From Nitrosopumilus sp. (GTDB taxonomy: Archaea; Thermoproteota; Nitrososphaeria; Nitrososphaerales; Nitrosopumilaceae), in NCBI GenBank assembly GCA_965218695.1, contig OZ244651.1:1728001-1792000 (forward strand): 64,000 nt of DNA, read 5' to 3'. How positions within the stretch are numbered: the stretch's first letter is position 1; each line of letters begins with the position of its first letter. Shown piece by piece: positions 1 through 64,000 of this stretch. The notes below the pieces were generated by a model. It was not told the DNA's origin and did not search any database. It was given only the letters and a program-made list of their open reading frames with translations. The position numbers and the translations under genes are program-made.

Positions 1-701
1 GCATGCTCCAGGTCATCGCCTGCACCAGGCACGATAAGATCGGTGATCTCCACGTGAATGCTCGTCTTGTCGCGTATCTCCAGCAGGGTGTCAAAGATTG
101 GCTGCGGGTCAGGCACCCCGATGAATCTTCGCGTAAACTCCTTTTCTGCGCTGCCCTTAAAGTCAACGGTGATGCCGTCAAGGAACTGGTCCATCATGGA
201 CACGGATTCCGGGGTGTCGTACCCGTTTGAGACGAATACGTTGAAGAGTCCCCTCTTTCTTGCCTCGATCCCGCAGTCGCGCGCAAACTCGATGAATATG
301 GAGGGCTCGTTGTACGTGTACGCTATGCCGTGGGCGCCGTGTTTTGCGGCAGTCTCTGCCACCTGGACAGGGGTCATGTCGTTGCCCTCGACCTTTCTTC
401 GCTGGCTGATGTCAGAGTTCTGGCAGTACCGGCAGAGCCAGTTGCATCCGGTGGTTGCAATGGAGTAGATCCGGCTTCCCGGATAGTAGTGTGTAAGGGG
501 CTTCTTCTCGATGGGATCAATGTGGCCCGAGATCACCTTGCCGTACGCATAAAGCTGTAGCCTGCCGTCCTCGTTCCCCCTTATCCCGCAGAGGCCGATC
601 TGCCCCTTGCCTATATCGCACAGCCTTGCACACGCCGTGCACTGCACCCTATCGTTTGGGAGCTTACGGTACAGTTCGGCCTCCTTTCCAGGTATACTCA
701 A
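1..701 (-). CDS. amrS: AmmeMemoRadiSam system radical SAM enzyme (3' end outside window)
   Basis: Not in the ORF track; translated by hand from TTG at 701: MSIPGKEAELYRKLPNDRVQCTACARLC...HIDPIEKKP...GCNWLCRYCQN (CxxxCxxC)...IAYTYNEP. Divergent from amrA/amrB. Confidence 0.9.
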   Translation of the reverse strand, partial: MSIPGKEAELYRKLPNDRVQCTACARLCDIGKGQIGLCGIRGNEDGRLQLYAYGKVISGHIDPIEKKPLTHYYPGSRIYSIATTGCNWLCRYCQNSDISQRRKVEGNDMTPVQVAETAAKHGAHGIAYTYNEPSIFIEFARDCGIEARKRGLFNVFVSNGYDTPESVSMMDQFLDGITVDFKGSAEKEFTRRFIGVPDPQPIFDTLLEIRDKTSIHVEITDLIVPGAGDDLEH

Positions 702-734
702 TGTTTTTTATGGCTACTGTGCATATTTAACAGT

Positions 735-1376
735 GTGACAGAACCTGCAGACCTCTCAGACGAACAAGGGGCGGAGCTGGTAATTGCCGCACGGAGGATC
801 GTTGCGGAGTTTCTGGGGGGGAACCAGAAAAGAAGAGGAGATGATGATGATGATGGCAAGTTTGACTCCAGGTTTGGCTTTCACGCCGGAGTCTTTGTGA
901 CGCTGAACAGGAACGGCTCCTTGAGGGGGTGCATCGGGTACCCTCTCCCGTCAATGAGGCTGTGTGACGGACTCGCAGAGGCTGCAGTCTCGGCTGCAAC
1001 CAAAGACCCCAGGTTCAGCCCGGTGACACCAGGCGAGTTGGACACGATCACATTTGAGGTGACCGTTCTCACCGCACCGGTCCGGATCGTTGCAGGGGAT
1101 CCCGAAGGGTACGTCCGGGAAGTCACGGTGGGAAGGCACGGGCTGATGGTGGAAGATGCGTTCTCGTCTGGGCTGCTGCTCCCGCAGGTTCCTGCAGAGT
1201 ACGGATGGGATGCAGAAGAGTTTCTGGCCCACACCTGCATCAAGGCAGGACTTGACAGGGACGCATGGAAGGACCGCTCCACCAGGGTCTCAAGGTTTGA
1301 GGGGGTGATATTCAAAGAAGAGTCCCCCGGAGGCAGAATAACCAGGGAGCCGCCCGGCTGGGGGACATCAGAGTGA
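735..1376 (+). CDS. amrA: AmmeMemoRadiSam system protein A (AMMECR1 family)
   Basis: GVFVTL...LRGCIG, DPRF and GLLLPQV motifs of AMMECR1. Confidence 0.93.
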   Translation: MTEPADLSDEQGAELVIAARRIVAEFLGGNQKRRGDDDDDGKFDSRFGFHAGVFVTLNRNGSLRGCIGYPLPSMRLCDGLAEAAVSAATKDPRFSPVTPGELDTITFEVTVLTAPVRIVAGDPEGYVREVTVGRHGLMVEDAFSSGLLLPQVPAEYGWDAEEFLAHTCIKAGLDRDAWKDRSTRVSRFEGVIFKEESPGGRITREPPGWGTSE

Positions 1377-2218
1377 CTGCACTCAAAAGACCGGCAGTCG
1401 TCGCAGGACAGTTCTATCCGGAAAAGGCAGAGGACCTGGAGGCCATGATAGCATCGTGCAGTATGCACAGGTGCGGCCCCGGCAGGCAGCAGGCAGACGA
1501 CGGCAGGAGGGTGTACGGGGTGGTAAGCCCCCATGCAGGCTACATGTACTCCGGACCCACCGCATGCCACGCTTACAGGGCCATATCGCTGCAGGAGCCG
1601 GAGCTTGTAGTCATTGTGGGGCCGAACCACTACGGCATAGGAAGGGATGCGGCGACCATGACAGATGCAGAATGGGAGACGCCGCTGGGGATGGTCAGGG
1701 TGGACTCGGATTCTGCAAGGAGCCTGTCAGGCATATCAGGTACCGTCGAGATCGACTACCACTCCCATTCCAGGGATCACAGCCTTGAGGTCCAGATACC
1801 CATGTTGCAGTCCACGTTCCCAGGGGGGTTTGAGATTCTTCCGATAATCCTGAAATCGCAGGACCGCGACACGGCAGAGGATGTCGGGGTGGCCATATCA
1901 GAGGTTGTAGCAAAGAGGAAGAAGAATACAGTCATCGTCGCCTCGTCTGATTTTACCCACTACGAGGAGCAGTCCTTTGCCCGCATGCAGGACATGGCCC
2001 TGATCAAGCCCATACTGGACATGGACGTGGAGGCATTCTATGACGTGCTGGAAAGAAAGAGGGTGTCTGCATGCGGGTACGGGGCCATCGCATCGGCCAT
2101 GACTGCATGCAGGAGGCTTGGCGCAACAAGGGGCGTTCTGTTGGGGTATGCCACAAGCGGGGACGTGTCGGGGGATACCGAATCCGTGGTGGGGTACGGC
2201 GCGATAAAGTTTGTCTGA
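1373..2218 (+). CDS. amrB: AmmeMemoRadiSam system protein B (MEMO1 family)
   Basis: RPAVVAGQFYP, PHAGYMYSG, GPNH, HSLEVQ, ASSDFTHY, CGYG, VVGY; 4-bp overlap with amrA. Confidence 0.93.
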   Translation: MTALKRPAVVAGQFYPEKAEDLEAMIASCSMHRCGPGRQQADDGRRVYGVVSPHAGYMYSGPTACHAYRAISLQEPELVVIVGPNHYGIGRDAATMTDAEWETPLGMVRVDSDSARSLSGISGTVEIDYHSHSRDHSLEVQIPMLQSTFPGGFEILPIILKSQDRDTAEDVGVAISEVVAKRKKNTVIVASSDFTHYEEQSFARMQDMALIKPILDMDVEAFYDVLERKRVSACGYGAIASAMTACRRLGATRGVLLGYATSGDVSGDTESVVGYGAIKFV

Positions 2219-2261
2219 GGCGTCTGCTGCCGTCGTGCCGGAGAATCAGGCAGGAGGAGGG

Positions 2262-3665
2262 CTATCCTGAAGGCGTTTCTGCCTGACGCGTTATCAGGCT
2301 GCCGTATCCTGGACGCCCGATCACCTCAAAGTCTTCGGCGACTGTCTCCCCGCGCACGATCGTCTTAACGGGCCATCCCCTGAGGACCATTCCCTCGTAC
2401 ACAGCATAGTCTGAGAACCCCCCGAACAGATCAGAGGTTACCTTCTTTTCCATCCTCAAGTCGATCATGGCAATGTCTGCATCCGATCCCTTCCGGATTG
2501 CCCCCTTGCGCGGATACATGTTGAATATACGGGATGCATTGTAGCTTGTAACCCTTACAAACTGCTCCAAGGTGATCCTGTTCCGGTTGACGCCGTCGTT
2601 GAGCAGTATGGGAATGATCGTTCCGATGCCGGGGAATCCTGCCAGGGCCCCCCACACGTCATCGCCTCCCAGCTTGAGCCTGAGTCTGTTGGCGACATGG
2701 TCAGTACCCACGGTGTCAACGAGATTCCCGGACAGCGCGCCCCAGACTGCCCTCTGGTCCTCCAGCGTCCTGATCGGCGGCATGACCTTGGCAAGGTATC
2801 CATTCTGAGTCTCGTGTGAGAGGGTCAGGTAGTGCGGGCATGTCTCCACAAATATCTTGGTGCCAAGCCGCCGCTCCTCCTGAATCTGTGCAAGCGCCCT
2901 TGCCGATCCCACATGGACAAAGTAGATGACGCATCCGTGCCTCCGCCCAAACTCTGAGACTGTCCGTATCGCCTTTGCCTCAGACTCTGGAGATCTGCTG
3001 TGCGACCATGCCGACAGCCCGTCCTGCTTCTTCTCCTGCGCGATCCTGATTCCGCACCCGCACGACTCGTAGTCCTCGGCATGAACCAACACCGGACAGC
3101 CAAGGGATGCGGCAGCCATCACGGTCTTTTCCACTATCGCATCGGTAACCTCCACCTGTGCTGCCACGAGCCCGGAGGATCCAGGCGGCATGTCCATGTA
3201 GACATGGCCCACCTCGCCGCCCAGGTTCATGTAAATTTTAAACGACGTGATTCCCCTCTCAACGCAGAATCCCATCTGGCTGATCTGCGCGTCGTTGAAG
3301 ACAGACGCGTGGAGGGCATAATCGATGTGGTGGTTTCTGGAGGAGGCATCAAGCTGGGCAGGAAGGGCATCGCGGAACGGGCCGCCCAGCCTCAGCATTC
3401 TCATCATGGTGGTTATGCCCCCGATTGCCGCAGCGTGCGACTCGGTCTGGGCAGCCTGGTCAATCGGGGAGTAGACGCCGTAGTGTACGTGCGTGTCTAT
3501 CGGGCCGGGAACAGAGACCAGTCCGCGGCCGTTGATCTTGCGATCGCATGGGGGCACGTCGCTTGAGATGCCGACTATCCTCCCCCCGTCAATTATGATG
3601 TTCTTGTCGACCATGCCGTCTGGCAGCATGACATGCGAGTCGACGATCACAGCATCATGGGTCAT
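2262..3665 (-). CDS. Dihydroorotase/allantoinase/hydantoinase-family cyclic amidohydrolase
   Basis: PGPIDTHVH, AAAIGGITT, SFKIYM, VHAED, ETCPHYL, GTDH, GSDADI. Start moved to MTHDAVIV at 3665 because the longer ORF runs into the IS. Confidence 0.85.
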   Translation of the reverse strand: MTHDAVIVDSHVMLPDGMVDKNIIIDGGRIVGISSDVPPCDRKINGRGLVSVPGPIDTHVHYGVYSPIDQAAQTESHAAAIGGITTMMRMLRLGGPFRDALPAQLDASSRNHHIDYALHASVFNDAQISQMGFCVERGITSFKIYMNLGGEVGHVYMDMPPGSSGLVAAQVEVTDAIVEKTVMAAASLGCPVLVHAEDYESCGCGIRIAQEKKQDGLSAWSHSRSPESEAKAIRTVSEFGRRHGCVIYFVHVGSARALAQIQEERRLGTKIFVETCPHYLTLSHETQNGYLAKVMPPIRTLEDQRAVWGALSGNLVDTVGTDHVANRLRLKLGGDDVWGALAGFPGIGTIIPILLNDGVNRNRITLEQFVRVTSYNASRIFNMYPRKGAIRKGSDADIAMIDLRMEKKVTSDLFGGFSDYAVYEGMVLRGWPVKTIVRGETVAEDFEVIGRPGYGSLITRQAETPSG

Positions 3666-3718
3666 TGGAGATTCATGCTGACTGCATGCTATTATGCGTT
3701 GAGAGGAGGGGCGGCGCA

Positions 3719-5150
3719 TGTGGGATCCCGAAAGTAGTTCGCCCCCCTCCAAGACTTGGAGGTACTTCCATGTTTGATGTTGCCGGCTGTTGCATAATTG
3801 TCTTGTGTTGGATCCTGCGTCCGGAATCATGAATTTTTGTCATTTCCACTCCACGCATGACGACTTTCAAAAAATTGTGCGCAACATCCCCCAGGATGGG
3901 GCGCGGTTGTGACGTCGTGCCGGACAGCTATTCTGCGCGGTATTCCTCACCGGTCTGGCCGTCCACTACCATCTCTCCTGCAGGGGGCATCTTTCTTTCG
4001 AATGCCTGCGCCGGGGTCTCGAGGTTGTCCCAGTCAAGGGACATGTGCGGCCGGTCGTGGTTGTACCACTCCATGAACCGCTCCACGGGATCCTTTGCTG
4101 GCGCGGTGCAAAACGGCCCTCCAACGTGGGAATCCCCTGAGGCGCCGCGCCTGGTCTTGGCAGAAGATGCCGCCTCGAACCGGCGCAGCTTGCGCTGCAT
4201 CTCCCCGTGCAGGCGCTCCAGCTTGCCGTTGGTTTGGGGGTGCCGCACGCGCGCCAGTATGTGCCTGATTCCAAGCTCGACTAGCCTCTGCTCGAACCTG
4301 GAGGCTCCCTTCTTCTTGACCTCGGATTCCGTGGCATAGAACTGGGCGCCGCGGTCAGTCAGGATCGATGCGGGCTTGCCGTAATTTTTTATGGCCTCGT
4401 CGAGCACCTTCAGGGCGTTTTCGGTTGTCGCCTCCTCAAATACCCCAAATCCGGTCACGAAGCGCGAGGCGTCGTCTTCATAGCACAGGAACCACCTGCC
4501 GTCGTCAAGCTGTTTGTAGTCTGTGTGCCACATCGAGTTGGAGTGCTCGCGCTCGTAGCGGATCCACTTGCGGCGCTGGCTCTTCCTTGGCTGGGTGTCT
4601 GCAAAATCGGCATCCTTCAATATCCTGTGCAGGACGTTGTGTGGGATATGTATTCCTGTAAGCGACTTTATGATGCGCTCCAGGGACGCTGCCCCGTGGA
4701 CTGCAGTGGACGCAGCCGATAAAACCGCCGAATGATCCCGCCTCCCGGGCGCGCACTTTTTGGGCCTGCCCATGGGAGCAGGATACGCGATCCGATCCTT
4801 GTCCCTGTACCTCTTCCACAGCTTTTGGACCCAGCGGACCGACACTCCCATGCTTGCTGCAATCTCTTTGTTGCGGGAATTCTTGCGCTTTTCTTGTATG
4901 ATCCATTCGACTTTGGACTGGTCAAGCTTTTTCATCACTCGCACTCTCCGTCTTCCTATATGACGCCACACGGCCGAGCGTCTCCACCGACGGGAAACCC
5001 ACACACCGTCGTTTCTGGTAAGGGACAGGCTGACTGCATTTCCCAGTAATCTTGCACGCGATGCCATGCCGCGGATAATGTCCTTCATTGGGCATGTCCA
5101 CCCCGGGCCGGAGCCTCATGTGGGGGGTGAACAACTTTCGGGACTATACA
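3719..5150 (-). mobile_element. IS481/IS1202-like insertion sequence with 15-bp target duplication
   Basis: Imperfect terminal IRs TGTGGGATCCCGAAAGTAGTTCGCCCCCC and revcomp TGTATAGTCCCGAAAGTTGTTCACCCCCC; flanking direct repeat AGGAGGGGCGGCGCA at 3704-3718 and 5151-5165. Confidence 0.9.
3928..4935 (-). CDS. DDE integrase-core (rve) transposase, IS481-like
   Basis: N-terminal HTH (VSVRWVQKLWKRY), WHTD, DDASR, LTDRGAQF, PQTNGKLER, YNHDRPH. Confidence 0.9.
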   Translation of the reverse strand: MKKLDQSKVEWIIQEKRKNSRNKEIAASMGVSVRWVQKLWKRYRDKDRIAYPAPMGRPKKCAPGRRDHSAVLSAASTAVHGAASLERIIKSLTGIHIPHNVLHRILKDADFADTQPRKSQRRKWIRYEREHSNSMWHTDYKQLDDGRWFLCYEDDASRFVTGFGVFEEATTENALKVLDEAIKNYGKPASILTDRGAQFYATESEVKKKGASRFEQRLVELGIRHILARVRHPQTNGKLERLHGEMQRKLRRFEAASSAKTRRGASGDSHVGGPFCTAPAKDPVERFMEWYNHDRPHMSLDWDNLETPAQAFERKMPPAGEMVVDGQTGEEYRAE

Positions 5151-5243
5151 AGGAGGGGCGGCGCACGCCATGCATGTCCTCCATCCGGAACGGCCCTGCC
5201 TGCCAAGAAAATGATTAAAAACGCGATCCTGTGAGACTAACGG

Positions 5244-5315
5244 GGGCCGGTGGTTTAGGGGCATAATGCCTCGTTCGCAACGAGGATGTCGGGGGTTCGA
5301 TTCCCCCCCGGTCCA
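5244..5315 (+). tRNA. tRNA-Ala (CGC)
   Basis: Acceptor GGGCCGG/CCGGTCC-A with G3:U70; anticodon arm CCTCG-TTCGCAA-CGAGG; T arm GGGGG-TTCGATT-CCCCC. Confidence 0.95.
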
Positions 5316-5462
5316 CCTTGGTCCCATACAGGGTTTGTGGACGCACAGGACCGGACGGGGTGTGCGCGTGGTGACCGAAGAGTGGTCTTGGTCTCAAGTT
5401 CCCCAGCCTGTGTTTCCCGGTGCCTAGAAACTATTATACGTAAACAGGAAACACCAAACTAC

Positions 5463-5819
5463 ATGGAGACGTTTGACGGCAAAAAGGCCGCACAGGAATA
5501 CATGTCAAAGCACACCTTGGCGTTTTCGACCCCGGAGCTGACGCTGATGAGGTTTGCGTTCTGGTTGGGGGACTCCGTTCCGGATCCTGACAACGCCGGA
5601 AAGGGAAGACCAAGGATGATGACATTCATGACAGAGCAGGACTTTGAGCCTGTGCTTATTGACGATGACAAGTACGAGCCCACGGGAGCCGTCCGAAGCG
5701 CGGCCGTTTACGGCAATGCCTACAAGGAGGAGAAGAGCGACGGAAGGTTCTGTTCAGAGTGCGGCGCAGGCATCTCTGCTACGGCAAAGTTCTGTCCCGA
5801 GTGCGGGACAACACAGTAA
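5463..5819 (+). CDS. Zinc-ribbon domain protein
   Basis: C-terminal FCSECGAGISATAKFCPECG; start at METFDGKK. Confidence 0.8.
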   Translation: METFDGKKAAQEYMSKHTLAFSTPELTLMRFAFWLGDSVPDPDNAGKGRPRMMTFMTEQDFEPVLIDDDKYEPTGAVRSAAVYGNAYKEEKSDGRFCSECGAGISATAKFCPECGTTQ

Positions 5820-5897
5820 CGGATTCACGCCAAGCCTGCCGCAGATATAACAACAGAGATTATCTTCCATCCGTGCCCACGGCAACGGATCCGGTCG

Positions 5898-6440
5898 CTA
5901 AACCTTGGTGCCACACTTTGTACAGAACTTTGCCCCTGCTCTAAGATCCGCACCGCATGAGGCGCAGTTGTTGGATCCAATACTTGCAGGCTGCTGCTGT
6001 CTTGGCAACAGTGCCGGATCCGGCGAAGGCAGGGTCCCGACATCGCCAAACGACTCGGCTGCAGAGACTATTCCTGGCGGACCCCCTACAGGATTCTGTG
6101 CCGTGCCTGCCCTTGGAGGCACCCCCATTCCTCCTCCTGCCATCATTCCCGGATTGCCCATTCCGGGCATAAGGCCTGGGGATTGCGTGGTGCCGGCCTT
6201 GGATCCCATGGACTTTTTCATCTCAAACATCACCTTGATTGCCAAAAATTCCAGTGCAGAATACGCAACTACGTAATCGCCGAGTTTTTGGAAGAACTCC
6301 TTGTCAGACAGATGGCCCTTCTTGTACATGTTGTTGGTGTCCAGAAAGGATTCATAGTACCCCTGTGACTCGCTAAACAGACTGTCCAGCTTGTCAAAGA
6401 GCATGTTCAGGGTGTCTACTTCTCCAAATGACATGAACAT
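5898..6440 (-). CDS. Zinc-ribbon domain protein with Gly/Pro/Met-rich linker
   Basis: C-terminal CASCGADLRAGAKFCTKCG; helical N-terminal domain. Confidence 0.8.
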   Translation of the reverse strand: MFMSFGEVDTLNMLFDKLDSLFSESQGYYESFLDTNNMYKKGHLSDKEFFQKLGDYVVAYSALEFLAIKVMFEMKKSMGSKAGTTQSPGLMPGMGNPGMMAGGGMGVPPRAGTAQNPVGGPPGIVSAAESFGDVGTLPSPDPALLPRQQQPASIGSNNCASCGADLRAGAKFCTKCGTKV

Positions 6441-6838
6441 GGACAGTATTCGTGTTATTAATTACTTATGGATGGTTTTAGGTAACTGGTTAGGTTCACG
6501 ACTTGATTTTGAGGTCAACAGACAGCGAACCTAACCGTTTACGGTTTTAGTGTTGTTGCAAGTTGTAGATTCTCGCATATTCGTGCCTGCGCAAAGGCCT
6601 CGGCCGGATATGAAGGGTGTCAGCCAGTCCAAGGTGTCCCCGTTCCGGAAATCGGTGGCAAGTCCGGCGGCGACGGCCAGCACGGATGCGACGGCGACGG
6701 TGGCCGCCAGCCTAGCGACTCTCCCCTTCCCCCAAATTGGCCGGACGGCCTTACGCGGGTCATGCGTTACATGGTCTGGGTAGCAAAGTGCTACACTGCG
6801 CGATACCCGCAATATGTGACATCATATAACGGTAAATG

Positions 6839-6926
6839 AGACATAATCCGTAATTAGCAGTTAGGCAAAGTGGACGTGGGTGCTAGGCACAGATTCACAA
6901 CAAATCGTTCATTACGGATTATGTCT
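6839..6926. mobile_element. Short IS5-derived MITE-like element (pair of inverted IS ends)
   Basis: AGACATAATCCGTAAT(TAGCA) at 6839 and ATTACGGATTATGTCT at 6911-6926, matching the IS5 end at 9107-9127. Confidence 0.65.
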
Positions 6927-7757
6927 CATGGATAGACAGCATTTTTTGTATTTTTTCCCCGAACCACAGGGGCAGCGTTCGTTTCTGCCTACCTTCGGGA
7001 TTGTGTGTGGCCCGGCACTGCCTCTGTCGCCGTCCGCATATTTGTATGGGTTCTCATCGTGATACGAGAAAATGTACAGGGGATCCATTGGAACCCCGCG
7101 TGATGGATTGAACGTGCCAGCATATACGCCGTCAAGATAATCCAGATCGAAATAATCATCTAGGATAAAGCCTGTCTCCAACGAGTCCTTTAGGTATCCG
7201 TACAGGTCGGGATCTTTCAGGTCCAGCAGGACATTGACAAGTACGGTCCTTGTTACAATGTCAGTCTCGTTTTGTGCGGCATCCTTTATCGATGCAACTA
7301 TGCCCGATTTTACCTCCGGATTGTCCATGGCGATCATAATCAACGCGTCTGCCGTGCCGCCTCGCACGAACGTGTCGGCACCATCGTACCGCATGAGGGC
7401 AGTCAACGTCGGTATGGCACCGACCCCCATGTGTGCCAGCACGTACGGCATGTCCTCAGTCAGCCAGTCACCGGTTTCTTCATAATGCCTTATGATGGCT
7501 GTGTTTATGACCAGCTGCGCCCTGTAATGTTTCATCTTGGCCAGAATATGTATTGCACATATTGGAACCAAGCTGTCATCATCCAGATCGTTCCAGTACT
7601 CGTCATCTGTCGCAAGTTGTGCCAAACGATGGAACGACTCTTCCCCCATTTCCAATATGCCGCGTACGGTCTTCTCATCAGTGTAGATTCCATCCGATTC
7701 CAGTATGGAGATCATGCTTGCCATAACCAACAAGCCATGTGAAACGCCGCGATTCAT
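6912..7757 (-). CDS. DUF1186-like helical-repeat protein with C-terminal SEC-C zinc motif
   Basis: [20 protein letters not shown] (SEC-C); [13 protein letters not shown] and [10 protein letters not shown] resemble DUF1186. Confidence 0.75.
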
Positions 7758-7952
7758 TAATGTTGTTCAGTGGCGGCTCTGTAAGGTTACGGTGACCCGC
7801 GACTTGACTGATCCGCATCGACTGAAGTATTCGAATCCGGCATCCCGGATCTAGCCCTCACCACCGTCGCTTCACTTGCGGATCCGACTGGGCCAAACCA
7901 CCACAGCCCACGCGCCAGGATGTTGCGCCCGGCATTCTTGTCACGATCCATG

Positions 7953-9127
7953 AGACATTATCATCCGTAATTGGGCATAACCACGCGATTGGGCACATTG
8001 TCGAACCAAATCCGGTCGGTTGCAGGGATTACAGGTCAATTCGGGCTCACCCGATGATCAAAACTATACGTCAGCCGTGTTTTATTCTGATTGCCAATGT
8101 CAAAGCATGTCATTATACGACAGATTGGCAAAAAAGCCCAAACTGTTCACCCGGTGCACTGGACTGACAGTCTCCGAATTTAATTTGGTGGCAGGGCGGC
8201 TGGCAAAAAAATACCCCAAGGCAGAGCAAAAGCGACTCTCCAAAAGAAGCAGGGTGCGCGGCATCGGTGCCGGACGCAGGTGGAAACTGGATCTGAAAGA
8301 CAGGTTCCTTCTGGTCCTGTTTTATTACAGGACATACGCCACGCAGGATCTTCTTGCCATGGTGTTTCAGGTGGGCCAGGCTAGCGTGTCCCGCAGCATG
8401 GGGGCACTAGAGCCGTCGATCCGGCAGTGCGTTCCGCTTCCGTCAAAGATCTACGCCAGCATCAAGGCCACCAGAACGCTTGACGATCTTGAGGAGATCA
8501 TTCCGGGCATGACTGCCCTGATTGATGCATCCGAGCAGCAGATACAGCGGCCCGGGCGCAAGGACATGGAACGGTCCCACTACTCGGGCAAGGCACACAG
8601 GCACACATCCAAGGTCCAGTACACATCGGCCACGGACGGCCTCATCCTTCACAAGACCAGGCATTCTCCAGGCAGAATCCACGACTTTACAGTATTCAAA
8701 AAGAAACACCCGACGTTCCCTGAGAATCTTCCATGCAAGGACGGGAGCAAGGACAAGGAAAGGATCAAGGTCAGAGAGATCCTGGATGGCGGATACCAGG
8801 GGATCAACAAAGAATTTCCTGACCGGGATGCCGTAGTGCCGTACAAGAAGCAAAAAGGCGCAGAATTGTCCCCCGAGCAGAAGGAATTCAACAAAAAACA
8901 CTCAAAGATGCGGGTGTATGTAGAGCATGCAATCCGCAGGGTCAAGCGGTTTCGCATCATGAGCGACGTCTACCGGAATCGCCTGAAAAAGTACGACACC
9001 GTCAATGACATCGTCTGCGGATTTGCCAACCTCAGGGTTCTCCTAGTCCGGGAAGCAACCGGATAGGAGTCAAAAAACCTACACAGTATGGGAAAATATG
9101 TACAATTGCTAATTACGGATTATGTCT
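7953..9127 (+). mobile_element. IS5-family insertion sequence
   Basis: Degenerate left IR AGACATTATCATCCGTAATT, right IR TGCTAATTACGGATTATGTCT; ATG on both flanks; transposase inside. Confidence 0.8.
8107..9066 (+). CDS. IS5-family transposase (HTH + DDE_Tnp_4-like)
   Basis: TGLTVSEF, LIDASEQ, YSGK, GRIHD, DGGYQG, RVYVEHAIRRVKRF. Confidence 0.88.
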   Translation: MSLYDRLAKKPKLFTRCTGLTVSEFNLVAGRLAKKYPKAEQKRLSKRSRVRGIGAGRRWKLDLKDRFLLVLFYYRTYATQDLLAMVFQVGQASVSRSMGALEPSIRQCVPLPSKIYASIKATRTLDDLEEIIPGMTALIDASEQQIQRPGRKDMERSHYSGKAHRHTSKVQYTSATDGLILHKTRHSPGRIHDFTVFKKKHPTFPENLPCKDGSKDKERIKVREILDGGYQGINKEFPDRDAVVPYKKQKGAELSPEQKEFNKKHSKMRVYVEHAIRRVKRFRIMSDVYRNRLKKYDTVNDIVCGFANLRVLLVREATG

Positions 9128-9416
9128 ATGGTAGTCGGCCTAATCCGCCGGACAAGGGTTCTCGCAATGGGCGTGACCGGAGGCGCGTTTTGGGTTGGCG
9201 TGGCAACACCAGATCCGCTCCCGGCTGGCCGTCCCGGGCTTTGCCGCCTCCCTTAATCCATGCGGCTTGTGGCAACCTAGCAGCGTGCGCCTATGAAGTA
9301 TTGTCCATGAACTATATAATTAATATGTATATATTCACATGTATATATATTGATACCCATATATAGACATATATCGATATAACTAGCTTTATCAAAGGTA
9401 AACGTGTATATCCAGC

Positions 9417-9566
9417 GTGAATAAAGTGTTGGATTTTGTATCCGTAGTATCCCACCAAGGAAAAATGAGGGTGATCGTCATCCCAAAACGATTCCACAAG
9501 AACGTAGATGACCTTGATGGAAAGCAGATCCGAATTATCGTGGAAGATATTTTGGCAGATCTATAG
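9417..9566 (+). CDS. Small (49 aa) AbrB/swapped-hairpin-like protein, below the ORF-track cut-off
   Basis: GTG start; MNKVLDFVSVVSHQGKMRVIVIPKRFHKNVDDLDGKQIRIIVEDILADL*; preceded by an AT-rich promoter-like tract. Confidence 0.55.
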   Translation: MNKVLDFVSVVSHQGKMRVIVIPKRFHKNVDDLDGKQIRIIVEDILADL

Positions 9567-9827
9567 GAAGAAGTCTAGAATTTTTGTGTCTGATAGCCCA
9601 TGGTTGCTGCATGCCTGATGCTCGAGCCCTTTTTTTGGGCGCCTGAACTGCAATTCAAAGGCTTCCTTTTGACAGCTTGGTCGGCGGTGCCGTGCCACTA
9701 TCGCGGCGTCGCATCGTATCTCCCGGCAAGCCAGCAGTGCCCGGGTATCTGCGGATCTACCCCAAGGATAGAGCCAGGTGTGGCATGAATGTCACTAATC
9801 AAAAAATAGAAAAGATGTGCGTGTAGA

Positions 9828-10154
9828 TTATGCAAGCGCACGGTTGATCATGTTCTGGTATGATTCCTTGGAGGCTGCGCCGACCTGCTGGCTGACTACC
9901 TCTCCCTTGTTGAAGAGTATCAGTGTCGGAATGCTAAAGACGTTGTATTTTGAAGCCAGTTCTCCGGCCTCGTCGACGTTAACCTTGACAAACTTTACTT
10001 TGCCTTCATACTCGCCTGCGAGATCTTCGACTACGGGACTGACCATTCTGCATGGACCACACCACTCAGCCCAAAAGTCTACAAATACAGGTACGGAGGA
10101 GTTCATCACGTCAACCTCCCAGGATCGTGCATCTGAAACTTGAGTAACACCCAT
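9828..10154 (-). CDS. trxA: Thioredoxin
   Basis: DFWAEWCGPC, SIPTL; 108 aa from MGVTQV. Confidence 0.95.
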   Translation of the reverse strand: MGVTQVSDARSWEVDVMNSSVPVFVDFWAEWCGPCRMVSPVVEDLAGEYEGKVKFVKVNVDEAGELASKYNVFSIPTLILFNKGEVVSQQVGAASKESYQNMINRALA

Positions 10155-10372
10155 GTAGGGTAACATAAACTGCATACCTAAAAACGTTAACCAGAATTCA
10201 ACATCTGATAGTGTCGATAAAACGGTAGAAAAAGTTACCATCATACCGCCATCCAACCGCGTTCTGCCGGCAGACCAAATGCTGCGGTTGCCCAATATGC
10301 AGCCGGTATCGGCTCATATGACCAAACCGCCATTTCCATATACTTAAATGATGTATTGTGAAATGTTCAGGC

Positions 10373-11107
10373 ATGAGTTCGGAATTGAGATCGAAGAAGC
10401 TTCGAGGTTCTGGAGGATATGTGATGGCAAGTGTCACAGACGAGCAACAGGTAAAGGGAAACCTAGGCGGACCTGACCTGTTTCTGGCTCCAATTGGCAG
10501 GTTGGATGATGAAAAAATTTCCAAGTATTTCTGCAACACGTGCGACAAGGATTTTGAGGGCCCCCCAAAAATTGAGTTTGAAAATCCCAACGAGGAAGTT
10601 GCAGAGAATTTGATTCTTGTAGAAAAGGGACAGTACATCTGCAGTGCATGCAATATGACGATTGCAGAGTACAGGGACTTTAGAAAACCTGACGAGGCCC
10701 AAGACGTAGGAAGTGCAAAGCCAATAGAACCCCAGGCGGCTCAACCGGAACCTGTGGCAGAGGCTCAACCGGAACCTGTGGCAGAGGCTCAACCGGAACC
10801 GGCAGCAACTCAGTCCAGTTCATCGTCAATTGAAACCATCGAAGGAAGATCAGTATACGATGAGAATGCAAACAGGATAGGCGTGGTAAGACGTATTGGT
10901 ATTGATTCGACGCAGTCAATGATTCTGGTTATTACAAAAAACGACGGCACAGACATACATGTTTCATGGAATAGTGTCAAAAAGATTGGCGAGATAATTC
11001 TTCTAGGAAAGTCGCAGCCTGATGCGCAATCTGGAAAATGCGCAGGTTGCGGATTTGCAAACAAGGACGGGGCCAAGTTCTGCGAAGAGTGCGGTGCCAA
11101 GATCTAA
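10373..11107 (+). CDS. Zinc-ribbon / PRC-barrel-like domain protein
   Basis: CxxC pairs, PRC-like IEGRSVYDENANRIGVV...IGEIILL, C-terminal CAGCG...FCEECG. Confidence 0.75.
   Translation: MSSELRSKKLRGSGGYVMASVTDEQQVKGNLGGPDLFLAPIGRLDDEKISKYFCNTCDKDFEGPPKIEFENPNEEVAENLILVEKGQYICSACNMTIAEYRDFRKPDEAQDVGSAKPIEPQAAQPEPVAEAQPEPVAEAQPEPAATQSSSSSIETIEGRSVYDENANRIGVVRRIGIDSTQSMILVITKNDGTDIHVSWNSVKKIGEIILLGKSQPDAQSGKCAGCGFANKDGAKFCEECGAKI
10738..10800 (+). repeat. 24-bp coding tandem repeat (AQPEPVAE, about 2.6 copies)
   Basis: GGCTCAACCGGAACCTGTGGCAGA units. Confidence 0.85.
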
Positions 11108-11193
11108 GAAAAATACAGTCAAATTAACGCGCCCGTATTTGGAGAGGTATTAGTTCCCTAACAAATTTAATCAGTAACATCAACAAGCAGGCA

Positions 11194-11931
11194 ATGAGAT
11201 TTTTCTCAAGGTCTGTTAAAAGAGAGATAGGCAAGAGTGTAGCTATCGTAGTGGTCGGAATTGTAATCATCTGGATCGTGCTCCTGATAGGCTTTGGAAC
11301 GATGAATCCATTCTATGTTGTCGCAAGCGGGAGCATGAGGCCGGCCCTGGAGGTATACGACGTGCTGGTGGTGCAGGGGAACATACCGTTTGAGGATGTG
11401 CGGCTGGGCGACATCATTGTGTTTGACCGGCCCTCGGATCACAACAGGGTAATAGTCCACAGGGTGGTTTCCATCATGGATGACGATCCCAAGACCATCA
11501 TGACCAAGGGCGATGCAAACAGGGCATCGATTCCCGGAACCGACTTCCCCATCACAGAGGACGAATACCTTGGAAAGGTCATATACACGGTTCCGGGTGT
11601 GGGATACGCCACGCAGGTACTCAAGCCGCCGGTCAACTACATCATAATTGCAATTGTCATAGGAGTCGTGGTGATGAGGCAGATTAGAAAGGGCAAAAAA
11701 GAAGAGAGTTCTGAAGAGTCAGAGCCGTCATATGACATATCGGACATGACTGACCTGAAGAGGGATCCAGAGTACGAGGATGCGGGGGTTCAGGATGGCA
11801 AACCGGAGAATCACCCGGATGATGCAGACAAGGGTGATGGTGATGGTGATGGTGATGGTGATGGTGATGGCAAACCGGAGAATCATCCGGATGATGTAGA
11901 CAAGGGTGATGGTGATGATGGCAAAAAATAA
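11194..11931 (+). CDS. Archaeal signal peptidase I (Sec11/S26B)
   Basis: N-terminal TM, VASGSMRP, GDIIVF, IVHRV, TKGDAN; acidic repeat tail. Confidence 0.92.
   Translation: MRFFSRSVKREIGKSVAIVVVGIVIIWIVLLIGFGTMNPFYVVASGSMRPALEVYDVLVVQGNIPFEDVRLGDIIVFDRPSDHNRVIVHRVVSIMDDDPKTIMTKGDANRASIPGTDFPITEDEYLGKVIYTVPGVGYATQVLKPPVNYIIIAIVIGVVVMRQIRKGKKEESSEESEPSYDISDMTDLKRDPEYEDAGVQDGKPENHPDDADKGDGDGDGDGDGDGKPENHPDDVDKGDGDDGKK
11794..11925 (+). repeat. GGTGAT microsatellite between duplicated DGKPENHPDDxDKGDG blocks
   Basis: (GGTGAT)n run at about 11833-11868 between two GATGGCAAACCGGAGAATCAYCCGGATGATG copies. Confidence 0.85.
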
Positions 11932-12077
11932 CACATTCCATTAACCGGTTTCGTGCCAAGGAATTCGTCTGTCTTGTACCGTCGGATTGTTAATCCTCAC
12001 ACATGAGCAACCAAAAAGGAATGGCCAGGGGCATGACGGGTGTTGGAACGCAGGCGTCACTCAAGTGCCACATGTAC

Positions 12078-13604
12078 CTACAGGACCGAGTCCTTTGTCT
12101 TAAAGACCCTCTTAAAGTACTCGGAAGGCTCTGCAGGCTCCTGGATGTCATTTGTGATGCCTGCCAGATTCTTGGCAAGGTTCTTCTTGTAGCCTATCTG
12201 CATCTGCCGCTGGATCTGAATTCTCTGGGCCTGCGGCGAGCCGGCGCCATGCATTGACTCGGTAAGATAGCCTACTGCGTTTCTGCCAAGCGTCATGTTC
12301 TCAATCAGTCTCAGAATCCTCATCCTGTTCTCAACGTCGGTGCCCTTTCTTCCTGCCAGGTACTTTTTGAGCAGCGGGCCGGCCTCGGGATGCCTAAAGT
12401 CCTTCTCGGATGGAAGCGTCACCACCAGTCCTCCTGCAATGTCCTGTGCAAGCCTGCTTATCTCATATGGGAACCGGGTCACGTTGTGCTTGCAGACCTG
12501 GGCGAGCATGTCATCGTTTAGATAGACGCCGGACTTCATCTTGTGTCCCTGGTATGATGATGCAATTCCTGCGGCAAATATGGTCTCGTTGAGGTGTGTC
12601 ATCTCGGTGATCTTGTCCTTTATGTGGGATACATTGGGGATTCCGTTGTAGTCGGCAATGGTGGCAGCCGCGCCTATCAGGACGTCTCCAAGTCCGGTCT
12701 TGCAGACGTAGCTCCTTCTGTGGTAGCAGGTAAAGCGCTCAATGAGCATCGATGCAAACTCGTACTCCCCGTCCATGAATATGTGCTCCCATGGAATAAA
12801 CACCCGATCGAGTACTATCAGTGCCTCCTGTCCGCCAAACTTTGCGTTGCCGTCATCAATGTCGCCCTCCTCCATGCTTCTCGTATCGCAGGACTGCCTG
12901 CCATAGATGTAGGTGATTCCCTCTGCGTCCGGCGGAATAGCCCCGACAACGCACCATTCCCTGTCGTTTTCAGTAAGTCTGACAGTAGGCATCAGTATTA
13001 TCCAGTGAGAGTTGATGCATCCGGTCTGGTGCGCCTTTGCGCCTGAGACATAGACGCCGTTCTCGTCCCTGTCCACCACTCGCGTGAACAGATCCGGATC
13101 CTCCTGTTCTGACGGACCCTTGCTTCGATCCCCCTTTGGATCCGTCATGGCGCCGCCGATCACAAGGTTCTCCCTCTGAACCATCTTTACAAACTCTAGA
13201 AACCGCGTATGGTAGTTGGTGCCGTGCTTTTGGTCGATCTCAAATGTAGTGGAATGCAGCGAGTTGAGTGCGTCCATCCCCACGCATCTCTGAAAGCATG
13301 TGCCCGTATTCTGGCCCAGTCTCCTCTGCATCTTGTTTTGCATGACCAGATCCTCTGCACTCTCTGCAATGTGCAGGAAACGGTTGATTCTGAGTCCGGT
13401 AAGTGAGGAGTCAGCAGATGCAAGGCCCTCTTCGCGTATTGCAAGGTCGTACGTCTCTGCCACTGCGTTGATTGACGGCCTTATCATGGGGTGATCCACG
13501 GGCTCCTTGACTAGTTCCCCAAACAGGTAGATCTTGAGATTGCGATTTCTAAGGCTCTGAATGTAATCTTCTCCGGTTCTGATGGTTTTCAATATGTTAG
13601 CCAT
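12078..13604 (-). CDS. abfD: 4-hydroxybutyryl-CoA dehydratase (HP/HB cycle)
   Basis: TGTCFQRCVGMD, GAMTDPKGDRS, GAKAHQTG, HRRSYVCK, ESMHGAGSPQAQ. Confidence 0.95.
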   Translation of the reverse strand: MANILKTIRTGEDYIQSLRNRNLKIYLFGELVKEPVDHPMIRPSINAVAETYDLAIREEGLASADSSLTGLRINRFLHIAESAEDLVMQNKMQRRLGQNTGTCFQRCVGMDALNSLHSTTFEIDQKHGTNYHTRFLEFVKMVQRENLVIGGAMTDPKGDRSKGPSEQEDPDLFTRVVDRDENGVYVSGAKAHQTGCINSHWIILMPTVRLTENDREWCVVGAIPPDAEGITYIYGRQSCDTRSMEEGDIDDGNAKFGGQEALIVLDRVFIPWEHIFMDGEYEFASMLIERFTCYHRRSYVCKTGLGDVLIGAAATIADYNGIPNVSHIKDKITEMTHLNETIFAAGIASSYQGHKMKSGVYLNDDMLAQVCKHNVTRFPYEISRLAQDIAGGLVVTLPSEKDFRHPEAGPLLKKYLAGRKGTDVENRMRILRLIENMTLGRNAVGYLTESMHGAGSPQAQRIQIQRQMQIGYKKNLAKNLAGITNDIQEPAEPSEYFKRVFKTKDSVL

Positions 13605-13743
13605 CCCATTCTATTCGTCTTTATGCTGTATAAATATTAGAGGTTATACGGGGATACGCGCATTCGTGCCATGGGTACGGGTAATATTGTATCATACGGC
13701 AGTCATGCACCTGCAGGCTTTATGCCCGGGAATGGGTTCTGGA

Positions 13744-15870
13744 TCAGAGGCCTATCCGGACATCCAGGATGCGGCACCCGCTGCCCTTCTCCATGACAAG
13801 GACCGGATTCATGTCAAGCTCCCTTATCTCCTCAAAGTCCGAGACCAGCTGGGAGAGTCTCTGGATGCACTCTGAGAGCTTGGCAGTGTCGGAGGGCTTC
13901 TCGCCACGGACCCCCTGAAGGAGCTTCTGGGTCTTGATCGAGGCAATCATGTCGTCTGCCTCCCTGTCGGTGACGGGGGCAAGTCTGAACGTGACATCCT
14001 TTAGTATCTCCACGTATATCCCTCCCATGCCAAGCATGATTACAGGACCGAATCCTAGCTCCTGCTTGGAGCCGATGATCATCTCCTTTCCTCCCTTGAC
14101 CATCTCCACAATCAGGACCCCCTTGATCTCGGCCTTGGGATCATACTTTATGGCGTTTGCAGTGACTGTCTCAAAGGCATCCCTCACCTGGTCATCGTCT
14201 GTAAGATTCACCATGACGCCGCCGGCATCTGACTTGTGGATGATCTGGGGGGATGCAATCTTCATCACCACGGGGTATCCTATCTTTCCTGCAACCTCTA
14301 CTGCCTCCTCTGGGTTCCGGGCAAGCGCGCTCTCTGGCAGCGGCAGGCCGTATGCCTTGAGCACCTCCTGTCCCTCTTCCTCGAGCAGGCTGATCCTGCC
14401 GTCCCTCTTGACTGCCGCAAAGACCTTTCTTGCCCTTGTGCGGTTTACCCTGAATCTGCGAATCGTCCCGTCCGCAGAGTCGACCCATTCTGAGAACCTG
14501 ATCATTGCTGCAAGCGTACGGATCGCCCCCTCTGCATAGGTGTAGTACGGGACGTTGCCGGCAGCCAGGATCTCCCTGTTGGTGATTCCCTCGTCAAGTC
14601 CCATCAGGCTTGCAAGCATCGTCTTTTTGTGCTTGCCGGACATCTTGACGATCACCCTTGCAAGCCCATCGTAGTCGAGCGTTCCGGAGGGGGTGCACAT
14701 TGAGATTACCGAGCCCACGTTTGGGTGCCTCAGGACATGGTCCAGCACGCCTGCAAACCGCTCAAAGTTGGCATCACCTACAATGTCGACCGGATTCCTG
14801 GAGCTTCCCCAGGGCGGAATGACAGCATCAATCTTCTCTCGGATGCTTGTAATGTCTGCCATCTTGATCTTCATCTTGGAGCATGCATCAGTCGAGATGA
14901 TTGCAGGCCCGCCTGCGTTGGATACTATAGCAAGGCCGCCCTTTGACGGAAGCGGCTGCTTGGAGAAGGCAGTGGCATAGTCAAACAGTTCCTCCATGGT
15001 GTCGACCCTGATCGCGCCGGACTGCTTGAGCAGGGCATCATAAATCTCATCAGAGCCCATAAGGGCCCCGGTGTGGGACATTGCAGCCTTGGCGCCCTCG
15101 GGGCTGCGTCCTGACTTGAGAACGAGGACGGGCTTTTTGAGATTCTTGGTAATGTTCCTGCAGACCTTGAGGAACTCCTGGCCGTCGCCCATGTCCTCAA
15201 GATACATCACTATGACCTCAGTCTGCTTGTGCTCTGCCAGAATCTTCATGACGTCGACTTCGCTCATTGCAGCCTTGTTTCCAAGGCTGACCACAGCAGA
15301 GAACCCTATGCCCTGTGCGCTTGCATCCTCCACTAGCGCCGCACAGATCGCGCCGCTCTGGGACACCAGGGCTATCTTTCCTGACTTGGGGGTGATCTTT
15401 AGGAACGTGGAGTTCATCATGGTTTTTGGATCAAGGTTCATCACCCCAAGGCAGTTTGGTCCGATAATCTGGATTCCGTATCTGCCGGCAATCTCCTTGA
15501 TCTGCTGCTCGCGTTTTGCGCCCTCCTCGTCGACCTCCTTGAAGCCGGCCGTGATAATTATGACTCCCCTAATCTTCTTCTTGCCGCACTCTTCTAGCAC
15601 GGATGCGACCAGGGTATTTTTAATGACGATTACTGCAAGATCCACCTGTTTGGGAACATCCAGGACGCTCTTGTAGGCCTTTCTGCCAAAGACCGTATCC
15701 CTTGATGGGCTGATGGGGTAGATGACTCCCTTGAATCCGTTCATTATGTTTGATGATATGGTGGCCCCCACGCTTCCCTTCTTGTCGGACGCACCGATTA
15801 TTGCAATCGACTTGGGGGAGAGGAACACGGATTTGGCCATGGGATATGATGGATCAGGAGATTCGCACAA
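13744..15870 (-). CDS. ADP-forming 4-hydroxybutyrate--CoA ligase (ACD family)
   Basis: GPNCLG, SQSGA, SHTGALMGS (phospho-His), NAGG, HKSDAGGV; adjacent to abfD as in Nitrosopumilus. Confidence 0.88.
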   Translation of the reverse strand: MCESPDPSYPMAKSVFLSPKSIAIIGASDKKGSVGATISSNIMNGFKGVIYPISPSRDTVFGRKAYKSVLDVPKQVDLAVIVIKNTLVASVLEECGKKKIRGVIIITAGFKEVDEEGAKREQQIKEIAGRYGIQIIGPNCLGVMNLDPKTMMNSTFLKITPKSGKIALVSQSGAICAALVEDASAQGIGFSAVVSLGNKAAMSEVDVMKILAEHKQTEVIVMYLEDMGDGQEFLKVCRNITKNLKKPVLVLKSGRSPEGAKAAMSHTGALMGSDEIYDALLKQSGAIRVDTMEELFDYATAFSKQPLPSKGGLAIVSNAGGPAIISTDACSKMKIKMADITSIREKIDAVIPPWGSSRNPVDIVGDANFERFAGVLDHVLRHPNVGSVISMCTPSGTLDYDGLARVIVKMSGKHKKTMLASLMGLDEGITNREILAAGNVPYYTYAEGAIRTLAAMIRFSEWVDSADGTIRRFRVNRTRARKVFAAVKRDGRISLLEEEGQEVLKAYGLPLPESALARNPEEAVEVAGKIGYPVVMKIASPQIIHKSDAGGVMVNLTDDDQVRDAFETVTANAIKYDPKAEIKGVLIVEMVKGGKEMIIGSKQELGFGPVIMLGMGGIYVEILKDVTFRLAPVTDREADDMIASIKTQKLLQGVRGEKPSDTAKLSECIQRLSQLVSDFEEIRELDMNPVLVMEKGSGCRILDVRIGL

Positions 15871-16112
15871 TAATAAAGCTACTCAGGAGAAAGGCAGCAT
15901 CCGGCCACGCAGGTTCGTGCCATTCTGCACCATGGCACACCTGAAGATCCTCCAGTCCGGATTCATGAGGCGGGTTTTTGCCTGGTGTCGGATGGGAGAT
16001 GATGCCAGAATGCAGACGATGCATTCGGCAATCGAGGCGAGATCGGGATGGTTTGGGGATGCGTCGTAGGCGGTCCTGCAGAGACTTGCAGGGTGCCGAT
16101 GCAGAACATGGC

Positions 16113-16397
16113 TCAGTCCACTGTAATCTTCAAAAATGCCAGCAGCCCTGCCATCTCTGCAATGCCGACACCCAGCATGTACGGGAATATTTCGTGGGAG
16201 AATATCTCGTCCATGGAAAAGTATGCAAGGGAGCCTATGGCGTTATGCAGAAACAGCATGACGCCGACTACGATCAGGCCCAGCGGGAGCTGCGCGCGCG
16301 TCTTGGCATACATGTTGCCAAATATAGCGATCAGGATGCCCAGAATCCCCATGTTGACTATCGAGATTATCGACAGTACGAGGGTTATGGGTTCCAT
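16113..16397 (-). CDS. Small three-TM membrane protein
   Basis: 94 aa, three hydrophobic segments, directly downstream of the ArsR-like gene. Confidence 0.7.
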   Translation of the reverse strand: MEPITLVLSIISIVNMGILGILIAIFGNMYAKTRAQLPLGLIVVGVMLFLHNAIGSLAYFSMDEIFSHEIFPYMLGVGIAEMAGLLAFLKITVD

Positions 16398-16431
16398 GGA
16401 GTGAAAAACGCTCTCATTCTCTTATGTACTT

Positions 16432-16725
16432 TTATCCAATTTTTTTTTCAATGTCTTCTAAAAGTTCGATGTTTACCTCCAGGTATGTAGAGAGAAAATA
16501 CGCCACGCCGTACTTTTCGCCGACGCTGGCAACAAGGTTGTTCTTTTCAAGCACCTGGATGTGGTGCTGGATTGCCTTGTAGTCAAGGTCCAGCTCGTTT
16601 GCAAGCTGGTTTATGTTGAGCGGATTCTGCTTTATCCTTGAGATGATTCTTAGGCGGTTCAGGCCCCCGCGCGTGCCGGCAAATACAAACCAGAGCAGCC
16701 TTCTGGCGTTGGGATCGTTTTTCAC
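16432..16725 (-). CDS. ArsR-type winged-helix transcriptional regulator
   Basis: GTRGGLNRLRII...NINQLANELDLDYKAIQHHIQVLEKNNLV...YG. Confidence 0.88.
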   Translation of the reverse strand: MKNDPNARRLLWFVFAGTRGGLNRLRIISRIKQNPLNINQLANELDLDYKAIQHHIQVLEKNNLVASVGEKYGVAYFLSTYLEVNIELLEDIEKKIG

Positions 16726-17467
16726 AGTCTGAAAGGACTGTCAACCTGTAACTAAAGTGTTGGGACGGCATGGGGGGAGGTGTTTCGTTGCAGGATGCAG
16801 TGTGACAGATACTCCCGGAATCATCTGCAGTCTGCCAACCGGTTGCCGGCTCAAGATATCCAAGATGATTGCATGCAAATCCAGCAGATGTCCCATATCC
16901 GTACAGCGTGTAGAGGTGCCCAGTATACAAAATACGTTATACCACCAAGATCTCCATGCGACAGTGTGGATGGACATGGGTTACCTGCGACCACAATAGC
17001 AGACATGCCAAGAAATGGGCATGTTGCAGTATTGGCACCTGATAGCTTCAATATATGACGACAGAAATTCCGAGGTTTTTGGAGATGCTATAATAAGATA
17101 ACAAAAAAGAATTTTTAATCAGAACCAGAAGAACAGTCATGGAGTAATTATCCGTTTACATGGATTCTTGCAGACAACGAAATGATGATTGTGTCGTTTT
17201 TGACAGTGCCAGAGGGCATCGAGGTTAAAGCTTTGTTGACAATTATTATTATTGCCCGGTATTGGCAAAATGGACCGCACGCAGCCAAAAAAAAGCAATC
17301 TTGTTTTGCCGGCATCCCACAAAAATCACGCAGACAGGCATCATGCCAAAGTTTTGGGTTGTCTGGCCCTTGGGAATCCATGGACACACAAAAACCCGGA
17401 TGCCCCCAGAGCGCAGGGAGGGTTTAAAACTATAAAAAACACGCCAAGAAAATCCCCTTGAAGAGAG

Positions 17468-18346
17468 TTGCTCAACTACGATGCCCCCCTGTACAGGCCG
17501 CCTTCTGAGGCAAGATCCCTGATATTTCAGGTGACGCTCGGGTGCTCGTTTAACGAGTGCTCCTTTTGCGACATGTACAGGTCAAAAGAGTACTCGGAAA
17601 GATCGTGGGACGAGGTGAAGGCAGAGATTGACATGATGGCCAGATACATGCCGGAGACCAGAAGGGTGTTTCTTGCAGACGGGGACGCGCTGAACCTTGA
17701 CACAGAATACATGATAAAGATTGTAAGGTACATCAAGGAAAAGTTCCAACATATTGAGAGGATATCCTGCTATGCAATGCCGATGAACATTCTCAAAAAG
17801 ACTCCCGACGAGCTGAGAAGGATGAATGAGGCCGGCCTTGACATGTTCTATCTTGGAATCGAGAGCGGATCAGACGTGGTACTCAAAAAGGTGACAAAGG
17901 GCGCCATTGCAAAGACCATCATCAAGTCAGTCAACAAGGCAAAGGACGCAGGGTACGTCATGTCGTGCATGATAATTCTCGGACTAGGCGGCAGGACGCA
18001 CTCCAAGGAGCACATCAGGGGCACTGCAGAAGTGATCAACGCATGTTCGCCGCACTACGTGGGTGCCTTGACCCTGTATCTTGAGAATGGGATAAAGCAG
18101 GAGTTTCTTGAAAAGTTCAAGGAGCCGTTTGTCAGGATTAATGATGACGAGTCGCTTGAGGAGCTCCACGACCTGATCAGCCGGATCAAGACACAAGAGA
18201 AGATCATATTCAGGGCAAACCACGGCTCCAATGCGTATACAATCAAGGGCACCTTCCCGCAGGACAGGCAGGCAATGCTGGACAGGGTCGGGTGGATGAT
18301 GCAGCATCCCGAGATTGTGCGCCCCCAGGGACTGCGCGGTTTCTAG
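17468..18346 (+). CDS. Radical SAM protein of unknown function
   Basis: YRPPSEA, GCSFNECSFCDMY, FLADGDAL, GIESG, FRANHGSN. Confidence 0.88.
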   Translation: MLNYDAPLYRPPSEARSLIFQVTLGCSFNECSFCDMYRSKEYSERSWDEVKAEIDMMARYMPETRRVFLADGDALNLDTEYMIKIVRYIKEKFQHIERISCYAMPMNILKKTPDELRRMNEAGLDMFYLGIESGSDVVLKKVTKGAIAKTIIKSVNKAKDAGYVMSCMIILGLGGRTHSKEHIRGTAEVINACSPHYVGALTLYLENGIKQEFLEKFKEPFVRINDDESLEELHDLISRIKTQEKIIFRANHGSNAYTIKGTFPQDRQAMLDRVGWMMQHPEIVRPQGLRGF

Positions 18347-18347
18347 C

Positions 18348-18599
18348 CTAGAGGCTGTCTATGACCGGTGCCAGACTCTCAGGCAGATCCGGCAGCTCCG
18401 TATGGCTTTCATTGTTTTGAAGAATCTCAGGACCAATGCGCCTTACCCGCTGCGTGCCAAGAAGGGTGTCGATGCTCCTCTGAATGTCCTTCTCTGAGAG
18501 TACGGCCCTGAGCCTTTCAGTGACAGTCTCCTCGTCCTCATACTTTTTAATCGCATGCTGGACAAGGATTATCTTCTCCTCGGATGAGAGATCTGCCAT
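18348..18599 (-). CDS. Hypothetical protein
   Basis: 83 aa from MADLSSEEK; fills the gap between neighbours. Confidence 0.65.
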   Translation of the reverse strand: MADLSSEEKIILVQHAIKKYEDEETVTERLRAVLSEKDIQRSIDTLLGTQRVRRIGPEILQNNESHTELPDLPESLAPVIDSL

Positions 18600-18710
18600 A
18601 CCACCGGCAGGCGTCGCAGGACTAATAACCGTTGTCAGAACAATCGTCCCGAATGGCCTCCGGACCATTCCAGTAATGGTTAAAATACGAAGAAGACGTA
18701 ACCGTTCCAG

Positions 18711-19202
18711 ATGGAAGGCAAACTAGAGGTTGTTTCAAACGTACTGAGGATCAGGCGATACGCCACAATAGCAGTGATCAGCGGACTGGGGATGGGCGTG
18801 ATATACTATCTTCTGACCATGTCCATGCTGCCTGAGCATATCGACATAGTATCCGAATCCATGCCGTTCTACATTGCCACATCCCTCACGCTCACGGCCG
18901 TGGTGTCCGGTCTTGCGGGGGTCAATTTTGCCATGGTGGCATTCAAGATCAGCAGGATGAGAATGATGAGGTCGGTAAAGTCAGACTCGTCTGCCGTGCT
19001 CGGAGGCGCGTTTGCAGCATTCACCCCCGGGTGTCCTGCGTGTACTGCGCCCCTGGCAGTGATCCTGGGCGCAGTCGGAGGGCTGTCGCTGTTTCCCATG
19101 CAGGGCCTGGAACTAAAGTTCGTCTCAGTCGGGGTGCTGTGCTTTTCCATATGGTGGGTTGCAAGGGGGCTTCAGGCCCGCAGCTGCTGCAAGATTGGAT
19201 AA
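18711..19202 (+). CDS. Membrane protein with CxxC motif (MerT/MerC-like pattern)
   Basis: Four hydrophobic segments, GCPAC, C-terminal CC. Confidence 0.7.
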   Translation: MEGKLEVVSNVLRIRRYATIAVISGLGMGVIYYLLTMSMLPEHIDIVSESMPFYIATSLTLTAVVSGLAGVNFAMVAFKISRMRMMRSVKSDSSAVLGGAFAAFTPGCPACTAPLAVILGAVGGLSLFPMQGLELKFVSVGVLCFSIWWVARGLQARSCCKIG

Positions 19203-19243
19203 CATTCCGCCGGAGTTCCCGCGGGTATGGCACACGGCATCTC

Positions 19244-19693
19244 TCACTCGGGATTCCTCTCAAAGAAGAGTGCTGACTGCCTGAATCCCAGATTCCCGTA
19301 GAATTCGTGGGCATCTGCCCTCTGGTTTCCGGATTCCAGTCTCATCCTGTGGCATTCCTTCTTCCCTGCAATATGCGCACACCTGTCGACAAGCTTCTCC
19401 CCTATTCCCATTCCCCTGTACTCCGGGAGGACTACCAGTTCCGGGATGTACATCTCGGGGGTCTTTTGGTTGAGCCGTGGCAGCAGAATCATGCTCATCA
19501 TGCCCACGATCTTTACATCGTCGATCTCTGCCACAAGCACGTACTTGTCCTGGTCCCTGATGTATTCCCCGAGGCGCCTTCGAAACAGATCGACGTCGTC
19601 ATCCTCCTGCGGTTTTGGGCGTCCAAGCTCGTAGAGCAGTCCGAGTATGACAGGAACATCGGCATCGGTGCCATCCCTGATGAGGCAATTCAT
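19244..19693 (-). CDS. GNAT N-acetyltransferase
   Basis: LVVLPEYRGMGIGEKL (motif A), AHEFYGNLGF. Confidence 0.88.
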   Translation of the reverse strand: MNCLIRDGTDADVPVILGLLYELGRPKPQEDDDVDLFRRRLGEYIRDQDKYVLVAEIDDVKIVGMMSMILLPRLNQKTPEMYIPELVVLPEYRGMGIGEKLVDRCAHIAGKKECHRMRLESGNQRADAHEFYGNLGFRQSALFFERNPE

Positions 19694-19752
19694 AGGGTAG
19701 ACAAGTCGTCTCAGGTATAAAGCCCATCCCCTCGGGCAAGGCCGCCGCCGCA

Positions 19753-20523
19753 CTAGACCCTTGAAAAGAAGATCTCAAGGCATTCTGCGAACCGCCCGTT
19801 CAGTTTCTGAAGGCGGGTCTGGTCCATCTCGAGGGAATCCCCATCAAACCAGGACGGTGCCAGATACATGCTCCGGTTCATCTCAATCTGAATCCATGGT
19901 ATCGGGTTGTTGCCGTATGTCCTGGTTATGTAGCCCCCGTGGAACGGATCGTTAATGGAGACGTCCTTCCTGTCCACCTGGAACGACTCGGATATGCAGT
20001 CGGCCAGAAGATGCATCATCTCCTCAGACGAGGTCCTGCCGTCCCAGTTTGACATGCAGAATGCCGGCCTGCCGCTCTTGTTCCCGTCCGGGGAGACATC
20101 AGGCGCATGCGAGGCCATGGAGTGGCAGTCAAGGCACACCTGCACGTCCAGCTCCCGGACGCTCCTTTGGATCTCCCTATGGTACGGCATGTAGTACCTT
20201 CGAACCAGAAGGGACCTGAGGGACTCGTCAGGCTCGGCGCCGGCGCGGTATATGGGCCTCTGATGGCACGTGGCGCTCTTTATCAGGCCGTCAGGATTCT
20301 GCGGGGGCATGTCCTGAAGGGAGCGGTTCATGTCAACAAACGCCCGCGCAATGTCAGTCTTTACCACGTGCTGCACCATCCCCCCCAGGTCGTAAATCTC
20401 AGCCACAAACGGGTCAGAGTCATCAAAGAGATCCTTCTCAGTTATGCGCAGGCGGCCCCGCAGCTCCTGCGGTGCCGCGGTTCCCCCGTGGGGTATCGAC
20501 AGGAGCGCCGGCAGCGCCGTCAT
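19753..20523 (-). CDS. N-formylglutamate amidohydrolase family protein
   Basis: SIPHGG, RAFVDMNR, YYMPYH, LDCHSM, NDPFHGGYIT, IQIEMNRSMY. Confidence 0.9.
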   Translation of the reverse strand: MTALPALLSIPHGGTAAPQELRGRLRITEKDLFDDSDPFVAEIYDLGGMVQHVVKTDIARAFVDMNRSLQDMPPQNPDGLIKSATCHQRPIYRAGAEPDESLRSLLVRRYYMPYHREIQRSVRELDVQVCLDCHSMASHAPDVSPDGNKSGRPAFCMSNWDGRTSSEEMMHLLADCISESFQVDRKDVSINDPFHGGYITRTYGNNPIPWIQIEMNRSMYLAPSWFDGDSLEMDQTRLQKLNGRFAECLEIFFSRV

Positions 20524-22148
20524 TCCGGCCCCTCTGCTGTTCCGTCGCGCCTGACCTCGGCGACCCCCTGGAACCCCTCCCCGCTGTTCCTCTTCAGGAC
20601 TGCGTGTATTGCGCCCATAAAGAACGAGTACCTGTCCCGTACGTCTATCTTGTAGCCGGTCTTCTTCAGCTGTCTTATGATGTCAGAGGCATGCTCGTCT
20701 TTCTCTATGCTTACCTTTCCGTCAAGGGAGCAGTGGATTCTGGGCTTTGACATTGCCACATTGATCGGGTCGCTACCGTCAATCACGCGCGATATGAAAT
20801 GGCTCACGACTGAAAAGATTCTCGAGGAACCCGGGCTTCCCAGGACCATCCACGGCTCGTGGTTGTAAAAGATGATTGCAGGGGATACGGACGTCCAGGG
20901 GATCGAGTTCGGCCTGAGATAGAACGGGTGGTTCGGGTTCTCAAACTCAAAGGCGGACATGTAGTTGTTGTACAGAAATCCGAGGCCGTCGGCTGCGGCC
21001 TTTGAGCCGTACACCAGCTCGATGGACTGGGTGATGCCCACGGCGTTTCCCTCCCCGTCCATCACCGAAAGGTGCGTCGTATCCTCTATGTCCGGCGACT
21101 CCCTCAGCGGCAGGTCGGGATCGATAGAGTCCCGGATTGATTTGGAGAGGGATCTTGCAAACTTTCTGCTCAGGTGGGTCCTCTGGTCTATCTGGTGGTA
21201 TGTCACGGGGTTGAACTTTCTCTGCGTCCTGTACAGCAGCGCCTTCCGGAACGTCTCGGCTACAAAGTGGTACGACTGCGGATCCTTGCCTCTGAGAAAC
21301 GGCCTCTTCAGGTTTTCAAGCATCATCAGCACCAGCAGCATCGTATCGCCTGCGGAGGGGGGCGGCATGGTCGAGACCCTGATTCCGCGGTATCTTCTGC
21401 TGAGCGGCTTGCGTTCGACGGGTTCGGGTATCAGCGCAAGGTCCTCCAGGTGCAGAAACCCGCGGTTGATCCTCATGTCCTTGTCAATCAGCCTGGCGAT
21501 CATTCCGTGGTAGAATGAGCGGTAGCCGTTCTGTGATATGTACTTGAGGGTCTCTGCAAGATCCTCCTGGACAAACAGATCCCCGACGCCGTATGGCTCC
21601 ATGCCGTCCTTGAGAAAGTACCTTGCACCGGACTGGGATCCCACCCTGAAGAACTTTGCAAGGTTATCCACCTGCAGATCGTGCTGGAGTTGGGTTATCC
21701 TGTATCCGTTCCTTGCAATGCGGATTGCCGGCTCTGCCACGTCTGCCCAGCCCAGCCGCCCGTACGTCTCGCTGAGGTATCCCAGTGTCGCAACCGTGCT
21801 GGGAACAGTCGTTGCCTTGTATCCTATGAACCTGCGGGAGTGCTTCTCATAGAATGCTCTGTGCGCAAGGGACGGGGCCCTGCTTGAGCCGTCGACTGCT
21901 ATGGTCTTGCCGTCAATGCTCATGATGGCAAGGGACTGGCCGCCTATGCCGGATGACTGGGGCTCGCAGACTCCCAGCGCAAGGGCCGTGGCACATGCAG
22001 CATCGACTGCGTTTCCGCCCTTTTCAAGCATGCTCACCCCCGCCCTGGTGGCCTCGGGAAATGCAGAGGAGACCATTCCGCCCCGGGCAGCAGAGCACTT
22101 CTTGTCAGGCGACGGCCGGAACGAGTCCTCTATCTTTTCAATGTCCAT
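20520..22148 (-). CDS. ggt: Gamma-glutamyltransferase family protein
   Basis: GGNAVDAA, EPQSSGIGG, DTTHLSVMDGEGNAV (Thr nucleophile), GFLYNN, GSPGSSRI. Confidence 0.9.
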   Translation of the reverse strand: MDIEKIEDSFRPSPDKKCSAARGGMVSSAFPEATRAGVSMLEKGGNAVDAACATALALGVCEPQSSGIGGQSLAIMSIDGKTIAVDGSSRAPSLAHRAFYEKHSRRFIGYKATTVPSTVATLGYLSETYGRLGWADVAEPAIRIARNGYRITQLQHDLQVDNLAKFFRVGSQSGARYFLKDGMEPYGVGDLFVQEDLAETLKYISQNGYRSFYHGMIARLIDKDMRINRGFLHLEDLALIPEPVERKPLSRRYRGIRVSTMPPPSAGDTMLLVLMMLENLKRPFLRGKDPQSYHFVAETFRKALLYRTQRKFNPVTYHQIDQRTHLSRKFARSLSKSIRDSIDPDLPLRESPDIEDTTHLSVMDGEGNAVGITQSIELVYGSKAAADGLGFLYNNYMSAFEFENPNHPFYLRPNSIPWTSVSPAIIFYNHEPWMVLGSPGSSRIFSVVSHFISRVIDGSDPINVAMSKPRIHCSLDGKVSIEKDEHASDIIRQLKKTGYKIDVRDRYSFFMGAIHAVLKRNSGEGFQGVAEVRRDGTAEGPE

Positions 22149-22959
22149 ATAGATCCTTCCCGCAGTGGGGGCATTTGTTCCCGCCCTGCCCCCTCTTCCT
22201 TCTCAGCTCCTCGGTAAACGCAGATGCCATTATTCCCGCCGGAATGGCATACACTGCGATCCCAAGTATGGCAACCCCGCTGGCAATTACCTTGCCTAGG
22301 ACAGTGACAGGGTATGTGTCGCCGTACCCTATGGTAGTCAGCGTGACTATCCCCCACCACATCGATGCCGGAATGCTGGAGAAGACATCCGGCTGCGCTG
22401 CGTTCTCTGCATAGTACATCAGGCTGGAGGCAAAGATCACCATTATAAACAGGATAAAGAACGCAACAGACAGGTCGCCGGCCTTGGCACGCAGCACTGC
22501 GCCAAACGTATGCATGGAGTCCGAGTATCGGGCAAGTTTGAGGAGCCGGAAGAGCCGGAGCAGCCGGATTATTCTGATGAATCGAAGATCGACCACGACA
22601 AACGGCAGGAAGAACGGCAGTATGGCGGCCAAGTCGACGAGCATCATAGGGCTGAATACCAGCCGGAGCAGGGAGTACCTGGTGGTGCGGTGCTTTGGGT
22701 TCATCCGGTACACGACTATCCTCCCTGCGTACTCTGCAGTGAACACTATCACCGAGAATACCTCAAACGGGGTGAAAAAATAGCCGTACTCGTCCAGCAC
22801 CGACTCCTCAGTCTCAAGCATTACAAACAGGACGTTGACTACTATCATGGAGACGATAAATATATGAAACCCCCAGGTCGCCTTGTCCTTGGCGGTTCCC
22901 TCGAGTATCTCGTATGTGCGCAGGGTTGCCCTGTTAGCCAGGGTGCCAGACGCCGCCAC
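22138..22959 (-). CDS. 6-TM voltage-gated-type potassium channel
   Basis: S4-like RFIRIIRLLRLFRLLKLARY, filter TTIGYGD, C-terminal CPHCG; GTG start overlaps the corA stop. Confidence 0.88.
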   Translation of the reverse strand: MAASGTLANRATLRTYEILEGTAKDKATWGFHIFIVSMIVVNVLFVMLETEESVLDEYGYFFTPFEVFSVIVFTAEYAGRIVVYRMNPKHRTTRYSLLRLVFSPMMLVDLAAILPFFLPFVVVDLRFIRIIRLLRLFRLLKLARYSDSMHTFGAVLRAKAGDLSVAFFILFIMVIFASSLMYYAENAAQPDVFSSIPASMWWGIVTLTTIGYGDTYPVTVLGKVIASGVAILGIAVYAIPAGIMASAFTEELRRKRGQGGNKCPHCGKDLYGH

Positions 22960-24602
22960 TATACCCAGCTCCTCTTCTTGAACCACACCATCATCACGAC
23001 CACTATAACCAGCATGCCTGAAAGCATGACAAAGTAGCTTCCATCCCATGCCAGCTCCGGGATGTGCTGAAAGTTTGTCCCGTATATGCCGGCGATGAAC
23101 GTGATCGGGATGAATATGCTTGCAATTATCGTCAGGGTCTTCATGACCTCGTTCATCTTGTTGCTCACGCTGGAGAGGTAGGTGTCAAGCATCCCCCCTA
23201 CCATGTCCCGGAGCCCCTCGATGTTGTCCATCACCTGGACTGTGTGGTTGTAGACGTCGCGGAGGTATCTTCTTGTGGATTCGCGGACGATCTCAGACTC
23301 CATCCTGCCGAACCCGTCTATGACCTCCCTGAGCGGCCAGATGGACTTTCTCAGGGTCACCATCTCCCTCTTCAAGCTGTGGATGGTCTGCAGCGTCTGC
23401 GGGTTGGGATTTGTCATCAGCTCCTCTTCAAGCTGCTCGGACTGGATGCCTATCTTTTCCAGTATCACGTAATAGTAGTCGATTATGGCATCGGCCAGCG
23501 CATATGCAAGGTAGTCGCTTGTGCTCTCCCGTATACGTCCAAGGTTCTTTTCCAGCCTCTCCCGGATGTTGTCAAAGACGTCATCGTTGGTCTCCTGGAA
23601 CGACACCACGTAATCCTTCCCCACAACCAGGCTGACCTGCTCCATGAACAGGCGGTTGTTGGACAGGATGTGCGGCAGCTTGAGGATCATGTACAGGCAG
23701 TTGCCGTGATCGTCTATCCTTGGCCGCAGCTCGGTATTCATTATATCTGACTGCACGAGGCTGTGCAGCGCGTAGTGATCCCCGACCTTCTTGATGACAT
23801 CAGCATCATGCAGTCCGACTATGTTGGTCCATGTCACCCCGGACCGACCATCATCGGCAAAGCATTCCTCGACGGATTCTATCGTATTCCTGGAAAAGTT
23901 GTCCTTGTCAAACTTTATCTGGACTATGTCGACTTTGTCTACCAGCTTTGCCCCCACGTGCACCAGCTCGCCTGGCTGCAGCCCTATGGTCTCAGAGGAC
24001 GTCATGACATCGGCATGCCCCTTTCGGAGAATCTTCGAGAGATCCATCATGTTGATAAAGCCTGTATTCTGGGCAATCTGGGCAACCCCGGAGGTCCTGC
24101 TGACGATGCCCACTATTGCAAACCCGGCGATCATGGAGAACAGCAGGCTTATTCCAAGCGGCCCAAGGTCCCCGGCCACGGCCGACTGGTAGATTGCATG
24201 GACGTCGGTGGCATCACCGGCAGTCACCACGGAGCCTATCAGCAGGTCGATCAGGAAGAAGACGAACGATATCATCGCGCCCACGATTATGACGGTAAGC
24301 GGGGTGATCCTTGCCGGGATGTTGATGTTCTTTTCCTGCTTGTACGGCGAGAGGTATCTCTTGTTCTTTACGATGAGTATGGCAATCATGGTGATGATCA
24401 CCGTGGAGAGTATCCACCAGGCTATCACCCACAGTCCCTGGCCCGAGTCGGCCTGCTGTATCCCCCAGATCAGATCCTGGATGTTTCCGGTGAGGGGCAG
24501 CGACAGAAGGGAGGTTGCAGCGCCGACAAACATCTGGTAGACAAACGCAAACACAAATCCCAGAACCAGCCTGTTTACGACTATTCCTATTTGTGCCCTC
24601 AA
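22959..24602 (-). CDS. corA: CorA-family divalent cation transporter with extra N-terminal membrane domain
   Basis: GLQPGELVHVG, EQVSLV, YLRDVYNH, MNEVMKTLT, PITFIAGIYGTNF...PEL; about 170 extra residues with about 4 TM. Confidence 0.88.
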   Translation of the reverse strand: MRAQIGIVVNRLVLGFVFAFVYQMFVGAATSLLSLPLTGNIQDLIWGIQQADSGQGLWVIAWWILSTVIITMIAILIVKNKRYLSPYKQEKNINIPARITPLTVIIVGAMISFVFFLIDLLIGSVVTAGDATDVHAIYQSAVAGDLGPLGISLLFSMIAGFAIVGIVSRTSGVAQIAQNTGFINMMDLSKILRKGHADVMTSSETIGLQPGELVHVGAKLVDKVDIVQIKFDKDNFSRNTIESVEECFADDGRSGVTWTNIVGLHDADVIKKVGDHYALHSLVQSDIMNTELRPRIDDHGNCLYMILKLPHILSNNRLFMEQVSLVVGKDYVVSFQETNDDVFDNIRERLEKNLGRIRESTSDYLAYALADAIIDYYYVILEKIGIQSEQLEEELMTNPNPQTLQTIHSLKREMVTLRKSIWPLREVIDGFGRMESEIVRESTRRYLRDVYNHTVQVMDNIEGLRDMVGGMLDTYLSSVSNKMNEVMKTLTIIASIFIPITFIAGIYGTNFQHIPELAWDGSYFVMLSGMLVIVVVMMVWFKKRSWV

Positions 24603-25853
24603 TCAGTCTTTCCTCCGGCGTATGCGTATCCTGGTGGGCCTGTTCTTCTCCACCTGCTCTACGGTAAACTCTAGGGAATCTACAGATACAGAGTCGTCCG
24701 GTTTTGGTATGTCGCGGAGCCTTTCATGCAAAAGGCCGCTGAGTGTGGAATAGTCGTCGCCTGGGGGGATCTCTGTCTTGAAGTATCTGTTGATGGCATC
24801 GATCTCGATGTCGCCGTCGGCAAGTATCGTTGAAGAGTCCACCACGGCATACGGAAGACGCCGCAGATCAGTCTCGTCATAAATCTCGCCCACTATCTCC
24901 TCGATCACGTCCTCAAGGGTTACCAGCCCCTCGACTCCGCCAAACTCGTCAACTACTATTGCCATGTGGTTCTTTTCTGACTGCATCTGCCTGAGCAGGT
25001 CGCTTGTCCTCTTCTCCTGGGAGACGTAGATGGGTCTTCTGACCAGATCCTCAAGCGGGGTCGCATGAAGACTCGGATCCCTGAGATGCTGCAGCATGTC
25101 CCGTACGTGCAGGATCCCCATTATGTCGTCTGTGTCCCTGCCGTATATTGGAATCCTGGAGTGCCCCGTCTGGTGTATCAGGTCGGCTGCATCTGCAAGC
25201 AGGGTGTCCTTTTGCAGGCAGAACATCCTTGTACGCGGAACCATGACTGAGCGGATGACGTTGTGGTTGAATTCAAGCGCGCTCTGCAGCAGGTTCCTCT
25301 GGTCCAGTCCCAGTGCCTTGTCCCGGTGCCCCTGGTCTATTATCCCCCGAATCTCATCGCCGGTCAGTGCAGGCGGAAGATAGTCGCTTCCGGTGATTCG
25401 TATTATTCCCCGCGAGATCTTCTCCAGGATCCACACTGCAGGATAAAAGGCGTAGCTGAATGCCAGCAGTACCCGGGCAAACCTCAGGGAGACCTTTGTG
25501 GCGTTTGCGTTGCAGTATGTCTTGGGGGTGACCTCGCCAAATATGATTACAAGAAAGGTCATGATTCCCACGGCAATTCCCAGCCCGTTCTCCCCGAAGA
25601 TCTCGATGGACACGACAGTCGCAAGCGAGGCGGATCCTATGTTTACAAGGTTGTTTCCAAGGTTGACACTTGACATCATCCATCCGGGATTTGACTTTAG
25701 CTTTTGTAGGGAGCGGGCCCCCTTTGCGTTCTCCTTTACCAGGCGCCCGATCGTGGCCTGTGATGTGCCGACCAGTGCCACCTCGAGCCCGCTGAAGAAC
25801 CCTGAAAGGCCGATAAGGGCTGCAAGGGATGCCAGTGCAAGTTCAAGGGCCAT
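24603..25853 (-). CDS. CNNM/CorC (HlyC) family protein (DUF21 + CBS pair + CorC)
   Basis: SGFFSGLEVAL, GNNLVNI, IFGEVTPK, HSRIP, VVDEFGGVEGLVTLEDVIEEIVGEI. Confidence 0.92.
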   Translation of the reverse strand: MALELALASLAALIGLSGFFSGLEVALVGTSQATIGRLVKENAKGARSLQKLKSNPGWMMSSVNLGNNLVNIGSASLATVVSIEIFGENGLGIAVGIMTFLVIIFGEVTPKTYCNANATKVSLRFARVLLAFSYAFYPAVWILEKISRGIIRITGSDYLPPALTGDEIRGIIDQGHRDKALGLDQRNLLQSALEFNHNVIRSVMVPRTRMFCLQKDTLLADAADLIHQTGHSRIPIYGRDTDDIMGILHVRDMLQHLRDPSLHATPLEDLVRRPIYVSQEKRTSDLLRQMQSEKNHMAIVVDEFGGVEGLVTLEDVIEEIVGEIYDETDLRRLPYAVVDSSTILADGDIEIDAINRYFKTEIPPGDDYSTLSGLLHERLRDIPKPDDSVSVDSLEFTVEQVEKNRPTRIRIRRRKD

Positions 25854-28009
25854 TACGCAGAACACCTGTAGATTACCGAGGTGAGCAGCGAGGCCCTCTC
25901 GACGATGCTGTCATGGACTATGTATTCCTGGGGGGTGCGGTACATGTGGCCTATCGGGCCAAAGCCGTCAAGGGACGGAAGCTCGGTGGGAACGTTGCAG
26001 ATGTCCGATGACATTATCTGCTCGTGCCGCTTGATCTTGATCTCGTGCTTGCGGGCAAGGTCCTCGACCATCCCATAGAATGCCGTATCCGATTCCACCT
26101 CGATTACCGGCGGCCTGCTCTGGATCTTCTGGATGGTAACGTCGAGTTTTTGTGCGCCGGCCTCGTGCTTCTTCATGATGTCCCGTATCCTGGCATCAAG
26201 GAGCGTTCCCAGCTGGGACGTCTTGTAGCTGCATATGAGTGAGAGGGTGGCATAGTTTGGGGTGTGGCCGTGCGTTCCCTTGGCCACAACAGAGGTGGTC
26301 TTTACCCTGTAGTCCCTTTCGTCCCTTGATATCTTTTCTATTGCAGATATCTTCTTTGCCAGTGAAGGAATTATTCCATGTATGTCCGATGAGGTGTTGG
26401 GTGCCGTGAAACGGATCTGGTAGTCGTCCCTCCCGTAGCATGTTGTGATTATTCCCCCGTCCTTGCTGGCAGACTTGAGGCCTACGATATACTTTGATGT
26501 CTTGGAGTAGTGTTTTACCAGGTTCTTGCTGAACTTTCCTCCCAGGCTGTCGTCGGTGGTGAGAAGTATGGCGCACCTTACCTTGCGCAGTCTTTTTGCA
26601 AAGCGGAGCGCATGCAGGGCGCTCAGCATCACTGCCAGCCCGCCCTTGCTCTCGGCTATTCCGGAGCCAAACACCTTGTAGTCGTCCTCGTGGTAGTTTA
26701 CCAGCTCGCTTGGACCGTAGTGGGTGTCGGTATGGGAGACTATCAGGATGTCGTTTTTGAGTTCGTTGTGGTTTTTGAAATAGCGAAAGTCCCCCACGTC
26801 AAACTGCCTGTGGACGTACTCCCTGAATCCCAGGTGCCTTAGCCTGCGGGACATGATCTCCCCGAGCTTGTTTACGTTGTCTATGTTGTATACGTGGGTG
26901 TTGAGGTTTACAAGATCCTTCAGCGTCTCCTTTATGCTGTGCAGGTGCCCCCTCAGGTACGTCCTTGCAACCACGCGCAGGGGCTGGGTCATGTCCGGCT
27001 CGTCTTCCAGGTGGTGGGAGGCACCAAAGTAGCGCATCACGGCAACGTCAAGAATCTTGTTGATTAGCGAATCATACGTGTATCCGGTTGTCTTTGCAGC
27101 ATGGTACAGCGAGCCACCCATCCCCAGGCTGGCCATCGAGTTTAGCTCAAGGATGTAGAGGTTCTCGTCCGGGTCCATCCGAAGATCCACCCTGCTGTAG
27201 TCGTTGAGCCCCAGGCACCGAAATGCCTGCATGCACAGCCGCTTCATCTCCCAGGTCTTCTCGTCTGAGAGTTGCGCCGGACACGTCTTGTCTGTCCCGC
27301 CCTTCTTCATCTTGTCAGATATTGTCTGTATCTGGTTTGGATTATCCAGGTTTATCTCTACTATCGGAAGGACGTCTATGTTGGGATTGTTCCCTATCAC
27401 CCCCACTGCAAACTCCCGGCCCGGGATGAACTGCTCCACCAGGATCTCCTGCTGGAACTTTTCAATCTGTTTCTGCACCGCCCTTCTGAGGGAGTCCCAG
27501 TCGTCCACCACCTCCATCCCCATGGAGGTGGATTCCAGCTTTGGCTTTACAATTACGGGAAATGCCAGATCATCAAAGTCATCCTCAGGGGTCTTGAATT
27601 CCCAGAATCCCGGAGTGGGGATGTCATTCCTTTGCAGGATTATCTTGGTCATGACCTTGTCCTGTACGATTGCATGCCCCGCAGGCCCCGAGCCTATGTA
27701 TGGAATGCCAAGCATCTCCATCATTGCCGGGACGTGGGTGTACCTGTTCTGTCCCTGAATTCCATATGCCATGTTAAAGACCATCCCCGGGGAGTCCCCG
27801 GCAACCACCTTTGGCATGAACTCGCGCAGCTCGTCTGCCATGTGGATGTCCCCCTCGATCACCTTGACTGTGTGTCCGCCCTTTTCCAGTGCCCGTGCGA
27901 CGCGCTCGACTGCCTTGGTGCTGTAGTGCTCCTTGGTGACTGTGCCAAAGACGTTGATTACATCATTTGGGTTTATCTCTTTTTCATTATAGATTAGCGC
28001 GACCTTCAA
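25853..28009 (-). CDS. D-Ala-D-Ala-ligase-like ATP-grasp enzyme fused to an M20 peptidase-like domain
   Basis: GIPYIGSG, DKVMTK, PVIVKP..STSMG, EQFIPGREF, RVDLR, LELNS; C-terminal M20 fold (SHTDT, GSGIAESKGG, LDGFGP). Confidence 0.85.
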   Translation of the reverse strand: MKVALIYNEKEINPNDVINVFGTVTKEHYSTKAVERVARALEKGGHTVKVIEGDIHMADELREFMPKVVAGDSPGMVFNMAYGIQGQNRYTHVPAMMEMLGIPYIGSGPAGHAIVQDKVMTKIILQRNDIPTPGFWEFKTPEDDFDDLAFPVIVKPKLESTSMGMEVVDDWDSLRRAVQKQIEKFQQEILVEQFIPGREFAVGVIGNNPNIDVLPIVEINLDNPNQIQTISDKMKKGGTDKTCPAQLSDEKTWEMKRLCMQAFRCLGLNDYSRVDLRMDPDENLYILELNSMASLGMGGSLYHAAKTTGYTYDSLINKILDVAVMRYFGASHHLEDEPDMTQPLRVVARTYLRGHLHSIKETLKDLVNLNTHVYNIDNVNKLGEIMSRRLRHLGFREYVHRQFDVGDFRYFKNHNELKNDILIVSHTDTHYGPSELVNYHEDDYKVFGSGIAESKGGLAVMLSALHALRFAKRLRKVRCAILLTTDDSLGGKFSKNLVKHYSKTSKYIVGLKSASKDGGIITTCYGRDDYQIRFTAPNTSSDIHGIIPSLAKKISAIEKISRDERDYRVKTTSVVAKGTHGHTPNYATLSLICSYKTSQLGTLLDARIRDIMKKHEAGAQKLDVTIQKIQSRPPVIEVESDTAFYGMVEDLARKHEIKIKRHEQIMSSDICNVPTELPSLDGFGPIGHMYRTPQEYIVHDSIVERASLLTSVIYRCSA

Positions 28010-28377
28010 TTGAGCTCTCTTCTCAGGTATTCTTTGGATAATCTAGTTTAAAAGACATTGTTAAGGGTGGTTGGTCTTATGGCCCGCGCATCCAGACTCT
28101 CTTCATGTCGGGGGTTGACAGTCTTTTGGACCATACGGGAATTTCAACGCAAACAAGACAAGGGAGTCTCTTGCCAGGCATCACATCGCCTGAACCGCCG
28201 CCCGATCCTGTCTCGCCGTGATCACATCCGGATTATCTGTCCTCCCGGTATGAACTCACCTGTTCCTTATATCAGTCGGCCAACCTCTTCGACCACGCTC
28301 TTTCCATGAGCCCTCCACGTGAGGACGCATGTGACAAAATCTGAAAGGCACTTCATGGCCCCCCCTGCGTCTCAAAG

Positions 28378-28383
28378 TTTAAA
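28378..28383 (+). promoter_or_regulatory. TATA box upstream of tRNA-Val
   Basis: AAAG-TTTAAA about 25 bp before the tRNA. Confidence 0.55.
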
Positions 28384-28407
28384 TGGTTTTCAACAGCGCT
28401 GGTCTCT

Positions 28408-28482
28408 GGGCTCATAGTCCAGGTCGGTTATGACGTCGCCCTTACACGGCGAAGATCCGGGGTTCAAATCCCCGTGGGCCCA
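28408..28482 (+). tRNA. tRNA-Val (TAC)
   Basis: Acceptor GGGCTCA/TGGGCCC-A; anticodon arm TCGCC-CTTACAC-GGCGA; T loop TTCAAAT. Confidence 0.95.
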
Positions 28483-28539
28483 CATATACCTTCATTGAGT
28501 CCGAACACGCAAGAGAATCTACAAATTTGATGACATCCC

Positions 28540-29574
28540 ATGGAATTCGTGAGAGCCACCATCGACTTTTTTTCAAGCCCCATCGGACTGGGCCACATAA
28601 CTAGGGATATTGCAATTGCGGCAAACCTCGGGGACGTCTCTACAAACTTTGTCTCAGGGGGCGGCGCAATCAAGATCCTGGACAGCCTGGGCATCGAGTC
28701 CACAGACGCATACGTTCCACCTCCGTTCGTGGTGGAAAACGGCACCCTCAGAAACCCGGCAAGATGGCTGTGGAACTACTACAGGTACTACAAGAGATGC
28801 AAGGATATCTCACGCGGCATACTGCTAAGGGACAAACCCGACATGGTCGTCAGCGACGAGGACTTTGCCTCGCTTGCAAACGCCCAGGACATGGGTATTC
28901 GGACCATACTTGTCACAGACATCCTTGAGACCCGCTTTACAGGCGGCCTGGCCTCAATAGTAGAAAAAAGGATGAACAAGTCGATGCACAGCATCATGAA
29001 AAAAGCAGAGGCAGTCATCGTTCCCGAACACGGGGACGACAGGGACAACATCAGGATGGTCGGCCCGATCGTAAGGCGCATAGACACCCCAAGGGACAAG
29101 CTGCGGGAAAGGTTCGGGTTTGAAAGAGAGACCATACTGGTATCAATAGGCGGAACCGATGCAGGAATATTTCTGATTGAAAAGGTACTGGAGGTGATTC
29201 CAAAAATTGATCCCGAACTGGATGTCGTCCTGGTGTCCGGTCCCGCAGTAAGCAGAAGATTCAGGGGGGTCAGGGATCTTGGATGGGTGGACAACCTGCA
29301 CGAACTGATCCTTGCCTCAGACGTCCTGATATCACTTGCAGGAAGGTCCACCATGGACGAGGCCCAATCCTACGGCACTCCTGCCATATTCATTCCCATA
29401 AAGGGGCACTTTGAGCAGGAGGACAATGCAAGAAGGCATGGGTTCTCCTTTGGGGATCTCAAAAGACTGGATGTGTTGGTTGCAGAAAAGTTCCAAGAAC
29501 GCAGGAACCCGGTTCAGGCCAGCGGCGGTGCAGAGAATGCAGCCAGGATAATACTGCAGGCATTCAAAGATTAA
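28540..29574 (+). CDS. GT-B glycosyltransferase (GT28/MurG-like)
   Basis: GLGHITR, VGPI, SIGG, AGRSTMDE, HFEQEDNA. Confidence 0.85.
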   Translation: MEFVRATIDFFSSPIGLGHITRDIAIAANLGDVSTNFVSGGGAIKILDSLGIESTDAYVPPPFVVENGTLRNPARWLWNYYRYYKRCKDISRGILLRDKPDMVVSDEDFASLANAQDMGIRTILVTDILETRFTGGLASIVEKRMNKSMHSIMKKAEAVIVPEHGDDRDNIRMVGPIVRRIDTPRDKLRERFGFERETILVSIGGTDAGIFLIEKVLEVIPKIDPELDVVLVSGPAVSRRFRGVRDLGWVDNLHELILASDVLISLAGRSTMDEAQSYGTPAIFIPIKGHFEQEDNARRHGFSFGDLKRLDVLVAEKFQERRNPVQASGGAENAARIILQAFKD

Positions 29575-29603
29575 TAGAAGGTACCAAAAGTGCAGATATT
29601 ACC

Positions 29604-31019
29604 ATGACAAGACTGGTCGTAGCCAAGTTCGGCGGCAGTGCCATTGGCCAGGACGGCGCATCCATACCCCAGATTGTAAGGCGAATCGGTCAGATGGCAA
29701 GGGACGCCAAGGTGATTGCGGTGTTTTCAGCACCACTAACCATCCACAACGAAAAGAGACGCTCCCTTACAGACGTGGTACTGGAGCAGGGCAGAAACGC
29801 CGAGACAGGAACCGTCCCGTCCCTGAACATGGCAGAATCGGCCTACCAGAAGATCCTGGACATGGTCAGCACAACACACAGGGACGAGTGCAGGGAGATG
29901 ATCGCCTCACACCTGGCAAAGGCGCAAGAGGCGCTGGATGAGGCCTATAAGAATAAAAGGTTTGCAGACGAGACACGCGCAAGGGCGCTGGCATTCTCAG
30001 GAGAGATCCTGATGTCCCACGTAATGAGATATATCCTGAACAGTAACAACATGCAGACGGATTCGGTGGGGTTTGACGACTGGCCGATAATCACCGATGA
30101 CAACGTAGAGTCGGCCAACTTTGTGGCCTCAGAATCCAGAAAGAGGATGGGCAGGATAACAGAGATGGTAAGGGACAATGCGATAGTTGCCATCGGCGGA
30201 TTCATCGGAAAGACGGCAGGCGGAACCGTCACCACGTACGAGCGGGGGGGCACCGACAGGACGGCAGTGGACCTTGGAATACTCTTCCACTGCATGTATG
30301 ATACCAGCGTGGACTTTGAAAAGGACAGCGCCGTGGTATCGGCTGATCCGAAGGTGGTACGGGAACATCTAAGGGACGTCCCACACATGTCATACAATGA
30401 GGCGCGGCTTGCAGGAATGTTTGGAATGAAGATTCTGGACCCAATCGCGATAAAGGAGATTGTGGAGAACGGCGTGGACATGCCAATGACCATAACGGAC
30501 ATGAACCGTCCTGAGAGGATCACCACCATCCAGAGGATGCCTGACGTGCAGGGGACGGATCCCATCAAGATAGTGGCCGGAAAGGGAAACTGTGCAATAT
30601 TTAGGATCGAGGCCCGCCTCGTTCAAAGGCTGCTTGCATCCCTGGGAAACGACAAACGCTACAGCGAGTTTGTGATACTCTCGCCGTTCATCAAGGACGA
30701 CATAGAGTTCTCCAGGATACTGTTCCTTGACGGGGACTATGTCAGGAGGAATGAAAAGTATCTGCTCAGCTTTGATCCGCTTGCGACCATAAGGTATGAC
30801 AGGGGCGTGATCACCCTGATCGGCGATGACATGTGGAAGGTGCAGAAGGTTGCCTCAAGGACCAGTTCAAGGGTAGGCCAGGAGGGGCTCAACATACTGA
30901 ACATGGACGCCCAAGAGGAGACCTCCCGGATAATCATAGTGATCGAGGATGCGGGGGACAGCATCAAAAGGGCAATCATCGGGATCCACCAAGAGATTAC
31001 TGAGATTAATTCGAGTTAA
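29604..31019 (+). CDS. lysC: Aspartate kinase
   Basis: VAKFGGS, VFSA, GFIG, ERGGTDRTA, SADPK, MSYNEA, FGMKILDP, ACT-like C-terminus. Confidence 0.85.
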   Translation: MTRLVVAKFGGSAIGQDGASIPQIVRRIGQMARDAKVIAVFSAPLTIHNEKRRSLTDVVLEQGRNAETGTVPSLNMAESAYQKILDMVSTTHRDECREMIASHLAKAQEALDEAYKNKRFADETRARALAFSGEILMSHVMRYILNSNNMQTDSVGFDDWPIITDDNVESANFVASESRKRMGRITEMVRDNAIVAIGGFIGKTAGGTVTTYERGGTDRTAVDLGILFHCMYDTSVDFEKDSAVVSADPKVVREHLRDVPHMSYNEARLAGMFGMKILDPIAIKEIVENGVDMPMTITDMNRPERITTIQRMPDVQGTDPIKIVAGKGNCAIFRIEARLVQRLLASLGNDKRYSEFVILSPFIKDDIEFSRILFLDGDYVRRNEKYLLSFDPLATIRYDRGVITLIGDDMWKVQKVASRTSSRVGQEGLNILNMDAQEETSRIIIVIEDAGDSIKRAIIGIHQEITEINSS

Positions 31020-31165
31020 GGATAAAGGCGGCACGGGTTTTCACCGCGTACGCCAACAAGGGTTTATTCTTGGACCAGTATCATGATTTAGTCCGGCGTT
31101 ACCCTGAACACGCGTTATCATATGTACACGGAATGAGTATTTAGAGTTGATCTATATAGAATGCG

Positions 31166-31369
31166 TCAGAGGTGCTCAGCCGTATACCACAGGACGATTC
31201 CCGTGCCTATAACCGCATACCACTTGAAGTTTCTCCGGTCTGTGAAGATGTTGGGGGAGCCCAGATCGTCTCCCGAAGACGAGATGCGTATCCTTCGCAT
31301 CTCGAATGCCTGACCTACCAGCCCCACCACGAGAAGGGCGATCGCTGCAAGCCCAAGCGTCCACTCCAT
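31166..31369 (-). CDS. Small two-TM membrane protein
   Basis: 67 aa with hydrophobic ends. Confidence 0.65.
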   Translation of the reverse strand: MEWTLGLAAIALLVVGLVGQAFEMRRIRISSSGDDLGSPNIFTDRRNFKWYAVIGTGIVLWYTAEHL

Positions 31370-31496
31370 GGGGCAGCTTGCAACGCGTCTGATTTGTACC
31401 TTTCAGGGAACGATTCTGCCAGACCGCCGTCAGGCACGCACAAAATGCCAATCTGATGACAATTCTTTAAATTGATCATTAGCCATCCAGTTTTTC

Positions 31497-32411
31497 ATGG
31501 AAGAAGTTGGAACGATATGGATGAACGGCAGCATGGTGCCCTTTAGGGACGCAAAGGTCCACGTCCTGACGCACGCACTGCACTACTCCACATCGGTGTT
31601 TGAGGGAATCCGGTGCTATGACACGCCTGACGGCTCTGCCATATTCAGGCTGCCTGAACACGTTGACAGGTTCTTCAGGTCTGCCAAGATGTACTCTATG
31701 AAGATGGAGTTTTCCAAGGAGGAGATTACCGATGCCATCATCGACACTGTCAGGGCCAGCGGACTCAGGGAGGCATACATCAGGCCCCTGGCATACTACG
31801 GGTACGGGCATATGGGGCTGACCCCCACGCAGAACAAGGTGGACGTGGCAGTTGCATGCTGGGAGTGGAAGATGGGCGAGACTGATGCAGGCAAGTTCTC
31901 CGGGGCAAGATGCAAGGTCTCCAGCTGGGCAAAGATCGATTCCAGATGCCAGCCCATGCAGGCAAAGGCCGCCTCAAACTATGCAAATGCCGTACTTGCA
32001 AGGATGGAGGCGCTCAACAACGGATACGACGAGGCAGTAATGCTAAACCTGCACGGAAAGGTCGTAGAGTGCAGCGTGGAGAACATCTTTATCGTAAAGG
32101 ACTCTGTCATACTGACGCCGCCGCTTTCTGCAGGAGGGCTAAACGGCATAACAAGGAACAGCCTGCTCCAGATCGTCGAAGGGGACGGCGGGAAGATACA
32201 GGAGAGGGATCTTGACAGGGACGACTTGTATGATGCAGACGAGATATTCATGACGGGCACCGCAGCCGAGGTAAAGTCAGTCACCCAGGTTGACGAGGTA
32301 ACGATAGGGGACGGAGAGGTTGGGGAGACCACCAAGAGACTGCAGGGACTGTTTACGGATGCCGTAATGGGCAGGAACCAGAAGTTCCGCTCGTGGCTGA
32401 GATTTATCTGA
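31497..32411 (+). CDS. ilvE: Branched-chain amino acid aminotransferase
   Basis: HALHYSTSVFEGIR, YIRP, AKAASNY, GITR, FMTGTAAEV. Confidence 0.95.
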   Translation: MEEVGTIWMNGSMVPFRDAKVHVLTHALHYSTSVFEGIRCYDTPDGSAIFRLPEHVDRFFRSAKMYSMKMEFSKEEITDAIIDTVRASGLREAYIRPLAYYGYGHMGLTPTQNKVDVAVACWEWKMGETDAGKFSGARCKVSSWAKIDSRCQPMQAKAASNYANAVLARMEALNNGYDEAVMLNLHGKVVECSVENIFIVKDSVILTPPLSAGGLNGITRNSLLQIVEGDGGKIQERDLDRDDLYDADEIFMTGTAAEVKSVTQVDEVTIGDGEVGETTKRLQGLFTDAVMGRNQKFRSWLRFI

Positions 32412-32452
32412 CCGGCGATCTTTTTTATTCACAGATTCCCACACAGGATATC

Positions 32453-32632
32453 ATGGATTCGTGTACGCCTGGCGACGCCGAAGAGATCTGCTGGTTCTGC
32501 AGGAAGGGACGCCATAACGACTGCATGGGAGAGATTCCGACGCAGGAGAGATCAGACGGGCCGCACGACTGCGCCTTTGGGACCAGCATGGTTCCGTGCA
32601 AGTGTGACGTGTGCGTGCAGCCTGCGCCATGA
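32453..32632 (+). CDS. Small Cys/His-rich putative metal-binding protein
   Basis: 59 aa with 8 Cys (CWFC...H..C...HDC...CKCDVC). Confidence 0.55.
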   Translation: MDSCTPGDAEEICWFCRKGRHNDCMGEIPTQERSDGPHDCAFGTSMVPCKCDVCVQPAP

Positions 32633-32850
32633 ATGCAGAAGAGATCTCCTAGCTTGATTCACGTTGGATTCTGTCCGTGGGATGTTTTCCGGAATCGACA
32701 CCACCAACCAGGTACCGTTACCAAGACATCAGGCGGCTAAGCGGTTGTTTTGGTGTTTTTGCAGGAGAGGCGCGATGGATCTGGTCTTTTTATCGACGGG
32801 TACGGCAGCGGCGGCAGGATTGACGGTTCCGAGATCAACCATCCATCAGT

Positions 32851-33573
32851 CTAGCATCCATGCTCCTCTTTCAGATATGAAAACGAGTCGTTGATCTTGG
32901 CCATGATTCGGTTTGATCTCTTTTTTTCCGGTGCGGATTTGTGGATGATTCCCTTTGAGGCGTCATACTTTTTTGCCAACTCCCTGTACCTTGTCTTGAT
33001 CTCATGGCATGTGGCATTCTTTGATATGCCGAATATTTCGTGTGGGGTTTTGGCACGCAGAATTCTCTCAGCCTCGGTCAGCAGCTGTTCTGCTGGCCTT
33101 TTCGGGGGCGTGGTCTGCTGCTGCTGCCGCCGCCGCCCCTTCGGCACAGAACCGTAATCATTTCCAGGAATACTGCCAAACCGGTTGTGGGAATCACGCA
33201 GTATTCTGGCTGCTTCATCCAGAATGTCATACGGTATCCCTTCAAAGGTGTCGTCATCAAAATATGACTGGGATGTTTCTTTCTTGGTCTTTTGTCCTGC
33301 TGTCTGGCTGGTCTTCTGATCTTTTTTCTGATCTTTTTTCTGGCTGGTCTTCTGATCTTTTTTCTGATCTTTTTTCTGGCTGGTCTTCTGGCTGGTCTTC
33401 TGTTGGGAACCGTACTGCCCCTCATGCAGGTTATGTCTAATGCCCATCCTGTTCATTGCGCACCTAGAATCATCACAGGGATTGGTCACAGGCGTGTTCT
33501 CAATGATGTGATGTGGTTCATGGTATATTCCCTGCCTGTTTAGCGGACATTTTGGATCATCGCAGGTGGACAT
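32851..33573 (-). CDS. J-domain-like protein lacking HPD, with N-terminal Cys/His repeats
   Basis: PHEIFGISKNATCHEIKTRYRELAKKYD...MAKINDSFSYL; two CDD..C..NR.GI.H..H units. Confidence 0.7.
   Translation of the reverse strand: MSTCDDPKCPLNRQGIYHEPHHIIENTPVTNPCDDSRCAMNRMGIRHNLHEGQYGSQQKTSQKTSQKKDQKKDQKTSQKKDQKKDQKTSQTAGQKTKKETSQSYFDDDTFEGIPYDILDEAARILRDSHNRFGSIPGNDYGSVPKGRRRQQQQTTPPKRPAEQLLTEAERILRAKTPHEIFGISKNATCHEIKTRYRELAKKYDASKGIIHKSAPEKKRSNRIMAKINDSFSYLKEEHGC
33304..33402 (-). repeat. 12-bp coding tandem repeats (QKTS/QKKD)
   Basis: Interspersed CTGGCTGGTCTT and CTGATCTTTTTT units. Confidence 0.85.
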
Positions 33574-33742
33574 TACACAGTCTTGCCAGAACTCGGAAAT
33601 AGGTGTTATTGGGGGGTTATGGCGGCGGCATGATGAGGCACAGACCAAGTCATTCAGGTGCATTACCCAAAAACACGATACCGCGGATCTCCAAGCACTT
33701 GCAGCACACCCGGATACGCACTCGAACGATTAGCATCAAATA

Positions 33743-34318
33743 GTGCCCCATTCCATGGAACGCATGGAATACGACAAGGAGTTTTGGGATGCCTATGCAG
33801 AGGGCAACGAATCACGATACAACGAGGAGTTTGCAAAGTTTGTCAAAGACCTTGCAGGCTCGCTGCGCTGCACAAGCGTACTTGAGATCGGATGCGGCAC
33901 GGGAATAGATCTGAGATTATTTCCGGATACCTTCCAAGTCACGGGAATCGACTTGAATGATTCGGCCCTTGCAGTTGCAAGGGACAAGATGCCGGCTGCT
34001 GCCTTTGAGACGGGCTCCATTGCAGACCTGCCCCTTGAGGACTCTTCTGTGGACTTTGTCTTCACGCACCAGCTCCTGAACTACCTGAACGATGATACGC
34101 TGGAGAAGGGCGTAGCCGAGATGTACAGGGTGGCAAGAAGATACGTCATGAACTGCGAAAAGTACTCCCCCACAGAGGAACGGATTGATGACCACCACAG
34201 GTATCGCAACATGTTAGAGAGATGGATGAACTACAGGGTAAGGATGGTAAGCAACGTGGACATGCACGAGGATATTGACCCGGACAAGTCCAGGTTCACC
34301 CTGCTCAGAAAACTCTAG
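33743..34318 (+). CDS. Class I SAM-dependent methyltransferase
   Basis: VLEIGCGTG, GIDLN, LPLEDSSVDFV. Confidence 0.88.
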   Translation: MPHSMERMEYDKEFWDAYAEGNESRYNEEFAKFVKDLAGSLRCTSVLEIGCGTGIDLRLFPDTFQVTGIDLNDSALAVARDKMPAAAFETGSIADLPLEDSSVDFVFTHQLLNYLNDDTLEKGVAEMYRVARRYVMNCEKYSPTEERIDDHHRYRNMLERWMNYRVRMVSNVDMHEDIDPDKSRFTLLRKL

Positions 34319-34381
34319 CGGTGCCTGCCACACCGGTGCCTGCCACACCAGGCAGGCATGCCCGGCACCCATGCAGCACGG

Positions 34382-35236
34382 CTATGCGTTGTGGGATATC
34401 TTTGAGGGCTCCCGGATCTGCACCTTTGATATCAGTCCCAGAGAGCGGCATGCAAGCGTCCCAAGAAGGAGGGCCACGGTAATCATCACTATGGTCCCGG
34501 ACGGGGCAATATCGAGATAGTACGAAAGGATGATTCCAAATACTGCAGAGAAGACTGACATTGATACGGATATTCCCACCGTCCTCTTGAATCCCATTCC
34601 AAACAGCATTGCAGTGATGTTTGGGATAACAATCAGTGCAGAGATCAGCAGTATTCCCACCAGCCGCATGGACGTCACCACCGTCACTGCTGCCAGCACC
34701 ACAAACAGATAGTTCAGAAGGGTCACGTTGAGGCCCGATATCCTTGCATGCTCCTCGTTAAACGAGATGTGCAGGAACGGCCTGCGAAACGCAAAGAGCA
34801 TAGCCACGATCCCCGCACTTATCGCGACAATCAGTATGACGTCAGAGGTGCCGACAAGCAGTATGCTCCCAAACAGAAAGCTGAACAGATCCACTGAGAA
34901 TCCTCCGGATGCGCTGGTCAGTATTACCCCAACTGCAAGACCCGACACAAGGACGACTGCGACTGCCGAATCGCCTGATATCTTTGTGCTGGAGCGCAGC
35001 TTCTGAAGTCCCAGGCCGCCAAGAATGGACACCACAAACGCACTCCACAGCGGAAACACTCCCAGGAACAGCCCCACGGATATCCCCCCAAATGCCACGT
35101 GGGCTATCCCGTCGCCAAACAGCGAGTATCTTCTCAGCACCAGAAAGATGCCCATGAGGGAACATGCGGCTGCTACTGCAACGCCTGCAAGGAGCGCCTT
35201 TTGCATGAACCCGTATGATAAAATCTCAAGTACCAT
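34382..35236 (-). CDS. znuB: Zn/Mn ABC transporter permease
   Basis: LFGDGIAHVAFGG, LFSFLFGSIL, VGILLISALIVIP. Confidence 0.88.
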   Translation of the reverse strand: MVLEILSYGFMQKALLAGVAVAAACSLMGIFLVLRRYSLFGDGIAHVAFGGISVGLFLGVFPLWSAFVVSILGGLGLQKLRSSTKISGDSAVAVVLVSGLAVGVILTSASGGFSVDLFSFLFGSILLVGTSDVILIVAISAGIVAMLFAFRRPFLHISFNEEHARISGLNVTLLNYLFVVLAAVTVVTSMRLVGILLISALIVIPNITAMLFGMGFKRTVGISVSMSVFSAVFGIILSYYLDIAPSGTIVMITVALLLGTLACRSLGLISKVQIREPSKISHNA

Positions 35237-35240
35237 GTCC

Positions 35241-36035
35241 CTAGTGTCCGTGCATGTGCGCCTGCATCGCAGACTCTGTGTACGTCTTTAGAATATTCTC
35301 GTCTGCAAAAAAAGCCTCCTTGTGGCCGTGAAAGAAGAGCTGCCGGTTCATGCATGCAACCTTGCTTGCATACTTTTCCATCGTGTCAAGATCGTGCGAG
35401 GACCATATTATGGTGGTTCCGTTCCGGTTAATCTCAGTCACCGCATCATAGAATCTTGTCTGGGATTCGACATCGACGCTTGTAACCGGCTCGTCAAGCA
35501 CCAGGATCAGCGGATCGTTTATCAGCGACGTCGCGATGAACACCCGCTGCTGCTCCCCGCCTGAGAGCTCCCCTATTCTGCGATGCCCAAGATGCCCCAG
35601 TCTGACAGTCTTTAGCACCTCTTCAACCCTAGAGTCGGTTCTGTCTATGTCCCGGTATGTATGGTTCCAGGAGTAGCCGTTGTCCCTTACCAGCTCTTCC
35701 CCCCTTGCCGCTCTCTTCTCGGATATGATTCCCATGGAGACGATATCATGCACGGTTGCAGGAAAGTTTGGCTCAAAGGCAACCTTCTGCGGCACGTACC
35801 CCACAAGTGGCAAAATCGACTGGAACTTGTCACGACCGTACCCGAAGACGTTTATGGTCCCGCTGTACGGCTGCAACCCAAAGATGGCGCGAAACATCGT
35901 GGTCTTTCCAGAACCGTTGGGCCCCACTATCCCCAGAAGATCCCCTACATCCACGTCAAAGTTGATGTCATCTACTGCCACATGCTCACCGTACGAGACG
36001 GTGAGATTCTGCACGTGAAGAATACTCATTGGCAT
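35241..36035 (-). CDS. znuC: Zn/Mn ABC transporter ATP-binding protein
   Basis: GPNGSGKT, YVPQ, LSGGEQQR, LDEP, SHD. Confidence 0.9.
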   Translation of the reverse strand: MPMSILHVQNLTVSYGEHVAVDDINFDVDVGDLLGIVGPNGSGKTTMFRAIFGLQPYSGTINVFGYGRDKFQSILPLVGYVPQKVAFEPNFPATVHDIVSMGIISEKRAARGEELVRDNGYSWNHTYRDIDRTDSRVEEVLKTVRLGHLGHRRIGELSGGEQQRVFIATSLINDPLILVLDEPVTSVDVESQTRFYDAVTEINRNGTTIIWSSHDLDTMEKYASKVACMNRQLFFHGHKEAFFADENILKTYTESAMQAHMHGH

Positions 36036-36982
36036 TCCAGCGCGCCTCGAAGCGACATTAGGTTCCTTTCCATCTTGTCAATAAACGTAATACCAGCTGT
36101 CGTCTCCTCGGGCGTGAGTGCCTCGATCGGACTCAGCACAAGGACGTCGGCGCCTGCCTCCTCTGCAATGGCCTCGGCAAGCCGGGGATCAACCAGATCC
36201 TCAGAGAAGATTATCCGGATGTCATTGTTTCTTACAAAGTCTATGAATTCTGCAATCTCGGTGGCAGACGCCTCGGTATCAGGCGCCTGTCCGCCCAGCG
36301 GGTTTATCTTTATTCCGTACCGCTCTCCAAAATATGCAAAGGCGCTATGGAACGGAACGATGGTGTCCTGCCGGCAGTCTGCCAGGCCCTCCCGAATCAG
36401 GACATCAAGTGAATCCAGCTGCGCGTTGTAGTCTGCGGCATTCTGGAAATAGTATGACTTGTTCTCGGGGTCTGCCAGAGCCAGTCCGTCCCGTATGTTA
36501 TTCACCTGCTGCTTTACAAGTATCGGATCCAGCCACACATGGGGATCAAAATCGCCATTGGCGTGGTCATCGTCATTGGCGTGGTCATCCTCTGCACCCA
36601 AAAGAGTAATGCCGTCTGATGCCTTGACAAACAGTATTCCGTCAAACTCGCCGGACTCGATTATGTTTGAGACATACGGCTCAATTCCAAGCCCGTTGTA
36701 GACAAATACGTCCGTATCCTCCAACAAGAGTATCTCGCTTGCCCTAGGCTCCCAGTCATGAGCCTCTGTCCCCGGGGGAATATACTGCTCTACGACGGCA
36801 CGGTCCCCTGCGACGTTTCTTGCAAACTCATAGTATGGAAAAAACGATGCAAGCACGCGAATCTTCTCGGACTCTTCGGTAACGGCATCATCCGATGCAG
36901 GCTGCTGCATGCCAAATGTTACTGCAAGTGCGACTGCAAGCACTGCTATGACGCCTATACCAACATAGCGTTTGTCCACCAT
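36026..36982 (-). CDS. znuA: Zn/Mn ABC transporter substrate-binding protein
   Basis: EAHDWEP, NGLGIE, His/Asp loop, DPHVWLDP, HSAFAYF. Confidence 0.9.
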   Translation of the reverse strand: MVDKRYVGIGVIAVLAVALAVTFGMQQPASDDAVTEESEKIRVLASFFPYYEFARNVAGDRAVVEQYIPPGTEAHDWEPRASEILLLEDTDVFVYNGLGIEPYVSNIIESGEFDGILFVKASDGITLLGAEDDHANDDDHANGDFDPHVWLDPILVKQQVNNIRDGLALADPENKSYYFQNAADYNAQLDSLDVLIREGLADCRQDTIVPFHSAFAYFGERYGIKINPLGGQAPDTEASATEIAEFIDFVRNNDIRIIFSEDLVDPRLAEAIAEEAGADVLVLSPIEALTPEETTAGITFIDKMERNLMSLRGALECQ

Positions 36983-37127
36983 GTCCCATCTTTATTAACA
37001 CCATATATAAGTTTAATAATTATTATTATAAATTCTATATTTTTAATCATTTATTGTCTGCTGTAAATATAAAAATTATTAAGATTATCTAGCAAGTTTA
37101 AATAATGATTAACAAGAATACCAACAG

Positions 37128-37511
37128 ATGCCCGTAATCTCAATATCGCTAAACGACAAGATGCTAGACGAGCTTGACGGCCTTCAGGGATCCATGGGGT
37201 TTACGGGGCGCTCAGAGATCATCAGGGCCGGCATCAGGAGCTTCGTACAGGAGGAGAAGGAAAAGAGCGGCATAATCGGCATGCAGAGTGCCGTGTTGCT
37301 GGTGGTCCATCCCGACGAGTTCGATGATCAGGTTGCAAGGATAAAGCACAAGTACGAGGATCTGATACGGACACATCTGCACAGCAAGATAGACGGGGAC
37401 AGGTGCGTGGAGATGTTTCTGCTGGATGGGGACTCTGAAAGGATACACGAGGTAACGTACGGGTTTCAGACCGACAAAAGGATGGACACGGTAAAACTGG
37501 TGGCCCTGTGA
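37128..37511 (+). CDS. NikR-family ribbon-helix-helix metal-responsive regulator
   Basis: ISISL...GFTGRSEIIR, THLHS...CVE; divergent from the ABC operon across an AT-rich spacer. Confidence 0.88.
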   Translation: MPVISISLNDKMLDELDGLQGSMGFTGRSEIIRAGIRSFVQEEKEKSGIIGMQSAVLLVVHPDEFDDQVARIKHKYEDLIRTHLHSKIDGDRCVEMFLLDGDSERIHEVTYGFQTDKRMDTVKLVAL

Positions 37512-37754
37512 GGGTTTTGTCAAATTCAGGGTTGCCGTCACTGCCTGTAAATTTTCGGTTATTTGTAGAATTCCGTGAAATATCTCACAAAAAATATGGA
37601 TTCACGAAAGCATGCAGGGGGATTGGAAAAACGATTGATGACTGGCGAGAAACAAAAGAGAGGAAAACAATGAAAGGATGGATCAGACGGTTATATCGCC
37701 TGCAGGTGGGTTCTGGTTCGTTTTGGTGATCTGAACAATAAAACTGACTCGAAC

Positions 37755-38069
37755 CTATTTGGCCAATTTTTCAGCATTTTCATACCCTTTTAGAATCCAC
37801 TTCATGGCATCATCTGTTGTGGTTAGATCTGAATCAATTTCAATCCATCCCATCCTAGCACCGTGCGAAAATGGTTTGATTGCTTTTGATTTTATAGCAA
37901 TTTCCTGCTGATCTTTAGGAAGCCTAATGATGATTTCGTGGTTGTTTTTATTGCTGAATCCAACAAAAAATTTCTTTTTTATTGAAAAACATTGATAGCC
38001 GAACATGGGTCTGGTTGTTACATGCTTCATAGATTCAACCTTCTTTTTGATTGAGTCGTAACTATTCAA
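37755..38069 (-). CDS. TfoX N-terminal-like small protein (low GC)
   Basis: RPMFGYQCF...KFFVG...KPF...MGWIEI...WILKGY; much more AT-rich than core genes. Confidence 0.6.
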   Translation of the reverse strand: MNSYDSIKKKVESMKHVTTRPMFGYQCFSIKKKFFVGFSNKNNHEIIIRLPKDQQEIAIKSKAIKPFSHGARMGWIEIDSDLTTTDDAMKWILKGYENAEKLAK

Positions 38070-38088
38070 TGATATTCTCCTTTGGTTT

Positions 38089-39388
38089 CAGTAGTCGGAA
38101 ATTTACCCTCTAAGCCATCCAACAGATGTTCGCAGACGTGTTAACATTTTTCGAGCATACGGATCTATTATCTACGGCGTCCTTGCCCACCCTAGTGTTT
38201 GCGCAAAAAGGTGGGCAGGTACACCGTAACAAGATCGGAGAAAGGATGCTTAATACCTTGTCAGGAATACTGTGGTCTGCACCCATAGGATTCCCTACTG
38301 GGAACAATGCCCAATACGGGGTGGGCGAGTTTGCAGCCATACTGATGAAGATGTCTGAATCCAACATAGCCTCCGAGGAGGCAATCAGGCTGCTCAAGCA
38401 TGCCAAAAAGAAGATGCCGTCACCCAAGTGGTTTCGCAACATGGTAAACTCGCTAGAATCAGACGGTGCAGACGAACTCTGCAGGGACATGCTCACACGC
38501 ACCGCAAGGCTTGCCAAGAATACGTGCCGGTACAAGGGAGGCGTACTGGTGGCAATAGACAAGCACCTGATACCAAGGCACGACAAGGACAACATGTCAC
38601 ACCTGATATGGTCCAAACCAAAGGGCGGTACAGGCAGGTTCGAGTGCTATGCGACAATGCACGTGGTAGCAGAGCAGGTTCCGGCCATTTTGGAGTGCAT
38701 GCAGGTCACGCGCAGCGTGGACAACGCCGATTTTGTGCGTAAATTCATGCAAAAACTCAGGGATTACAGGATACGGGCCCGGCTGCTGCTGATGGACCGC
38801 GAGTTTTACTCGACTGAGATAATCAGGCTTGTATCCGAACAAAGGCGCAAGTTCCTGATGCCGGCAGTCAAGAACGTGGGGATGAAGAGGGCGATACGGG
38901 AGCACCACGATAAATCACGCAGGGCAGTCTCACGGTACACCCTCAGAAACGCAGCAGGCCAGTCTGTTACATTCACGTTGATAATCACGCCCTCAAAAAA
39001 GATAGACGATCCTGATGCCGATGCCACGGAAAGATACCATGTCTTTGCCACCAACCTTTCCCCTGCCAGGGCGCTAGACGAGATTGAGACGCTTCCAGAG
39101 GAGTACAGGAGAAGGTGGGGGATAGAGACAGGATACAAGCAGGTAGAGCAGGTGCGTCCGAGGACGACAAGCCGCAATGCGTCGTTTAGGGCAATCATGT
39201 TTTACGTCTCGCTGTTCATGTACAACACGTGGGCAGTGGAGCAGTACCGTGCGGATTCGAGTTATGATCGGGTGACTCTGGCGCTTGTCGCATATGCTGC
39301 GGCCATGGCTGCATTGGAATTATGTAGGATTGTGGGTCAACCGTATGATGTCGGGGGACCTGCCTAAGGGGTAAATTTCCGACTACTG
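38089..39388 (+). mobile_element. ISH3-family IS, copy 1
   Basis: Perfect IRs CAGTAGTCGGAAATTTACCC; 1300 bp. Confidence 0.92.
38126..39367 (+). CDS. ISH3-family (IS4-like) DDE transposase
   Basis: VAIDKH, LMDREFY, YRRRWGIETGYK; true start may be MLNTLSG. Confidence 0.88.
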   Translation: MFADVLTFFEHTDLLSTASLPTLVFAQKGGQVHRNKIGERMLNTLSGILWSAPIGFPTGNNAQYGVGEFAAILMKMSESNIASEEAIRLLKHAKKKMPSPKWFRNMVNSLESDGADELCRDMLTRTARLAKNTCRYKGGVLVAIDKHLIPRHDKDNMSHLIWSKPKGGTGRFECYATMHVVAEQVPAILECMQVTRSVDNADFVRKFMQKLRDYRIRARLLLMDREFYSTEIIRLVSEQRRKFLMPAVKNVGMKRAIREHHDKSRRAVSRYTLRNAAGQSVTFTLIITPSKKIDDPDADATERYHVFATNLSPARALDEIETLPEEYRRRWGIETGYKQVEQVRPRTTSRNASFRAIMFYVSLFMYNTWAVEQYRADSSYDRVTLALVAYAAAMAALELCRIVGQPYDVGGPA

Positions 39389-39389
39389 A

Positions 39390-41038
39390 GTATGGACTCA
39401 GGTCGCCAAACTGCGCTACGCTGCCACTGCGGGTGCAGAAACCTTCTGATATTGTTCGGGTGGCTTGAATATGCTCCAGCCAGGATCCATGATGATGTTC
39501 TCGACTGCTTGGCGTGGGAAGATGCCCTGCTTGTGGCAGGTGCGCGCCACTGATATCAGCACCGAGAAGACCTCCCGCCCCTCGGGTTCGGACAGCTGGT
39601 GCCGCACGTTCCTGTGCAGCACCGCAGTGTCGCGTATCTCCAACTCTGCTGCGTTGTTATGCGGCGGCATGCCCGGATGCCTGAGGAACGTGAACATGCA
39701 CGGGGCCGCGTTCTCAAGCGTCGTGCGGAAGTCGTGGGACTCCCCGTAGTCCGAGGCGATTTGGAGCACCGTCCTTTCCAGGTCCAGGCACTCGCCGGAT
39801 CCGGCAGACTCCCTGTCCTTGACTGACCGGTACAGGGCAAGCAGCCTGCGGTAGCAGGCAAGATCGTTGCCGCCGTTCTTGATGGCGTACTCTTCTGCGG
39901 CGCGCAGCAGGTGCACCCAGCACCTCTGCTTGACTGGGAACATGTTGTAGACGGTGTACCCATCCACCACCACCGGCTTGCCAAGCAGCCGGGCAAAATG
40001 CGCGTTTATCACCAGGGCCGCCCTGCTCGGGGCGGCCACCAGATACGTGGCGTCCCCGGTGGTGACCAGCCACACGTACCCCTTCTTCCCGTTCATCTTC
40101 ATGTGGGACTCGTCAAACTGCACGAACGCGGCCTCGGCGATGTGGGCCAGTATGCCCTCGTACGCGCCCTTGAGGATCTTTTTGAGGGCCTTGCGCGCGT
40201 TCCATATGGCGTTTGGCGATATGCCAAACCCGTACAGCGCCTTGAAATAGTATGATACGGTATAGTCCGTGCTCCTCTTGTCGTAGTACTCCTCCACAAA
40301 CCCCAGGGCCTTGGGGCCAAGCGACGTGCCGGGGATCGTGGGAGGCACGGCAGAGCTGACGTGATTGCACCTCTTGCACAACCCCTGTCCCACCAGGTAC
40401 GCGACGCGCTCGATCCTCATGGCACCGTCGTCGGGAAAATCATACACCATCTTGACAATGGACGGCATCCGGACCAGGTGTCCGCGTCCGCACTTTTCGC
40501 ACCTGCACACTGGCAGACTCTCGGTCCTCTCGGCCCTGTTCTTGTGCGAGGCGCCGGCGTGTCCTGCCGGCGGTCCCTTGCGGGTCTTGTCTCCGGCGCC
40601 TTCGCCTTCTGATTCAGGTCCGCCTTCCGATTAGGACTTTTCTCCTTCCTTGGGCCCGCTGCCATCGGACTCCGTCTTGGCCTCCATGTCCATCCGCTTC
40701 CTGAATGCCGTGCGGTCCGAGTTGTACAACGAATATGTGGACGAGGACATGTTGGGGTTCTCGTACTTGCGGAGCCTCCTGCGGTATCCTGCATTCTCCA
40801 GGGTCAGGCGGTCGTTTTCAATCTCGAGCAGCGTCACCTTCTTGGTGAGTTCGGCATTTGTCTTGTACATCGTTTTCTTAAACTTCTCGAACTCCGTCAC
40901 TACCCTTGCCAGCTCCCTGCGCAGGAGCGATATCTCTGATTTGCTCACGTGGGTTCGCGGATTCCGAGATCAATAAATCGGCATGGTCTAATTTGATGCA
41001 CAAGCGATTAAAATCTAGGCACGGACCTGAGTCCATAC
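39390..41038 (-). mobile_element. IS66-family (single-ORF type) IS
   Basis: IRs GTATGGACTCAGGTC / GACCTGAGTCCATAC; no target duplication found. Confidence 0.85.
39416..40948 (-). pseudogene. IS66 transposase with one in-frame TAA at 40631-40633
   Basis: ORFs 40631-40948 and 39416-40510 share a frame and are joined by SEGGPES...GPPAGHAG; FDES, VDGY, QRCWVH, HNNAAE. Confidence 0.85.
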
Positions 41039-41681
41039 CTTTGGAGTACCTTGAGGGACAGGGGCTGCTGGATTAGGAATCCCGGCGCGCGGGCGTCCGT
41101 GTCATCTTTGCCGCACTGGGGACGCCGCGGGGACTCGGCCAGTGAAGGTGCCGTGGAACCTAAAAAAGGTAACATTACAGGCCGAATCCCTCTAGACCCG
41201 CTACCAATGTACACATCGGGTGTTCTGCCAATCATCCAAAGCGCCATGAATCAATAATCCAAGATCAGAGAAGGCACGAGGCATGATTCGCCATAACGAC
41301 ACCGGTTGGGAACAGTTCGGTTTTGGTGTACTGGGCAAGCCTGTCGGTTGGGTGGTTGGCATCTCGGTGATGCCATTGCACAATTACGTGATAACTAGCG
41401 CGCCACACGCAACCCAAACATCATATTTTTAACGTTCAAAAATAAGACCCATGCAGATTTGACTACCGACTCTGGCGTATTGGACTATTTTGAGGGAACC
41501 GTGAGGGAATTTATAGTACGCACGCTCTCGGGCACAAACAACTGGTGGAAGTCCTGCATCCCGCAGGAGATAAGAAATAATGCAGACAAGAGGCACGGGG
41601 ATGAAAAAAAGATGGCCGACGTGCTAAACAAGCCCGTATACGAGGCGTGGCATTACGTTAATTTTGATGGTTACGGAAAGA

Positions 41682-43207
41682 GTAAGTGTTCACGTGGTTT
41701 AACTCATTTTTAGGCGTATTTTGCAATCTCCGCCAAGTAATCCAATTTCTTGTTTTTCCATGTCATTACACATGAAAAGAAATTCGCCATCCACGTCATC
41801 GTCTCCTCTGCCCTTATGCTGCCCCGTATTTTTCTGTGCACGACTATCTCGCGCAACCCGCGTTCTGCAGCATTGTTTGTAGGCGGGATCTTTGGGTTCA
41901 GCACGAACCGGAACAGGTCGCTGCCAGCATTGCTGATCTTGACCATGAATTTTTCCAATATTGGATCGTCGGCGTACCTTGCAACGATCTTTTCGATGCA
42001 TGACGTCAGCATGGCAGACGCGTTGTCCCGGAGAGAGCGCGAGCGTTTCCTGCTTGCCCTTCTGGCATAATCATAGATTATGCGCAGGTGCTTCAGGACG
42101 TTGCGCGCGCCTGGGCAGTCCGGATTGCGGTTGCAGATGTCCCTGGCCTCGCGTATTATGTGCGACCAGCAGCGCTGGACGCGGTATTTTCCGTACGCCG
42201 TCCAGCCGTCGCACACTAACGTGCCGTCCCAACCCCCAAGCGCTTCTTTCAGAACCTTTGCCCCCCGGCTGTCCCGTATCACGTACAGCGCGTGCCCGGT
42301 CAGCGGATCGTGCAGTATCCACACCCAGACGTTGCGGCCGTTTAGGTGAATCGATGTCTCGTCGGCGTGCAGTATCTTGGCCTTGCGTATCATGGCGGCA
42401 ATGGCTGCCGCAGGGGCGCCCAGCGACGTTCCCAGCCTGCGCATTATGTTGTGCGCCGTGCCCGAGGAGAGTGTAATTCCGTACCGCGACATGCGGTCTG
42501 CGATCATCCTAAACGGCATGCGACACACGTAATCGTCTGCAACATCAGTCGTTATGCTCGGATCGTAGCTGCCCTTGTCTGGAAGGCCGGTCTCGGGCTT
42601 GATGTCCACCAGACCGCAGGAGCAGCGACACGTGTTTATGGTGTGGCGCGTGGTGATGACCTTTATCGTGCGCTCCACCCTGGTAATGTCGCGTTTTTCT
42701 GACTGCACTATGGAAAGGCTACCCGAGCCGCATTCGGGGCAGGCCTCCGGGGTGTGTTCCTCAAACTCGGTGGGTTTTGGCTTGCGGGTGCGGCCCATGT
42801 GGCCTTTTTGCCCCCCGCGCGACTTCCCGCTGCCGGCCGCATCCACGCGGTCCTTTTGATCCCGGGAGGCTTTTGTGGATTTATTGTAGGCATTCTTTTC
42901 GTCGCCTTTTCCCTTTGTGTCAGGCCATCCGGGCCCCCTTTTTTGTGATGACGGGGTGTTGTAATTGTCATGCCGCACCAGCCTGCGCTTAAGATCAGCA
43001 ACTGCCAGATTCAATTCCTCAATTATCTGCCCTTGCATCTCAATCGTCTGCTTGAGCTTGATGTTCTCAGTCTTGAGATCCGTGTACATCTTTTTGAGTT
43101 CAGCCTGGCTTTTCACATCGGGTTTGGATTACCATCCTATTTGGATCTGTGGTTTGCACAAAATTTACCCAAGAGTGAACTGAATTAGGCACGACGTGAA
43201 CACTTAC
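41682..43207 (-). mobile_element. IS66-family IS, type A copy 1 (1526 bp)
   Basis: IR GTAAGTGTTCACGT; 8-bp duplication CGGAAAGA at 41674-41681 and 43411-43418. Confidence 0.93.
41710..43116 (-). CDS. IS66 transposase (TnpC-like)
   Basis: Coiled coil, GGQKGH, CPECG, HADET, CDGW, QRCWSH, TNNAAERGLR. Confidence 0.92.
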   Translation of the reverse strand: MKSQAELKKMYTDLKTENIKLKQTIEMQGQIIEELNLAVADLKRRLVRHDNYNTPSSQKRGPGWPDTKGKGDEKNAYNKSTKASRDQKDRVDAAGSGKSRGGQKGHMGRTRKPKPTEFEEHTPEACPECGSGSLSIVQSEKRDITRVERTIKVITTRHTINTCRCSCGLVDIKPETGLPDKGSYDPSITTDVADDYVCRMPFRMIADRMSRYGITLSSGTAHNIMRRLGTSLGAPAAAIAAMIRKAKILHADETSIHLNGRNVWVWILHDPLTGHALYVIRDSRGAKVLKEALGGWDGTLVCDGWTAYGKYRVQRCWSHIIREARDICNRNPDCPGARNVLKHLRIIYDYARRASRKRSRSLRDNASAMLTSCIEKIVARYADDPILEKFMVKISNAGSDLFRFVLNPKIPPTNNAAERGLREIVVHRKIRGSIRAEETMTWMANFFSCVMTWKNKKLDYLAEIAKYA

Positions 43208-43410
43208 CCAGATTCAATTCCTCAATTATCTGCCCTTGCATCTCAATCGTCTGCTTGAGCTTGATGTTCTCAGTCTTGAGATCCGTGTACATCTTTTTGA
43301 GTTCAGCCTGGCTTTTCACATCGGGTTTGGATTACCATCCTATTTGGATCTGTGGTTTGCACAAAATTTACCCAAGAGTGAACTGAATTAGGCACGACGT
43401 GAACACTTAC
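43208..43410 (-). repeat. 203-bp tandem duplication of the IS66 left end
   Basis: 43208-43410 repeats 43005-43207, including the terminal IR. Confidence 0.9.
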
Positions 43411-43752
43411 CGGAAAGATAATCGCAAAAAGGGATAACTGGAGGAATTACTTCGAGGGCATATTCCTAGACAAGCATGTCTTTGAATACAAAATGAAGGT
43501 TATACTCTCTCTTAGAAATGACGTGAGACATGGGAGAAATCTTGATCACGTAAACAGCCTTAGGCTTAGAATACACTGCTATGATATACTCTCACAGATA
43601 TATGAAAAGGACGACACACTTTCATATGACATGGACAGCCTAGTCACACATACCGGTCTGGGCTAGAATCTACCTGCCTATGCGAGCTGCCGTGTTGACT
43701 TTTTTGGCTAAGTTTCATTACCCCTACGATTTCACTAAAAATGAAAATTATG

Positions 43753-45351
43753 GTAACTGTGTAGTTTTTTGATCAAATGTTGAATTCCATGCCTACAAAC
43801 GTCTGTGTAGTTTTTTTGAAACTATTTTTAATCACTTGATCGAGTTTTTCTCTCCATTCCAATTTTTAGATCATCAGTTCCCACGGTTTGCATTATGTCT
43901 GATGATAATTCCGAGTCAAGGATTGCAGAACTGGAGGAAAAAGTGGAGATGATGGCAGGGCAGCTGGCCAAAAAGGACCAGCAGATAGCCAAACTCACTG
44001 ATCTTTACGCTGCCGCCCTCAGGCAGATCCAGGACCTCACGGCAGAGTTGCAGGAAGCAAGGGGCACCATATCGGCTGCCGTTGCAAGGAGCATCGGCGC
44101 AAAACCTGACAAAAAGACGGGCAGTGCCAGACGCCGCACAAAGGCCAAGGGCAAGCCAAGCGTCCACAGGCGCACGGGCCTTGCGCGTCCTGAAAGAATA
44201 GACGCAGAGGAGACGGCAGATCCCCACACGTGCGACAACTGCGGCAGCTCCGACCTCTCCGAGTGCGTATCCACGTACACAAAGGTGGTAAGGGAGGCTG
44301 CCAAGACGGAACTAAAGCACATCAAGGTGACAGTAAAGAGAAGACGTTGCAGGAACTGCAAGAAGACCGTGTCCGGCAGGACTCCGCTGGCACTGCCAAA
44401 CTCCAGGTACGGGATCAACTTTATGATAATGATGGTCATCCTCAGGCTGCACGGCATGTCAGACCTCAGAATATGCAATATTGTCATGATGATGTACTCG
44501 GCAAGAATCACGGAATCTGCGATAAACCGTATGGTGTGCAGGATGGCCCGGGAGCTCGGGCCGCTGTACGAGAAGATCAAGGAGGAGGTAAGAAACTCGC
44601 CTGCGATAAACGGGGACGAGTCCGTCTGGCGCGTCGACGGCACGAACTACTGGCTGTGGGCGGTGGTAACAAGGTACGCCGTAATCTACGAGGTGCACCG
44701 CCGCAGGAACTCGAAGGTTCCAAAAAAGATGCTCGGCAAGGACTACCCGGGATGCGTGACGTCTGACTCGTGGGGAGCGTGGAACGTCATAGGAGCCATG
44801 CACCAAAAGTGCCACCTGCATTACGTCCGGGACGTCAAGGCCACCCTGAGATACAAGAATCCCGGCCAGGACTACCGTCGGCACGCAAGGACGCTGCGCG
44901 CGATACTGCGGGACTCGCACGTCGACGGCGCCGTTCCGGGAGGGGCAGACGCGCTTGCCGCAAAGAAGAGGCTGGATCGTCGCATCGCGTCCATGATAGG
45001 CAGGCTCGAGAAGAACCGCGACTGCAAGCACTGCAACAGGATGCGCAAGAGGCTGGTGCGGGAAAGGGATCACCTGTTTGCGTTTCTGGAGACAGACGAT
45101 GTCGAATACCACAACAACCGGGCAGAGCGGGCCATCAGGCCGTGCGTCATCCTGCGCAAGAACAGCAACGGGAGCAGGTCAAAGAAGGGCGCAGACGCCA
45201 TTGCCACGCTGATGAGCATCAAGCAGACATGCAAGGCAAGGGGAGATGATCTTGGCACGGTCCTGCGCGAGGGTCTGGTCCTATGTCAAAAAAATACATA
45301 GTTTCTTGGAGACATGGAATTCAGCATTTGATCAAAAAACTACACAGTTAC
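43753..45351 (+). mobile_element. IS66-family IS, type B
   Basis: About 40-bp IRs starting GTAACTGTGTAGTTTTTTGATCAAATG; 8-bp duplication AAATTATG. Confidence 0.93.
43895..45301 (+). CDS. IS66 transposase
   Basis: CDNCG, CRNC, NGDES, SDSW, QKCHLH, HNNRAERAIR. Confidence 0.92.
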   Translation: MSDDNSESRIAELEEKVEMMAGQLAKKDQQIAKLTDLYAAALRQIQDLTAELQEARGTISAAVARSIGAKPDKKTGSARRRTKAKGKPSVHRRTGLARPERIDAEETADPHTCDNCGSSDLSECVSTYTKVVREAAKTELKHIKVTVKRRRCRNCKKTVSGRTPLALPNSRYGINFMIMMVILRLHGMSDLRICNIVMMMYSARITESAINRMVCRMARELGPLYEKIKEEVRNSPAINGDESVWRVDGTNYWLWAVVTRYAVIYEVHRRRNSKVPKKMLGKDYPGCVTSDSWGAWNVIGAMHQKCHLHYVRDVKATLRYKNPGQDYRRHARTLRAILRDSHVDGAVPGGADALAAKKRLDRRIASMIGRLEKNRDCKHCNRMRKRLVRERDHLFAFLETDDVEYHNNRAERAIRPCVILRKNSNGSRSKKGADAIATLMSIKQTCKARGDDLGTVLREGLVLCQKNT

Positions 45352-45452
45352 AAATTATGTAAATCTGTAGGGACATCAACACACGGCAAGAACTAGGGAA
45401 AGACATCCTGCTTGTTCGCTATTTTTTTAAGCAAAGTCTTATACGCCTAGTC

Positions 45453-46871
45453 ATGACAGGCACCCAAAACCGGATTCCATATGATCAGATTCCGGATGCA
45501 GTCATGTACATTCTGAACAGGAAGGGCAGAACCGTAGAAGATCTTGAAGGGGAACGCGGCAGCAGATATGTGGTGGCGCCCGCCCAACTTGGCTCTAAAA
45601 ATGTAGCCGTATGGCACCGCAAAAGACAGCTTGACGAGTCCGTGGCACAAATCCTGAAACTGCATCCTGACGTATGGGGACCTGCCAGGCACTCAAACGA
45701 TTTTTCCAACGCCACATCCCAGTATCTCTCCAAGCTCAGGAAGAATGGAACCATAGCAGACCTGAACCCAGGCAAGCGGTATGGGATATTCAGGCTTGTA
45801 CGTTCATCCCCGCTCGCGCAGGACATGCCAAAGATGAGCTATGAACGGCGTTTCACTACGTCATCGTCCACATCCGGTACGGAACCCGCATCAGAAGTCG
45901 AGATGAGACAGGCATTCCTCTCAATACTTACCATGGGAGTCAAGGACAACACATACAAGTTTGCACTTGCCCGGGCAATCCTGGATCACTGCCGGGAGTC
46001 TCAGGGCATGGAAAACTCCCTAGATATACCATACGAGAGTCTTTCAGACAAGTTCCTGCAGTACTACTGGCACCAAGAGTGCCGATTCAGGATAAAACAG
46101 GACTTTCACACAAAAAGCATGCCAAAGGTAATCCAGGTAATCAGGGGAGTCTTTGGCCAAAACACCCCGGGCCGCTTTGATCTTCTTGATGATGCCGATG
46201 TGGCAAAGGCAAAAAAACAGATACTAAAGACCGTCTTTGGGCATGCAAGAAACAAGACGTCCATGGTCGTGCCCCGGTTTCAAAAAGTCAGGGTGGGTTC
46301 ACGTTCAGAGGAGAGGCGCGTCTTTTACGACTATAGTGATGACACAAAGATTATTCGCCTCAGGCCCGAGGCGTTTGAGTTCTTCAGGAACAACCACGGC
46401 ATACTGATGGGAACAGTTCTTGCAGAGTGGACTAGATTTCTTGAGCGGACAAACATCGGCCTTCCAATGCTTCTGGCAAAGATCCACATGGACGAGGCTT
46501 CAAGGGGCCCGCTTACCAAATACAAGAACCTCTTCTTACGACACACCGGCCACTGCTTTTACTGTGGTAGCAGGCTGGAAAAAAACTACACCCATGTGGA
46601 TCACTTTATCCCGTGGTCGTACATCTTTGATGACAACGTATGGAACCTGGTTCCGGCGTGCCAAGACTGCAACTGCAAAAAGAGCAACTCGCTCCCACAA
46701 GACGAATTCCTGCAGAGCCTCATACGCAGGAACGACAAATACTATGACACCATCGCCCCACTAAGAAGATCCCTGAAAATGCTGGATGCGCGCCACGGCT
46801 GGAAGCCAGAGATAGAAAACCACTACAAAACCTGCCTCTACTATGGATTCAACATAATATCCATGCCATGA
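45453..46871 (+). CDS. HNH endonuclease with N-terminal recognition domains (putative type IV restriction-like)
   Basis: NTYKFALARAIL; CFYCG...HVDHFIPWS...WNLVPACQDCNCKKSN. Confidence 0.8.
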   Translation: MTGTQNRIPYDQIPDAVMYILNRKGRTVEDLEGERGSRYVVAPAQLGSKNVAVWHRKRQLDESVAQILKLHPDVWGPARHSNDFSNATSQYLSKLRKNGTIADLNPGKRYGIFRLVRSSPLAQDMPKMSYERRFTTSSSTSGTEPASEVEMRQAFLSILTMGVKDNTYKFALARAILDHCRESQGMENSLDIPYESLSDKFLQYYWHQECRFRIKQDFHTKSMPKVIQVIRGVFGQNTPGRFDLLDDADVAKAKKQILKTVFGHARNKTSMVVPRFQKVRVGSRSEERRVFYDYSDDTKIIRLRPEAFEFFRNNHGILMGTVLAEWTRFLERTNIGLPMLLAKIHMDEASRGPLTKYKNLFLRHTGHCFYCGSRLEKNYTHVDHFIPWSYIFDDNVWNLVPACQDCNCKKSNSLPQDEFLQSLIRRNDKYYDTIAPLRRSLKMLDARHGWKPEIENHYKTCLYYGFNIISMP

Positions 46872-47016
46872 TATTTCACAGGGACAGCTTGGACCAGCTT
46901 AACCTATTCCTTCAAAAACATGATTGATTTTTGCCTTGATAATTACTCCTGTGATCTTTATCTTTTTTTTTGCAGGTTTTATGGCTCCGTCCAGAGTTTT
47001 GGCAAATTAAAAAAAG

Positions 47017-48542
47017 GTAAGTGTTCACGTCGTGCCTAATTCAGTTCACTCTTGGGTAAATTTTGTGCAAACCACAGATCCAAATAGGATGGTAATCCAA
47101 ACCCGATGTGAAAAGCCAGGCTGAACTCAAAAAGATGTACACGGATCTCAAGACTGAGAACATCAAGCTCAAGCAGACGATTGAGATGCAAGGGCAGATA
47201 ATTGAGGAATTGAATCTGGCAGTTGCTGATCTTAAGCGCAGGCTGGTGCGGCATGACAATTACAACACCCCGTCATCACAAAAAAGGGGGCCCGGATGGC
47301 CTGACACAAAGGGAAAAGGCGACGAAAAGAATGCCTACAATAAATCCACAAAAGCCTCCCGGGATCAAAAGGACCGCGTGGATGCGGCCGGCAGCGGGAA
47401 GTCGCGCGGGGGGCAAAAAGGCCACATGGGCCGCACCCGCAAGCCAAAACCCACCGAGTTTGAGGAACACACCCCGGAGGCCTGCCCCGAATGCGGCTCG
47501 GGTAGCCTTTCCATAGTGCAGTCAGAAAAACGCGACATTACCAGGGTGGAGCGCACGATAAAGGTCATCACCACGCGCCACACCATAAACACGTGTCGCT
47601 GCTCCTGCGGTCTGGTGGACATCAAGCCCGAGACCGGCCTTCCAGACAAGGGCAGCTACGATCCGAGCATAACGACTGATGTTGCAGACGATTACGTGTG
47701 TCGCATGCCGTTTAGGATGATCGCAGACCGCATGTCGCGGTACGGAATTACACTCTCCTCGGGCACGGCGCACAACATAATGCGCAGGCTGGGAACGTCG
47801 CTGGGCGCCCCTGCGGCAGCCATTGCCGCCATGATACGCAAGGCCAAGATACTGCACGCCGACGAGACATCGATTCACCTAAACGGCCGCAACGTCTGGG
47901 TGTGGATACTGCACGATCCGCTGACCGGGCACGCGCTGTACGTGATACGGGACAGCCGGGGGGCAAAGGTTCTGAAAGAAGCGCTTGGGGGTTGGGACGG
48001 CACGTTAGTGTGCGACGGCTGGACGGCGTACGGAAAATACCGCGTCCAGCGCTGCTGGTCGCACATAATACGCGAGGCCAGGGACATCTGCAACCGCAAT
48101 CCGGACTGCCCAGGCGCGCGCAACGTCCTGAAGCACCTGCGCATAATCTATGATTATGCCAGAAGGGCAAGCAGGAAACGCTCGCGCTCTCTCCGGGACA
48201 ACGCGTCTGCCATGCTGACGTCATGCATCGAAAAGATCGTTGCAAGGTACGCCGACGATCCAATATTGGAAAAATTCATGGTCAAGATCAGCAATGCTGG
48301 CAGCGACCTGTTCCGGTTCGTGCTGAACCCAAAGATCCCGCCTACAAACAATGCTGCAGAACGCGGGTTGCGCGAGATAGTCGTGCACAGAAAAATACGG
48401 GGCAGCATAAGGGCAGAGGAGACGATGACGTGGATGGCGAATTTCTTTTCATGTGTAATGACATGGAAAAACAAGAAATTGGATTACTTGGCGGAGATTG
48501 CAAAATACGCCTAAAAATGAGTTAAACCACGTGAACACTTAC
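47017..48542 (+). mobile_element. IS66-family IS, type A copy 2 (inverted relative to copy 1)
   Basis: Same IRs and 1526-bp length; 8-bp duplication AAAAAAAG. Confidence 0.93.
47108..48514 (+). CDS. IS66 transposase
   Basis: Same 468-aa translation as 41710-43116. Confidence 0.92.
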   Translation: MKSQAELKKMYTDLKTENIKLKQTIEMQGQIIEELNLAVADLKRRLVRHDNYNTPSSQKRGPGWPDTKGKGDEKNAYNKSTKASRDQKDRVDAAGSGKSRGGQKGHMGRTRKPKPTEFEEHTPEACPECGSGSLSIVQSEKRDITRVERTIKVITTRHTINTCRCSCGLVDIKPETGLPDKGSYDPSITTDVADDYVCRMPFRMIADRMSRYGITLSSGTAHNIMRRLGTSLGAPAAAIAAMIRKAKILHADETSIHLNGRNVWVWILHDPLTGHALYVIRDSRGAKVLKEALGGWDGTLVCDGWTAYGKYRVQRCWSHIIREARDICNRNPDCPGARNVLKHLRIIYDYARRASRKRSRSLRDNASAMLTSCIEKIVARYADDPILEKFMVKISNAGSDLFRFVLNPKIPPTNNAAERGLREIVVHRKIRGSIRAEETMTWMANFFSCVMTWKNKKLDYLAEIAKYA

Positions 48543-49651
48543 AAAAAAAGGAATCGTATTTGGTATTATATTTTTTGGAACAACAGCAGTGTTTTTTGAA
48601 TTGTTTACTCCTTGGGATTGTTTTGGTGAATCTTTATATTTACTGGCTTGTGAGTAATTTTTGTGGATTGTTGGATTAGTAGCGACATGCGTGGTATTTA
48701 GTTCCATCTACAAACCCAGTAGTCGGAAATTTACCCCTTAGGCAGGTCCCCCGACATCATACGGTTGACCCACAATCCTACATAATTCCAATGCAGCCAT
48801 GGCCGCAGCATATGCGACAAGCGCCAGAGTCACCCGATCATAACTCGAATCCGCACGGTACTGCTCCACTGCCCACGTGTTGTACATGAACAGCGAGACG
48901 TAAAACATGATTGCCCTAAACGACGCATTGCGGCTTGTCGTCCTCGGACGCACCTGCTCTACCTGCTTGTATCCTGTCTCTATCCCCCACCTTCTCCTGT
49001 ACTCCTCTGGAAGCGTCTCAATCTCGTCTAGCGCCCTGGCAGGGGAAAGGTTGGTGGCAAAGACATGGTATCTTTCCGTGGCATCGGCATCAGGATCGTC
49101 TATCTTTTTTGAGGGCGTGATTATCAACGTGAATGTAACAGACTGGCCTGCTGCGTTTCTGAGGGTGTACCGTGAGACTGCCCTGCGTGATTTATCGTGG
49201 TGCTCCCGTATCGCCCTCTTCATCCCCACGTTCTTGACTGCCGGCATCAGGAACTTGCGCCTTTGTTCGGATACAAGCCTGATTATCTCAGTCGAGTAAA
49301 ACTCGCGGTCCATCAGCAGCAGCCGGGCCCGTATCCTGTAATCCCTGAGTTTTTGCATGAATTTACGCACAAAATCGGCGTTGTCCACGCTGCGCGTGAC
49401 CTGCATGCACTCCAAAATGGCCGGAACCTGCTCTGCTACCACGTGCATTGTCGCATAGCACTCGAACCTGCCTGTACCGCCCTTTGGTTTGGACCATATC
49501 AGGTGTGACATGTTGTCCTTGTCGTGCCTTGGTATCAGGTGCTTGTCTATTGCCACCAGTACGCCTCCCTTGTACCGGCACGTATTCTTGGCAAGCCTTG
49601 CGGTGCGTGTGAGCATGTCCCTGCAGAGTTCGTCTGCACCGTCTGATTCTA

Positions 49652-50753
49652 TAGTGGCGATCAAAAGTTCTTGCAAAATAATTCGGCTTTTCTGTTAAAG
49701 AATTTGATCAAATCCAGATTGAATCTCGCAGTTCGATAGTACTGGGAGACGGCACTGTGCATGTCCAAGAAGGTTTTGTAGTATTCTGAAACAAGCAGGT
49801 TCCGTTTTCCCTGGTGCCAGCATTCTTCCACGGCGTTGAGATACGGTGAGCCTTTTGGCAGGTATATGATCCTGATGTTCTTGTTCTCGCGCAGCAGCGT
49901 CCGGACGGCTTTTGCGCGGTGCGGGGACGCCCTGTCCACCAGGACGGCAACCTTCCCAAAATGCCTCTGCATGGCCTTGAGATAAGCAACAAAAGTGGGC
50001 GCGTTAAACCCGCTGGCAGTCCTGAAGAACTGCCTGCCATCCATTGTAATTGAACCGTACGCGGTAATTCTTTTGTGGCTTCCAGTGTATGGCACGGTTA
50101 TTGGCACCCCCACGGGGGACCAATACTTGCGGCCAGATTTTACGTCGTGTATGAAGAACGCCTCGTCTTGCACGGCCAGGACAAAACCGTCTTTTTCTAG
50201 GCGTGAAATTCTCTTTTTGAGGCGATATTGCCAGCTTTTTACGGCTGCCTTGGTGGCCCTGTTGATGTGGATCCTTTGCGACCCCTTGGGGGACAGACCG
50301 TATTTTTGCATGATTTTCCTGATGTTCGTCCTGTGCATCTTTGTTCCCGTCTCCCTGTGTATGACCTGTTGCAGTTCGGCAGGAGTGGTCTTGAACCGGT
50401 CTACCTTGTCCAGTATGCCGTCCATTGCTTCAGGTGAAATCTTGGGCGGCCTGCCGGATCTGGGAAGATCCCGGAGGCCTTGTAGACCTCCATTCTCGAA
50501 GCGTTCCAGCCAGTTGCGTACCCACCTGGGACATCGCAGAAGATTGACGGCCGCATCATCTATGCTCATTTTACGAAAATGTACCATGTGTACTGCAAGC
50601 ATTCTGGCTCCCACCCTGAGGTCCTTTTCTTTTTTGTATGCTACTTCGAGTTCTTCCCGTGTTACTTTGATCATGCCGCGTTAGGCGACCGGCTGATCTA
50701 CATAGTTTTCGGTCTGAGGTGCTGAACTTGGAACGAACTTTCACTTTTCACTA
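49652..50753 (-). mobile_element. IS630-family IS nested in ISH3
   Basis: TA duplication (49650-49651, 50754-50755) at the CTAG site of the intact copy; ends TAGTG...AAAGTTC / GAACTTT...CACTA. Confidence 0.9.
49661..50674 (-). CDS. IS630 transposase
   Basis: HTH, RSGRP, QDEA, VDRASPH, YLPKGSPYLNAVEECW. Confidence 0.92.
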   Translation of the reverse strand: MIKVTREELEVAYKKEKDLRVGARMLAVHMVHFRKMSIDDAAVNLLRCPRWVRNWLERFENGGLQGLRDLPRSGRPPKISPEAMDGILDKVDRFKTTPAELQQVIHRETGTKMHRTNIRKIMQKYGLSPKGSQRIHINRATKAAVKSWQYRLKKRISRLEKDGFVLAVQDEAFFIHDVKSGRKYWSPVGVPITVPYTGSHKRITAYGSITMDGRQFFRTASGFNAPTFVAYLKAMQRHFGKVAVLVDRASPHRAKAVRTLLRENKNIRIIYLPKGSPYLNAVEECWHQGKRNLLVSEYYKTFLDMHSAVSQYYRTARFNLDLIKFFNRKAELFCKNF

Positions 50754-51339
50754 TAGCGAGTTTACCATGTTGCGAAACCACTTGGGTGACGGCATCTTCT
50801 TTTTGGCATGCTTGAGCAGCCTGATTGCCTCCTCGGAGGCTATGTTGGATTCAGACATCTTCATCAGTATGGCTGCAAACTCGCCCACCCCGTATTGGGC
50901 ATTGTTCCCAGTAGGGAATCCTATGGGTGCAGACCACAGTATTCCTGACAAGGTATTAAGCATCCTTTCTCCGATCTTGTTACGGTGTACCTGCCCACCT
51001 TTTTGCGCAAACACTAGGGTGGGCAAGGACGCCGTAGATAATAGATCCGTATGCTCGAAAAATGTTAACACGTCTGCGAACATCTGTTGGATGGCTTAGA
51101 GGGTAAATTTCCGACTACTGATACTAGCTAAAAGCATAAATTCGTGCGCCCAAACATTATTTTTTGAGGAAAACACGCCCCATTTCCAGACATGATGGTG
51201 CCTACAAGCATGCTACGATAACACAATCACGGAAATTGGCAACAGGTTAGACTGCATGAACTTATGCGCGTCGCTATAGGTTCATACAAGTTTACATAAT
51301 CCGTGATAGAAACTGTTTTGTATTGATGTGTCTTGAAAC

Positions 51340-54300
51340 ATGATCTTGACACAACAGGATTTGGAACTGTCTGACGTGCAAAAGCGCATCGTGGACCACG
51401 ACAGCGGCCATCTGAGGATTGTGGCGTGTCCCGGTTCAGGAAAGACCGAGGTTGTAAGCAGAAGGGTCGCGGAGCTCATACGGAAGGGAGTGGAACCGTC
51501 AAGGATAGTCGCCTTTACGTTTACCGAAAAGGCGGCAGAGGAACTAAAGCTGAGGATCAGGAGACGGCTGGAGGACATGTGCAGTGAGAAATCAGATTTC
51601 GGCGACATGTACATCGGAACGATAGACTCGTTTTGTCTTCACATTATTCGGGAGATAAGACCTGAATTCAAAGCCTTTGAGGTACTGGACGCGGCAAGAA
51701 GAATGGCGTTCATAGACAGATGGTATCTTAACATGGGGTTTGATTCGATGCAGACTGAAAATGCCGGAAAGTGGAGAACCATGCAAATTTTTTGTGACAG
51801 TTCGGACAGGGTAATGAACGAGATGATCGACACATCGAAGATAACAGACGATGCATTTGTGAAATGTTATGACCGATATGTAGGAAAACTGAGGGAAGAG
51901 AGATTTTTTGACTTTACGTCGATAATATACACGCTTGTCGAACTGCTTAGACATGACGAATCTGCATTAAACTACATCGGCAGTCTGGTAAAACACGTGG
52001 TCTTTGATGAATACCAGGATGTAAACAGGCTTCAGGAGTCACTGCTTGACTATATGTCGGTTGGTTCGGATTCGGTATGTGTGGTGGGGGATGACGATCA
52101 GAACATCTTCCAATGGCGGGGAAGCAGCGTTGATCATATTGTGAATTTTCGAGAAAAATATTCCAAGTACGGGGTTACAACGGAGGAACTTGATACAAAC
52201 TACCGTGCCACTGATGGACTGATCGATGTTGCAAGCAGGTTGATAGCAAGCAACACGAGGAGGCTGGAGAAAAACATGAAGGCGTATGACGGACAGAACT
52301 ATCCCTTTGAATTAAACGACATAGTGCACCGCCACTTTGATAGCGACAGGGAGGAATTCAGATTCATACTTGACAGCCTGAACAGGCTACACGGTACGGA
52401 CTTTGTGGACAAGCACGGAAATGCATATGCGCTGTCATACCGCGACATGGCGGTAATAGTGAAAACCAACGAGGACGCTGCCCGGATAATAGGTTTTTTT
52501 GAAAGCAACAGCATGCCGTGTATAGCAGACAGCGGCAGTGGCGTATTTGAGCGCCCCATCGTCATCCTGGCCGTGGACTGCATCTCGTATGTTTTTGACT
52601 GCGCAGAATACGCAACAAACGCGGTTCCAGAGATGGATGTTCTTGCGGAAAGATATGCAGGTGTGGTAGGAGGCGACAAACAGAAATTTCGAGACGGATT
52701 GCAGAAGATAAGGGCGGATACCGATGAGATATCGGAGAAAAAGAAAGGATGGCTGCCCAATCTTGGATTGCAGGAATTCTACCAGCGAATACTGGTTTCA
52801 ATGGGATCTGAAAGAGGCGTATTTGCCGAAGTCGACTTGTACAATCTTGCGGTTCTAAGCACTGCGATTTCCGATTATGAGTATGTGTATCAGACACTCA
52901 GGACGGGGGAAATCAGTGGCTTCAAATGGTTCATCAGGCAGTTTGCGGAGAGGTATTATTCCGATCCGCAACACAATGATCCGTCCGAGGTGGATGCAGT
53001 CAGAATACTTACCATATGGAAGGCAAAGGGTCTGGAATTTCCGGCGGTCTTTGTTCCCTCGTTTGTCTACAGAAAAAGACCTCGCGCATCCCCATGTTTT
53101 GCAGACGATCATCTGTATGACAAGGAAAGATACGACGGTACGGAGGAAGACGACAGGAGGGCGTATTATACTGCAATAACTCGCTCGCAAAAGTACCTGT
53201 TACTGACCGGTGCATCCAGGAGGGAGATTGTGGTAAGATCCGATCCATCAAAAAACATGATCAGGCCGCATCCGTTCATTGATGAGATGAAAAACGGACG
53301 GTTCTCTGAAACGTTTCATGCCAAAAGATCAAAGACTGGAAGGGAGCAGAGAATGATGGAAGGGGGAACGTTTCCAACCTCGTACAGCAAGATGAGCATC
53401 TACGACAGATGTCCATACGACTACAAGCTCAGACACGTTCTGGGATTCAATGCCGGCGTACCGGCAGCATTTGGATACGGAACCAACATACACAACATAT
53501 TGAACCTGATCCATTCAAAATACATACGGGAGAGGAAGGTTCCAACGGAACAGGACATCAAGAAAATGTTTGATCAGATGTTTTATCTGAGATTTGCCCC
53601 CGGAAGGCAGACGGAGAACATGAAAAAGGCCGGCATGAGGGTGGTATCCAACTATGTCCAGAATCACAAAGACGACTTTGAGAAAATCTTGGACACGGAA
53701 AAGAGGTTCGAATTCATGCTGGGACAGGCAATGATATCCGGCGACATTGATCTGCTCAAGAAGATTAACGAGGATGGGCAGGTAACCGAAATCGAGATTA
53801 TCGACTTTAAGACCGACCGGCAGAACGGGGACGGCGTGTATGATCTGGACTATTCAGAACAGGTGAGGCTATACTCGTATGCGGCAAGGTTTTCACTTGG
53901 GACCAAACCGCAGAGGGCGGCTGTACACCATCTTGACACGGGCAAGGTGGATTATGTGGACATAAGTGACGGACAGATGGAAAAAACAAGGGGCGACATG
54001 GAGTCAAAGATAGGAAGCATACTGTCCAAGGACTTTGAGGCGCAACCAGAAGACAGCAAGTGCAAGGGATGTGACTTTAGGGCGTTGTGTTCCCACAAGG
54101 GATTCGATGTGGGAGTCGGCTTCAAGCCGGCAGAACATGTCAAGCGCGACAGTCCTGCCAGGGACGACGAGTCTGAAGCAGACGCCGGAACGAACCTTGG
54201 CCCCTCGGTCATAAGCAGGGGTATGAGGACAAAGGCCGCAAGAATGGCGGAAAAAATACATGCGGACGGGATCGTCCCAGATGCGGACGGGGCATACAGA

Positions 54301-54456
54301 CTGCAGTCAGAAAGTGATTCGGACAGATCGTACAGGGTTACAGCGACGAGCTGCCAGTGCAGGGGATTCAAAAGCTACGGCGGCAGGAACCCGGACAGCA
54401 TACCCACCTGCTCCCACATAGAGGCTGTAAAAATCGTAAAAGGGGCCACCTCATAG
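51340..54456 (+). CDS. UvrD/REP SF1 helicase fused to PD-(D/E)XK nuclease and C-terminal SWIM zinc finger
   Basis: ACPGSGKT, FDEYQD, VGDDDQNIFQWRG, NYR, TIWKAKGLEF, YTAITR; nuclease RCPY, GDIDL, IIDFKT, QVRLY, CKGCDFRALC; SWIM CQC...CSH. Confidence 0.9.
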   Translation: MILTQQDLELSDVQKRIVDHDSGHLRIVACPGSGKTEVVSRRVAELIRKGVEPSRIVAFTFTEKAAEELKLRIRRRLEDMCSEKSDFGDMYIGTIDSFCLHIIREIRPEFKAFEVLDAARRMAFIDRWYLNMGFDSMQTENAGKWRTMQIFCDSSDRVMNEMIDTSKITDDAFVKCYDRYVGKLREERFFDFTSIIYTLVELLRHDESALNYIGSLVKHVVFDEYQDVNRLQESLLDYMSVGSDSVCVVGDDDQNIFQWRGSSVDHIVNFREKYSKYGVTTEELDTNYRATDGLIDVASRLIASNTRRLEKNMKAYDGQNYPFELNDIVHRHFDSDREEFRFILDSLNRLHGTDFVDKHGNAYALSYRDMAVIVKTNEDAARIIGFFESNSMPCIADSGSGVFERPIVILAVDCISYVFDCAEYATNAVPEMDVLAERYAGVVGGDKQKFRDGLQKIRADTDEISEKKKGWLPNLGLQEFYQRILVSMGSERGVFAEVDLYNLAVLSTAISDYEYVYQTLRTGEISGFKWFIRQFAERYYSDPQHNDPSEVDAVRILTIWKAKGLEFPAVFVPSFVYRKRPRASPCFADDHLYDKERYDGTEEDDRRAYYTAITRSQKYLLLTGASRREIVVRSDPSKNMIRPHPFIDEMKNGRFSETFHAKRSKTGREQRMMEGGTFPTSYSKMSIYDRCPYDYKLRHVLGFNAGVPAAFGYGTNIHNILNLIHSKYIRERKVPTEQDIKKMFDQMFYLRFAPGRQTENMKKAGMRVVSNYVQNHKDDFEKILDTEKRFEFMLGQAMISGDIDLLKKINEDGQVTEIEIIDFKTDRQNGDGVYDLDYSEQVRLYSYAARFSLGTKPQRAAVHHLDTGKVDYVDISDGQMEKTRGDMESKIGSILSKDFEAQPEDSKCKGCDFRALCSHKGFDVGVGFKPAEHVKRDSPARDDESEADAGTNLGPSVISRGMRTKAARMAEKIHADGIVPDADGAYRLQSESDSDRSYRVTATSCQCRGFKSYGGRNPDSIPTCSHIEAVKIVKGATS

Positions 54457-54596
54457 ACTCATCCTATGCCGTGTCGGCCATTATTTCATGAACCGCGGTA
54501 TCTTTGCAGCAGAACCATGCAGTCTACCAAAAAATTGAATTTTAGTAATGGACCATGCCTCATGTTATACCAGAGCCGGATTGTTGATGAATTGCG

Positions 54597-54908
54597 TTAG
54601 GCCCTACCGGAATTATTTCCTGCTGCGCAGGGTCGCAGAATCTGGCGAGACTCGTCGGGTATGACGCTGTCGAACATCTCGATCCTGTGCAGAACCGTGC
54701 TGTACCTAGGATCCCAATCCACCTCCCTGTTCTTCCACAAGCGGCGCTCGATGTTCAGATCCTTGTCCTTTCGCACCGGCTCCCTGTCTTTTTGGTTTAA
54801 TTCCCTGTCCTTCGTTCCAAGATTTCTTTGTTTTTTGATTTCCTGCTGCATCCTGCGTGTGGCCCGTTCAGATAAATCCTGCATTTGATGTGTGGCGTGA
54901 CCGTGCAT
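54597..54908 (-). pseudogene. Remnant of an IS5 transposase N-terminus
   Basis: Coiled-coil KDREL repeats and VLHRIEMFDSVI resemble LLHRVEVFDDVI of the adjacent transposase. Confidence 0.55.
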
Positions 54909-54944
54909 GATCTGAACTTATTGGACTGGTTTGGGGGGGGTTGC

Positions 54945-56519
54945 ACACAGGCTCCAATAGAAGCCATGCGTAATCCCTCCATTTCGTTGGGTTAAACCAG
55001 AAAAACCCAGAAAATATTAAAAATTCTGATTTAATTCTCGCCATGTTAGCCATGTGGGGATCCTGTCCTGCCAGAAATACAAAATAACGTGCGCAACCTT
55101 GCAGCACCACGATGTGCACGGAATTAATTGTTTGAAACGGCGCTGCCGGGGACGTTTGCCTCTTCCCAGTTTATTACCGGCCCCAGCGTGCTACCTGAAG
55201 GAGGTCCTTTCTTCATCTGGTTCCACAGGAGGTCCAGGTTTACGAGTCCGGTTATTATGTTAAATTCCCTGTTAAAGTCGCCAATCTTTCCCTTGTATGG
55301 CGCGGTAAGCCGGCCGTACCGCTTCAGCCTGCCGATGGAGTGCTCTACCTTTACCCGGGCGGAATTGATTTTGTGGTTGTGCTCCTTTTCCTCCTTTGTA
55401 AAGCGCTTGTGGTTCTTGGTCTTCTTGTGCGGCTGCAGGGTGTTTGTGCCGGGCAGATCCTTTGCGATTCCCTTGTAGCCGCGGTCAGTAAGGGTGTGGA
55501 TCCTGTCCTCTTCGGGGGTGTCCTCGTCGCACATGCGGTCCCACCATTTTCCAAACGGCAGCGGGCTCTCCCTGAGCAGCGTGATGTCGTGGACGGATCC
55601 CACGGTGCTGCCGGATATGGCGACTATCACCCCGTTTTCATTTATGCAGACTGTGGTGTTGAGCGTGAATTTCTTCTTCTTGCCCGAATACATCATGCTC
55701 CTCATCTGTTTTTCGTCCGGCCTCTGTATGGGGCAGTGCGTGCCGTCGATCATCATGATGCCCCCGTCAGGCCCGGAAATTATTTTTTTGAGATCCTCTT
55801 TTGTCTCCGTGCCTGCTATCTCCTTTGATATGTTGGCAGCAGTGGGCAGCGCCGCCTCAAGCACCCCGTCTAGTACATCGATATACCTGGACACGGTCGC
55901 CTGGTCTATTCCAAAGAATGCCGCAAGCGCGCCCTGCGTGGGGTTGCCCTTTTTGTACATCAGTGACATGAGTAGCGCGTGCCTTGGGTACAGCTTGCAG
56001 CGGTTCCCGGGATCCGACGCCCTCGTCTCGTCGTTCCTGAAGAGCGGGGATTTGCCGCTTTGTCTTATCCATGCCTCGGCCCTGTCAAGTATGTACTGGA
56101 ATTGCCCCCTGCCCTTCAGCGTCGCGTCATGAAGCTTCTTCCCGACGCCGATGACGTCGTCAAACACCTCCACGCGGTGCAGCAGGGCGGGCTCCCCTGC
56201 GGCTCCGGACTCGGAGCCGTCCCGCGTGCTCCACAGGCTTTGCTCGTGCTTGGCGGCTGCCTCCAAGCGCTTGATGTCAGCGTCCTGGCGCTTGATGTCA
56301 GCGTCCTGGCGCTTGATGTCAGCGTCCTGGCGCTTGATCATGTATCTGAGAGCCTTGTTCTCTTTTTGCAGGTCACTTGTTTTCTGTTCCGACAACAGTA
56401 TGAACCGGCATATTCTGGTTTTAATTGGATGGATCATAAATTTTTGACAGCAGGGCTAACGTCAACGCGGAGTTTGAAAAAGTTCTGGATTACGCATATT
56501 TTCTAATGCATGCAGTCTA
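54945..56519 (-). mobile_element. IS5-family IS abutting the vsr stop codon
   Basis: Right end GGATTACGCATATTTTCTAATGCATGCAGTCTA; degenerate inverted partner ACACAGGCTCCAATAGAAGCCATGCGTAATCC. Left boundary uncertain. Confidence 0.65.
55124..56437 (-). CDS. IS5-family transposase with N-terminal heptad repeats
   Basis: FGIDQATVSR, IDGTH, YSGKKK, GSVHD, DRGYKG, RVKVEHSIGRLK; (IKRQDAD)x3. Confidence 0.88.
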   Translation of the reverse strand: MIHPIKTRICRFILLSEQKTSDLQKENKALRYMIKRQDADIKRQDADIKRQDADIKRLEAAAKHEQSLWSTRDGSESGAAGEPALLHRVEVFDDVIGVGKKLHDATLKGRGQFQYILDRAEAWIRQSGKSPLFRNDETRASDPGNRCKLYPRHALLMSLMYKKGNPTQGALAAFFGIDQATVSRYIDVLDGVLEAALPTAANISKEIAGTETKEDLKKIISGPDGGIMMIDGTHCPIQRPDEKQMRSMMYSGKKKKFTLNTTVCINENGVIVAISGSTVGSVHDITLLRESPLPFGKWWDRMCDEDTPEEDRIHTLTDRGYKGIAKDLPGTNTLQPHKKTKNHKRFTKEEKEHNHKINSARVKVEHSIGRLKRYGRLTAPYKGKIGDFNREFNIITGLVNLDLLWNQMKKGPPSGSTLGPVINWEEANVPGSAVSNN

Positions 56520-56918
56520 TTCGTTGAGTTTTCTTCTTATCCGTCTCATGCACTTGTCCGGGTTTTTCTCGATGTCATGCTCCCAGAACCTGAGCACGGA
56601 CCACCCGTCCCTGCGGAGCCTACGGGAGTATCTCCTGTCCCTCCTCATGTTTTCTTCTATCTTGTCCCGCCAGAATTTTTTTGCAGGTCTCTTTTTCGTG
56701 TAATACCTGTAGCCGTGCCAGAAGTCCCCGTCACAGTAGATCGCTATGCGTCTCTGCCGAAGTACAAAGTCCGGACTGCCGAACATCTTTGGATACATCT
56801 CAAACTCGTATCCGGCCTCGGACAGCATCTGCCCCATCCTCATGTCGATCTTTGTATATTTTCCACGTATCCTAGACATGATCCAGGATCTCTTTTCAGG
56901 GGAAAAGATGTCTGTCAT
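56517..56918 (-). CDS. vsr: Very short patch repair endonuclease
   Basis: MTDIFSPEKRSWIMSRIR, GSPDFV, DGDFWHG, FWRDKIEEN..RD, GWSVLRFWE. Confidence 0.93.
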   Translation of the reverse strand: MTDIFSPEKRSWIMSRIRGKYTKIDMRMGQMLSEAGYEFEMYPKMFGSPDFVLRQRRIAIYCDGDFWHGYRYYTKKRPAKKFWRDKIEENMRRDRRYSRRLRRDGWSVLRFWEHDIEKNPDKCMRRIRRKLNE

Positions 56919-57074
56919 GGGCAGCGGCAGTCTCCCCGCCGGCATTCACCCCTGTCGGATACGGCAGGGCAGGGTGATGTGTGTCCAGGCGATCTTTGGC
57001 ACGCCTGCACGGCATACCTGTATTTTTCAATATATGTCATCCCCGCACCCATGTGAGTTCCGTATGGTGTTTTA

Positions 57075-57683
57075 TTAATTTGAGTATCTCCGGTAGAGAT
57101 CCCACGCAAGATCCTCCAGGGCCTGCCACACGTCGTCCTGCAGGTCATTCCTGAGCTGGTCAAGCAGGTGCCGCACAGTCCCCAGCGTGCCGGTATCTAC
57201 ATGAAAGGACAGACCTCCAAGATCACTCGGATCCAGTCTCTCGTCAAGCCTGCCTATCCTCTCAAAATATGCAGTAAACGTGTCCCAGGAAACCAGGTTC
57301 TGCCTCGCCCTTGCCGCGTCTTTGCATTTGTCCAGCAGGTCGTCACCTGACATCCTGCCTCCCTTGTCGACATATGCAAAGAACATCTTTCCATGTTCCT
57401 TCATGATGTCCTCGATGCTGACTTTTGCAGAATAAACCACTATGGGAATCCGCGTAATCCTGAGACGTCTTCTCAGATCGTCGATCATGCAGTATCCGGT
57501 TTTGTCGGAGTCCTTTATGGATACGTCCGTGACAATGACGTCAAATCCGCTGTCTATCCTCTCGTCCAGTTCCTCCTGGGTCGAGCACCACGTGACCTCG
57601 TAGTCATCCTCCAGCGAATCCCTGACCAGATCGGCGGTCTTTTGATCATCGTCAAACAGAAGTATTCTTGGTCTGTCTTGCAT
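57075..57683 (-). CDS. Response regulator receiver protein with small non-HTH C-terminal domain
   Basis: LLFDDD, VTD (phosphoacceptor), YSA, YVDK; starts immediately after the kinase stop. Confidence 0.82.
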   Translation of the reverse strand: MQDRPRILLFDDDQKTADLVRDSLEDDYEVTWCSTQEELDERIDSGFDVIVTDVSIKDSDKTGYCMIDDLRRRLRITRIPIVVYSAKVSIEDIMKEHGKMFFAYVDKGGRMSGDDLLDKCKDAARARQNLVSWDTFTAYFERIGRLDERLDPSDLGGLSFHVDTGTLGTVRHLLDQLRNDLQDDVWQALEDLAWDLYRRYSN

Positions 57684-57684
57684 T

Positions 57685-59907
57685 TTACTTGCCCCGCAGG
57701 TTCTCAAGCGGAATGAGGATCTGTATGGCGGTCTCCCCCTCTCCGGGACTGTTCTTTTCATGCGTGCTTGAGCTTACCTTCACGGCTCCTTTGTAGTCGT
57801 CCTCTACGATCTCCCTTACGATGGTGGTGCCCATGCCGGTACCGTCATCGCCTCCGGTTTTTGATGTAGAGTAGAACGGATCAAATATTTTGTGAAAGTT
57901 GTCCTCCGGAATCCCCACACCGTTGTCGTATACCTCTATCTTCAAATGCGGTTCGCGCTTCTCGAACAGTATTTTTATACGCTTGTTCTTGCGCTGGACT
58001 CTGGTCAGTGCCTTGATCGAGTTTGCCATCAGGTTTATCACTATCGATTCCCAGGATGCACGGTTCATGTACAGGCCGTCCAGGTTTCTCGGTCCGACTT
58101 GCACCTCGACATCTATTGACAGGGACTGTAAAACATCGTTAAACCCCTCCTTGAACCGTTCTACCGACTCGTCGAATTTTATTATCTCCCTTCCCCGTCT
58201 TGTTCCATCCGGACCGCTAAACAGCGAGGCGAATTCCCGTATGTATGAGTTGAGATCGATCATGGTCGAGACATCGTCTATGGTTTTACTGACGTAGTCC
58301 TGTTTTTTGGTGTCATCCCACCGGCTCCATTTCGTAGCAAGTAGTCTTTGTCTTTGGTTGATTCTGCCGATTATTTGACGGACTTCGTGATGGAACGCCA
58401 ACGCAGATATCCCCAGCGAGGCCAGGTTTCTATACATCTCCAGGTTTGTCGTGACCCTGGTTATTGCCTCTGCCCTCTCCTTGTCTTGGATTTCGATCTG
58501 CCTCATGGCCTCCACCGTCTGTTGTCTTAGAGCGGCTTTCTCATCATCATTGATATTCGTGCCCTCTACATGATCAAGAAGGTGTGCAAGTGTTGATTGC
58601 GCCTTTGCAGATGCCATGCTCCTGGGCTTTTTTTCTTGCTGCCGTTCCTCATATGTCCTCCTGTACTCCTCAAGTTCTTCCAGGACGTCCGTTACCAGCC
58701 GTTCCTTCAGAAATTCGAACGCCTCGTTCTGAACCAGTCCCTCCCTCGTGGTGGTTTCCACGATATCCGGATTTTGCTCTCTGGTCAGGAAAACATATCC
58801 TATGACGTTTCTGTTCCTCACCTTGCCCCCCATTTGGCGTATGTATCTCTTGTCAAGTCCCGCCCAATCGTCTCCCTTCTTTCCATAAGGCATGATTCTA
58901 ATACCGTCATTGAAGATCTTGATTCCACAGTTTTCCACAAGCTGATCCTCCAGCTCCTTTGCCATCCTCACTGATTTGGGTGCCCACTGCCTTGCCCTGC
59001 CTTCAAAAGCCAGGAGGACGATCTTCGCATCGCCGCATGTCCTGTCTCCTGCGGAAATGGAACCCCGGGATTTTGCTCTGCTGCTCAGGTCGGATGCGGG
59101 TTTCCGTGCATCCTCTCTGCCAGTCCGGTGGTGGATCTGGTAGTTTACCTTGTTTCCCATTAGCTGCGCCCTGATCTCCCATGGCGCGTATTTTTCCACA
59201 ACACTCTCAATCTTGGTTCTCCTTGGTCTAAACCCGTGCGGGACGATCCTTACATCAAACGAATTCTCGTCGGATGTCCTTATGACTGTGGGCGACACCA
59301 GGGTTCCTGCATTCACAACTATGGCATCAATGTCTTTCAGCGTCCACCGGTCCTTTAGATCCGTAATTTCTATCCGAAGCCCGGATCCGTGTCCCGCAGT
59401 GTCCAGAATCCTCAACTTGTTGGGAATGGATCCAAAGTCTTTCCCGGCAACATACTGGTTCCAGTCTATCACAAGCTCGATCGTGTTGCTTGGATAGTCT
59501 GATTTTACCCTTCCGGCGTATTCCCGTGGATTCGATGTGATCCTTACCACATTGCCCAGTCTCTGCGATGCGAACCGTCCCATCCCTTTCTCTCCGGCCA
59601 CCCGTCTCTGCAGTGCCGGGGAGTACTTTTCCTGCTCCTTGTGCGATGTGGCAACCCGCATCCATTTATCCCGGAAATCCTCAACCGTCATTCCGATCCC
59701 AGAATCCTCTATCACTATTTTTTTCATCGATATGCCCTCCTCCATCTGACCGTCCGCATGAAAATGCACGCTGCATTCAAGGGCGTCTGCATCAAAGGAG
59801 TTCTTGATCAGCTCCAGGATTGCCTGCACGTGCGAGGAGACTGACTGCTCCCCTATGTTCATGGCAAGCTTTGCGTCAAATGAGTGGTGCAGTTCGATCT
59901 CGGCCAT
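57685..59907 (-). CDS. GHKL (MORC/Hsp90-like) ATPase fused to a C-terminal histidine kinase
   Basis: N-terminal ELIKNSFDA, EDSGIGM, GEKGMGRFA, GIRIMPYG...DW.GLD, TTREGL; C-terminal FHHEVR, NLMANSIKA, DNGVGI, FDPFYST, GTGMG. Confidence 0.88.
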   Translation of the reverse strand: MAEIELHHSFDAKLAMNIGEQSVSSHVQAILELIKNSFDADALECSVHFHADGQMEEGISMKKIVIEDSGIGMTVEDFRDKWMRVATSHKEQEKYSPALQRRVAGEKGMGRFASQRLGNVVRITSNPREYAGRVKSDYPSNTIELVIDWNQYVAGKDFGSIPNKLRILDTAGHGSGLRIEITDLKDRWTLKDIDAIVVNAGTLVSPTVIRTSDENSFDVRIVPHGFRPRRTKIESVVEKYAPWEIRAQLMGNKVNYQIHHRTGREDARKPASDLSSRAKSRGSISAGDRTCGDAKIVLLAFEGRARQWAPKSVRMAKELEDQLVENCGIKIFNDGIRIMPYGKKGDDWAGLDKRYIRQMGGKVRNRNVIGYVFLTREQNPDIVETTTREGLVQNEAFEFLKERLVTDVLEELEEYRRTYEERQQEKKPRSMASAKAQSTLAHLLDHVEGTNINDDEKAALRQQTVEAMRQIEIQDKERAEAITRVTTNLEMYRNLASLGISALAFHHEVRQIIGRINQRQRLLATKWSRWDDTKKQDYVSKTIDDVSTMIDLNSYIREFASLFSGPDGTRRGREIIKFDESVERFKEGFNDVLQSLSIDVEVQVGPRNLDGLYMNRASWESIVINLMANSIKALTRVQRKNKRIKILFEKREPHLKIEVYDNGVGIPEDNFHKIFDPFYSTSKTGGDDGTGMGTTIVREIVEDDYKGAVKVSSSTHEKNSPGEGETAIQILIPLENLRGK

Positions 59908-60042
59908 TTCGGACTGTCCTGCTGTCTTCACGCCGCCCGCGTCACGTATTTCCGTGCCCGCAGTAACTGGTTTGTGATTCATGATATGCCGGAACATTCC
60001 AAGGTATTTAAAGCCAAAAACCTGAATGGTTTTCTCGTACGG

Positions 60043-60837
60043 TTATTGTGTTCCCTTGTGTATCCTGCGGATTGTGTTCCTGGGAGACAGGAATCCCTTG
60101 TATGACTTCCTGTCTGCATAGATTTCAGCTTCAAGCAAATCACTGTCGAGGATCTGTCCCAGGCTTCGCATGATGGTTGAAAACTCGTCATTACGTTCCT
60201 TCTGACACAGTTCGATCTCGGCTATGCGTCCGCTCTGCTCGGCTGCAATCACCAGTGAGCTCTCCAGCAGAGTTTTGGTATTCTTGTGTTGCTTCAGGCC
60301 AGCAAACACCACGTTCATCGGATATGAGAGGACTGCCTCCCTTATACGGAACAGATCGATTATGTCCTTGAGTGGTAATCTGCGTTTTCTTTTATCGTAC
60401 AGGCCGTCCAGTTTTTTTATCCTTTCAGACAGATGGATGCTCTTGATGGCATCGCCCAGTACGGACATCGGATCCTCCTTGATGGGTTTTACCAAGGAGG
60501 TCTTTCCTCTCCCCCCGCCGGGATCATATGTCCAGTCTTGGCCCTCATAGTCGCTAATGATCTGGTAGATCTTGTCCCTGCCGGGAGGTTTTTCATACCT
60601 CGGCCTGTTTCCAAGCCGCCTGCTCTCTTTGCAGAGAATCTTTTCAACGTCCTTGACGGATATCCCATCGGGATGCTGGGAGACGATCTTTTTTACCCAC
60701 GCGCGGTCGCTTTCATAGTATTTCGTCACGAAAGTCCAGTGTACGGAGCATATATTATCATTACCATACGGAATTTCCGTACGGTATGGGGGAGTTATAA
60801 GCAAATCTGCCGCATGTGTAACATGCATCGAAACCAA
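60043..60837 (-). CDS. Hypothetical protein, possible N-terminal winged helix
   Basis: 264-aa ORF; HPDGISVKDVEKIL...DKIYQII pattern. True start is probably the GTG at 60729. Confidence 0.55.
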   Translation of the reverse strand: MVSMHVTHAADLLITPPYRTEIPYGNDNICSVHWTFVTKYYESDRAWVKKIVSQHPDGISVKDVEKILCKESRRLGNRPRYEKPPGRDKIYQIISDYEGQDWTYDPGGGRGKTSLVKPIKEDPMSVLGDAIKSIHLSERIKKLDGLYDKRKRRLPLKDIIDLFRIREAVLSYPMNVVFAGLKQHKNTKTLLESSLVIAAEQSGRIAEIELCQKERNDEFSTIMRSLGQILDSDLLEAEIYADRKSYKGFLSPRNTIRRIHKGTQ

Positions 60838-61221
60838 GTATCGGCGGCTCGGTCATCAAGACCTAGGTGTTTCACAGTACGGATTACCGACTTTGGTTTG
60901 AAGAGCCTTAAGAAGACCGTCAGAAGAAACGGCAGGTTCAGGGGTGAGGTTGACTGCATCATAGATAAGATTGTACGCAATCCGGAAGCGGGAAGGGAAC
61001 TTACCTCAGATCTGTTTGGAATGAAGGTCGTGACATCCGAAGACGGAAAATACAGGGTCGTTTACGAGGTTGATGATGCAAGACGTGAAGTCGTTGTACA
61101 TGCAGTTGGAGGCAGGAGGCATGTCTATGACGATCTGGCGCGGATACTCAAGAGGATAATGCCATACACCGGAAGCGGATCTTTTGGCAAGTGGCAAGAC
61201 AGAAATGACGATCAGCGTTGA
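60823..61221 (+). CDS. RelE/ParE-family toxin
   Basis: IVRNPEAGRELTSDLFG...KYRVVYEVDDARREVVVHAVGGRRHVY. Confidence 0.78.
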   Translation: MHRNQVSAARSSRPRCFTVRITDFGLKSLKKTVRRNGRFRGEVDCIIDKIVRNPEAGRELTSDLFGMKVVTSEDGKYRVVYEVDDARREVVVHAVGGRRHVYDDLARILKRIMPYTGSGSFGKWQDRNDDQR

Positions 61222-61702
61222 TTTGCTTGGAATCCAACAGCATGACGCCGAATTCGTCTGCTTCGATCATTTCCGCCACATCCCGACATATTAGTTGATG
61301 ACTATTTGAAATAATGTTTCCCCCTTGCCCTGTCTGCATCTTTGCCGGGACGGGCATGGCATGGTTCAGCGTCAGGCGCATCGGACACGCATCCGCCTGC
61401 AGGGATGCCGGTAACTATGATCCTGTTCCGTTCCAGCAACCTGTATTGTCATAAAGTTTGTCCGTTATCATATCGTCCTTGTGGTTGACCATCAGCATAT
61501 GGACAACATCATGAAATTTCATGCCGGACTCTCCAGAATCCTAAAAGAACCCGGGTCTTTCTTGCGTATGTTCCAGTACCGGTGCCGGGCATCCGGCCCC
61601 TGGATCCTTTGAACTTTTCCACGATACCGCCGCGCCGGCACGGATTAAGACATGTGCGAGGGTCATGGATCCGCTTATAGGCAAATTTTGCAACGTATAT
61701 GC

Positions 61703-62425
61703 ATGGCTACCAAGGCAAAGATCCCGTCGAATGCGGTCATAATCAGGGAGGCGATTGGGCTGTTGGAGAACAGCAGCCCCAACCCGCTATCGCCCGAGTC
61801 GATCCGGGCTGGATTCTCGGACTCCCTGGAGATCCTCTTTGGGACTACATACAAGGTATATCAGAAATATGAACGGGATGAGGAGGATGCAATCCTGTCC
61901 AAGAAGATTAGCAGTTTGAAGAACGACACGTACACAAGAGATGATGTGATTGCCATGCTCAGGGAGACAATGGCCGACGGTGCGAGGATGGGGATGAGTC
62001 ACAAGCAGTCAAGAGCGTCAAGGGCCGGCAAGTCATTCGAGATCATCGTAAAGGAGCTCCTTGACAGGCTGGACATACCGAATGAGGGAATCACAAGGGA
62101 GGACAAGAAATCCGGTCTGAACCGCATAGATCTGGTAATTCCCGACAGGGAAACGGCCATCAAATCTCCGGACATGGCGCACTTTCTATCCCTCAAGACA
62201 TCCCTCAGGGAGAGGTGGATGCAGGTGGCCGAGGAACAGGTACAGGGACAGAGAACCCACCTGCTTACCATGCTACAGAATGAAACGCTGTCTGACGAGG
62301 TGGCCAATAAGATCACCAAACGCGGCATATTCCTGTACATTCCAGACAGCGTGAAGAGGGATCGCTTTGCCGGCAACCCGCGGATCAGGGGCTTCTCGGA
62401 GATACCAAGGGTCGTCGGATCCTGA
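61703..62425 (+). CDS. Type II restriction endonuclease, EcoRII C-terminal (CCGG-core) family
   Basis: SRASRAGKSFE, IDLVIP, LSLKTSLRERWMQVAEE. Confidence 0.85.
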   Translation: MATKAKIPSNAVIIREAIGLLENSSPNPLSPESIRAGFSDSLEILFGTTYKVYQKYERDEEDAILSKKISSLKNDTYTRDDVIAMLRETMADGARMGMSHKQSRASRAGKSFEIIVKELLDRLDIPNEGITREDKKSGLNRIDLVIPDRETAIKSPDMAHFLSLKTSLRERWMQVAEEQVQGQRTHLLTMLQNETLSDEVANKITKRGIFLYIPDSVKRDRFAGNPRIRGFSEIPRVVGS

Positions 62426-62588
62426 TCGTCGGGATCGGTTGTATCCGGCAGGTTTGTCCGATATCGGGCAGATTCGAGGAGAAACATGTTGTCAATCTAC
62501 CAGATCTGGACATCATCCAAGGGCACTGCGGCATCATCCCAATTTCTAAAACAGGCCCAAGTTCGGCACAAACCAAAAAGTGACAGCC

Positions 62589-63212
62589 CTACGGATAAAT
62601 TACCTCTTGCGGCGGCAGTGAGTTCTTGCCCCACTGGGTGGCCATGGCCTTTGCTATCCCTTGAAAAGTTCTGGATCTTATCTTCCATCGTTCAGGCGAC
62701 GGCGGGGTGCGGAACACCCTTTGCTCCCTGCCATCTACTATGTTGGTGGGCACGAGTTTTGGTAGGTTCTTCAGCCACAAACAGGTCGCCTTGGTTTCCC
62801 CATGCCCAAACTGCCAGGGTTGGATAATCTGATCCGGTTTTCGTATGTGTGATGAGATGACCGATATCGGGTTTTCTAACGCAATGCGTGGGATGTTGCT
62901 GTCCATCAGATCCTGTACAAAATCAAGTGCGTCTGCCTGCTCCTTCTTCTTGAACCTGAACCACTTCGCGCCTGAAACTGCCAAATGGGTGCACGGGGGA
63001 TGCGCTATCATCAGATCCCAATCCCCATCAAGCAGATCTCTTATGTCCCCTCTGTAATGCTTTCCCGGAATTTCAGAATCCAGCAAGTCACAGCTCACTG
63101 CATCATGTCCCATCTTTGAAAACTCTTCCCTCACGATGCCGCTAAATTCACAAGCCACTAGAACCTTCAATTTGTAATTTGTAAAGATCGGAGGCTTAAA
63201 AAGATTAGTCAT
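62589..63212 (-). CDS. Compact phage-type DNA (cytosine-5) methyltransferase
   Basis: KVLVACEFSG, SCDL, IAHPPCT (catalytic PC), LENP, QPWQFG, RSRTFQGIAKAMATQWG. Confidence 0.8.
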   Translation of the reverse strand: MTNLFKPPIFTNYKLKVLVACEFSGIVREEFSKMGHDAVSCDLLDSEIPGKHYRGDIRDLLDGDWDLMIAHPPCTHLAVSGAKWFRFKKKEQADALDFVQDLMDSNIPRIALENPISVISSHIRKPDQIIQPWQFGHGETKATCLWLKNLPKLVPTNIVDGREQRVFRTPPSPERWKIRSRTFQGIAKAMATQWGKNSLPPQEVIYP

Positions 63213-63216
63213 TTGG

Positions 63217-63363
63217 GGTTCTCTTGCAGATTCGGTTGGTCTACGCCAAGTGACTCAAATTCCACCCCCTGATTCCAGCAGGTACAGGTTGGAACAACTT
63301 CTACACCCACGCATCCACGCACCCTAACCTGTCTCAAGCACCGACCGAATCTGCAAGAGAACC
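63217..63363. mobile_element. 147-bp MITE with IS6-like ends
   Basis: 24-bp IR GGTTCTCTTGCAGATTCGGT(T/C)GGT with one mismatch; resembles the IS6-family GGTTCTGTTGCAAA terminus; no ORF. Confidence 0.75.
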
Positions 63364-63410
63364 ATAGGAACATAATCATTTTTTAGTATAACACTACACC
63401 TTCACACTGA

Positions 63411-64000
63411 TTGTCACCTATTACTTCAGAAGATAAAACAATTCCAAACGTTCCCAGCCCACTGGCCACAGGTGGCGCCGGAACAGCCTTTGAGCAGCAT
63501 GTGGGGGCCATGTTTCTTGCGCTCCTACTCACACGCGGGATTCCGGCTGTATTCAGAGACTGTCAAGTAGAGAAAGTCGGTTTTCAGACGCAATATCTTG
63601 GATGGGAGACTGACGACCTTCTTGCCACATGCTCAACGGACGCAGACGGGAGCCGCCAACTGGCAATACAAGCCAAACGTACGTTTACTGTTGGAAGTAG
63701 TTCGCCTGATTGTGTCAAAACATTCCAAGGATTCTGGAAGGATTTCAAGGCGGCAGGGGGATTCAACCCTGACAAGGACGCACTCCTGCTAGCCACGTTG
63801 CACAGCACCAGTGCTTTAAAAGGGCTCGGTAATCTGTTGGAATGTGCCCGGAACTCACCTAACGTAGAAGACTTTGGAGATAGGCTGAATGCCCCAGGAT
63901 TCTTGTCTAAGCCGGCAAAGGATTGCCAGCAGGTAATCAGAACCGCCATTGAAGAATTGGATTCTTCTGAGGTGGACGAGGCGGAATTCTGGCGTTTTCT
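63411..64000 (+). CDS. N-terminal PD-(D/E)XK nuclease domain of a probable Avs/STAND-type defence protein (partial)
   Basis: Not in the ORF track; open from TTG 63411 to the window end: SPLATGGAGTAFEQHVGA...GWETDDLL...LAIQAKR...FWKDF...FNPDKDALLL. Confidence 0.65.
   Translation, partial: MSPITSEDKTIPNVPSPLATGGAGTAFEQHVGAMFLALLLTRGIPAVFRDCQVEKVGFQTQYLGWETDDLLATCSTDADGSRQLAIQAKRTFTVGSSSPDCVKTFQGFWKDFKAAGGFNPDKDALLLATLHSTSALKGLGNLLECARNSPNVEDFGDRLNAPGFLSKPAKDCQQVIRTAIEELDSSEVDEAEFWRF

Follow-up and report, generated by a model that had tools for sequence, protein, structure and literature searches.

An uncharacterised three-enzyme ligase-hydrolase cassette with inserted cation-channel genes in a marine ammonia-oxidising archaeon

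Why are genes for a D-alanine--D-alanine ligase-like (Ddl-like) enzyme and two amide hydrolases interleaved with genes for Mg2+ and K+ transport in Nitrosopumilus, an archaeon without murein, in contrast to the setting of D-alanine--D-alanine ligases? The question is raised by a window of 64,000 nucleotides (contig OZ244651.1), in which an earlier note had proposed a cycle that makes and breaks a glutamyl peptide and is wired to cation transporters. At the heart of the cluster is a cytoplasmic cassette of three enzymes, into whose operon the cation-channel genes were inserted in this archaeal lineage. The cassette is uncharacterised, and no description of a ligase-GGT-FGase cassette was found in the literature.

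Results

Organization of the locus

The seven ORFs are all encoded on the minus strand, at the coordinates originally assigned to them (Table 1). Direct reading of the sequence shows that six of them overlap or abut between 19753 and 28009. The ligase is read from a TTG start codon (MKVA...), the same as in its homologues, and its stop overlaps the CNNM start in TAATG at 25853; CNNM may alternatively begin at an in-frame GTG at 25865. The CorA TTG at 24602 directly follows the CNNM TGA, and a GTG at 22959 overlaps the CorA TAG. This GTG is the likely start of the K+ channel; the alignment of relatives begins only at residue 37 of the longer ORF. The K+ channel stop and the GGT ATG overlap by 11 nt, the GGT stop and the FGase start share ATGA at 20523, and the GNAT ATG (19693) lies 59 nt past the FGase TAG. 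The gene set and junctions claimed for 19244..28009 are thus borne out, and Pfam and NCBIfam agree with the domain identities first assigned: Dala_Dala_lig_C (1.4e-30) and Peptidase_M20 (2e-10) in the ligase, CorA (7e-64), Ion_trans (2.9e-30), G_glu_transpept (1e-108), FGase (6e-49) and GNAT (4.5e-18). A TTTTAAA element upstream of the ligase is a possible operon promoter.

Table 1. Features of the ligase-hydrolase-transporter locus, in window coordinates.
Feature	Position	Strand	Basis
Ddl-like ATP-grasp amide ligase (~residues 1-330) with degenerate M20/carboxypeptidase-G2-like domain (~345-718)	25853..28009	-	Pfam, NCBIfam, AF2, Foldseek
CNNM/CorB-type transporter (CNNM TM domain, two CBS, CorC_HlyC)	24603..25865	-	domain searches, junction reading
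Long CorA-family channel, 547 aa	22959..24602	-	domain searches, hydrophobic-segment analysis
Six-TM voltage-sensor-type K+ channel	22138..22959	-	Ion_trans, S4 arginine repeat, TTIGYGD filter
GGT-family Ntn hydrolase, cytoplasmic	20520..22148	-	domain searches, residue alignment, no signal peptide or TM segment
FGase-family (N-formylglutamate-amidohydrolase-like) amidohydrolase	19753..20523	-	domain searches, intact motifs, AF2 model
GNAT acetyltransferase	19244..19693	-	domain search, 59 nt downstream
TTTTAAA, TATA-box-like element	28047..28053	-	read from sequence, 38-44 nt upstream of ligase start

The ligase and its degenerate M20 half

The AF2 model of the fusion protein has a pLDDT of 88.5, and Foldseek matches its ATP-grasp half to Ddl (TMt up to 0.88) and its M20 half to carboxypeptidase G2 (TMt 0.73). 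The ATP-grasp half also matches a D-alanine--D-alanine ligase in the PDB (phmmer, 1.8e-30). Its fold and its ATP/Mg-binding and catalytic residues are common to DdlB, DdlA and VanA, and the equivalents of K215, R255, D257, E270 and N272 are kept in 55-57 of 57 family sequences. The protein nevertheless stays under every Ddl cut-off (169 bits vs 243 for the NCBIfam Ddl model). Met occupies the position of the omega-loop Tyr216, which is variable across the family, and Ddl His63 is replaced by Tyr. Unlike Ddl, the ligase is fused to an M20-like domain and is accompanied by GGT and FGase rather than mur genes. Judged from its sequence, it is not a canonical D-Ala-D-Ala ligase.

Carboxypeptidase G2 is an M20 zinc peptidase that takes the C-terminal glutamate off N-acyl-glutamates. 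The M20 half matches the whole domain of this enzyme in fold and also in sequence (6e-11) and keeps the equivalent of H112, but it lacks the other alignable metal ligands: the substitutions are D141 to E, E175 to D, E176 to S and E200 to K, so that three of the four alignable ligands and the catalytic Glu as well are replaced. Since these positions are not conserved across 57 family members, a di-zinc site is unlikely, and the domain has probably lost its metal site and is probably not a working peptidase. The product of the first gene is better described as a Ddl-type ATP-grasp ligase that looks active, in permanent fusion with a peptidase-like domain whose zinc site appears to be gone. Relatives of the ATP-grasp domain (~41-44% identity) are fused to the 7TM_transglut domain of Rlo-type systems.

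The GGT and FGase homologues

None of the three enzymes possesses membrane segments, and the GGT homologue is leaderless. Its catalytic Thr357 is kept, as is the catalytic Thr in all 26 distant cluster-type GGT homologues. However, R114, Q430 and D433 of the E. coli enzyme, which hold the free alpha-amino and alpha-carboxyl groups, are replaced by S, Y and A, so the acyl group may not be plain gamma-glutamyl. The cluster-type GGT has its own pocket signature, S/E/Y/A. The same three positions deviate also in six of six non-cluster GGT homologues of related archaea, and the deviation is therefore not specific to the cassette. The FGase motifs are invariant in 30 sequences, and the AF2 model (pLDDT 94.2) matches 2q7s with a VIA Z of 25.4. 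Both hydrolases look competent from sequence and model. No urocanase gene and no hut genes were found in the 99.99%-complete genome, so histidine catabolism does not account for the FGase, as the earlier note had argued.

Conservation of the triad

Among 24 other genomes of the genus the full-length ligase is present in eleven, and GGT and FGase occur together in the same ten genomes, all of them ligase-positive, although such counts overstate independence because genomes of one genus are kin. In the eleventh (G024), the 5.9-kb contig carrying the ligase breaks off within CorA. Within the family, 65 of 301 genomes, from 14 of 27 genera, have the ligase; two genera are without it (0 of 37 genomes each). 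In the order, 16 other families were sampled with a single genome apiece, and neither ligase (0/16) nor FGase (0/16) turned up.

GGT is present in 20 and FGase in 17 of 30 species loci, and ligase, GGT and FGase are contiguous in 10 of the 12 loci surveyed in the family outside the genus. The triad recurs, with its genes adjacent, on bacterial-type metagenome contigs at ~30% ligase identity. Both hydrolases are encoded in 36 of these 80 distant loci, and in 20 of the 26 that have at least 3 kb on both sides. Any other gene family is shared by at most 6 of the 41 long distant loci. The ligase was seen without its partners in L030, L054, L154 and L158. The locus is more than a product of chance, since the same genes are clustered across many species at ligase identities of 54-94%. 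The proposal, which had been staked on conserved co-occurrence, is thus not refuted by the survey of archaea and bacteria. The conserved core is the triad of ATP-grasp/M20-like ligase, leaderless GGT homologue and FGase-family amidohydrolase; the six-gene operon does not hold as a unit, as most triads are without transporters.

Association of the transporters with the triad

Of the 12 family loci outside the genus, 10 have none of the three transporter types within ~9 kb, and in distant loci CorA was found in 4 and CNNM in 1 of 80. In the nearest relative (G002), CNNM and CorA have been lost and channel fragments only are left, with the enzymes kept. The transporters were added within Nitrosopumilaceae, but their link to the triad looks real. 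In the window their genes stand between enzyme genes with overlapping or abutting stops and starts and, to judge from these junctions, are translationally coupled.

The long CorA is an unusual form, with a complete CorA domain at 250-547 and four to five extra N-terminal hydrophobic segments. Its signature is YGTNF in place of YGMNF, as in 24 of 24 closely related matches; the housekeeping CorA has YGMNV. The long CorA is present in 9 of the 24 other same-genus genomes, all nine ligase-positive, and in no ligase-negative genome, and the Kv channel in 8 of 24 (seven ligase-positive). The long CorA is recruited in at least two gene orders, the second being ligase-GGT-FGase-CNNM-CorA in L149, and a convergent CorA is found in L150. 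In bacterial loci, FGase is followed by an MscK-like channel and then CorA (L124), L096 and L071 also have MscK-like genes, and L074 has a P-type ATPase and CorA. Within ~10 kb of the ligase, 34 archaeal loci carry Na+/H+ exchangers (11), short CNNM (8), Usp (7), MscS-like proteins (5) and glutamate-type SDF symporters (5). In G023, ectABCD with an adjoining MscS-like ORF lies 4-8 kb from the cluster, and in G021 the cluster genes are scattered across ~26 kb amid other ion genes.

The CNNM protein, which has a paralogue of 59% identity elsewhere in the genome, is a probable exporter of Mg2+ or an organic cation; it matches the model of the polyamine exporter PaeA with 144 bits, under the cut-off. 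Among the surveyed loci, only those of the two nearest relatives (L013/L014, equivalent to L026/L027) have retained the GNAT gene. It is a lineage-specific neighbour outside the conserved module.

Discussion

Taken together, the cassette and the Mg2+ and K+ channel genes point to a glutamate-type compound for salt and cation balance. We tentatively favour, at somewhat under an even chance, a cassette for the synthesis and breakdown of a small glutamate-type amide that serves this purpose. The ligase would couple an amino acid with a glutamate-type acceptor, using ATP, Mg2+ and, like other Ddl enzymes, probably K+, to form a small amide or peptide. In the dead carboxypeptidase-G2-like domain, Lys/Arg have taken the place of former metal ligands, and this domain may serve as a binding module for an anionic, glutamate-like moiety. 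The two hydrolases would dismantle the product, one at a gamma-linked bond and the other at an N-acyl-glutamate-type bond. The compound could be an organic solute or counter-ion. When salt or cation levels shift, its pool would be tuned in step with Mg2+, through the long CorA and CNNM, and with K+, through the Kv channel. The glutamate-type substrate is inferred from family names (carboxypeptidase G2, FGase, GGT) and neighbouring genes. Of the original idea of a ligase-hydrolase cycle wired to cation transporters, the common phyletic pattern, the adjacency, the long CorA, the non-canonical character of the ligase and the missing urocanase gene speak for what remains; the active M20 half, the six-gene unit and the GNAT had to be given up.

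The ligase might instead acylate an amine, for instance a polyamine, in the way of glutathionylspermidine synthetase or gamma-glutamyl-polyamine synthetases. This organic cation would be neutralised or tagged and the hydrolases would free it, while its pool is kept in balance with those of Mg2+ and K+ as the other major cations of the cytoplasm. Every partner is a cation system (CorA, CNNM, Kv, Na+/H+ exchangers), the PaeA match of the CNNM fits, and a Streptomyces study proposes an FGase-family enzyme of a gamma-glutamylation pathway as a gamma-glutamyl-amide hydrolase (PMC6529630). However, the bacterial and archaeal surveys revealed no conserved polyamine gene next to the triad. Moreover, a gamma-glutamyl-polyamine would present a free gamma-glutamyl head group, and the binding residues for it are missing from the GGT pocket. 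We regard this explanation as unlikely.

Just as unlikely is that triad and transporters have separate functions and co-travel on an accessory salt/ion island, with adjacency reflecting co-inheritance and at most shared regulation. The absence of transporters beside the triad in most lineages, the patchy, accessory distribution of the ligase in the family, the loss of transporters in G002 and the dispersed genes of G021 agree with this. It accounts poorly for transporter genes placed between enzyme genes with overlapping stops and starts, for a long CorA confined to ligase-positive genomes, for the same transporter types in another order in L149 and L150, and for the CorA, MscK-like and P-type ATPase genes that adjoin the triad in distant contigs from bacteria.

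Slightly less probable again is a role in salvage, in which the hydrolases degrade imported gamma-glutamyl or N-acyl-glutamate compounds to glutamate or ammonia and the ligase has a side role in re-activation or trapping. Two amide hydrolases stand against one ligase, ammonia oxidisers would benefit from organic nitrogen, and the SDF symporters near five archaeal loci fit. Yet the most constant member, usually the first gene, is an ATP-consuming ligase; the surveys of bacteria and archaea found no conserved peptide importer nearby, and all three enzymes are cytoplasmic.

A somewhat fainter prospect is tagging of a protein or peptide, where the ligase attaches an amino acid to the C-terminus or a side chain, in the manner of RimK, LysX or tubulin ligases, the dead M20 domain holds the target and the hydrolases act as erasers. 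The LysW carrier pathways include pairs of ATP-grasp and M20 proteins, and the relatives fused to 7TM_transglut may be counted in its favour. In RimK/RimB and RloABC, a glutamate ligase likewise comes with its cognate peptidase (PMC11957051). On the other side, the bacterial and archaeal surveys brought up no recurrent carrier or target gene next to the triad, and the ligase belongs to the Ddl rather than the RimK type. The parts list (GGT, Ddl-like ligase, M20 fold) would also suit thiol metabolism by a gamma-glutamyl cycle like that of glutathione, made up of GshB-like ligation, cleavage by GGT and an M20 Cys-Gly dipeptidase. GshF fusions contain a Ddl-like ligase, but such a cycle is very improbable here, given that neither a GCS2-type nor an E. 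coli-type glutamate-cysteine ligase (gshA) was found in the 99.99%-complete genome, that the M20 domain lacks a metal site, and that the GGT is cytoplasmic with an altered pocket.

For the favoured reading, a glutamate-type amide made and broken for salt balance, a precedent is the NAGGN operon (asnO-ngg-PA3461) of Pseudomonas and Sinorhizobium, which is osmotically induced and encodes a non-ribosomal dipeptide-forming enzyme and a peptidase (PMC8070244). Its product is a small glutamine/glutamate-type peptide formed non-ribosomally, as the archaeal compound would be; a GNAT gene near the ligase cluster in the window is a further likeness, though not a conserved one. Ngg is a different enzyme with no sequence relation seen, the cluster has no AsnO, and channels in the operon are found in the archaeal cluster and not in the NAGGN system.

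RimK/RimB and RloABC resemble the archaeal triad in pairing an ATP-grasp ligase with reversing hydrolases, and Rlo mutants fail under hypo-osmotic stress, linking Rlo to osmotic stress tolerance (PMC11957051). These systems differ in their RimK-type ligases and retropepsin-like peptidases, no genes for which are present in the archaeal cluster, and in that the target is for some a ribosomal protein. In Nitrosopumilus itself, Widderich et al. are said to have described in 2016 ectABCD with an adjacent MscS-type channel gene. There too, solute-synthesis genes lie beside a channel gene; the enzymes and the product of the cluster differ, and its Mg2+ and K+ channels stand between the enzyme genes.

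Gene organization of the cluster

The source genome (2.63 Mb, 99.99% complete, 52.8% G+C) carries, in the window, a region filled by seven ORFs on the minus strand. They encode, in this order, a fusion of a Ddl-like ATP-grasp half and an M20-like half (the ligase), a CNNM protein, a long CorA, a Kv channel, a GGT homologue, an FGase-family amidohydrolase homologue, and a GNAT. Pfam and NCBIfam assigned the genes to the same families as the earlier note. The description in that note of six overlapping or abutting genes with the GNAT downstream was confirmed, and all junctions were read directly in the sequence. The ligase and CNNM genes overlap in TAATG, the CNNM and CorA genes abut in TGA-TTG, and the CorA and K+ channel genes overlap in TAGTG. 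There is an 11-nt overlap between the stop of the K+ channel and the start of GGT; GGT and FGase share ATGA, and 59 nt separate the FGase stop from the ATG of the GNAT. Hydrophobic segments were found in none of ligase, GGT and FGase, and the GGT homologue has no signal peptide; the three enzymes are therefore cytoplasmic.

The ligase fusion

All PDB sequence matches of the ligase half are Ddl enzymes (best 1.8e-30), and its AF2 model (pLDDT 88.5) superposes on Ddl with a TMt of up to 0.88 in Foldseek. The catalytic residues of E. coli DdlB are K215, R255, D257, E270 and N272, and their equivalents are found in the alignment of the window ligase to the 306-aa Y. pestis Ddl and are retained in 55-57 of the 57 family members. 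All NCBIfam cut-offs for Ddl were missed, the best scores being 169.1 bits against 243 and 148.3 against 245.65. Tyr216 in the omega-loop of Ddl selects D-Ala as the second substrate. This position is Met in the window ligase; it varies between M, K and V among the 15 close sequences, and T prevails in the 42 distant ones. The missed cut-offs and the variable Tyr216 position give sequence-level support to the earlier proposal of a substrate other than that of Ddl. The ligase half is thus predicted to be an amide ligase, active-looking and with a different substrate from Ddl. Its closest relatives without M20 (proteins P0171, P0176, P0177 and P0186, 41-44% identity to the ATP-grasp domain) carry a fused 7TM_transglut membrane domain, and among the others are double Ddl-like proteins in tandem, 560-724 aa long.

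The second half has the M20 fold with catalytic and lid domains (Pfam 2e-10). It matches carboxypeptidase G2 (CPG2) with a TMt of 0.73-0.74 and an E-value of 4e-27 in Foldseek, and the poly(aspartate) hydrolase PahZ2 is also matched by the fold. Its active site was compared at the metal ligands H112, D141, E176, E200 and H385 of CPG2 and at the catalytic E175. In the alignment, D141 is replaced by E, E175 by D, E176 by S, and E200 by K, and H112 alone is kept. The position of H385, placed through an H-x-x-x-E motif and not by direct alignment, is presumably R or Y. The lost positions are unconserved over 57 family sequences, most of which have K or R at that of E200. It is accordingly unlikely that a di-zinc peptidase site is present, and the half reads as non-catalytic; perhaps it serves as a module that binds an anionic ligand. 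An M20 peptidase function of the fusion was not borne out, because three of the four aligned metal-ligand positions and the catalytic Glu are replaced. The fusion would neatly illustrate how a peptidase fold is retained as the non-catalytic partner of a ligase.

The two hydrolase homologues

The GGT homologue reaches a Pfam score of 364.7 bits. Its T357 aligns to T391 of the E. coli enzyme, the catalytic N-terminal Thr of the small subunit, and this Thr is retained in 26/26 distant cluster GGT homologues. The equivalog model TIGR00066 was missed (348.2 against a cut-off of 357.85). Where the E. coli enzyme has R114, N411, Q430 and D433, the window homologue has S, E, Y and A, and these residues are conserved in 21-26 of the same 26 homologues. 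According to part of PMC8062742, R114, N411, Q430 and D433 bind the alpha-carboxyl and alpha-amino groups of the gamma-glutamyl moiety. The same part of that source describes R114 as binding the alpha-carboxylate, with Ser at its place in hydrolase-only GGTs of extremophiles, and gives E at the N411 position of Bacillus GGT. In the same account, Asp433/445 binds the alpha-amino group, and its replacement abolishes transpeptidation and admits glutaryl substrates. By its residue signature, the cassette GGT is a distinct subfamily. In a control, R114 and D433 were likewise absent from six GGT homologues that lie outside the cluster in related archaea and have a different signature, which weakens the pocket deviation as a cassette-specific marker.

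The FGase homologue was recognized by Pfam (6e-49) and by its profile against the solved FGase 2q7s (1.1e-18), and the motifs common with 2q7s are invariant in 30 sequences. Its model (pLDDT 94.2) was aligned by VIA to 2q7s with Z 25.4 and rmsd 2.5 over 242 residues, and to 2odf with Z 21.7; poly-gamma-glutamate hydrolases come next (Z 10.5) and have no more than the fold in common. The HutG equivalog TIGR02017 was missed (105 against a cut-off of 278.75), and no match to the urocanase family was found in the 99.99%-complete source genome. Histidine catabolism was rejected on this ground, as the earlier note had anticipated. Neither of the two types of glutamate-cysteine ligase (gshA) was found in the source genome, so a glutathione-type cycle was also rejected, and thiol metabolism in general is barely credible for the cassette in a genome without gshA of either type. 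Each cassette protein thus departs in defining features from its reference enzyme, be it Ddl, active M20, canonical GGT or HutG.

Conservation of the triad

Full-length ligase genes were found in 11 of 24 other species genomes of the genus, with 55-94% identity. GGT and FGase were each found in 10 of the 24, and these are the same ten genomes, every one ligase-positive. The ligase contig of the eleventh ligase-positive genome is only 5.9 kb and ends inside CorA. When one genome was taken from each of the other families of the order (n=16), ligase and FGase were found in 0/16 and GGT-family genes in 7/16. Across the whole family (301 genomes in 27 genera) the ligase is present in 65 genomes and in 14 genera, and in each of two genera it was found in 0/37; the triad of ligase, GGT and FGase is an accessory cassette in the family.

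Thirty ligase loci of different species were compared for the partner genes: GGT (20 loci), FGase (17), a long CorA (17), the Kv channel (11) and a close CNNM (10). At least one transporter is present in 20 of the loci, all six genes in four, and in four none of these partners, and several of the gene-poor loci are cut by contig ends. Twelve loci from other genera of the family (ligase identity 46-55%) show ligase, GGT and FGase contiguous in ten and the ligase alone in two. One genome (loci L016 and L017, G006:C4) carries two full-length ligase fusions with 78-79% identity to that of the window, one heading a complete six-gene cluster and the other trailed by CNNM only. At another locus (L035), one ligase gene lies amid three GGT-family genes (58-69% identity to the window GGT), and a CNNM-CorA-Kv block follows 4.7 kb further along.

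Full-length fusions down to 29% identity were recovered from a representative library, one of them named from Gemmatimonadota, and Atlas fusion clusters carry Bacillota and Pseudomonadota labels. A metagenome scan seeded with the distant fusions yielded 80 loci, 45 of them with GGT, 37 with FGase and 36 with the two together. Where at least 3 kb was available on each side of the ligase, both hydrolases were present in 20 of 26 loci. We clustered 534 ORFs from the 41 distant loci of at least 9 kb, and no further real family recurred beside the triad in more than 6/41. The functional unit is therefore the ligase with its GGT and FGase homologues. A 781-aa 'family' in seven distant loci was rejected as an ORF-picking artefact, namely an antisense shadow of the ligase gene. 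The co-occurrence of enzymes and transporters in other genomes, which the earlier note took as its test, was not refuted; the conserved core is the triad, and CorA-family genes are found in only 4/80 and CNNM in 1/80 of the distant loci.

Transporters and their recruitment

The window CorA (547 aa) has a full CorA domain at residues 250-547, two C-terminal TM helices (hydrophobic segments 490-508 and 523-541), and four to five additional N-terminal hydrophobic segments. It passes TIGR00383 (273.3 against a cut-off of 200.75). The long form is present in 9 of 24 other genomes of the genus, all nine ligase-positive, and an ordinary CorA of ~345 aa, with 23-27% identity to the long form, is present in 23 of 24. 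The signature reads YGTNF instead of YGMNF in the window protein and in 24/24 close matches (some contigs counted twice), YGMNV in the housekeeping CorA, and YGMNF in the long CorAs of two sister lineages (L149 and L150) and in bacterial neighbour CorAs. The K+ channel matches Ion_trans at 2.9e-30 and has an S1-S4 voltage sensor with the S4 arginine repeat and a TTIGYGD filter. It occurs in 8 of 24 genomes of the genus, seven of them ligase-positive, and one copy contains stop codons; G020 has the channel and no detectable ligase. The CNNM TM, CBS-pair and CorC_HlyC domains of the CNNM protein are all above Pfam cut-offs, and no equivalog cut-off was reached.

Recruitment of the transporters has happened repeatedly and has led to different gene orders. 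In the window they lie between ligase and GGT. CNNM-CorA follows FGase in L149, the placement is convergent in L150, and the transporters are divergent or dispersed in G023 and G021. In the nearest relative (locus L013, 94% ligase identity), CNNM and CorA are gone and only two fragments of the K+ channel are left between ligase and GGT; its transporter part looks to be in recent decay. On a distant bacterial contig (L124), FGase is followed by an MscK-like mechanosensitive channel and then by CorA. MscK-like genes are also found in the bacterial loci L096 and L071, a P-type cation ATPase with CorA in L074, and a 491-aa CorA in L088.

Genes within ~10 kb of the ligase were surveyed in 34 archaeal loci, three of which extend other loci. 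They include a Na+/H+ exchanger with CBS (11/34), DUF6659 (11/34), short CNNM (8/34), Usp (7/34), MscS-like proteins (5/34) and a glutamate-type SDF symporter (5/34). In G021 the ligase, GGT-FGase and Kv-CorA are scattered across ~26 kb. The genes in between encode two Na+/H+ exchangers, an SDF symporter and a 2-TM K+ channel, besides CNNM, Usp and a CDF protein. G023 has ectABCD, accompanied by an MscS-like ORF and Usp, at a distance of 4-8 kb from the cluster. Ectoine complementarity, in which ligase-positive genomes would be those without ectC, was rejected, because true ectC was found in 2/25 genomes, both ligase-positive. The triad is thus repeatedly linked physically to Mg2+, K+, Na+/H+ and mechanosensitive systems. 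New in the window are the insertion of three channel/transporter genes in the operon and the specificity of the long CorA.

Possible function of the cassette

The cluster is a real, conserved and uncharacterized module. Its triad is conserved and cytoplasmic, with an active-looking ligase half, a probably dead peptidase half and two competent-looking hydrolases. We found no paper on the triad cassette, and Iyer et al. 2009 on amidoligases may bear on related neighbourhoods. In our tentatively favored reading, the triad would make and break a small glutamate-type amide, which would act as a solute or counter-ion tuned along with the fluxes of cations. Monovalent cations activate Ddl enzymes, and PDB titles among the structure matches include Ddl complexes with K+, Rb+ and Cs+; the same activation in the cassette ligase would link K+ directly to its activity. 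By logic the nearest analogue is the osmotically induced NAGGN operon, as described in part of PMC8070244, and by architecture RimK/RimB and RloABC, as described in part of PMC11957051. The observation of the earlier note stands and its interpretation is supported in part; the glutamyl-compound chemistry is what we infer.

Other explanations have lower probability. Polyamine conjugation by the ligase and mere co-inheritance of enzymes and transporters on an island are equally improbable, and salvage slightly more so. Protein tagging is more doubtful still. So is a reading in which the product would serve as a small cytoplasmic signal instead of a bulk solute. By binding to the long CorA, the CNNM (via CBS) or the Kv channel encoded with it, this signal would set Mg2+/K+ fluxes, and both hydrolases would reset it. 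Its logic is comparable to that of glutathione-gated Kef or of c-di-AMP control of K+ transport, and if true, it would mean that archaea and bacteria have a circuit of cation homeostasis gated by a metabolite.

Nitrosopumilaceae rank with the most abundant nitrifiers of the sea, sediments and sponges, and to our knowledge little has been learned, apart from ectoine, about how they deal with salt, Mg2+ and K+. A ligase with two hydrolases forms a cassette common to distant bacteria, and in this family it is spliced with Mg2+/K+ channel genes. It offers a concrete, testable entry to a metabolite, perhaps to a compatible solute or counter-ion of a new class. The family includes the cultured species Nitrosopumilus ureiphilus, and experiments are therefore feasible.

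Surroundings of the cluster

Features of the window and of two loci outside it (window positions unless a contig is named)
Position	Strand	Feature	Remark
3931-5088		transposase gene	
8020-9063		transposase gene	
12081-15870	-	HpaB-family (4-hydroxybutyryl-CoA-dehydratase-like) and ADP-forming acyl-CoA synthetase genes	
19244-28009	-	gene cluster	seven ORFs
19244-19693	-	GNAT	
25853-28009	-	ligase fusion	
28408-28483	+	tRNA-Val	divergent, upstream of cluster
28540-29574	+	MJ1255/MurG-like glycosyltransferase	divergent, upstream of cluster
29604-31019	+	aspartate kinase	471 aa
31497-32408	+	class IV aminotransferase	
34385-37508		ZnuA/ABC-3/ABC_tran metal-uptake operon	divergent NikR-like regulator gene
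38126-50674		dense transposase block	IS66 family x4, DDE_Tnp_1 x2, DDE_3
41713-43116		IS66 ORF	468 aa
43895-45298		IS66 ORF	third, between the 468-aa pair
45453-46868		HNH endonuclease	between the 468-aa pair
47108-48511		IS66 ORF	468 aa
55127-56437		transposase gene	
G000:C1:503969-505583 (L140:4970-6584)		stand-alone Ddl-like ATP-grasp gene and GNAT	source genome, outside window
G002:C1:417500-433500		locus L013	nearest relative

The HpaB-family and acyl-CoA synthetase genes are of kinds that we regard as characteristic of the cycle by which ammonia-oxidising archaea fix carbon. On the upstream side of the cluster, the tRNA-Val, glycosyltransferase, aspartate kinase and aminotransferase genes are all divergent from it, and the adjacency of glycosyltransferase and aspartate kinase is kept only in the two nearest relatives. 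The two 468-aa IS66 ORFs lie on opposite strands and have equal Pfam scores. Elsewhere in the source genome, a second Ddl-like ATP-grasp gene, stand-alone (337 aa, 27% identity to the ligase half of the fusion), overlaps a GNAT gene convergently. Genes for an rve integrase and for two DDE_Tnp_4 transposases flank this pair.
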